From: a bacterium
GTDB taxonomy: Bacteria; Patescibacteriota; Microgenomatia; Daviesbacterales; UBA10151
Assembly: GCA_021786105.1 (NCBI GenBank)
Contig: JAJYNW010000009.1
Coordinates: 1-27,387 of the forward strand
Direction of reading: 5' to 3'
DNA length: 27,387 bases
Made by a program: the position numbers and the translations under genes. How positions within the stretch are numbered: position 1 is the first letter of the stretch; every line of letters begins with the position of its first letter. This document shows, piece by piece, positions 1-27,387 of this stretch. A model generated the notes under the pieces. It saw nothing but the letters and a program-made list of their open reading frames with translations. It was not told where the DNA came from and did no database searches.

Positions 1-84
1 AGTCCATCTTCCTTTCCGCAGCATACCCTCAAGCTGCTGCTTTTGCTGACTGTTAAGGGTAATGACCTGTATTTGGGCAGTCAT
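1..84 (-). CDS. N-terminus of probable IS630-family transposase (runs off window edge)
   Basis: ATG at 84 (minus) reads MTAQIQVITLNSQQKQQLEGMLRKGRWT..., resembling the 'I-x-L...LE...RKG' N-terminal HTH region of IS630 transposases; only 28 codons visible. Confidence 0.55.
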   Translation of the reverse strand, partial: MTAQIQVITLNSQQKQQLEGMLRKGRWT

Positions 85-126
85 ACCTTCAGTATCTTAC
101 ATTGGAATTAAGATATCAAGGTACTA
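1..126 (-). mobile_element. Left end of putative IS630-like element
   Basis: Minus strand reads CTAGTACCTTGATATCTTAATT... about 40 nt upstream of the ATG; TA (125-126) within CTAG matches the IS630 target preference. The other end is not in the window. Confidence 0.45.
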
Positions 127-179
127 GAGTTTATTAGAACCCTTCTTATGAATAACTATCATTATGGTTAAGGTCTTGT

Positions 180-433
180 TTACCTTGTTATCGCTAATTC
201 TGGTGGAATAATTCCAAGATGATTTTCAGCATTATGTTCAGCTTTCTCTTCGATTCCTTTCAAAACTTTTGTATGAGTGGTTAATGTTTCTTTTACATCT
301 TCCGTATTTTCAGTTAATCTAACTGTTTGATCCGTATATCTATCTTTTGTTCTAGATTGCCTAATTTTTCGTTAATCGGTTTTAGTTCTTCTTTAATTAC
401 TCCACGCAATTTATTTATATCTTCATCAATCAT
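180..433 (-). pseudogene. Frameshifted small coiled-coil hypothetical protein
   Basis: ATG 433: MIDEDINKLRGVIKEELKPINEKLGNLEQKID..., continuing in another frame as ..DQTVRLTENTEDVKETLTTHTKVLKGIEEKAEHNAENHLGIIPPELAITR* (stop 180-182); 254 nt is one base short of an intact frame. Confidence 0.55.
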
Positions 434-486
434 GGTTTTATCTTCTGAAAATTTTAACCAAATCTCAAGATATATCAAATATATCA

Positions 487-526
487 GTACCGCCAACGGC
501 AGATCATCCCCGTGGCGGACGACGAA
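487..526. repeat. Degenerate tRNA-end/att-like sequence with GC hairpin
   Basis: GTACCGCCAACGG...CCGTGGCGGA..CGAAC resembles GTACCGCCAGCGGGA...GGCGGA..CGAAC at 7388-7436. Confidence 0.45.
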
Positions 527-643
527 CACGGCATGGCTCAAGTAGTTATTTACCAACATAAAAAGCCTTTTATCTATCAAGATCAATTATTAAAACTCCA
601 AGAAGAAGCCAAGAAAAACAAAAGAGGATTGTGGGGAGTCTAA
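524..643 (+). pseudogene. C-terminal fragment of thermonuclease (SNase-like) gene
   Basis: EHGMAQVVIYQHKKPFIYQDQLLKLQEEAKKNKRGLWGV*; the 'G.A.V..Y...EEAK..KRGLW' SNase C-terminal signature; 5' part missing. Confidence 0.75.
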
Positions 644-648
644 AACTC

Positions 649-2994
649 TTATACAGTTAATACTGGTAATCGGCTATTTAGCCTTAGTTTTCTTTGCTCT
701 CGTGAATCAGCTTTAACTGTTGCTTGACCATATAATTGTGTTAAAGCTATTTCCGGAGTTAACCCTCTAACCTCCATTTCCTTTAGCAAAAGCGAGAACT
801 GATCAAATTTGATAGCTTCTTCATATATTTTATTATCCTGCACGATAATTTCCTTATCCTCTGAAGTTGCTTGCCTCTCGACTTCACGCGCCCATGCATC
901 AGCATATTTTTCAGAATTTCGCTCTCTGACTATTGTTGTAAAAATACCTTCTTCTTCGTTATCTCCATACTTCATATAATTAAGACTGTGTGCCTGACCA
1001 AACTCATTCACGCCTATCCGTTTCATATACCTTTCATAATCCTGCCAATTATCACCCAACTCTCTCCCTAATTCTGGGTAGGATACTCTTACTATATATT
1101 TAAATAATTCCTGCCAATCTTGTGCTCTAGCTACTTTTTCAATTTCACCCTTATTCTGTGCGTCAGCAATTTTAATTACCGAAGAAATTACTTCTTCAAA
1201 TTGACGAATATACTCCGATTGCTCTTCCGTCTCCTCCTCGTGTTCTAATTCCAAATTCCTGTCTTCTGATTGAAGATAAATACTTTCTGTAACTTTACCT
1301 CCAATTAATCCTGCTCTCAATTCCGCAACACCTTGCAAATCTCCCAATACATGCAATTCAGACTCTTGTGGTCTTACTTTAATATTGCTTTTTAATAAAT
1401 CTACTGCTCCTGAACTATTAGAGACAGTATTTACAAAAACATCAGCTAGTCTAATTCTTTCAGCCCATTGTTTTAAGAATCGTAAACCCCCTCTGATTTT
1501 ATCCACTGCCTTATCGTAATCTTCTATACCTTGACCTACTTCAAAAGAATCTACTACCAATGCTGGTTTTTCTCCCGACACAGCCAAAACTATTCCTAAT
1601 TTAGCTATTAGATGATTACCCTCATTAATTCTAAAAAAGTTAAATCCAGGGTTCGAAAGCCATATCGGAACAGTCCAGGCATTTATTCCTGTGTACAAAT
1701 GATAAGCTGTACAGTCTCCTGTTAAATCTCCTAAGAACAAATCTTCTCTTCGTCTCGATATCAAAGAGTAATCAGAAGCATGAGTGTCCAATTTAAAAAC
1801 ATTACCTAATTGTGCTGCCATTTCTCTTTTAGCAGAATATCTTTCATTAAATCTTTGTTCCGCTGTCTCCAAAAGGACTTCATCTCTTAAAGCATTTTCA
1901 AAAACATCAAATCCGCCTTCAAGTACCACACCGTTTTCTTTAAAGAAATTTGCAATCTGCCCTCTTAAAACTCTTTGAGCTTTACCTGATTTTGTTTTCG
2001 ATACCTCAATCAACTTTCTAAATCTTGCTACAATATCCGGAAATTCTCCTATACCACTTAATATGTCTTGCTGAGCAACTCTTGCGGTATGGATTACTTC
2101 GTCTGATAAAAAACGACTCCGTTCAATAGTCAATTCCTCCATTGCCAAACCAACTTCTGCTTGAAGCGCTTTTGCAAAATAAGGTCGCACGCTTTCCATC
2201 TCTGCTTGGCCTAATAGAGCCATACTTTCTACAACCTCATCCGGGTTACCAATATTCCAAAACCTTTCCAAAGCAATTCCATATGTAGCACAAAGAGTTC
2301 TAAAATTTGGAGTATGTTCCCATAAAGCAATTTTAAAAGTTTTTTGGCTTTTAGTTGTTGCCAAATATGCTTCATGCAGTTCTTTAATACCTGGATCAAA
2401 ATTTGAATTAAAATCAGGACGCTCTCTCCATCCCAATCTTACTTCGGGATTACCCAATAATTCCTCTGCTTGAAGATGAATACTTCTTACTACATTCCTC
2501 TTTTCTTCATCAATATACTGACGATCATCACCCTCAAATTTCCCCACCACATTATTCCACACGGAATTAACTCTTTCTCTAGTTTCTGCACCAGGTATTA
2601 AATACGGTCCAACTATAGTACCAGCATTTAATAATGCCGATATTGTTCCGTAAGGATCTGAATTTTCATTCTGAGATGAAATGATATCTATATAATCTTG
2701 AGTTAGACGGTCTCTCCTTATTTTCTCAAGATCCACAACTTGTAAAACCTCTAAGGCACAATCCCGACGGTCTTGATCCCATTGCTTATCATCTCTACTT
2801 AAACCATTCAGTAACGATCTTACGAGGCTTCTAGTTTCTACTCCATCAAAACTAGCTATTTCGGCAGAAGCATTATCTAAAATAAGTTCTTTTTCGTCTG
2901 ATCGAGAGAGCAATGTTTGAAGAGTACGCTTATTTCCAAATATACCCTCCAAAAACACGGTCGGACGATCTTTCGGTTTATCTAATTCTGGCAT
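649..2994 (-). CDS. Large hypothetical protein (781 aa), helical N-terminus, DLFLGDLTGDC motif followed by a beta-rich domain
   Basis: Long ORF with ATG start; no family recognised with confidence. Confidence 0.85.
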   Translation of the reverse strand: MPELDKPKDRPTVFLEGIFGNKRTLQTLLSRSDEKELILDNASAEIASFDGVETRSLVRSLLNGLSRDDKQWDQDRRDCALEVLQVVDLEKIRRDRLTQDYIDIISSQNENSDPYGTISALLNAGTIVGPYLIPGAETRERVNSVWNNVVGKFEGDDRQYIDEEKRNVVRSIHLQAEELLGNPEVRLGWRERPDFNSNFDPGIKELHEAYLATTKSQKTFKIALWEHTPNFRTLCATYGIALERFWNIGNPDEVVESMALLGQAEMESVRPYFAKALQAEVGLAMEELTIERSRFLSDEVIHTARVAQQDILSGIGEFPDIVARFRKLIEVSKTKSGKAQRVLRGQIANFFKENGVVLEGGFDVFENALRDEVLLETAEQRFNERYSAKREMAAQLGNVFKLDTHASDYSLISRRREDLFLGDLTGDCTAYHLYTGINAWTVPIWLSNPGFNFFRINEGNHLIAKLGIVLAVSGEKPALVVDSFEVGQGIEDYDKAVDKIRGGLRFLKQWAERIRLADVFVNTVSNSSGAVDLLKSNIKVRPQESELHVLGDLQGVAELRAGLIGGKVTESIYLQSEDRNLELEHEEETEEQSEYIRQFEEVISSVIKIADAQNKGEIEKVARAQDWQELFKYIVRVSYPELGRELGDNWQDYERYMKRIGVNEFGQAHSLNYMKYGDNEEEGIFTTIVRERNSEKYADAWAREVERQATSEDKEIIVQDNKIYEEAIKFDQFSLLLKEMEVRGLTPEIALTQLYGQATVKADSREQRKLRLNSRLPVLTV

Positions 2995-2996
2995 AA

Positions 2997-3848
2997 TTAT
3001 TTTTGGTTACCCGCTGTTATAATTTTATCCCCATGCATTCGGAGATATAAAGCACCTCTTGTTAATCTATCCAAAGGTACTGGTGGAACTGCAATCAACT
3101 CAAGTAAAGAATGTTTTGTAAAAGGATCATTATAATCTGGAAAGCCGGATTCTGCTTCATCAATGCTATGTCTACTTAACTTATTCATCACTCTCTTGGC
3201 TACTGAAAAAGCTAGGTGGAAAGTATTATACCCGCCGTTAAATACTGCCCACAGACTACCTGCGTTTAAAGCAACGCTTAATGGATCAGCTCCACTATTT
3301 ACAGCTGTTGCAACAATAGTAGGAATCAGAGTTAGATCAAACATTCCTAGAAAGCCATAGCTAGTAAGAGTCGATAAATTATATCTTCCATTATTAAGGA
3401 TTTTTTCATTTTTCAGACACTGAATAGAACCTCTTATGAGAGCATCACGAAAATCCTCAATAAATAAATCATCAAACTTTCTTCTCCCATCATTTGATCT
3501 TGCTACCTTATTAGCCAAAGCCTGATCATTTATAGCTACTAACCAAATATCATCTTCTTTTTTAATATCAACTATTCCATCTCCATGCCAAAGTTCCATC
3601 CTCGGCAAATTTAAAAATTTTCCCACTCTTACAAAACCAATTTCATCATAATCAAGAGCTCTATCTTGAGGTTTTTGGGTAACTACAATATCACTTCTCA
3701 TATCACTTACCCTCATAAAGCCATCCGCAACAGGATCATTTAAATGCATTAAGTCATGCCCAACCCCTCTATAACCATCTAGGGAAATTCTATGGGCGTG
3801 TTTAAATTCATATCCTTTGGGTTCAACATCCAACATACGAGGAGGCAT
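2997..3848 (-). CDS. Hypothetical protein with two hydrophobic segments (possible membrane protein)
   Basis: ORF 2997..3914; ATG at 3848 (MPPRM) preferred because the upstream part overlaps the small ORF 3880-4050. Confidence 0.8.
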   Translation of the reverse strand: MPPRMLDVEPKGYEFKHAHRISLDGYRGVGHDLMHLNDPVADGFMRVSDMRSDIVVTQKPQDRALDYDEIGFVRVGKFLNLPRMELWHGDGIVDIKKEDDIWLVAINDQALANKVARSNDGRRKFDDLFIEDFRDALIRGSIQCLKNEKILNNGRYNLSTLTSYGFLGMFDLTLIPTIVATAVNSGADPLSVALNAGSLWAVFNGGYNTFHLAFSVAKRVMNKLSRHSIDEAESGFPDYNDPFTKHSLLELIAVPPVPLDRLTRGALYLRMHGDKIITAGNQK

Positions 3849-3879
3849 TATACTAAAACTATGAGCTTTTATCAATTTT

Positions 3880-4050
3880 TCACAGAGACCTAGGAGGATT
3901 AACCGGAGTTTCAATACTTATCCAAATATCATCCTTTATACACCAGTAAACAATTCTGTTATATTCCTTCAAATCTTTACCACTTTTACCATTATTAGTT
4001 AGGGCTTCTAACTTTTTAAACATTTCCTGTTTACATTTTAGACATTTCAT
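3880..4050 (-). CDS. Small zinc-ribbon-like protein (56 aa), not in ORF track
   Basis: MKCLKCKQEMFKKLEALTNNGKSGKDLKEYNRIVYWCIKDDIWISIETPVNPPRSL*; CxxC...CxxD; starts 2 nt after the upstream gene's stop. Confidence 0.75.
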   Translation of the reverse strand: MKCLKCKQEMFKKLEALTNNGKSGKDLKEYNRIVYWCIKDDIWISIETPVNPPRSL

Positions 4051-4052
4051 AA

Positions 4053-4493
4053 TTATTTATTATATTCCTTAAGTTTTTCTTTTAAATCATGTAATTTCAT
4101 AACTTTTATATTTATGCCTTTAACATAAATTGTCCCAAAATTATTTAAATCAATATTATGTTTTCGAAAATAATATTCATAAGAATCAAAAGAAATATCA
4201 AACGGTTTATTATCCAAACCTCTATATATTATTGAGTTTGCATGAATTGAATATGGAGTTTTAATTGGATTGAAATTTAATGTTTTAATTGAAGAAATTA
4301 TCCTCTCGCAATCTTCTTCTTTTACTATCAAATCTATATCATGTGGTTGTATTTCTTTATTTCCATACAAAAGATCAGCTGTACTTCCATAAACTAAATA
4401 ATCAATATTTTCATTGTTTAGCAAATTACAAACTTCAGATAATAATTGTAAAATTCCTTCTTTAGTAATTTCTTTCACAATCAAATTGTACAT
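4053..4493 (-). CDS. Nucleotidyltransferase family protein (pol-beta superfamily)
   Basis: YLVYGSTA...PHDIDLIV = hG[GS]x(n)DhD motif. Confidence 0.8.
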   Translation of the reverse strand: MYNLIVKEITKEGILQLLSEVCNLLNNENIDYLVYGSTADLLYGNKEIQPHDIDLIVKEEDCERIISSIKTLNFNPIKTPYSIHANSIIYRGLDNKPFDISFDSYEYYFRKHNIDLNNFGTIYVKGINIKVMKLHDLKEKLKEYNK

Positions 4494-4531
4494 CTTTTAA
4501 ATCCTAATTTCTGCCTGATATACTTACTGTG

Positions 4532-4798
4532 ATGAAATTAATATTAATTGATGGTGGGCCGGCTTCGGGGAAAAATACTCTTGGAGCTTGACTGGTAGAT
4601 AAATTTCATAATATTGGGAATAAAGTTATTCTTTTAGATTTAGATAACTACGTCGAGAAATTTAATCCCAAGTGGATTTGGGAGAATAAACAACAAGAAG
4701 AAAAAGATCAATTAAATGCCAGGATAAATTTTATTAAGGATATTAGTAAATATCTTGAAGATGATTTTATTGTTATTGCCATTGGTGAAAGGTTTTGA
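4532..4798 (+). pseudogene. Disrupted P-loop kinase (AAA_33/shikimate-kinase-like)
   Basis: MKLILIDGGPASGKNTLGA*LVDKFH...LLDLDNY...IVIAIGERF*; Walker A GGPASGKNT, in-frame TGA at 4589-4591, truncated at 4798. Confidence 0.75.
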
Positions 4799-4849
4799 AA
4801 AACAAGTTTACACCCGGAGGGTGATTTAGCTTTACACCTTTTCTCTATA

Positions 4850-4865
4850 TACCGCGTACGGGAGT
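4850..4865 (-). repeat. Exact 16-bp duplicate of tRNA-Glu 3' end (att-like direct repeat)
   Basis: TACCGCGTACGGGAGT is identical to 7531-7546. Confidence 0.9.
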
Positions 4866-4985
4866 AAAAGCAGATCCACTTGAAACTTCGTTTCAATATG
4901 GCTCCTCTTGTATTACTCGCTACGCTCGTAATCGAACAGCTTGCTTCTTGGAGCGAAGCGCGCTGTTCCTTCCTTTAGCCGTTCA

Positions 4986-5027
4986 AGATACAAAAATCCC
5001 CGAACAAGTCGGGGGTGTTTTGTATCT
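4986..5027. terminator. Intrinsic-terminator-like hairpin directly before GTACC
   Basis: AGATACAAAA-ATCCCCGA-acaag-TCGGGGGT-GTTTTGTATCT inverted repeat. Confidence 0.7.
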
Positions 5028-5140
5028 GTACCCCAAATGTTTGAGAATTGGAATCAAATTCTGGCTAATTTGAGATCATGGAAGATACTCTTAGAAAATA
5101 GCTTTAGCTCAAACTTAGCAATTAACTACAGCAAGGGATT
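5028..5140 (+). repeat. Cassette-head repeat copy 1 (113 bp)
   Basis: GTACCCCAAATGTTTGAGAATTGGAATCAA...TTAACTAC....AGGGATT; reads VPQMFENWNQILANLRSWKILLENSFSSNLAINY. Confidence 0.95.
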
Positions 5141-5185
5141 GGAACATTTCTGTATTTTATAAGGCTTTTATGCTTAAATAAGCAT

Positions 5186-5869
5186 ATGGCTGAAGCTAAA
5201 GATTTAGGAGAAATAATTGAAGCTTCTTATACTTTCATTGATCATAACAGAAGTCATATTCCATATGGAAAAGGGATAACAGATCAACTAGCTTATGATT
5301 ATAGTAATAGATATAAATTGCCCTTAAGAATTGCGGTATCTGCTTTTAAATACTTAGAAGGACTTAATATGACAAAAGCGGATTATCAGGATAAATATAT
5401 TTTAGACGCAGGTTCTGGTTTAGGAGATTTTAAAAGAGCTCTGAAGGGCATGGGAGTAAAGGCAGAAGTTGTAAACCTTGATGATGCAAAAACATGGGGT
5501 ATATATAACACCGATGTTGTAGGTAAAGTAGAAGCTTTGCCTTTTGCTGATAATTCCTTTGATGTTGCTGTTCTCAATTATGTATTTCCCTTTGTTATAG
5601 ACGAAACTATTGATCCTAGTTACGCAGCTAATCAATTGCGTGAATTAATAAGAGTCACTAAAAAGGGCGGAATTATTAGATACCGTCCATTGAGAATGTT
5701 TGATCCGCAAGTCAGAGAAGGCTCTCAAAGAGTAATGATTGAAGTGACAAAGAGAGCATTAGAGGCTTTAGCAGAAATTTACCAACAAAACCCTGATATG
5801 AAAGTTCAAATTACACGGGCAATTGGTGATGATAACACTTACGATGAAATCCTTGAAATAGTAAAATAG
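5186..5869 (+). CDS. Class I SAM-dependent methyltransferase
   Basis: ILDAGSGLG motif I; LPFADNSFD; RVTKKGG. Confidence 0.9.
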   Translation: MAEAKDLGEIIEASYTFIDHNRSHIPYGKGITDQLAYDYSNRYKLPLRIAVSAFKYLEGLNMTKADYQDKYILDAGSGLGDFKRALKGMGVKAEVVNLDDAKTWGIYNTDVVGKVEALPFADNSFDVAVLNYVFPFVIDETIDPSYAANQLRELIRVTKKGGIIRYRPLRMFDPQVREGSQRVMIEVTKRALEALAEIYQQNPDMKVQITRAIGDDNTYDEILEIVK

Positions 5870-5888
5870 CTTGTTACAACAATCTAAA

Positions 5889-5999
5889 GTACCCCAAATG
5901 TTTGAGAATTGGAATCAATTTCTATACGTTACGCACATGGAAGACCTTACTTAATGGAAGCTTCACCCCAGCTTTAGTATTTAACTACCTCTAGGGATT
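5889..5999 (+). repeat. Cassette-head repeat copy 2 (111 bp, 2-nt deletion)
   Basis: First 30 nt identical to copy 1; reads VPQMFENWNQFL/frameshift/LRTWKTLLNGSFTPALVFNYL*. Confidence 0.95.
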
Positions 6000-6003
6000 A
6001 GAG

Positions 6004-6684
6004 CTACTGAGAAAGCCTATTAATTACTATCTCGTCAGGAGAAAGACCTTCTGTCTCAGATAAATAAACAATTATTTCAGCCACTTTTTTAGGATCCATG
6101 TAAGAAGAAGTGTCGGGTGGTGTTTCAAGTGCGTCATACAAAGGTGTATTAATTCCTCCAGGATGAATGCTTAAAACTCTAATACCATGTTGTTTTGCTT
6201 CCAAACGAAGGCTTTGAGTAAAACCATTAAGCCCGAATTTAGTAGCAGCGTATAGAGTAAAATTAGCCCTACCTTCTTTTCCTACATTAGAATTTATATT
6301 AATAATAGTGCCATTTTTTTGTGAAACCATTAAAGAATAAAGTTTTTGCGTGAGAATCATTGGTGCTTTCAGATTTATTTCTAAAATTTTATTCAGTTGC
6401 TCAGGAGTATTTTTCTCAAATGGTTGGATATAAGTTATTCCGGCGTTATTAATCAAAATATCAACTTGGCCCAAACTATTAACTGCATCACTAGTTTTCT
6501 CAATTATTTCCTGTTTTGTTAAATCCCCTTCAATAATTTCAACATTCTCTTTATCCTGAAATTCTTGGAACCCTTCTGAGTTTAATCCATTTAAGACAAG
6601 TCTATAATTCTTTTCTAAGTACGCTCTAGCTAGTTCCTTTCCTAGTCCACTTGAAGCACCTGTAATTACAACTACTTTATTCAT
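6004..6684 (-). CDS. Short-chain dehydrogenase/reductase (SDR)
   Basis: TGASSGLG, NNAG, YAATK catalytic motif. Confidence 0.95.
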   Translation of the reverse strand: MNKVVVITGASSGLGKELARAYLEKNYRLVLNGLNSEGFQEFQDKENVEIIEGDLTKQEIIEKTSDAVNSLGQVDILINNAGITYIQPFEKNTPEQLNKILEINLKAPMILTQKLYSLMVSQKNGTIININSNVGKEGRANFTLYAATKFGLNGFTQSLRLEAKQHGIRVLSIHPGGINTPLYDALETPPDTSSYMDPKKVAEIIVYLSETEGLSPDEIVINRLSQ

Positions 6685-6784
6685 AAAATGGATTATCTAA
6701 GAAGATTATACACAAATATTTATTGGAACCAAAATAGCCTCAATTTTGAAGTATTAAACACATTGGGTATAAAATCTGAAGCTA

Positions 6785-6897
6785 GTACCCCAAATGTTTC
6801 AGAATTGGAATCAAATTCTGAGTTCATTAAGGACATGGAAGATTCTTTTAGAAAATAGCTTCACACCAAACTTGGCCGTTAACTACCTCTAGGGATT
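6785..6897 (+). repeat. Cassette-head repeat copy 3 (113 bp)
   Basis: Reads VPQMFQNWNQILSSLRTWKILLENSFTPNLAVNYL* (TAG 6890-6892). Confidence 0.95.
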
Positions 6898-6919
6898 AGA
6901 ACTGTGATATATTCATCTT

Positions 6920-7357
6920 ATGATTTACGTTGCCGGGGATAAACATGGTTTTAACGCCATTAAGATAGTTATCGATTATTTGGAAAAGCATGGTATTAAA
7001 TACGAGAATTTAGGCATACAAAACCAAAGCGAAGATATTAAGCTAGAAGATATGATCCCATCAGTGGTAAATATGGTTCTGGGAAACAAAAATAGTCAGG
7101 CAATTATTTCTTGCGGTACAGGAATTGGAGTTGAGGTAGGCGTTAATAAGTTTAGTGGAATTAGGGCTTGTCTTGCCACAAATGAAAAAGTTGCTGAATG
7201 GGCTAGAGTTTATGATAACTGCAATACTTTATGTCTTGTTGGTTGGGACTGCGACAAAAACGAAGTATTTAAAATCCTCGATGCTTGGTTTAGAGCAGAG
7301 TATGATGGTAGTAAAGATAGACTAAAAATGTTCGAAGAATTTAACAAATGGCATTAA
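6920..7357 (+). CDS. rpiB: RpiB/LacA/LacB family sugar-phosphate isomerase
   Basis: AGDKHG, CGTGIG, NKFSGIRA, N-x-N-x-L-C-L motifs. Confidence 0.85.
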   Translation: MIYVAGDKHGFNAIKIVIDYLEKHGIKYENLGIQNQSEDIKLEDMIPSVVNMVLGNKNSQAIISCGTGIGVEVGVNKFSGIRACLATNEKVAEWARVYDNCNTLCLVGWDCDKNEVFKILDAWFRAEYDGSKDRLKMFEEFNKWH

Positions 7358-7387
7358 TTCTACTTTAGAGCAAAACATCAGTCTAAA

Positions 7388-7529
7388 GTACCGCCAGCGG
7401 GATAATCACGTATCCGCCAAAGGCGGATTAACGAACAGTCTTGTCCATAACTTCGTCAGGACTACGCAGTCCTATCCCTTTCGGTGCAAAAACAAAAACG
7501 CTCCGGATGAACCAGAGCTTTTTTTGTTT
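7388..7529. repeat. Non-coding hairpin-rich module B2
   Basis: Starts GTACCGCCAGCGGGA (degenerate tRNA end), has ATCCGCC-aaa-GGCGGAT and AGGACT-acgc-AGTCCT palindromes, ends in a hairpin abutting the tRNA. Confidence 0.65.
7490..7529 (-). terminator. Terminator-like hairpin downstream of tRNA-Glu
   Basis: AAACAAAAA-c-GCTC..GAGC-TTTTTTTGTTT inverted repeat with A/T tracts. Confidence 0.65.
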
Positions 7530-7530
7530 G

Positions 7531-7604
7531 TACCGCGTACGGGAGTCGAACCCGTGATTTCTGGGATGAAAACCCAACGTCCTAGGCCACTAGACGAACG
7601 CGGC
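7531..7604 (-). tRNA. tRNA-Glu (TTC), CCA not encoded
   Basis: GCCGCGTTCGTCTAGTGGCCTAGGACGTTGGGTTTTCATCCCAGAAATCACGGGTTCGACTCCCGTACGCGGTA folds as a cloverleaf; anticodon TTC. Confidence 0.97.
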
Positions 7605-7614
7605 AAACCCTAAA

Positions 7615-7643
7615 ATTATACCGGAATTAGGCTCACTACTCAA
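7615..7643 (-). promoter_or_regulatory. Sigma70-type promoter of tRNA-Glu
   Basis: TTGAGT-N17-TATAAT, 10 nt upstream of the tRNA 5' end. Confidence 0.7.
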
Positions 7644-7660
7644 GACGAGCTTTCATTCAG

Positions 7661-7697
7661 CCCATAGTTTGATTTTCTACTCCAAATGTGATATATT
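7661..7697 (+). promoter_or_regulatory. Promoter with CCCATAGT motif abutting -35
   Basis: CCCATAGT-TTGATT-N17-TATATT-N7-ATG. Confidence 0.6.
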
Positions 7698-7704
7698 ATA
7701 AGAT

Positions 7705-7992
7705 ATGTTCGAAGGCAGACAAGAATTAGATCAGGAACAATATATTAACCGTTTCCGAGAGGCTCCTTATGGAGAAGCTTTAGAAATGCCTTTATCCACT
7801 CTTACGCCTACCCAAACCCCCGATGGACAATACTCTTTATCCAAGGGTGCTATCCAGGCTTGTTACGACAAAAGCAGTATCTTAGTTGTACACGGGAATC
7901 ATCGGTATTTTGATGCACTTAGTACAGTAGGTTCTGAAAAGCAAGCACTTATTTTAACTGAGAAGGTTAAAAATCCATACCTCGATTATTAA
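7705..7992 (+). CDS. Small hypothetical protein, possible ParB/Srx-like fold
   Basis: LSTLTPTQ...ILVVHGNHRY resembles the ParB-N 'DGxHR' motif. Confidence 0.65.
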   Translation: MFEGRQELDQEQYINRFREAPYGEALEMPLSTLTPTQTPDGQYSLSKGAIQACYDKSSILVVHGNHRYFDALSTVGSEKQALILTEKVKNPYLDY

Positions 7993-8056
7993 ATACTAAT
8001 TTATTACCTGGCGAAGCAAGCAAACCTAATGAATTATTTGGAAGCAGGCTTCTTTT

Positions 8057-8554
8057 TCAAGGCTGACGGCATTTCAATGGACGAAAGGTTGCAGTCGAAG
8101 CTATAGTAGGCTCTGTCCAATCAGCATTTACTTTATCTAAACTTACCCAATCTATCTCTTCAGGGCTCGAATCCGATTCATTTGTCCCATACTCATTATG
8201 AATTCCATTAGAAGATACTCTTGCTAACTCCCGCAACCGACCGCCATTAGGATACCTTCCACTACCTCTAACGTGATGATCCTTTTTTAAGGTAATTCTT
8301 CCATCTACGCTAATCCTTTCCCAATAACCTTCTTCCACCTCAGCACAAATCCTTCTCCTGGGGTCTTGAACAAATTTTATAGTTTGTCTTTGCAATTCCG
8401 GCAAACGTACTACACCATTCCCGGAACCATTGGAAGCAGTCTCCTCTAACCCACAGGGGTCAATTATGCCATCAACAACACCTTTTTCTAAACGAACATC
8501 CGGCGTTACGGGGTACGAAACAAGCTGCGCTTTAAAACTTTCAATCTCTAGCAT
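8057..8554 (-). CDS. Hypothetical protein
   Basis: 165-aa ORF filling the gap; TTGACA-N17-TAATAC promoter-like sequence upstream. Confidence 0.65.
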   Translation of the reverse strand: MLEIESFKAQLVSYPVTPDVRLEKGVVDGIIDPCGLEETASNGSGNGVVRLPELQRQTIKFVQDPRRRICAEVEEGYWERISVDGRITLKKDHHVRGSGRYPNGGRLRELARVSSNGIHNEYGTNESDSSPEEIDWVSLDKVNADWTEPTIASTATFRPLKCRQP

Positions 8555-8592
8555 AATAGAGTATTACTATAAACCCTTATACCTGTCAATAC

Positions 8593-8997
8593 TTAGTTAA
8601 TAAACCCATGACTCTTCAACCAGGGGAAAATAGTTCTTTGAGCAATTACTGAAAGATTCTTTTTATCTGAATTGGTATCAAAATAGCCTACTTCCACCAC
8701 CTCTGAGGAAGGTTTTGGAGTACCAACTAATTTCCCTTCATACATCCTGATACGGACCAGAGTATCTTCCTTCCCGTGCGCCACATCCTCAAATTCCGTC
8801 AAGAACTTCAGGGAACTCTCATCAATATCACAATCAATCTCTTCCTTAACTTCCCTTTCTAATGCTTCAGTATCCGACTCCCCTTCTTCCGGTTTTCCGC
8901 CAAGAGTATAGAAAACATCCGGCTGTTTGCCGGACCTGACTTGCAGCATTTTCTTATCTTTAAACACTGCCAAAGCCACTTTTTGGATAATTTTCAT
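8593..8997 (-). CDS. NUDIX hydrolase
   Basis: GGKPEEGESDTEALEREVKEEI Nudix box. Confidence 0.92.
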   Translation of the reverse strand: MKIIQKVALAVFKDKKMLQVRSGKQPDVFYTLGGKPEEGESDTEALEREVKEEIDCDIDESSLKFLTEFEDVAHGKEDTLVRIRMYEGKLVGTPKPSSEVVEVGYFDTNSDKKNLSVIAQRTIFPWLKSHGFIN

Positions 8998-9026
8998 AAA
9001 AGTAAGTATATGCTATACTTTTCGGG

Positions 9027-9929
9027 ATGACTACACAAGCGGAATCCCCTCAGCTAATCACCTCTGCCAAATTAGGCATTATTGGTTACGGTATTGTGGG
9101 TCAGGCTTTAGCTTATGGATTTTCCCAACCAGACGTCAAAGACAAATACGAAATCAAATACTATGACAAATACAAAGATACCGCCTCTTTGGAAGAAGTA
9201 GTTTCTGGTTCTGAATTCATTTTCATCTGCCTCCCCACCCCCATGAAAGAAGATGAATCAGGTATCGATCTTTCCATCATTAAGGAAATGGTCAAGGAAA
9301 TTACCAAATACACCGATAACACTGACAAAATCATTGTGATTAAATCAACCGTCGTCCCGGGCACCACTGCTTCTCTGGAGACAAAACACCCAAAAAGCAA
9401 TTTTGCCATGAACCCGGAATTTTTAACTGAGGCAAATTATCTAGAGGATTTCCTCAATGCTGACCGAACTATCATTGGGGCAAACAATGATTTAACTTCC
9501 CGGAGACTGGTGGCTTTATACCGCCAAAGGTTTCCGCACATGAAGATTTTTCAAACCGATTCCACCACAGCTGAAATGGTTAAATATATGGCTAATTCAT
9601 TCCTGGCCACCAAAGTGATTTTTGCCAATGAGATGTTTGCTTTATGCCAGGCTTTAGGCATTAAATATGAAGAAGTTAAAAACATGGTGGTAGCAGACAA
9701 GAGAATCTTTGATTCGCATATGGACGTCACCACAGCCAGAGGGTTTGGGGGGAAGTGTTTTCCTAAAGATGTGGTGGCTTTAATCGGCCGGGCTAAGGAT
9801 TTAGGCGTTGAGCCAAAACTATTAGAAACTACCTGGTCAATAAACAAAAAGATCCGGCAAGTCCGCGACTGGGAAGAAATCCCTTTTGCCGTGACGAGCG
9901 CAGCGAGTCATCCTGAGCGAACGAAGTGA
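9027..9929 (+). CDS. UDP-glucose/GDP-mannose dehydrogenase family protein (short form lacking C-terminal domain)
   Basis: GIIGYGIVG, CLPTP, IKSTV, NPEFL, GFGGKCFPKD. Confidence 0.92.
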   Translation: MTTQAESPQLITSAKLGIIGYGIVGQALAYGFSQPDVKDKYEIKYYDKYKDTASLEEVVSGSEFIFICLPTPMKEDESGIDLSIIKEMVKEITKYTDNTDKIIVIKSTVVPGTTASLETKHPKSNFAMNPEFLTEANYLEDFLNADRTIIGANNDLTSRRLVALYRQRFPHMKIFQTDSTTAEMVKYMANSFLATKVIFANEMFALCQALGIKYEEVKNMVVADKRIFDSHMDVTTARGFGGKCFPKDVVALIGRAKDLGVEPKLLETTWSINKKIRQVRDWEEIPFAVTSAASHPERTK

Positions 9930-9942
9930 GTCGAAGGATCTC
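9907..9942 (+). repeat. Solo REP-like palindrome (GTCAT...GATCTC)
   Basis: GTCATCCTGAGCGAACGAAGTGAGTCGAAGGATCTC; same family as the repeats flanking the GIY-YIG gene; lies between convergent genes. Confidence 0.7.
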
Positions 9943-10300
9943 AGGAGGTTATATTTTTTATTAATTCGATTTTTGGTTCCTTAGGATTTTCAACAAAATC
10001 AACTCCCACAAAATCTAATCTGTATTCTTTATCGCCCCAATTAATTTTTTGGGTATAAAACTTAGCAGTTTTTAAAAGGGCCTTAATTTTCCAAGGAGTC
10101 ATGGATTCTACCGGTAAGCCATAATCGTGAGACCAGCGTGTTTTCACCTCTACAAAAACTAAAGTATTCCCTTCTCTGGCCACAATATCAATTTCCCCGC
10201 CCCTGATCCGATAATTCCTTTCCAATATTTTATAACCCTGTTTTTTAAGATGTTCACAGGCCAAATTCTCACCCTGGTTACCGATTGTTAGAGTAGACAT
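9941..10300 (-). CDS. yraN: YraN (UPF0102) family endonuclease
   Basis: G..GE..A...L...GY.ILERN....GEIDIVA...LVFVEVKTR; ATG at 10300 overlaps the upstream TAA. Confidence 0.92.
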   Translation of the reverse strand: MSTLTIGNQGENLACEHLKKQGYKILERNYRIRGGEIDIVAREGNTLVFVEVKTRWSHDYGLPVESMTPWKIKALLKTAKFYTQKINWGDKEYRLDFVGVDFVENPKEPKIELIKNITS

Positions 10301-10761
10301 TAATTGTTCGTGGAGGAGACCCAAAAATTACCATTAGTAAACCTTCCTAATAAAATTTGCGCCAACTTATCCGGATCTCCGGAGAAACTGCCTTCCTCAT
10401 TATTTCCCATGGGAAAAACCCAATTATTATCTCTCATTTCTTTTATTTCCAAAAGTAAAGACCGATCTGTAGGATATTCAGGATTCTCAAAATAAAGGCA
10501 TTCTTGTCCTGCTGTAGACTCTGCAGACTTCTTACTAATACCGGGTGCACAAATAAAGGAAATTACTCCATTCATACTGATTTTACTAAACCTAGGCAGC
10601 TTCCAATTTAAAGATTCAAGCATATCTATAAGTTTTGGATTAAAACTATCCATTCGCCCTTGGCTCCTTAAAGATGACAAATATAAAACAGTATTAGCAA
10701 TTCCGCAATCTCCGTCTATATTAAAAGCGCAATTTGATGCACACTTATTTTCAATACCCAT
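10300..10761 (-). CDS. Cys-containing hypothetical protein inserted between rnhB and yraN
   Basis: 153-aa ORF, own promoter TTGCAT-N17-TAAAAT, TAATG overlap with yraN. Confidence 0.75.
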   Translation of the reverse strand: MGIENKCASNCAFNIDGDCGIANTVLYLSSLRSQGRMDSFNPKLIDMLESLNWKLPRFSKISMNGVISFICAPGISKKSAESTAGQECLYFENPEYPTDRSLLLEIKEMRDNNWVFPMGNNEEGSFSGDPDKLAQILLGRFTNGNFWVSSTNN

Positions 10762-10816
10762 ATATAATAAAAAAGATTTTAATACAACCGGGCAATAAAT
10801 GCAAGTTGCTATAGGC

Positions 10817-11434
10817 TTAAATTAAAAATCTTTGTAGGTCAAAGGATTTTCGGTGAATCCTGGCTAAGCCATACTTTTTAATTGCTTCCTGGTGCTGCTT
10901 AGTTCCGTAACCCTTGTGTTTGGCAAAACCATATTGAGGGTATTTTTGGTGCAGTTTTTTCATTAACTTATCACGGTAAACTTTGGCAATAATTGAAGCA
11001 GCAGACACGGAAGCGCAAATCTTATCCCCGTCTTTAACCGGCTTTTGCCTTTTCCTATTAAGGTGATTGACATAAAAAGCATCTATCAAAACAAAATCAG
11101 CTTTCTTGGGAAGAAGCTTTAGAGCCTTTCTAAAAGCCATCTGGGTAGCCTTGCCGATGCCAACCTTATTAATCGCAGTCACGCTAATTTCCGCAATCGA
11201 CCAGACTAGAGCTTGCTCTTTAATCAGCTCCGCCAGTTTTTCCCTTTGCCTGGGTTTTAAAAGTTTTGAATCAGCAATTCCTTCTGGTAATACAATATCT
11301 TGGGGAAACACCACCGCACCTACCACAACCGGCCCGGCAAAACAGCCTCTGCCAACTTCATCAAGACCACAAATGTGAGTATAACCGGAATTCCAAAGTT
11401 TTCTCTCAATATCGAGAGTAGGAGTAATCATCAA
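10817..11434 (-). CDS. rnhB: Ribonuclease HII
   Basis: [31 protein letters not shown]. Confidence 0.96.
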
Positions 11435-11745
11435 ACTCTAACAGCGCTTTTACCAACCAAATCTCTTAAATAATATAATTTTGATCTTCTGATTTTTCCG
11501 ACCTTTTTCTTAACCTCCACCTTAACGATGGCTCTGGCATCCAGCGGCCAGGTTCTCTCCACACCAACTCCGCCAGCCCCGATTTTCCGAACAGTAAAGG
11601 TTTGGTTTTCACCGCGGCCTCGCAGCCGGATTAAAATCCCTTCAAAAACCTGAATACGGGTTTTGGCGCCTTCCACCACTCTGCTGTGGACTCTAACCGT
11701 ATCTCCGACATGTATATCTTGTTCACCAATTTTTGCTGAAATCAT
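11431..11745 (-). CDS. rplS: 50S ribosomal protein L19
   Basis: [38 protein letters not shown]. Confidence 0.97.
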
Positions 11746-11803
11746 TAGGAAATATTAACATAAATCAAGCTCAATATTCAAGAAGATGCTCGTAGTGGAC
11801 ATG

Positions 11804-14800
11804 TTAGACTATTTTAACAGACCCTTCACCCAGGATTTGATCAATTTCCTGAGCCAAAGAAGAATCAGGATTAACGGAAAACGGCAAGTTCATCCTTCTT
11901 TCCTCATTACCGCTGTGCAAAAGCAAAACTACCGGCATACTGCCCGGAAACTTCCTTAAAGTCCGGTTAATATTTTGCAGCACTGTCACACCGGTGCCGG
12001 CCGACACATAAATTTCCACTGAAGAATCGTATTGCGGCATATCATCAACTACGTTTTCCGGGTCAAATAAATTAATTTTCTCCACAATTACTGACAATTC
12101 TTCCTCCCTTTTTTCTACCCTTCCCGCAATTAAGACCACATTATCAGGAATCAAAAATTCTTTGCAGGTTTCATAAGTTTTCGGAAATACCACCATCTCC
12201 AAAGAAGAAACATTATCAGAAATCTTAATAAAAGCCATTTCCGCGGCAGTTCTTTTGGTTAAAACCTTCTTCACCGAAGATATTACTCCGCCTATTTTTA
12301 AGCTCTTCCCGATGTGCTCATCACCTAACTCAGATAACTTTGTTGAAACATATCTAGTTAATTTTTGTAAAGTCGCTAAATACGGCGGCTCATGCAGATA
12401 AAAGCCCAGCAGATCTTTTTCAAATACCAGCAGTTGCTCCAGAGGCATCTCGGCAACCTCGGGCAGCTTAATTTCTATTTTCCCTAAATCCTCTTCACCG
12501 TCAAACAAGGATACTTGGCCGGACAGCCTATTTTTATTTTGTTTGTGAGACTCCTCAAGACATTGATCCAAAATCAGGAGTTGAGCAGCCCGATTACCCA
12601 AGTGATCCAAAGCTCCGGCCTTAATTAAGCTCTCCAAGGTTTTCCTATTTACCAACCGGTTATCAACCCGGGAACAAAGATCAGCCAATGACACAAATTC
12701 ACCATCTTTTCTGGCCGAGATTATTGATTCAATAGCCCCAATTCCAACATTCTTAATGGCAGACATTCCAAACCGGATACCCTGATTTAACCGGATATCG
12801 AAGTTATTAGTTAATTGCCTTTCCAGCTCCTCTTTACTTAATTCTTTAAGCTTCTCCAGCGTAAAACCAACCTTGGATTTATTCACATCCGGCGGCAAAA
12901 CTACTATTCCCAGACGCTTACACTCCTCAATCGCCGCGGCAATTTTATCCGCATCCCCTGATTCAGCCGTCATCACTGCCGCCATAAACTCCACCGGAAA
13001 ATTGGCTTTCATGTAAGCTGTTTGATAAGCAACCATAGCGTATGACGCAGCGTGCGCTTTATTAAAACCATAGGCAGCAAAGGGAGCAATCATGCCAAAC
13101 AACTCTTCGGCTTTTTCTTTTTTCATACCGTTTTTAATACATCCTTCGATAAACTTACCTTTTTGCTTAGCCATCTCCAACGGGTTTTTCTTACCCATGG
13201 CTTTCCTAAACTTATCCGCCTCTTCCCAGGAGTATCCGGCAATATTAATGGCAGTCAAAAGCACGTCATCTTGATAAACCAATAACCCGCGGGAAGCTTC
13301 TGTATAATCCTTCATTCGGGGATCAAAAAATTTCACCTTTTTGGGGTTATGTTTTCTGGCAATATATTCCGGGATCACCGCCATCGGGCCGGGACGGTAT
13401 AAAGCCACCATGGCCTGGATATCAAAAATGCTGGCTGGTTTTAGCTCTGTCACATACCTGGTCATTCCCGAACCCTCAAGCTGGAATATTCCCATGGTTT
13501 CCCCTTTGGCCAACAGCTCAAAGGCTTTTTTGTCATCAAGCGGAATTCTATTTAAATCAACGCTTATTCTTCTATTTTCTTTAACAAACTCCACAGCTTT
13601 ACCAAGAATCGACAAATTCCTGATACCCAAAAGATCCATTTTGACCAAACCAATTCCTCCGTATTCATCTGCCAAAGAGAACATGTCATATTGCGAGACC
13701 AATTTGTCTCCCTTAGATTCTCTTTGTAGGGGGGCAAAATTAGTAATATCCTCAGGGGCAATAACAATGCCGGCTGCATGCACCGAAGCATGACGGACTG
13801 TACCTTCAATTTTGACAGCCAAATCCAATAATTTCTTAACCTGGGGATCATTTTTATATAAAGCTGACAACTCCGGAACCTCTTTAATACTGGTCCCTAA
13901 AGGTTTGTGAAACCCCTGAAAGGGCGGCGGCACCAGTTTGGCAATCCTATCCACCTCTCCGTAAGACAAACCCATTACCCGGCCCACGTCCCGAATTGCC
14001 GCCCGGCCCATCATGGTTCCATAAGTGACAATGTGGGCCACCTTATCCTCACCATATTTATCAATCACATATTTAATCACTTCATCCCTCCTATCATCAG
14101 CAATATCCGCATCAATATCAGGCAGAGACGGCCGGTAAATCGTCAAAAACCTCTCAAAAGGCAGCAGATAATCAAGCGGGTTTAAATTAGTTACCCCTAG
14201 GCAATACAAAACCAATGAAGCTGCGGCCGAACCCCGGGTATTGGTGATAATCCCCCTTTCGTGAGCCCATTCCATAAAATCGGAAACCACCAGAAAATAA
14301 TCAGCATAGTTTTTCTTCTCAATTACCCCCAGTTCGTATTCCAATCTTTCTTTGGCTTTCTCGATCATCTCAAATTTGTCTTTTGCTCTTTCATAAGTTA
14401 ACTCCCTTAGGTACTCCATGGAAGATTTACCCGGCGGGGTATCAAAAATAGGAAAGTGGGCTACCCCTAAAGTAATCTGCAAATCCACCATATCGGCAAT
14501 TTTGACAGTATTTTCTACGGCCTCCGGCAAGTCGCTAAAATCTTCTAGCATTTGCTCTGGGGATTTTAGGAAATAATCAGGAGTATCAATCATTCGAAGC
14601 CTCTTGGTTTCCGAAAGGAGTTTACCCATTTGCACGCACAGCAGGGCATCTTGCGCTTCGGCATCTTCTTTTTTGACATAATGACAATCATTGGTGGCCA
14701 CAACCGGAACACTCAATCTGGGGGACATCTCTTTAATTACCTGGATAGTTTGGTTTTGGATATCTAAAAGCTCCTGCATGTCTTTTTTAACCGCCTCGTC

Positions 14801-15364
14801 TGTAGCTGCTTCCAATGATTGCTGGTAGGGATGTTTTTGCGCCTCCAGAAAAAAATTACCTTCACCAAAAATCTCCTGGTAGTTCTTAATCACCTCTTCT
14901 GCCTTTTTCATATCCTTACTATTAAAAGACCTGATAAATTCCCCGGCCGGACAGCCTGATAAAGCAATCAAACCCTCATGGAATTCTTTCAGAAGTGCCT
15001 TATCTACCCGGGGCCGGTAATAGTAACCGTCTCTGTGAGCAATAGTAACCAGTTTCATTAAATTCAAATATCCCTGATAATTTTTAGCCAAAACTGTTAA
15101 ATGGTATGGCTCAGAATCAACTTTTCCTTCTTTATCTTTGTGAGATCTTTTGGCCACATACATCTCTACCCCGATAATCGGCTTTACTCCGGCCTCTTTA
15201 CAGGCTTTATAAAATTCTATTGCCCCATACATCACCCCGTGATCAGTAATACCAACCGCCTCCATGCCTAAATTCTTGGCGGTTTTAACCATCTCTGGGA
15301 TTTTAGATAACCCATCAAGCAGGGAATATTGGGTATGGTTGTGCAGGTGGACAAATTTAGGCAT
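11804..15364 (-). CDS. dnaE: DNA polymerase III alpha subunit
   Basis: PHP HLHNHTQYSLLDG, RGSAA, PDIDAD, YGFNKAHA, OB-fold. Confidence 0.98.
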   Translation of the reverse strand: MPKFVHLHNHTQYSLLDGLSKIPEMVKTAKNLGMEAVGITDHGVMYGAIEFYKACKEAGVKPIIGVEMYVAKRSHKDKEGKVDSEPYHLTVLAKNYQGYLNLMKLVTIAHRDGYYYRPRVDKALLKEFHEGLIALSGCPAGEFIRSFNSKDMKKAEEVIKNYQEIFGEGNFFLEAQKHPYQQSLEAATDEAVKKDMQELLDIQNQTIQVIKEMSPRLSVPVVATNDCHYVKKEDAEAQDALLCVQMGKLLSETKRLRMIDTPDYFLKSPEQMLEDFSDLPEAVENTVKIADMVDLQITLGVAHFPIFDTPPGKSSMEYLRELTYERAKDKFEMIEKAKERLEYELGVIEKKNYADYFLVVSDFMEWAHERGIITNTRGSAAASLVLYCLGVTNLNPLDYLLPFERFLTIYRPSLPDIDADIADDRRDEVIKYVIDKYGEDKVAHIVTYGTMMGRAAIRDVGRVMGLSYGEVDRIAKLVPPPFQGFHKPLGTSIKEVPELSALYKNDPQVKKLLDLAVKIEGTVRHASVHAAGIVIAPEDITNFAPLQRESKGDKLVSQYDMFSLADEYGGIGLVKMDLLGIRNLSILGKAVEFVKENRRISVDLNRIPLDDKKAFELLAKGETMGIFQLEGSGMTRYVTELKPASIFDIQAMVALYRPGPMAVIPEYIARKHNPKKVKFFDPRMKDYTEASRGLLVYQDDVLLTAINIAGYSWEEADKFRKAMGKKNPLEMAKQKGKFIEGCIKNGMKKEKAEELFGMIAPFAAYGFNKAHAASYAMVAYQTAYMKANFPVEFMAAVMTAESGDADKIAAAIEECKRLGIVVLPPDVNKSKVGFTLEKLKELSKEELERQLTNNFDIRLNQGIRFGMSAIKNVGIGAIESIISARKDGEFVSLADLCSRVDNRLVNRKTLESLIKAGALDHLGNRAAQLLILDQCLEESHKQNKNRLSGQVSLFDGEEDLGKIEIKLPEVAEMPLEQLLVFEKDLLGFYLHEPPYLATLQKLTRYVSTKLSELGDEHIGKSLKIGGVISSVKKVLTKRTAAEMAFIKISDNVSSLEMVVFPKTYETCKEFLIPDNVVLIAGRVEKREEELSVIVEKINLFDPENVVDDMPQYDSSVEIYVSAGTGVTVLQNINRTLRKFPGSMPVVLLLHSGNEERRMNLPFSVNPDSSLAQEIDQILGEGSVKIV

Positions 15365-15419
15365 AGGTAATAACTTGGATATTCTACCAGGCTAATGGGT
15401 GACTATTTCAAGAGGCAAA

Positions 15420-16742
15420 TCAGCCTTTAAGAAGCTTTTCCAATATTGGTTTTAATTTAGCACTATCTGCCTTACCTTTAGATAGCTTCATCACACCGCC
15501 TATTAACACCTGTAACGCTGCTTCCTTGCCCGATTTATAATCAGCCACTGCCTTAGGATTTTCACTAATTGATTGCTCAGCCAGTTTCTCAAGTTCTCCT
15601 TCATCTGCTACTATTCCCACTTTTTTACCTTTTATTTCTTCTATTATTTGTGTAGGCAAAATTTCCTCTATATTTATTTTTTTGTTAATAATATGGTTGG
15701 CAATTTGAACTGCCTCCACTCCATGCTCTTTACCATGTTTAACAGCTTGCTCAAAATAATTGGCCAACTCTTTTGACTCTGAGAGTATTTTTGCCTGAGC
15801 TTCTGTCAATTTATACTCTCTGACAAATCTCTTCTGCTTATCCCATGGCAACTCAGACAAGCTTTCTCTAATTTTTCCAACCTCATCCGGCTTTATTTGC
15901 AGTTCCGGCAGGTCCGGTTCGGGAAAATAGCGGTAATCGTGAGCCTCTTCTTTGCTCCTTTGTAAAAATGTACACTTTTTGTCATCATTCCAGCCCCGGG
16001 TTTCCTGTGATATTTTTCCCCCCTTTTCCAATGCGGCAATTTGGCGTTTAATTTCATATTCGATCGCCGCCACCATAAACCTAAATGAATTAATATTCTT
16101 TAACTCAACTCTGTAATTTGGCAATTCTGTCTGGCCGACAGGACGAACCGAAACATTTGCTTCCAGTCTCATGTCACCGCGCTCCATATCAGCATTAGAA
16201 ACTCCTAAATAACGGAAAATCTGCTGCAGTTTTTTGGCGTAATCCCGGACCGATTCTACATCCTTAAAATCCGGTTCAGTCACTATCTCCACCAATGGTA
16301 CTCCTGACCGGTTAAAATCAATCAACGTCTCATTACCCCGATGAGTCAGCTTACCAGTATCCTCTTCCTGATGTGCCCTATTAATTCTAATTGTGACTTC
16401 CTGTCCACTATTGTCTGTAACCTGTAACCTACCCCCTACACAAAGCGGCCATCTATATTGGGAAATCTGGTAACCTTTGGGTAAATCAGGATAAAAATAA
16501 TTTTTTCTCTCAAATCTGGAAACTTCAGAAATAGAACAATTTAAAGCCAAACCAATTTTGATACAATCCTCAATTGCTTCCTTATTAATATATGGCAAAG
16601 CTCCTGGCAATCCCAAACAAACCGGGCAAGTGTGAGTATTCGGTTCCTTGCCAAAATAATCAGCACTGCACTTACAAAACATTTTGCTTTTGGTATTCAG
16701 TTCAACATGGACTTCCAGGCCCATCACTGGCTCATAATTCAT
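15420..16742 (-). CDS. gatB: Asp/Glu-tRNA amidotransferase subunit B
   Basis: [35 protein letters not shown]; ATG at 16742 overlaps the gatA stop (ATGA). Confidence 0.97.
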
Positions 16743-18094
16743 AGCTTTGGTTTTTCCTTTCTCCAATTAGTTGCTTGTTCATATACTTCTCCGACATTTA
16801 ATATTGTTTCTTCATCCATATACTTTCCCAAAATTTGTAGACCCACCGGGAGATTATCTGAGAAACCGCAAGGAATAGAAATCCCGGGAATACCAGCTAT
16901 GCTGGCAGGCACAGTATAAACATCTGCCAAATACATAGTCAGCGGATCAGTCACTTTTTCTCCTAAATTCCAGGCCACTGTTGGAGATACCGGCCCTACA
17001 ACCACATCACACTTTTCAAAAACTCTCTCAAAATCTTGCTTTATCAAAGTCCTTACCTTAGCAGCCTTGGCATAATAATCATCATAATAACCGGAAGACA
17101 AGGCGAATGTACCCAACATAATTCTTCGCTTAACCTCGGGTCCAAACAAATCTCTTGTACCGCCATATCTGATCCCGTCATACCGGGCATAATTGGAAGA
17201 AATCTCAGAAGTGATTAAAACATAATATGCGGCAATACCATATTCTGTATGAGGCAGATTAACTTCCACCACTTCAGCCCCTAATTCTTCTAATTTTTTT
17301 ATTGCTTCTTTAACTACTTTCTCTACCCCTGCATCTAATCCCTTCCCAAAATATTCCTTCGGCACCCCAACTTTTAATCCTTTAATTTCAGCTTTCAACC
17401 TTCCAGGTTGCAGCGTAAACTTTTCTTTCCTACAATTTGAGTCATAATTATCCTCACCTGAAATCCAGTCTAATACTAATCCTGCATCTTCAACAGATTT
17501 AGTCATTGGTCCAATTTGATCAAAAGATGAAGCCATGGCAATTGTTCCGTAGCGGGAAACCCGGCCATAGCTCGGTTTTAAACCCACGATTCCACAAAGG
17601 GAGGCCGGCTGTCTTATTGAGCCACCGGTATCTGTTCCCAAAGCAAAGGTACAAAGGTCAGCTAATACAGCTGCTGCTGATCCACTGGATGAACCGCCCG
17701 GGACTTTATTTAAATCCCAGGGGTTTTTGGTGGGACCAAATGCCGAATTTTCTCCGGATGAACCCATGGTAAATTCATCACAATTAGCTTTTCCAATCAC
17801 ACTAACCCCTTGTTCCGACAACTTATCAATAACAGTAGCATTATATGGGGGAATAAAATTACTCAATATTTTGGATCCTGCTGTGGTTTTTGTTCCTTTG
17901 GTCAAAATACAGTCTTTAATTGCCGCAGGAATACCGCGAGATTTTTTTTGAATTTCTAAAAAAATATTCAGCTTTGGATTTAGGGTATCTATTTTACTCA
18001 AATAAGCCTGGTTTAATTCCTCTTCCGAAAATTCTTTTCTTTTTAAAGCCTCTATTGTTTCTGTTAATGTCAATTTTGTGATATTGTTTGTCAT
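16739..18094 (-). CDS. gatA: Asp/Glu-tRNA amidotransferase subunit A
   Basis: Amidase signature [31 protein letters not shown]. Confidence 0.97.
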
Positions 18095-18122
18095 GTTGAG
18101 CGCCAGCGAAACATCTCTAGAT
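18090..18122 (+). repeat. REP-like repeat, left flank of GIY-YIG gene
   Basis: GTCATGTTGAGCGCCAGCGAAACATCTCTAGAT. Confidence 0.75.
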
Positions 18123-18401
18123 TAAACTTTCTGCTAAATCTTTAGTTTCTGGGTTTATTGTTTTAATTAGATCAATCTTCTTTTGCCTATTCCAACCTTT
18201 TAATTTCTTTTCCATAATGATCGCATCTTCAATTTTGTTAAATTCCTCAAAATACATTAGCCTATCTATATTATATTTACTAGTAAACCCTGGTGTTAAT
18301 TTGTTCTTATGTTCGCTAATCCTCCTTTCTAAATTATCTGTTACTCCTATATATAATGTTCCTGTCTTACTTGCCAAAATATATACAAAATAGCTTTTCA
18401 A
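18117..18401 (-). CDS. GIY-YIG nuclease family protein (YhbQ-like)
   Basis: YFVYIL...LYIGVT.NLERR..EH...FTSKY...EKKLKGW.R.KK..LI...NP. Confidence 0.92.
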
Positions 18402-18432
18402 TCTAGAGATTCCTCACTTTGTTCGGAATGAC
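18401..18432 (-). repeat. REP-like repeat, right flank of GIY-YIG gene (inverted)
   Basis: Minus strand GTCATTCCGAACAAAGTGAGGAATCTCTAGAT. Confidence 0.75.
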
Positions 18433-18442
18433 AAGTATCTCT

Positions 18443-18748
18443 TTAAGCACTACCTTCTACTTCCTCAAAAACTCCTTTTGTCACAAAAAATCCGTTTTCC
18501 TTTTTTGGGGCATTCTGCAAAGCTTCATCCTGAGATAGACTGGGGGCAGTTTCATCTTCCCGCATGACATTACTTTGTCCGGAAACATTAAAGGTTGGTT
18601 CTACATTGGAGGTATCTACTTGATTTAATTGATCTATATAATCCAAGACCTTGGAGAGTTGTTCAGAATATCTCTCTTCTTCTTCAGTAGTAAGCGGTAA
18701 ATTAGCCAACTTGGCTACATGCTTAACCTGATCCTTAGTAAGTTTCAT
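18443..18748 (-). CDS. gatC: Asp/Glu-tRNA amidotransferase subunit C
   Basis: VKHVAKLANL...L.QVDT.NVEPT...MREDE...AL.NAP. Confidence 0.95.
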   Translation of the reverse strand: MKLTKDQVKHVAKLANLPLTTEEEERYSEQLSKVLDYIDQLNQVDTSNVEPTFNVSGQSNVMREDETAPSLSQDEALQNAPKKENGFFVTKGVFEEVEGSA

Positions 18749-18750
18749 AT

Positions 18751-19290
18751 TTACGGTTTAAGAATAAATGATTCTATATCCTCTCTTTTAAGTAAAGTAG
18801 ATTCCGAGCAATTAGCTACCAAAGCCACACTAACCTTATAAGAAAATCCTACATATTCTACTATTTTACCTTTTTCTTTGGCTTTTTTAATTGCAGGCAG
18901 TAAATCAGTATCAGAAGAAACAATAATAATTCTATCAGCTAAATTTTCATATGCGGCAACCAATATATCAACCGCGATATTTACATCAACACCCTTTTCA
19001 TGAAATTTTCCCTCTGATTTCAAAAGATAACCAAGTGAATATATAACCTTATTCTTTCTCAAGTGAGCTAATAACTTTCGTTGATTGTTAAATAATTTCT
19101 GCGTCTTTTCAGTACCGTCTGTCCTTACCTTACCCACATAGTATGTACAATTTACCACTTCGCAATCTTTAGCTAATTGTTTTGCAAAAGCAGAGAAATT
19201 GAAACTCAATAAATTATGTAGCTTTAAGTCTTTCAACTTGAAGTAGAAATTACTTCCATCAATAAGGACTATACAACGTTTCTTAATCAT
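18751..19290 (-). CDS. NYN domain (LabA/DUF88, PIN-like) nuclease
   Basis: IDGSN, EKGVDV.IAVD, SSDTDL.P. Confidence 0.92.
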   Translation of the reverse strand: MIKKRCIVLIDGSNFYFKLKDLKLHNLLSFNFSAFAKQLAKDCEVVNCTYYVGKVRTDGTEKTQKLFNNQRKLLAHLRKNKVIYSLGYLLKSEGKFHEKGVDVNIAVDILVAAYENLADRIIIVSSDTDLLPAIKKAKEKGKIVEYVGFSYKVSVALVANCSESTLLKREDIESFILKP

Positions 19291-19343
19291 GAATTGATTA
19301 TAACCTAGAAGCTTTAAGATATGAAGTGAGATTCTTTCTCTAT

Positions 19344-19379
19344 AAAAAAATCCTGCGAAGACCTTTCGGTGTCGCAGGA
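19344..19379 (-). terminator. Intrinsic terminator / small hairpin RNA upstream of NYN gene
   Basis: Minus strand TCCTGCGA-c-ACC-GAAA-GGT-ct-TCGCAGGA-TTTTTTT. Confidence 0.75.
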
Positions 19380-19436
19380 GATTTTAGTATTTAAATATTA
19401 CCATAATAGGGTATTATACGCAAGACTCAACTGGAA

Positions 19437-19487
19437 CAAATTAGCCAATTTAGCCACATGTTTAACTTGATCCTTAGTTAGCTTCAT
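19437..19487 (-). pseudogene. Duplicated 5' end of gatC (17 codons)
   Basis: MKLTKDQVKHVAKLANL is identical to gatC residues 1-17; 8 third-position differences in 51 nt; frame ends at 19398. Confidence 0.92.
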
Positions 19488-19542
19488 ATGAATTTGATTA
19501 TACTTTACCTACTGTAAGCTTGACAATGAATAGAAAATACAA

Positions 19543-19579
19543 CCTATAGTTTGACATTTATCCTATATTTCTGTATAAT
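19543..19579 (+). promoter_or_regulatory. Consensus sigma70 promoter with CCTATAGT motif
   Basis: CCTATAGT-TTGACA-N17-TATAAT-N9-ATG. Confidence 0.8.
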
Positions 19580-19588
19580 TTACTTTCT

Positions 19589-20377
19589 ATGTCAGCAAAT
19601 AAACATGAGGTATTAGTAAATCTTCCGGAGGGACAAATTTCGCTATTAATAGATTCCAGGGTAATGGCTCCGTCTCCATATAGTCACTTTTTGGCTGATA
19701 ACCTACCCAATCTTAATGGAGCAGATGTGGCTGATCTGGGCACAGGTTGCGGCATACAAGCAATAGTAGCCTTAAAAAGGGGTGCAAAACGAGTCTTTTT
19801 GCTAGATAGCAATCAAGCTGCTGTAGACAATGCTTTTGAGAATACTGTGCGCAATGGTTTTGCTAATCAAGTAGTCTCACTCGAAGCAGGTGATCAATTG
19901 AATCCTCTAGGCAGAACTAAGGTTGATGCAATAATATGTAATCCCTCATCATTACCAATGCCCCTCCCTGATAAGGAGAGCAGTTTTTATTATGCCGGAC
20001 CAGAAGGAAGATATATGATCCATGAATTACTACTTTATACAAAAATGCACTTAAACGAAGGTGGCCAATTATTGCTGGTGCATACTTCATTGGCTAATTT
20101 GCCAAAAACAATGGAGGAATTAGGCTACCAGGGACTCAAGGCTAAATCCTTAGCTCAAAGGATGATCCCATTGAGAGATTTCTATAATAAACACTGGATA
20201 GATGAGATTGGTGGAAGAGATACGGGCCTTTATAGCCTAGATAAAGGAACCCCTTACGAAACACTTCATTTACTCAAAATAGAACCTGATTTGCTCTATC
20301 GACCACAATCCTCCTGCCTATTTAGAGAAGACTGTGTAATTTATTCACGCGACGGCCGCAGAATGACTGGGCGTTAA
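19589..20377 (+). CDS. HemK/PrmC-related SAM-dependent methyltransferase
   Basis: VADLGTGCG motif I; DAIICNPSSLP (NPPY-like); AGPEGR. Confidence 0.85.
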   Translation: MSANKHEVLVNLPEGQISLLIDSRVMAPSPYSHFLADNLPNLNGADVADLGTGCGIQAIVALKRGAKRVFLLDSNQAAVDNAFENTVRNGFANQVVSLEAGDQLNPLGRTKVDAIICNPSSLPMPLPDKESSFYYAGPEGRYMIHELLLYTKMHLNEGGQLLLVHTSLANLPKTMEELGYQGLKAKSLAQRMIPLRDFYNKHWIDEIGGRDTGLYSLDKGTPYETLHLLKIEPDLLYRPQSSCLFREDCVIYSRDGRRMTGR

Positions 20378-20407
20378 ACCTACATTTATAACCAACTTAA
20401 ACCCTCA

Positions 20408-20471
20408 CTAATTCCTCAAAACTTCTTCTAATTCTTTTAAACTATCCCCATCATGAATTGAAACCGGGATA
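20408..20471 (-). pseudogene. Duplicated 3' end of obgE
   Basis: IPVSIHDGDSLKELEEVLRN* vs ObgE IPVSIHDWDSLEKLRQMLQ; 20442-20471 matches 21188-21217 at 28/30 nt. Confidence 0.88.
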
Positions 20472-20491
20472 CCTTTTCTGCTTTGGCTAGT

Positions 20492-20527
20492 CCCATAGTT
20501 TGCATTCGAGACAAAATTTTGTATAAT
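20492..20527 (+). promoter_or_regulatory. Promoter with CCCATAGT motif
   Basis: CCCATAGT-TTGCAT-N16-TATAAT-N6-ATG. Confidence 0.65.
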
Positions 20528-20533
20528 TAATCT

Positions 20534-21148
20534 ATGCTTTTAGAAAAAGTAACAGGTTTATATCCGTTACCGCGGGAGTTATTCGTTCCATATTTAAAGA
20601 CTGGCATAACACCACCCTTAGATGTAGATAGAATTACTTCCTCATTTGTGGTTGGATCTCAAAGAAAGACACTTCTTAGAACACCTACCACCGGAGATGC
20701 CAGTCTTGTTATTGGTTATGCAAGAGGAAATAAAGTTCACGAAGGAGCCGTTATAAGCTTCCAAATAGAAGACTCTAATTTATCAGTTCTACAAGTTCAA
20801 GGCGCCTTAGACAGAAACTCATACCGTATAATAACAGGTCATAGTTAGATTTTCATCATTTGCCGCTGATCAAATTAGAAGAATCAGTTGTTTTTTATCC
20901 AGGGATAAATCGATTAATAAAGTAATACTCCCTTTACCCTATTTAAAGGAATTGAAGGCGCTGATTCAGAATATGCTTTTGAAAGATATAAAACAATCGC
21001 ATCAATATTAGAACTGGAAGAATCGGCACAGGAAAAAGCTTTTATTGGTAAACCAGAAGATCTGTATAAAAATTGTGGTAATTCTTGCGCTACCTGCCTT
21101 CCTGGATCTTACCTCTCGTCTCCAAAAGAGCTTTCAATTCACCCCTAA
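20534..21148 (+). pseudogene. Hypothetical gene with two apparent frameshifts
   Basis: ORF stops at 20848 but protein-like sequence continues in other frames (IVRFSSFAADQIRRI...; FKGIEGADSEYAFERYKTIA...SIHP* at 21148). Confidence 0.6.
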
Positions 21149-22098
21149 TTATTATCTGCCTGAAGCATCTGCCTAAGCTTTTCCAGGCTATCCCAATCAT
21201 GAATTGAGACCGGGATAATAACTTTTTTAAATTTCTTCAACTCTTTTATTTTTTGTTTTACTTCCTTTTGATCCACCAAATCGGTTTTGGTCAAAACAAT
21301 AATCTCTTCCTTTTTCAAAAGCTCTTTGTTGTATTTCCCCAACTCATTTTTGACTGTCTGATAATCCCTCGAAACATCTCCCGAATCTGCCGGCACTAGA
21401 TGCAAAAACAATTTAACCTTTTCTATATGCTTTAAAAACTTTATCCCCAGCCCCTTGCCTTCAGCCGCCCCCTCTATCAAGCCGGGGATATCAGCCATCA
21501 CTTTTCCTTCCCAGACGCCAAGATTAGGTTCCAAAGTAGTAAAAGGGTAATCGGCAGTTTTGACATTGGCAGAAGTTAATTCATTTAACAAACTACTTTT
21601 ACCGGCATTTGGCAAACCGATCAATCCGTAGTCTGCAATAAATTTTAACTCCGCTTTCAGATGTCTTTCCTGTCCTTCCAATCCTTTTTGAGCAGTTAAA
21701 GGCGTAGTGTTTCTGGGAGACCTCAATTCAAAATTCCCTTTGCCGCCCAACCCCCCTTTACAAATTAAAATTCTTTTATCCAAATCATTAAACTCAAATT
21801 TCTCGCCTGTCTGCAAATCTGTCAGCTCTGTTCCAATCGGCATATAAATTTCCAAATCTTTTCCGTCACTGCCTGTTTTTTGAAAATGCCCCCCCATCTC
21901 TCCATTCTCTGCCTCTTTAATTTTTGTTTTGGAAAATTGGTTCAATGCGCGTAAATCTGAAGTAACACTAATATAGATATTTCCGCCTTTGCCGCCATTT
22001 CCCCCATTTGGGCCTTTCTTTTTGCCAGGATTAAACGAAACTCTGCCTGGTCCCCCATGCCCTGCTTTTAATGTAATCTCCACTTCATCAATTAACAT
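21145..22098 (-). CDS. obgE: GTPase ObgE/CgtA (short, no C-terminal extension)
   Basis: Gly-rich Obg fold, GLPNAGKSS, YPFTTLEP, DIPGLIEGA, TKTD. Confidence 0.96.
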   Translation of the reverse strand: MLIDEVEITLKAGHGGPGRVSFNPGKKKGPNGGNGGKGGNIYISVTSDLRALNQFSKTKIKEAENGEMGGHFQKTGSDGKDLEIYMPIGTELTDLQTGEKFEFNDLDKRILICKGGLGGKGNFELRSPRNTTPLTAQKGLEGQERHLKAELKFIADYGLIGLPNAGKSSLLNELTSANVKTADYPFTTLEPNLGVWEGKVMADIPGLIEGAAEGKGLGIKFLKHIEKVKLFLHLVPADSGDVSRDYQTVKNELGKYNKELLKKEEIIVLTKTDLVDQKEVKQKIKELKKFKKVIIPVSIHDWDSLEKLRQMLQADNN

Positions 22099-22120
22099 AT
22101 TAGGATTATAAACTTTTTGG

Positions 22121-22675
22121 TCAGATAAACCTAGGGACTTTAGATTTATAGTCTAAGTATTTTTTACCAAAATATTTTGTTAAATTTCTCTCCTCTTTTA
22201 ATATGGCTTTATAAAAATAGAAAATTACAAATGGCACCAAAAAAATTGCCCAACTCCTAAGGGCCAAAGTATATCCCAAAATTACTGAAATCAAACCTAT
22301 ATAGATGGGATTGCGGGAAATCGCAAAGGGACCTCTGTCTAAAATTTCATTTTGCCTTTTTATATCATGCTCCCCCGGCAGGCCCCATTTTGTTTTCATC
22401 GCTATCTTGGCCCAGACAGCCAAAAACATCCCTGAGAAAAACAGAATTAGCCCGAAAAAAATCATCAAATTATCTATTCCGGTTTTGGGCCAGGGCAAAA
22501 ATTCCCGGCTTGCCAGGCCAGCCACCAGTAAAAATAATTCCGCCAGGGAAATTGACAGCGATTTTAAGGTGAAATAATGTCTAATTCTTTCTATTAGGGA
22601 TCTGGGGTCAGTCAAAATCCAAATCAGGGGAAGAACCAACAAAGCTATTGTTAATGCTAAAGATAGTTTATCCAA
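22121..22675 (-). CDS. Isoprenylcysteine carboxyl methyltransferase (ICMT/PEMT) family membrane protein
   Basis: TM helices; GPFAISRNPIY; EERNL..YFG..Y.DYK..VPR. Confidence 0.88.
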   Translation of the reverse strand: MDKLSLALTIALLVLPLIWILTDPRSLIERIRHYFTLKSLSISLAELFLLVAGLASREFLPWPKTGIDNLMIFFGLILFFSGMFLAVWAKIAMKTKWGLPGEHDIKRQNEILDRGPFAISRNPIYIGLISVILGYTLALRSWAIFLVPFVIFYFYKAILKEERNLTKYFGKKYLDYKSKVPRFI

Positions 22676-22678
22676 AAA

Positions 22679-23602
22679 TCAAACGTTACCTTCCATTTCA
22701 CGAAGGGCTTTCACACGAACTTCAATTGGGGGATGGGTGTTAAATAAACCAGCCATCCAGCCGGCTGCATCCCGGCCTTTTAAGGGATTCACAATATATA
22801 AATGGGCAGTGCCACGATTAGCCGCTTCCAAAGGTTCCTGATCACCGGAAATTTTTTGCAAAGCATTTATCAACCCTTCTGGATAACGAGTCAGCAGCAC
22901 TCCGGAAGCATCTGCCAACAATTCCCTTCTCCGGGAGACTGCCAGCTGGATTAAAGTGGCGATAATCGGGGCTAAAATTGCTGCCACAATGGCAATGACT
23001 ACAAAAATAGTATTATTATTTTCCCGATCTCTTCTACCGCCAAACCACATCGACCTCATAAAAAAATCCGAGAGTAAAGCGATGGTGCCTACTAAAACTG
23101 ACACCACTGTCATTACTAAAGTATCCCTATTGCCAACGTGCGAAAGCTCGTGTGCCGTTACTCCTTCCAGCTCAGTTTTATTAAGTTTTTGTAAAATCCC
23201 GGAAGTAAAAGCAATGGCAGCATGCTTAGGGTCACGACCGGTGGCAAAAGCATTCGGAGCGCTGTCATCAATAATATAAATTTTGGGGGTAGGCAGACCA
23301 GCGGCTATGCATAAATTTTCTACCAGATGGTAAATTTCTTTATTCTCATCATGTTTTAATTCCTTGGCCCCGGAAATTCCTAAAACAATTTTATCCGACC
23401 AATAATAAGACACAAAATTCATGATTCCGGCCATAATCAGAGCAAATCCGGTTAAACCTAGCCCCCCGACTTGCCCGTAACCAAATCCCCGGGCAATCAC
23501 ATAAATTACTCCCACTGTAAAAACAGAAAAGAAAAACATGATTAACCAAGTCTTAAAAACATTTGAAGAAACCTGATCCCAGGCAGTTCTGATAGTTGCC
23601 AT
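22679..23602 (-). CDS. htpX: M48 zinc metalloprotease HtpX
   Basis: PNAFATG, AHELSH, SRRRE..AD, THPP. Confidence 0.95.
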   Translation of the reverse strand: MATIRTAWDQVSSNVFKTWLIMFFFSVFTVGVIYVIARGFGYGQVGGLGLTGFALIMAGIMNFVSYYWSDKIVLGISGAKELKHDENKEIYHLVENLCIAAGLPTPKIYIIDDSAPNAFATGRDPKHAAIAFTSGILQKLNKTELEGVTAHELSHVGNRDTLVMTVVSVLVGTIALLSDFFMRSMWFGGRRDRENNNTIFVVIAIVAAILAPIIATLIQLAVSRRRELLADASGVLLTRYPEGLINALQKISGDQEPLEAANRGTAHLYIVNPLKGRDAAGWMAGLFNTHPPIEVRVKALREMEGNV

Positions 23603-23635
23603 ATATGCAAATTTTAACAGATCCGGGCCAAAGTG

Positions 23636-24046
23636 TCACACCAACTCTTCTCTTGCTTCAAACCACAACTTTGTTTTATCCCCAGTTTTCCCGTTATAAT
23701 TCATCACAATTTCTTCATCTTTTTTAATATCTTCTACCGCCATGAATCTAATCAGGTTTTCGTCTGCAACTATTATATATTTGGCGTTTGATTTATAAGA
23801 ATGATTGAATAATGATCCGTGACCCAAAACAATAGCAGCTGAATTGTGATCATTCCCCCAGGCAAAAAATGCATAATCAATAAGTCTGGTTTTAGCCAAA
23901 TCAGAAAGTTGTTCTTCAGGAATAACAATAACCGGAGATTCTTCTATCACCTCACCTTTAGATATCTTCTTTTGGGCAAAAACACCCAAACCGGAAATTT
24001 TAGAAGACGCAATATAAATATTTTTGGAAGGGTAAATTATATCCAA
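23636..24046 (-). CDS. SET domain protein-lysine methyltransferase
   Basis: GLGVFA, GSLFNHS..SNA, DIKKDEEI.MNY. Confidence 0.9.
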   Translation of the reverse strand: MDIIYPSKNIYIASSKISGLGVFAQKKISKGEVIEESPVIVIPEEQLSDLAKTRLIDYAFFAWGNDHNSAAIVLGHGSLFNHSYKSNAKYIIVADENLIRFMAVEDIKKDEEIVMNYNGKTGDKTKLWFEAREELV

Positions 24047-24055
24047 GAGGTTAAA

Positions 24056-24607
24056 TTAAAACTGAACTTTAATGTCGGCTTTTTCTTCTTCTGTGGCTTT
24101 AAAGAATTCTTCTTTCTTAAACCCAAACATATTGGCAATAATTGCCGAGGGCATAGTCTCAATAGTGTTATTCAAATCTAAAACATTAGTGTTATAAAAC
24201 TGCCGGGATGCGGCCACTTTAGTTTCAGTATCAGAAATTTCTTCCTGAAGTTCCTTAAAATTTTCCGAAGCACGAAGTTGTGGGTAAGCTTCTGCTACAG
24301 CAAATAAGGACTTTAAAGCTCCTGAAAGCTGATCATTAGCTTTGGCTTTCTCACCCAAGCTCTGAGCACCCATTAAAACTGATCTAGCTTTGGTTACGTT
24401 TTCAAAAACTTCTTTTTCGTGTGTGGCATAACCTTTCACTGTCTCAACTAAATTTGGAATTAAAGAAGACCGTCTTTTGAGCTGAACATCAATTTGCGAC
24501 CAGGCTTCACGGACGCGGTTTCGCAAAGTCACTAAACCATTGTAAGCGGTTAAAACCCACATGGCCAAAATTAAAACTACACCAACAATGATATAAGTAA
24601 CAATCAT
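24056..24607 (-). CDS. lemA: LemA family protein
   Basis: [31 protein letters not shown]. Confidence 0.95.
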
Positions 24608-26349
24608 TACTCCTTAATTTTAAACCTTTTAGCAAAGCTTGTCCAGTCTAAAGTATTAACTATATCCTTTTTTGTTGCCCAACCCCGCCGGGCCACTGCC
24701 ACTCCAAACTTCATGTTACTCATTTGGGAAACTTCATGTGTATCAGTATTAATTATAAATTTCACCCCAAACCTTAATGCTTCCCTCACCAGATCATCCC
24801 TTAAATCCAACCTATTTGGGTAAGCATTAATTTCCAGGATTTTATTATTTTTGGCAGCGACTTCGAAAACTTTTTCCCAATCAGCCTCTGATGACTCCCT
24901 TTCGTTAATCAACCTGTTGGTGGGGTGTGAAATAATATCCACATAAGGGCTTTCTAAGGCTTTTAAGAGTCTCTTGGTAATTTCTTCTTTTGCGCCCCGA
25001 TGTCCAGAGTGAATACCGGCAATACAATAATCAAGCATAGCCAAAGCCTCATCAGGCACGCTCAAAGAACCGTCCCCCAATATATCTATTTCGAGACCAT
25101 TTAGTACTCGAATACCTTTTGTCCTCGATTCTAACTGTTGGATAAATTTTGTCCTCTCTTTTGTCCAGTTTATTGTGTATTCCTTACTGGTGCTGGTAAA
25201 ACCCGGAGGATGATCAGAAACACCAACATATTCATAACCCAGCTCTTTTGCTCTTTTAACTATCTCCTCTATTGGATTAACACCCGGACCGTGCGACGGA
25301 CTTTCTATACGATAGCTGGAATGAAGATGAATATCGCCTTTAATATCACGAAGATTAACCAAATCAGGCAATTGATGTTTTAAAGCAGCTTCAATTTCTC
25401 CGGTATCTTCTCTTAATTCCGGCGGCGGAATCTGCATTCCTAACATATGATATAACTCTTCCTCTGTCTCTGTTTTGATTAATTCTTCACTCCGAACTTT
25501 TTTGACTCCGTATTCACTCAATGAATAACCCTGTTCATTGGCTACTATCCTAAGATGAATATTGTGACTCTTAGAGCCGGTAAAATGCTGCAAAAGCGCC
25601 CCGTAACTCTCCGGCTCACCTGCCAATATGTCAGCCTGCACCCCGTTTTGCAGCATTACAGTAGCCTTATTCTCTCCTTTATCCACAATGCGGACAACCC
25701 CGGGCATTTGACAGAAATATTCCACTACACTTTTACTCTTTCTGGTACTGGTGGAAAAATCCAAATCCCCCACAGTTGCCGCCATTCTCCGCAAAGACCC
25801 CAATGGATGCGCCTGTATCACATCGGGACTTTTTTTAAGGTAGCTTAAAACCTTATCAGCCTGTGCTGCCGCATAAGGCAGAAGCATTCTGTGACCCTGC
25901 TGATCCAGGCTCTGTAAACCCAGCATCACTTTTTGAGCAATTTTAGGAGAAAAACCTTTACTAACCAATTCACCTGTTTTGATCTTCTTCCGCAAATCCG
26001 CCAGATCTGTCACTCCCATCCTGGCAATATCCTGGGCAGTTTTCGGACCAACACCGGGGATATCCAAAAGATCAAAAACCACTGGCGGAATACCTTTTTG
26101 CACACTTTTGAAGTGTTTAACTTTACCCGTAGATAATAGTTCATTCAGATGCTCCTGAAGCTTTGCTCCAATATTAGGTACCTCAGATAGCTTACCTTCC
26201 TGCCAAAGATCACCAATCTCAGCAGTTAAACCTTCAATGGTGCTGGCAGCATTTTCATAAGCCCGGATTTGAAAAATATTGCCGATTTTTTTGATGGTAT
26301 AAGCAGCAGCTACATTACGGAGAATTTTGGCAATTTTAGCATTGGACAT
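24607..26349 (-). CDS. polX: DNA polymerase X / PHP 3'-5' exonuclease
   Basis: GSLRR...GDLD, HFTGSK.HN, PPELRE, PHP motifs (HLHS, SDH, HP, DTH); ATG 26349 (GTG 26355 alternative). Confidence 0.95.
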
Positions 26350-26390
26350 TTCCACAAAAGTAGTATATCACTTGGCAGGAATATATTATT

Positions 26391-26466
26391 TGGCGGGGCC
26401 GACGGGAATCGAACCCGCTATCTTCTCCGTGACAGGGAGACGTGATGACCGGTTCACTACGGCCCC
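26391..26466 (-). tRNA. tRNA-Asp (GTC), CCA encoded
   Basis: GGGGCCGTAGTGAACCGGTCATCACGTCTCCCTGTCACGGAGAAGATAGCGGGTTCGATTCCCGTCGGCCCCGCCA. Confidence 0.97.
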
Positions 26467-26522
26467 AAACGTGAGTATTGTACCAGAATGGTTCCCTTTT
26501 TGACAATTTAATACTGAAATCC

Positions 26523-27209
26523 TTATTTTTTATTTTTTGCAGCTAAAACAAATGCCTGATTCTCTTTTTCTGATAACTTGCCCCCTCCAACATCAAAAAA
26601 TTTTATCTCTGAAAAATTGAGCCTTTCCAAACTTTCTTGCAATTCTTTCAAGCTATAAAACCTTAATCCCCAGGGGTGATTTTTCGGAGGTTCTTCTGGT
26701 TTTTGTTTCCAATAAATAGGAATCTGAAACAATAATTTTCCTTCTTTTTTTAACACTGAGTTAATTTCCTGTAAATATTTTAAAAAAAATTCCCTTGGTA
26801 AATGCTGAAAAACCAGAATTGAAAAAACCAAATCAAATTTTTGATTTTTTACCGCTTCTAAATCTTTACCATTAGTCACCAAAAACTTCACATTCTCCCC
26901 TTTAACATGTCTTTTAGCCAGCTTAACCATAGAAGGAGAAATATCAATTCCCGTGCATTGCCCAACTTTTTCTGCCAAGGCATATTCCAGTCTGCCTACC
27001 CCGCAACCAATATCTAAAACCCGGGTCTTTTTATCAATTACCTGCAATTTTTCCAAAAGTTTTACTAAATCTTTACTTTGTTTGTAAAAAAGTTCCGGAT
27101 TATTAACTTCCTCAATAGCTGCCTCCCAAGGATGTATTAAACCCGCCAGATACCAATAGAGTTTTTGCGGTAAAAAAGACGAGAGAAGAAAATTAACTTT
27201 TTTTAGCAT
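26523..27209 (-). CDS. Class I SAM-dependent methyltransferase
   Basis: VLDIGCGVGR, GIDIS, FDLVFS..VFQH, LKKEG; ATG at 27209 lies 7 nt after TAAAAT, preferred over GTG 27275. Confidence 0.9.
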   Translation of the reverse strand: MLKKVNFLLSSFLPQKLYWYLAGLIHPWEAAIEEVNNPELFYKQSKDLVKLLEKLQVIDKKTRVLDIGCGVGRLEYALAEKVGQCTGIDISPSMVKLAKRHVKGENVKFLVTNGKDLEAVKNQKFDLVFSILVFQHLPREFFLKYLQEINSVLKKEGKLLFQIPIYWKQKPEEPPKNHPWGLRFYSLKELQESLERLNFSEIKFFDVGGGKLSEKENQAFVLAAKNKK

Positions 27210-27326
27210 TAGAGAAATTTTAACATAAGCAAGATTTATATTATCAGTATCTAACCTGACCTGACCCACCTGCACTTATTCCAGGAAATTAACTAATTTG
27301 CATTTAAGGGGTAGCTTATGGGCAAA

Positions 27327-27374
27327 ATTAATGGACAGGACCTCCTGTTGAGAGAAGGTGAACTGTCCATTAAT
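27327..27374. repeat. Long inverted repeat/hairpin
   Basis: ATTAATGGACAG...CTGTCCATTAAT, perfect 12-bp arms plus inner ACCT/AGGT pairing. Confidence 0.7.
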
Positions 27375-27387
27375 ATTCTAAAATATT

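Follow-up and report, generated by a model that had tools for sequence, protein, structure and literature searches.

Candidate recombinase-less miniatures of LSR integrative elements stacked at a tRNA-Glu 3′ end in a CPR bacterium

The window analysed here is the whole 27,387 nt stretch of contig JAJYNW010000009.1, read on the forward strand. Its host is a tiny groundwater-type (CPR) bacterium, with a genome of 1.04 Mb that is 92% complete. The island studied (4850–7604, ∼2.7 kb) carries the Islander signature of an intact tDNA with a displaced tDNA fragment as direct repeat, the exact 16-nt repeat lying at 4850 and at 7531, within a tRNA-Glu gene. Between these borders lie three copies of a ∼113–117 bp repeat, termed heads, each accompanied by a single cargo gene to form a unit, and two spacer segments of one family, Seg A and Seg B (Table 1).

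Table 1. Features of the island at the tRNA-Glu gene. Reading of heads and unit ends as LSR (large serine recombinase) remnants is putative.
Feature	Position	Strand	Evidence and remarks
Displaced exact 16-nt copy of tRNA-Glu 3′ end	4850–4865	+	Repeat search, blastn; outer direct repeat of the 2.7-kb island
Seg A	4866–5027		Conserved spacer with hairpins; two-way terminator 4996–5016 (terminator scan); ends at first GTACC
Head 1	5028–5145	+	Core GTACC 5028–5032 and putative LSR-tail coding remnant; frame from 5028, ATG 5037, open to 5162
Cargo 1, class I SAM-dependent methyltransferase, 227 aa	5186–5869	+	Pfam Methyltransf_11, E 3.6e-10
End of unit 1	5870–5888	+	Short imperfect palindrome adjoining next core; probably what is left of the final LSR codons (P arm)
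Head 2	5889–6004	+	Core and putative tail remnant, frameshifted by 2-nt deletion; only profile positions 11–32 matched
Cargo 2, short-chain dehydrogenase/reductase, 226 aa	6004–6684	-	Pfam adh_short, E 5.2e-52; inverted relative to head
Head 3	6785–6902	+	Core and intact 32-codon tail frame; ATG 6794, stop 6890–6892; profile E 2.0e-20
Cargo 3, RpiB/LacAB-type sugar-phosphate isomerase, 145 aa	6920–7357	+	Pfam LacAB_rpiB, E 1.2e-26
End of unit 3	7358–7387	+	P-arm-like remnant adjoining GTACC at 7388
Diverged copy of tRNA-Glu 3′ end, 12/16 matching	7388–7403	+	Agrees with variant tRNA-Glu of other lineages
Seg B	7404–7529		Second Seg-family member; contains tRNA-Glu terminator 7518–7500, minus strand
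tRNA-Glu(TTC)	7530–7604	-	ARAGORN; Rfam tRNA, 59.3 bits; putative attachment target, last nucleotides are the shared core

A preliminary description of this DNA had reported three direct repeats starting at GTACC, each heading one unrelated gene, beside a tRNA-Glu with an exact copy of its 3′ end. These observations were reproduced, as were the occurrences of GTACC at 5028, 5889, 6785, 7388 and 7530 and, by sequence, the likeness of two of the unit ends. GTACC itself is not enriched (24 occurrences in the window vs 19.8 ± 5.4 in shuffles) and is meaningful only through its position at the repeat edges, the left edge being sharp at GTACC in all three copies. Head starts are spaced 861 and 896 nt apart; likeness is 97% in the first 35 nt of the heads and 79% between copies 1 and 3 when 129 nt are compared. 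As a correction to the earlier description, a 2-nt deletion in copy 2 disrupts the reading frame common to copies 1 and 3. Units 1 and 3 are flanked by both attachment-site halves, core and head on one side, P-arm-like end and core on the other, and contain no recombinase of their own; the end of unit 2 is degenerate. A 7-nt motif from the end of unit 1 (5881–5887) lies beside 13 of 34 cores vs 8.4% of random windows, a 4.5-fold enrichment. A variant tRNA end is also present in a contig of run X7 (place 7541) and in locus L136, described below, and homologues of Seg A in genomes G012, G001 and G007 have a tRNA-end copy on one side and tRNA-Glu on the other.

Misjoins are frequent at repeats and the Logan contigs do break at heads, so the array might be an assembly artefact, or else a recent tandem duplication. 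This explanation is scarcely credible, given that contigs from two other runs, of other samples, cover 5098–6673 (X4) and 6157–7803 (X5) without any difference, spanning heads 2 and 3 from unique sequence to unique sequence, and that the three cargo genes are mutually unrelated by Pfam. Logan contigs also cover 4762–5116 and 5027–5612 without difference. The unit order is thus no assembly artefact, a concern raised in the preliminary description. Assembled contigs of runs X4–X7 contained no excision or circle joint for this strain; the single joint seen, from 4880 to 6784 (run X6, side 31, one contig), derives from a relative at <95% likeness.

Neither an LSR gene (ORFs, Pfam) nor a tyrosine integrase (ORFs, Pfam and a PF00589 search) was found aboard the island at 4850–7604. 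Elsewhere in the genome there are two LSRs only, at tRNA-Asn and tRNA-Gly, both reading into the tRNA 3′ ends, and two tyrosine recombinases (PF00589, whole genome), on contigs C12 and C15, this contig (C9) having none. Neither LSR is close to the parent LSRs introduced below: the two are 26–34% identical to these, and an intact element of parent type, or a closer LSR, is absent from the 92%-complete genome. No further copy of the head was found by blastn in the rest of the 1.04-Mb genome, and a scattered MITE was rejected on this single-locus occurrence. An array of one-gene units with a short palindrome at their ends would also suit an integron-type system, in which a tyrosine recombinase uses the repeat as a folded attC-like site. 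We give this reading next to no weight: the tyrosine recombinases are off this contig, and the repeat carries a coding signal and folds like its shuffles (z −1.0 to +0.5, both strands, three copies), which disposes equally of a structured RNA. Neither did Rfam, at E up to 1, match anything in 4850–7529; elsewhere it gave only two tRNAs and two weak chance matches.

The coding signal was measured on 20 gap-free copies out of 37 aligned. In the frame that the core's GTA sets, pN/pS is 0.51, the two alternative frames giving 0.97 and 1.20; variation is greatest at third codon positions, and stops occur in 5 of 20 copies vs 20/20 and 19/20 in the alternative frames. The head therefore encodes a conserved peptide of ∼32 residues, in frame with the GTA. 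A decayed tRNA copy as its origin was rejected, global alignment beyond the core giving z of −0.2 for tRNA-Arg and 1.3 for tRNA-Glu vs shuffles. The N-terminus of a long gene was likewise rejected, with no stop-to-stop frame of >88 aa around the peptide, or tail, in 71 copies; a word-indexed search found no longer proteins carrying the tail.

The tail peptide is present in 28 of 96 genomes of the family, representing 15 of 63 genera, with 1–3 copies in each. A convergent tRNA lies downstream of the head in 22 of the 28 family loci, and the same arrangement was found in all metagenome loci that hold a tRNA (7/7). The preliminary description had tied the repeat to tRNA-Glu; the link to a tRNA end stands, and its restriction to tRNA-Glu does not, the tRNA being tRNA-Glu in 12 of the 22 loci and tRNA-Arg(TCT) in 10. 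The opening letters of a head vary together with the tRNA end beside it, with a core of 5 nt at tRNA-Glu and 7 nt at tRNA-Arg(TCT). Behind homologous heads the cargo differs from genome to genome. None of the window's three cargo genes had a counterpart in the relatives' loci, and the same three genes, whose conservation would have spoken against the cassette idea, were met in 0 of 40 relatives.

Breakpoints between relatives fall at the core, as had been predicted. In G012 the segment corresponding to 4811–5027 lies directly against tRNA-Glu, and the sequences of G013 and G007 diverge at the core. The distal GrpB/GNAT units of G011 and L094 are 86.8% identical over 1025 nt, a homology that covers only the first 15 nt of the next head; from there on the proximal units are different. 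In G013 a 16.3-kb LSR element sits between tRNA-Glu and an older unit, which in the sister genome G007 abuts the tRNA region, and in L136 an LSR-less unit is distal to an intact element. The proximal end thus turns over between relatives. The notion of discrete, tandem, site-specific units without a recombinase, joined at the terminal nucleotides of the tRNA, is upheld, and relatives have other genes at the same place. The LSR of G013 was rejected as a parent of the window units: its far border has an 18-nt tRNA copy and no head, and it is therefore placed in a second family, the one with which the Seg segments and the 16-nt repeat at 4850 agree.

Persistent anchors around varying cargo could also arise with no site-specific step, if the tRNA and the heads were merely conserved stretches between which DNA is swapped by homologous recombination after uptake, a model reportedly proposed for the minimal mobile elements of Neisseria. 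The heads are alike enough for this within the window (79–97%), and cargo does vary between genomes while the anchors persist. What such swapping leaves unexplained is that heads start exactly with the terminal letters of the tRNA and co-vary with its type, that tRNA ends are copied over 16–18 nt, and that LSR genes read through the same core; we regard it as very improbable.

Intact elements were found at three independent loci, L136, L078 and L060. In each, an LSR of ∼500 aa (Pfam Resolvase and Recombinase in all three, plus Zn_ribbon_recom in L078 and L060) reads into tRNA-Glu with the GTA of the core in frame, and the head forms the far border of a 4–6 kb element, without any ATG in two of the three. 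Reading into a tRNA 3′ end is common, being seen in 26 of the best 40 LSR loci in the family. A tail profile built from 23 tails and searched against 1.84 billion proteins brought up two fusions. In P0020, 132 residues that are 55–69% identical to the C-termini of five full LSRs are followed in frame by the tail, and P0004 has ∼35 LSR residues and the tail. On alignment, the likeness of P0020 and P0004 to integrated LSRs ends at the core, where the integrated LSRs continue with tRNA-antisense residues. The frame match and these LSR-tail fusions suggest that the attachment site lies inside the LSR gene and that integration removes its last ∼35 codons. The head repeat would accordingly be the 3′ end of an LSR gene, severed by integration. 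The unsplit gene would be represented by P0020 and P0004, both taken from the database as protein sequences; the initial M of P0020 falls within the LSR part, this protein may be a leftover and not a piece cut by a contig edge, and a viral-contig scan with it found no relative. Unit ends, judging by a likeness of 8–25 nt and the motif enrichment given above, resemble what would be left of the LSR gene's final codons. The comparison with an integron analogue lacking attC and IntI, made in the preliminary description, was overstated: the repeat appears to be a cut-off LSR 3′ end, with intact LSR parents in other organisms. The literature searched contains no description of tRNA-directed LSRs with a split gene in CPR.

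We propose, with a probability of about 0.75, that the window units are recombinase-less miniatures of small LSR integrative elements (4–6 kb when intact), stacked at the tRNA end. An LSR would target tRNA-Glu or tRNA-Arg(TCT) 3′ ends and insert the elements there through an attachment site in its own gene, ∼35 codons before the stop, the crossover presumably falling inside the core, and integration would split the gene. The body of the LSR would remain beside the tRNA, reading into it antisense, and the severed ∼35 codons would land at the far border, directly after the 5–7-nt core in common with the tRNA, as the head repeat. Each unit would have retained this far border (core and tail), one cargo gene and 19–30 nt of LSR-end-like sequence before the following core, the LSR body having been lost. 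New DNA would enter at the tRNA-proximal core, and the units would pile up for that reason.

The heads might instead code for a separate 32-aa protein or leader carried along with the cargo, for example a tiny directionality or expression factor, with the match to the LSR frame secondary. In most heads an own ATG stands 9 nt past the core and the stop has a fixed position, every copy sits in a short frame, called ORFs of ≤166 aa (31–166 aa, P0020 included) make up 18 of 22 database matches, and short head forms retain both head ends. We nevertheless think a free product improbable: no ATG is present in heads of the tRNA-Arg group or in those of the intact L078 and L060, whose frame is nonetheless open from the core in both cases, the stops in 5/20 copies and the frameshift of window copy 2 are not expected of it, and in P0020 and P0004 the peptide is fused to the C-terminus of an LSR.

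For the proposed miniatures, a unit may have arrived complete and lost its LSR afterwards, or it may have come as a circle already without an LSR, with an LSR acting in trans; the latter route is plausible though less likely than not. To our knowledge canonical LSRs do not recombine attP with attR, and the attP × attR reaction that tandem growth at a tRNA end requires counts against our explanation. Also against it are the lack of an intact parent-type element or closer LSR in this genome, the short frames around every tail copy, and the word-indexed and viral-contig searches, which yielded no longer protein with the tail and no relative of P0020, respectively. A further, rather doubtful extension is a serine-recombinase cassette system of CPR, in which units would keep a minimal attachment site (∼20–30 nt of LSR end, core and tail) and LSRs of passing elements would capture, stack and release them in trans at tRNA-Glu and tRNA-Arg ends, with a swap of the C-terminal tail, from the element peptide when free to the tRNA-antisense residues when integrated, switching the direction of recombination.

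The concept of cis-mobilizable elements (CIMEs), and of integrative elements accreting in tandem at a single attachment site, comes from work on the Streptococcus ICESt elements. Like the window units, CIMEs have attachment-half flanks and no recombinase of their own, arise when autonomous elements lose their recombination module, and stack in tandem with or without an intact element (as in L136). They differ in that the window units would depend on a serine rather than a tyrosine recombinase, are one-gene units of 0.6–0.9 kb in a CPR host, and apparently retain as border a piece of the recombinase gene, while trans-mobilisation is only putative here. A recombinase cognate to the units, as expected of a CIME, is missing from the genome, which has only the two divergent LSRs. 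As an LSR element, the island has the short shared core and apparently LSR-derived sequence and lacks the LSR gene, which is present in L136, L078 and L060. The locus resembles integrons in that small units, mostly of one gene, form an array on one side, with a fixed entry end; it differs in lacking IntI, an attC fold and a common promoter, in the inversion of one cargo, and in cargo that appears to have its own −10-like boxes just downstream of the heads (by eye; a consensus scan listed none there). Phage satellites (PICI-like islands) may be comparable to parent elements such as L078 and L060, which are 4.6–5.8 kb long, lie at the attachment site and encode an integrase and a small-terminase homologue (Terminase_2). 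The parent elements differ in having no known helper phage, packaging site or induction, and L136 has no terminase match.

Islander-type tRNA islands share the intact tRNA and the exact displaced 16-nt 3′ fragment, here bounding 2.7 kb, and differ in the integrase, which is absent within the window island. According to the 2014 Islander paper, tRNA genes were not known as serine integrase targets (PMC4383910), whereas tRNA ends do appear to be the targets at the 26 family loci counted above. Integrase genes that extend across attP and are changed or split by integration at a tRNA target are described for phage Mx8 (intP/intX) and the fusellovirus SSV (PMC4383910, PMC6070905). Those are tyrosine recombinases, whereas here the enzyme would be an LSR whose severed tail persists as a conserved, repeated orphan. 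On integration of Mx8 the integrase gene gains a new 3′ end and its specificity is altered (PMC6070905). If tail exchange alters LSR activity, it would constitute a new direction control in serine integrases, parallel to that of the Mx8 tyrosine integrase as portrayed there.

CPR genomes are ∼1 Mb in size and their gene acquisition is little known; the locus points to a concrete route, in which small LSR-driven elements targeting tRNA 3′ ends would leave behind compact units of one gene each, building up into arrays. Should the minimal units be recombination-competent, they would provide short natural attachment sites together with a tRNA-directed LSR family, both directly testable. As for the cargo, a second, distant RpiB/LacAB copy is encoded on contig C26 of the same genome.

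The array lies where the preliminary description had placed it, with the tRNA-Glu gene, a copy of its 3' end, three repeats headed by the core GTACC and one unrelated gene per interval (see table). In order, these genes encode a methyltransferase, a short-chain dehydrogenase transcribed the other way, and an isomerase of the RpiB type. The core motif itself is not enriched (24 matches in the window against 19.8 ± 5.4 expected), and no further copies of the repeat were found in the 1.04-Mb, 26-contig genome. Contigs from other samples' runs bridge heads (the repeat copies beginning at the core) 2 and 3 without difference, so the order of the units is real. The G+C content of the units (33–35%) is lower than that of the right flank (39.6%). 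A tRNA-Glu variant of other lineages matches the diverged tRNA-end copy at 7388, an indication that unit 3 and Seg B, at the least, came together in a different host.

Coordinates of features in the window and, where a contig is named, elsewhere in the same genome
Feature	Position	Strand	Remarks
Left flank	1-4849		34% G+C
Nucleotidyltransferase-like gene	4053-4493		inside left flank
P-loop kinase-like ORF	4532-4868	+	KTI12/APS-kinase Pfam matches; two in-frame TGA
Terminator-like motif	4805-4849		38-47 nt; small hairpin at 4811-4823
Copies of this motif	C14:12168, C21:62384		
Copy of tRNA-Glu 3' end	4850-4865		exact, 16 nt
Seg A	4866-5027		
Direct repeats (heads)	starts 5028, 5889, 6785		~117 nt each; left edge sharp at GTACC in each
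Seg B	7404-7529		
tRNA-Glu(TTC)	7530-7604	minus	
Two ORFs (95, 165 aa)	7705-8554		no Pfam match; between NUDIX gene and tRNA-Glu
52-nt direct repeat	18699-18750, 19438-19489		87% identity; 739 nt apart
Recombinase gene	C17:56701-58280		antisense into tRNA-Asn (11 codons)
Recombinase gene	C14:63161-64767		antisense into tRNA-Gly (7 codons)

Three candidate identities for the repeat were set aside: a structured fold, as on neither strand was folding better than for shuffled sequence; a known RNA family, there being no Rfam match; and a decayed tRNA, since no tRNA likeness extends past the 5-7-nt core. Read in the frame of the core GTA, the repeat instead encodes a conserved peptide of ~32 residues with a fixed stop, after which ~12 nucleotides are conserved. 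Among the 20 gap-free copies of the 37 aligned, pN/pS is 0.51 in this frame (0.97 and 1.20 for the other two), the most variable sites are third codon positions, and stops interrupt 5 copies as opposed to 20 and 19 in the other frames; head 2 of the window is frameshifted. Within the family of this genome, the peptide profile matches 28 of 96 genomes, from 15 of 63 genera, and every match is in a short frame (24-88 aa); records of Levyibacteriota and Doudnabacteria hold further copies. Heads with an insertion and ‘short’ heads occur among L016, L018, L044, L046, L094 and congener G013 (L071 17417-17484): the former contain 25-28 extra nt that form a hairpin with a co-varying stem, and the latter consist of the first ~19 nt, this hairpin and the last ~24 nt only. 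As the short heads retain both ends, these seem to have a role at the DNA or RNA level apart from coding.

The heads are tied to tRNA ends well beyond this genome. A tRNA lies downstream in 22 of the 28 family loci with an nhmmer head (tRNA-Glu in 12, tRNA-Arg(TCT) in 10), 0.2-3.8 kb away and on the opposite strand, so that the head reads towards it; the other six are short contigs or fetched stretches that include neither tRNA. A 16-base pattern listed 80 metagenome loci, 18 of them with a true head; wherever such a locus also includes a tRNA (seven cases), this is a tRNA-Glu placed as in the family loci. The opening letters of a head track the local tRNA end, core variants being paired with different tRNA-Arg and tRNA-Glu variants. 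Across the genus the 5' side of tRNA-Glu is syntenic and the 3' side differs in every genome; none of the window's three cargo genes was found on that 3' side in these relatives. Units elsewhere hold one to three genes, including a zeta-type kinase, C39 and S51 peptidases, GNAT, GrpB, HAD, SLOG and PIN.

The source of the peptide became apparent in elements that still carry a large serine recombinase (LSR). In G013 a 561-aa LSR gene runs antisense into and through tRNA-Glu with the core GTA in frame, and a scan of all fetched loci for frames running into tRNA ends gave three independent parent loci: L136 (identical to L157), L060 (identical to L161) and L078. Each has an LSR of 505-525 aa (Pfam; 35–59% mutual identity) that crosses the tRNA-Glu core in the core-GTA frame, and, as its far border 4-6 kb away, a head starting with the local version of the core; the heads of L078 and L060 are without an ATG of their own. 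When the borders are joined as by excision, the peptide falls in frame behind the LSR. Both the L078 and the L060 element (4.6-5.8 kb) encode, in addition, a small-terminase homologue (Terminase_2), and a SocA/Panacea antitoxin-domain protein is present in one of the two; this gene set, here in CPR hosts, is reminiscent of phage satellites.

When a profile built from 23 tails was run with HMMER against 1.84 billion proteins, it returned 22 matches, of which 18 are 31-166 aa long (mostly short called ORFs, plus two fusions) and four are long repetitive proteins matching part of the profile only. In the fusion P0020, 132 residues that share 55–69% identity with the C-terminal ends of five full LSRs precede the tail, and in P0004 the tail follows ~35 LSR C-terminal residues. 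Their likeness to integrated LSRs stops exactly at the core, where the latter go on with tRNA-antisense residues. At the protein level, both offer direct support for the peptide as an LSR tail. The earlier view is partly right: the units are site-specific, have no recombinase and are stacked where a tRNA ends. They are not, however, an integron-like novelty with a type of site peculiar to it; they have been pared down from LSR elements, and the repeat is the cut-off end of the recombinase gene.

The 19-30 nt preceding each next core form a short imperfect palindrome, whose core-proximal 7-8 nt recur at relatives' unit ends and tRNA junctions and resemble the final codons of the LSR genes in L060 and L078. 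With one mismatch allowed, the 7-mer at window positions 5881-5887 occurs within 35 nt upstream of the core in 13 of 34 heads, and at tRNA-Glu/Arg junctions in 6 of 16 and 11 of 31, compared with 8.4% of random windows. On the basis of these short similarities we interpret the unit ends as a vestige of the 3'-terminal part of the LSR gene, which would be the second half of the attachment site.

Comparison of related loci indicates how such arrays grow. In G012, a homologue of window 4811-5027 directly abuts tRNA-Glu and the 2.5 kb corresponding to 5028-7529 are absent. G013 and G007 have flanks 94% identical, and in G013 a 16.3-kb LSR element, bordered by an 18-nt tRNA-end copy, lies between the tRNA and an older unit. 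G011 and L094 have distal GrpB and GNAT units in common (86.8% over 1025 nt), with homology stopping 15 nt into the next head and different tRNA-proximal units. In L136 an LSR-less peptidase unit is distal to the intact element. From these cases, the tRNA-proximal core is the place where new DNA enters, displacing older units outward.

The genome of the window has two LSRs, only 26–34% identical to the parents and directed at tRNA-Asn and tRNA-Gly, so the units are orphans within this 92%-complete assembly. Whether they can still be moved in trans is doubtful, though conceivable: their compact retained ends, roughly the size of minimal LSR attachment sites, count for mobility, and the lack of a cognate LSR together with frameshifted or stop-bearing tails counts against it. 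LSR homologues are present in 58 of 96 family genomes, and in 26 of the best 40 loci the LSR frame runs into a tRNA gene from its 3' end, the targets in these 26 comprising about ten kinds (among them Gly, Glu, Leu, Phe, Arg, His, Lys, Gln and Asn). According to a passage in the Islander paper (PMC4383910), serine integrases were as of 2014 not known to target tRNA genes; passages there, and for Mx8 also in PMC6070905, describe Mx8 and SSV integrases as extending across attP. A literature search found no description of the present arrangement, which is weak evidence of novelty.

Several further features were noted. The P-loop kinase-like ORF, which enters the 16-nt tRNA-end copy and has an intact-looking relative in G005 (74% over 92 aa; L023 5601-5876), is probably a pseudogene on the island border. 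The motif scored as terminator-like by our scan recurs throughout the genus on numerous contigs; G012, for instance, has it six times and G019 five times. Segments of the Seg family (125-185 nt; also in L016, L018 and L020) invariably have a 16-nt tRNA-end copy to one side and tRNA-Glu to the other; they contain hairpins with compensatory changes and a two-way terminator, have no Rfam match, and may be either a small RNA or what is left, in miniature, of G013-type LSR elements, a second family. The left flank, lower in G+C than the DNA right of the tRNA (34% against 39.6%), has no counterpart at the same locus in relatives and is probably older island DNA. On the 5' side of the tRNA, the stretch with two ORFs is an insertion, since relatives have 50-500 nt between the tRNA and the NUDIX gene. 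A 52-nt direct repeat lies further to the right.

What the first reader, a model, noticed from the sequence alone, without database searches (positions are those of the whole stretch)
5028..6897. The cassette repeat is conserved as protein: probable severed C-terminal tail of the recombinase, implying tail swapping on integration
Seen: the three copies read VPQMFENWNQILANLRSWKILLENSFSSNLAINYS / VPQMFENWNQFL-fs-LRTWKTLLNGSFTPALVFNYL* / VPQMFQNWNQILSSLRTWKILLENSFTPNLAVNYL*. Many differences are synonymous or conservative (TTG AGA, TTA CGC and TTA AGG all encode LR). The frame also continues across the core: CAA TCT AAA and CAG TCT AAA both encode QSK before GTA CCN (VP). The same frame through the tRNA antisense is open: VPRTGVEPVISGMKTQRPRPLDERGKP* (7530-7613). 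Inference: the crossover lies inside the 3' end of a recombinase gene. The circular form would end ...QSK-VPQMFENWNQ... and the integrated form ...QSK-VPRTGVEP..., which could act as a directionality or activity switch. The cassettes would be deletion derivatives that keep only attP. Alternatively, the internal ATG gives a 32-aa peptide (6794-6892) that could act by itself, for example as a directionality factor.
Basis: partly seen in the sequence, partly recalled or inferred. Interest (0 to 1): 0.8.

Follow-up and report, generated by a model that had tools for sequence, protein, structure and literature searches.

The report
Severed recombinase tail heading gene cassettes

Summary
Three ~118-129-nt repeats (5028, 5889, 6785) head three single-gene cassettes between a 16-nt copy of the tRNA-Glu 3' end (4850-4865) and tRNA-Glu (7530-7604, minus strand). 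The repeat recurs in 29 of 96 genomes of the family and in other families of the class, next to tRNA-Glu/Arg/Lys in a fixed orientation.

Its substitutions are codon-like: frame-0 pN/pS is 0.45, against 0.63-1.46 in the five other frames of a first 12-copy test, and 0 of 300 column shuffles reach it.

No long protein among 1.84 billion representatives carries the peptide, and the frame upstream of integrated copies is closed.

In four complete elements from other families, the repeat lies at the far end and a 515-537-aa large serine recombinase (LSR) at the near end. That LSR reads in frame (GTA CCN = Val-Pro) into the tRNA-Glu antisense. One database ORF (P0002) keeps the LSR C-terminus contiguous with the tail.

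The repeat's first 28 nt copy the tRNA T-arm motif, shifted by 5 bp, as expected for LSR attP versus attB.

So the repeat is the P' half of attP plus the severed LSR tail. This genome has no cognate LSR. A functional switch is untested. The stand-alone 32-aa peptide is unlikely.

The parts
4849..5027 (+). 'T-unit' A: a 16-nt exact copy of the tRNA-Glu 3' end (4850-4865), about 120 nt of body, and a bidirectional terminator-like hairpin (4986-5027). It abuts the first repeat and acts as the B (left) arm of the outermost junction.
   Evidence: D4, I6. The same layout (tRNA fragment + body + hairpin, then repeat) is seen in L143 and is implied by P0001.
5028..5156 (+). Repeat copy 1. It holds the core GTACC, a P' half-site (about 28 nt) and the tail reading frame. 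The stop is lost (TAG to AAG), so the frame runs to 5162.
5186..5869 (+). Cargo 1: SAM-dependent methyltransferase (227 aa)
   Evidence: PF08241, E 3.6e-10
5876..5888 (+). Right-end remnant ('x-arm', ACAACAATCTAAA) before the next GTACC. It is read as the last codons of a lost recombinase gene (P arm).
   Evidence: D5: 5876-5893 vs 7375-7392, 89%. TCTAAA(A)C lies in the last codons of the G419 recombinase and near cassette ends in relatives.
5889..6005 (+). Repeat copy 2, broken by a 2-nt deletion (frameshift after NWNQFL)
6004..6684 (-). Cargo 2: short-chain dehydrogenase (226 aa), opposite orientation
   Evidence: PF00106, E 5.2e-52
6785..6913 (+). Repeat copy 3. The tail frame 6785-6892 is intact (35 codons + TAG), followed by the conserved box GGGATTAGAAC.
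6920..7357 (+). Cargo 3: RpiB/LacAB-type sugar-phosphate isomerase (145 aa)
   Evidence: PF02502, E 1.2e-26
7375..7387 (+). Second x-arm (ACATCAGTCTAAA) before GTACC
   Evidence: D5
7388..7529 (+). 'T-unit' E: a diverged tRNA-3'-end-like 16 nt, a hairpin-rich body and a terminator hairpin, directly abutting the tRNA
   Evidence: Body matches lie directly downstream of tRNA-Glu, Gln, Lys, Tyr and Arg in relatives.
7530..7604 (-). tRNA-Glu(UUC). Its 3' end, read on the plus strand (GTACCGCGTACGGGAGTCGAACC), is the B' half-site.
   Evidence: (RF00005, 59.3 bits)

Best explanation
The repeat is the P' side of the attP site of a family of tRNA-targeting large serine recombinase (LSR) elements. I call them 'M-type'.

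In the free circular element the LSR gene runs across the crossover core (GTACC). It ends about 35 codons later inside what is now the repeat.

On integration into the 3' end of tRNA-Glu (also Arg and Lys) the gene is cut. The LSR keeps its body but now ends in about 26-35 residues encoded by the tRNA antisense strand. The original tail is left at the far end of the element.

The first ~28 nt of the repeat are the P' half-site. They carry the tRNA T-arm motif T(C/G)GAACC moved 5 bp outward, the known difference between LSR attP and attB half-sites. The next ~75 nt are tail codons. The last ~20 nt, which span the stop codon, form a conserved DNA box of unknown role.

The three cassettes in the window are LSR-less units: a repeat, one cargo gene, and in two of the three a few last codons of the LSR. 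They are stacked in tandem behind tRNA-Glu. They are either deletion derivatives or hitch-hikers moved in trans.

Shown: the anatomy, the codon-level constraint, the frame continuity, and the LSR at the other end of complete elements. Inferred: the crossover position, any activity of the cassettes today, and any functional difference between the two tails.
For: (1) Complete elements. G354, G419 and G235 and L143 each have the repeat at the distal end (nhmmer E 5.8e-12, 1.7e-9, 1.9e-10, 6.1e-13). At the tRNA-Glu end each has an LSR. Pfam Resolvase, Recombinase and Zn-ribbon were shown for the first three, 515-537 aa. L143's LSR is 63% identical to G419's and is cut by the contig end 2 codons past the junction.

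(2) Frame. In 4 of 4 the LSR frame reads ...L|V-P at GTA CCN, the frame of the repeat's VPQM.

(3) P0002, one of only 8 hits among 1.84 billion representatives. Its residues 15-48 align to LSR residues 456-489 (56% identity, E 1e-10) and run straight into the tail.

(4) Purifying selection in that frame only.

(5) Half-site mimicry. The motif TGGAACC sits at repeat positions 22-28, within 1 mismatch in 38 of 38 copies. TCGAACC sits at positions 17-23 of the tRNA antisense. The 5-bp shift of the zinc-ribbon-domain motif between attP and attB is described in PMC3783163 (passages read).

(6) The phenomenon is general here. Both own-genome LSRs end in tRNA-Gly or tRNA-Asn antisense. 4 of 96 family genomes have 519-577-aa frames entering tRNA-Glu antisense. 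Others enter tRNA-Gly, Phe and Leu.

(7) The repeat lies 0.3-2.3 kb from tRNA-Glu/Arg/Lys in one fixed orientation, with varied single-gene cargo.
Against: - No M-type LSR is present in this assembly, which is 92% complete. The best tblastn match is 31% identity, to the tRNA-Gly LSR.
- None is present in any of the 96 family genomes (best 38%), although 29 of them carry the repeat. The link to an LSR therefore rests on four elements from other families.
- The four LSRs found at tRNA-Glu inside the family are of another clade (25-28% identical). Where I could see the far end (2 of 4), it carries a different module, not this repeat.
- The free circular form with the joined gene was not seen in any database.
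- LSRs normally recombine only attP with attB, so how tandem P|P' junctions arise is not explained.
- The x-arm motif abuts GTACC here but lies 9-13 nt away in G419 and in L029. The window's junctions are therefore not canonical attP.
- The 5-bp-shift match was noticed post hoc.
- pN/pS of 0.45-0.57 is only moderate constraint. Many copies are broken: in a match-column census of 38 copies, which ignores insertions, 15 kept the frame and stop, 4 had inner stops or a lost stop, and 19 had gaps.
Confidence: 0.8

Rival explanations
1. The repeat encodes a free-standing 32-aa peptide (6794-6892), started at the internal ATG. It acts by itself, for example as a directionality factor or a small regulator carried by each cassette.
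For: - ATG is the commonest codon at position 4: 24 of the 34 copies that have the column, plus 2 GTG.
- The frame is under purifying selection.
- The peptide alone is predicted as one long helix, residues 2-26, mean pLDDT 80.
Against: - The ATG is absent from a whole tRNA-Arg-linked subfamily that keeps the rest of the peptide.
- It is absent from 3 of the 4 LSR-linked copies, which read ATT, GTT and ATT.
- The 9 nt before it are the invariant recombination core, with no Shine-Dalgarno-like sequence. The DNA upstream of the core differs at every copy, so there is no common promoter.
- Codons 1-3 (V-P-Q) are as conserved as the rest.
- The frame continuity with the LSR explains the constraint without a separate gene.
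Confidence: 0.05
2. The repeat is a purely non-coding recombination or regulatory site, attC-like or promoter-bearing. Its codon-like pattern would be a by-product of DNA-level constraints.
For: - Conservation runs ~11 nt past the stop codon.
- The most invariant stretch coincides with a probable protein-binding motif.
- One copy in G084 keeps only the first 19 and last 22 nt, with the middle replaced.
- Many copies carry frameshifts or stops.
Against: - The codon signal persists outside the 5' site: nt 31-105, pN/pS 0.536, 0 of 300 shuffles.
- Leu and Arg switch between TTR/CTN and AGR/CGN.
- The frame matches the LSR frame in 4 of 4 complete elements, and P0002 joins them.
- No Rfam family matches the repeats at E<=1. 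The only overlap is a weak rimP-leader match at 4951-5052 (26 bits, gathering score 47).
Confidence: 0.08
3. The peptide is the displaced C-terminus of a host gene, or of a cargo gene, into whose 3' end elements integrate, rather than of the recombinase.
For: In G005 (L022) the tail frame is in phase with an upstream epimerase-like gene across a TAG. In the window the RpiB frame is in phase with the next core.
Against: - No protein of 82-2000 aa shares words with the tail.
- No long protein matches its profile.
- The open frame around the tail never exceeds 96 aa in the 28 places listed from 401 class genomes and the 39 places listed from 96 family genomes.
- The upstream neighbours differ at every locus.
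- The in-phase cases are at the rate expected by chance (1 in 3).
Confidence: 0.02

Closest known systems
Dehalococcoides ssrA-specific genomic islands with the serine recombinase DsiB (McMurdie et al. 2011, PMC3146451; passages read)
   Same: - A CcrB-like large serine recombinase sits at the island edge.
- Its 3' end always overlaps attL and runs into the complementary strand of a tRNA-like gene (ssrA).
- The insertion is in the T-loop region.
- Islands stand in tandem, many without an integration module.
- The authors themselves suggest the enzyme may be fully functional only on the circular element.
   Different: - There the overlapping C-terminal part is described as divergent in length and sequence, and no conserved severed tail is reported. 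Here the severed tail is a recognisable 35-codon module under purifying selection, found across several families.
- The targets here are tRNA-Glu, Arg and Lys, not ssrA.
- The cassettes here are single genes of 0.6-0.9 kb.
- I saw no DsiA-like partner or 6-gene module.
Myxophage Mx8 integrase IntP/IntX (Tojo et al. 1996 and Magrini et al. 1999, as summarised in PMC6070905; passage read)
   Same: attP lies inside the integrase coding sequence. Integration creates a gene with a new 3' end. The altered protein is reported to remain active with changed properties. This is the precedent for a 'tail swap' with functional consequence.
   Different: Mx8 Int is a tyrosine recombinase. It belongs to a single phage, not a family of cassettes. 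No arrays of severed tails are described.
Large serine integrase attP/attB architecture (Listeria A118-type integrase; Rutherford et al. 2013, PMC3783163; passages read)
   Same: The half-sites share a zinc-ribbon-domain motif that lies 5 bp closer to the centre in attB than in attP. Here T(C/G)GAACC lies at 17-23 in the tRNA (B') and at 22-28 in the repeat (P').
   Different: No binding or recombination data exist for the present enzymes. The central dinucleotide is not mapped. In the model phages attP is not inside the integrase gene.
Integrons and integrase-less attC clusters (CALINs); SCC/SCCmec composite islands
   Same: Arrays of small, mostly single-gene, promoter-poor cassettes, each with a conserved recombination site, often without a recombinase next to them. 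SCC elements are moved by large serine recombinases (CcrAB) and stack in tandem. This description is from my own knowledge.
   Different: - There is no IntI-type tyrosine recombinase or attI here.
- The site is a tRNA-mimicking half-site plus a gene fragment, not a folded attC hairpin.
- The anchor is a tRNA gene, not rlmH.

Membership tests
attP (P' arm) of a large serine recombinase element with int crossing the site | A large serine recombinase gene lies at the opposite end of complete elements, next to the target | tested here: met
   4 of 4 complete or near-complete elements (G354, G419, G235, L143). Pfam Resolvase + Recombinase + Zn ribbon for three.
attP (P' arm) of a large serine recombinase element with int crossing the site | The recombinase reading frame continues across the core into the repeat | tested here: met
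   GTA CCN is in frame in 4 of 4. In P0002 the LSR C-terminus is contiguous with the tail. The joined circular gene itself was not observed.
attP (P' arm) of a large serine recombinase element with int crossing the site | Half-site resembles the attB half-site, with the outer motif shifted by 5 bp | tested here: met
   TGGAACC at 22-28 in 38 of 38 copies (within 1 mismatch), against TCGAACC at 17-23 of the tRNA antisense. The rule is from PMC3783163. The comparison was post hoc.
attP (P' arm) of a large serine recombinase element with int crossing the site | A cognate recombinase is present in the same genome | tested here: not met
   The best own-genome match to M-type LSRs is 23-31% identity. 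The best in 96 family genomes is 38%. The assembly is 92% complete.
attP (P' arm) of a large serine recombinase element with int crossing the site | Recombination between the site and the tRNA 3' end, catalysed by the enzyme | not testable with these tools
   Needs an in vivo or in vitro assay, or read-level detection of circles. Contigs of 4 runs showed no informative joint.
Integron gene cassettes (attC) | IntI-type tyrosine recombinase with attI next to the array | tested here: not met
   No recombinase domain in 19 ORFs of window 649-18094. The two PF00589 genes of the genome lie on other contigs.
Integron gene cassettes (attC) | Site conserved in hairpin structure rather than in sequence | not tested
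   I ran no formal fold or covariation test. The site is conserved in sequence (68-81% across genera) and in codon pattern, which is unlike attC.
Independent small protein gene | Conserved start codon and translation signals | tested here: not met
   ATG in 24 of the 34 copies that have the column. It is lost in a subfamily that keeps the peptide. The 9 nt upstream are the core, and further upstream the sequence is unrelated between copies.
Classical tyrosine-integrase tRNA island (attL/attR identity block) | Direct repeat of the tRNA 3' end at the far boundary | tested here: met
   16-nt exact copy at 4850-4865 (D4). It belongs to the separate 'T-unit', which also heads serine-recombinase elements in G084 and G062, so it does not imply a tyrosine integrase.

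The most novel reading that the evidence does not exclude
The two alternative C-termini make two enzymes. The circular form carries the amphipathic-helix tail, encoded by the repeat, and integrates. The integrated form carries the Pro/Arg-rich tail, encoded by the tRNA antisense, and is locked or re-specified. Directionality would then be set by the recombination event itself, without a separate directionality factor.

The LSR-less single-gene cassettes that keep this tail-plus-half-site would be captured and shuffled in trans. That would give ultra-small Patescibacteria an integron-like gene-capture system anchored at tRNA genes.
Probability: 0.2. Interest if true: 0.8.

Novelty: new variant of a known kind. 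Interest (0 to 1): 0.6.

Why it matters
It explains a recurrent puzzle in ultra-small bacterial genomes: recombinase-less cassette arrays behind tRNA genes. They become the debris, or the satellites, of large-serine-recombinase elements whose own gene spans the attachment site.

It also gives a sequence signature, a tRNA-mimicking half-site followed by a conserved severed tail, by which such elements and their targets can be found.

The natural pair of enzyme isoforms offers a testable case of recombination-coupled control of a serine integrase. These enzymes are of practical interest for genome engineering.

It also warns that protein-database searches miss such tails, because only the integrated, tail-swapped form is normally sequenced.

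Tried and rejected
- Word-indexed protein search with a 46-aa natural stretch holding the tail: no hit among longer proteins (82-2000 aa) or similar-length ones (25-81 aa).
- Profile search of 1.84 billion representatives: 8 short ORFs (31-118 aa), no recombinase. It is explained by the absence of circular forms from databases.
- Rfam scan of 4000-8500 at E<=1: the tRNA plus two weak sub-threshold matches in block A, one of which reaches 25 nt into repeat copy 1.
- A tRNA-like or tmRNA-like fold for the repeat: considered by eye and dropped. ARAGORN finds nothing there.
- A guide-RNA reading of the T-unit (16-nt tRNA copy + hairpins + terminator): considered and set aside once T-units were found at the distal end of LSR elements.
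- Tyrosine integrase or integron reading: no such gene nearby.
- Our-findings look-ups by place and by sequence returned nothing.
- Sequencing runs: no RNA holder listed.
- Contigs of 4 runs laid on 4000-8500 gave one weak joint (4880 to 6784, one contig, 31-nt side, content between not known). They also gave loose ends at the repeat's first 32-42 nt. I draw no conclusion on mobility.
- A genome-contig scan with the M-type LSR alignment added only one close relative, L143.
- Structure of the isolated 35-aa tail: a helix, which says little about a tail attached to a 500-aa enzyme.
- The joined LSR+tail protein was not folded, because joined sequences are not to be made.
Full report
OBSERVATION

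The window is contig C9 of a 1.04-Mb, 26-contig assembly that is 92% complete. A tRNA-Glu(UUC) gene lies on the minus strand at 7530-7604. A 16-nt exact copy of its 3' end lies at 4850-4865 (D4).

Between them, every block starts with GTACC:
- Block A, 4849-5027: tRNA fragment, body and a terminator-like hairpin.
- Three repeat-headed cassettes: 5028 with a methyltransferase, 5889 with a short-chain dehydrogenase on the other strand, and 6785 with an RpiB-type isomerase.
- Block E, 7388-7529.

Two cassettes end in ...TCTAAA directly before the next GTACC (D5). None of the 19 ORFs between 649 and 18094 has a recombinase domain.

IS THE REPEAT CONSERVED AS PROTEIN?

By DNA similarity the repeat occurs in 16 of 95 other genomes of the family, at 68-81% identity. 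A 35-residue profile (A1) finds it in 29 of 96 family genomes. It also finds it in 21 of 401 sampled genomes of the class, including four other families.

Substitutions follow the genetic code:
- Leu and Arg switch between their two codon families.
- In a first test on 12 copies found by DNA similarity, frame 0 has pN/pS 0.41, against 0.63-1.46 in the five other frames.
- On 16 copies found by DNA similarity it is 0.445, against 0.88 and 1.28 in the other two plus-strand frames. 0 of 300 column shuffles reach it (mean 0.83, sd 0.13).
- With all 38 copies it is 0.57, again 0 of 300.
- Leaving out the first 30 nt gives 0.536, 0 of 300.

For these tests I dropped four rows as duplicates of the same genomic place or as a truncated copy. 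Rows with many gaps were left out of each test, as stated in the scripts.

Two things are not explained by coding. The ~11 nt after the stop codon (GGGATTAGAAC) are as conserved as the codons. The invariant 'NWN' overlaps a DNA motif.

FIRST TEST OF THE RECOMBINASE-TAIL IDEA: APPARENTLY NEGATIVE

In all integrated copies the frame upstream of the core is closed within 0-32 codons. The open frame around the match never exceeds 88 aa in the family search or 96 aa in the class search.

A word-indexed search found no longer or similar-length protein. The profile found only 8 ORFs of 31-118 aa among 1.84 billion representatives, and none is a recombinase. No recombinase lies within several kb of the repeat in eight larger loci. 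The cargo there is diverse: HAD hydrolase, GrpB, GNAT, zeta-toxin-like kinase, C39 peptidase and others.

WHAT CHANGED THE READING

Notes of earlier agents of this scan reported similar arrays elsewhere and pointed to serine recombinases. I treated these as leads and tested them here.

Both large serine recombinases (LSRs) of this genome end inside tRNA antisense sequence. One is at C14:63161-64714, entering tRNA-Gly. The other is at C17:56740-58512, entering tRNA-Asn.

I then searched the six frames of 96 family genomes with the 27 residues encoded by the tRNA-Glu antisense. Four long frames of 519-577 aa turned up. All are LSRs ending ...|VPRTGVEPV or close variants. An LSR gene crossing the junction is therefore the rule in this lineage. 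Further cases enter tRNA-Gly, Phe, Leu, and Glu in another frame.

These four belong to a clade I call T-type. Their distal end is not the repeat. It is a 17-nt copy of the tRNA end plus a body and a terminator, seen in 2 of 2 cases where the end was in reach. That makes it the same kind of module as blocks A and E.

THE COGNATE ELEMENTS

I followed repeat copies that had no tRNA within 1.5 kb. This led to three complete elements:
- G354: repeat at the left end, 515-aa LSR, tRNA-Glu(UUC), element about 6.8 kb.
- G419: 520-aa LSR, tRNA-Glu(CUC), about 8.2 kb.
- G235: 537-aa LSR, tRNA-Glu(CUC), about 5.3 kb.

All three LSRs have the Resolvase, Recombinase and zinc-ribbon domains. They are 55-56% identical to each other and 23-31% identical to the T-type and own-genome LSRs.

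A scan of 185,579 species' genomes added one more, L143. Its LSR is 63% identical, the repeat lies 3.9 kb upstream, and the contig ends two codons past the junction.

In 4 of 4 the LSR frame reads ...L|Val-Pro on GTA CCN, the frame in which the repeat reads Val-Pro-Gln. By chance the expectation is 1 in 3 each.

The database ORF P0002 holds the un-recombined arrangement. Its residues 15-48 match LSR residues 456-489 (56% identity, E 1e-10) and are followed directly by the tail.

The absence of the tail from long database proteins is then expected. Assemblies hold the integrated, tail-swapped gene.

THE DNA SITE

Read on the plus strand, the tRNA end carries TCGAACC (the T-loop) at positions 17-23, counted from the G of GTACC. 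The repeat carries TGGAACC or TGGAATC at 22-28, within 1 mismatch in 38 of 38 copies.

A 5-bp outward shift of the zinc-ribbon-domain motif is what distinguishes attP from attB half-sites of serine integrases (PMC3783163, passages read). I noticed this match after the fact, so it is supportive rather than a test.

Upstream of the outermost repeat there is a bidirectional terminator-like hairpin. This is seen in the window's block A, in G419 and in L143. I read it as the displaced native flank of the tRNA (the B arm). This last step is inference.

MECHANISM

The free element carries an LSR gene whose last ~35 codons lie beyond the crossover. Integration at the tRNA 3' end severs them, and the enzyme acquires 26-35 tRNA-encoded residues instead.

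The window's cassettes keep the P' half-site, the tail codons and the box after the stop. In two of three they also keep a few terminal LSR codons. They have no LSR.

No M-type LSR is present in this assembly or in any of the 96 family genomes (best 38% identity). The cassettes are therefore remnants, or they depend on visiting elements.

Copy 2 is frameshifted and copy 1 has lost its stop, which fits decay. Whether the two tails differ in function is not known. The isolated tail is predicted as one helix, residues 2-26, mean pLDDT 80.

WHAT REMAINS UNEXPLAINED

- How tandem P|P' junctions form, given the attP x attB rule of LSRs.
- Why the x-arm motif abuts the core here but lies 9-13 nt away in G419 and L029.
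- What the box after the stop codon does. A copy in G084 keeps only the first 19 and last 22 nt.
- Why T-units so often stand alone next to tRNAs.

COMPARISON WITH WHAT IS KNOWN

The closest case is Dehalococcoides DsiB. [quoted passage not shown] The authors describe that overlap as divergent, not as a conserved tail.

For tyrosine recombinases, phage Mx8 has attP inside int and a changed C-terminus after integration (PMC6070905, passage read; the primary papers were not read).

Three full-text searches combined serine recombinase or integrase terms with Patescibacteria, tRNA, genomic island, attP or half-site terms. In one search, the one that carried the term Patescibacteria, none of the 15 listed papers holds that word. 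No listed title describes this arrangement in Patescibacteria. I did not read further papers, and supplements were not consulted.

VERDICT

The functional switch is untested, and the separate-peptide alternative is unlikely. I rate this a new variant of a known kind. Records of relatives are titled Candidatus Saccharibacteria or carry other automatic labels. The organism of the window itself is not named to me.

Noticed in passing
window 4849-5027 and 7388-7529; own genome C4:23491-23626 and C8:10018-10103; loci L079, L081, L085, L088, L019: 'T-units' lie directly downstream of tRNA genes (Glu, Gln, Lys, Tyr, Arg, Cys). Each is a 13-18-nt copy of that tRNA's own 3' end, ending at the T-loop, then a hairpin-rich body and usually a terminator hairpin that abuts the tRNA. 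The same module heads the distal end of T-type serine-recombinase elements in G084 and G062. G062 against own C4: 75% identity over 97 nt, E 1.7e-11. Why they so often stand alone with a precise boundary is unexplained.
   Followed up: partly
own genome C14:63161-64714 (+) and C17:56740-58512 (-): Both large serine recombinase genes of this genome read into the antisense of a tRNA 3' end (tRNA-Gly GCC and tRNA-Asn). These are two more integrated elements whose far ends I did not map.
   Followed up: partly
window 6890-6902 and the same place in all copies: A conserved box spans the stop codon (AACTACCATTAG GGATTAGAAC) and is kept even in the most distant families. It is often followed within 10-40 nt by a -10-like TATAAT and the cargo start, so it may belong to a promoter for the cargo. 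Not tested.
   Followed up: no
L129 (G084:C10), reverse strand positions 3415-3488: A 74-nt 'mini' repeat keeps the first 19 and last 22 nt. The tail codons are replaced by an unrelated stretch that holds a tRNA-T-arm-like AGTCGAACC.
   Followed up: no
L023/L028 (G085:C3): One repeat copy carries a 25-nt insertion exactly between GAATTG and GAACC, inside the putative binding motif. The rest is well kept.
   Followed up: no
window 649-2994 (-) and 2997-3914 (-); 3500-5000: Two large ORFs (781 and 305 aa) without any Pfam match lie just left of the island, next to a low-G+C stretch (0.29). A 146-aa nucleotidyltransferase-like ORF is at 4053-4493.
   Followed up: no
L022/L078 (G005:C9): A repeat (first ~80 nt) is followed directly by a T-unit and tRNA-Arg, with no cassette between. 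The tail frame is in phase with the upstream epimerase-like gene across a TAG. This is probably chance.
   Followed up: partly
L138 (G056:C1:16106-17671): An LSR of another clade enters the same tRNA-Glu 3' end in a different reading frame (...F|GTAYGSRTRD). Several recombinase lineages therefore use this tRNA independently.
   Followed up: no
L031 (G082:C88) 8157-11408: Cargo next to a repeat includes a zeta-toxin-like kinase, a C39-type peptidase and a Fic protein. Cargo elsewhere includes GrpB, GNAT, HAD and MUG113/T5orf172 proteins.
   Followed up: no
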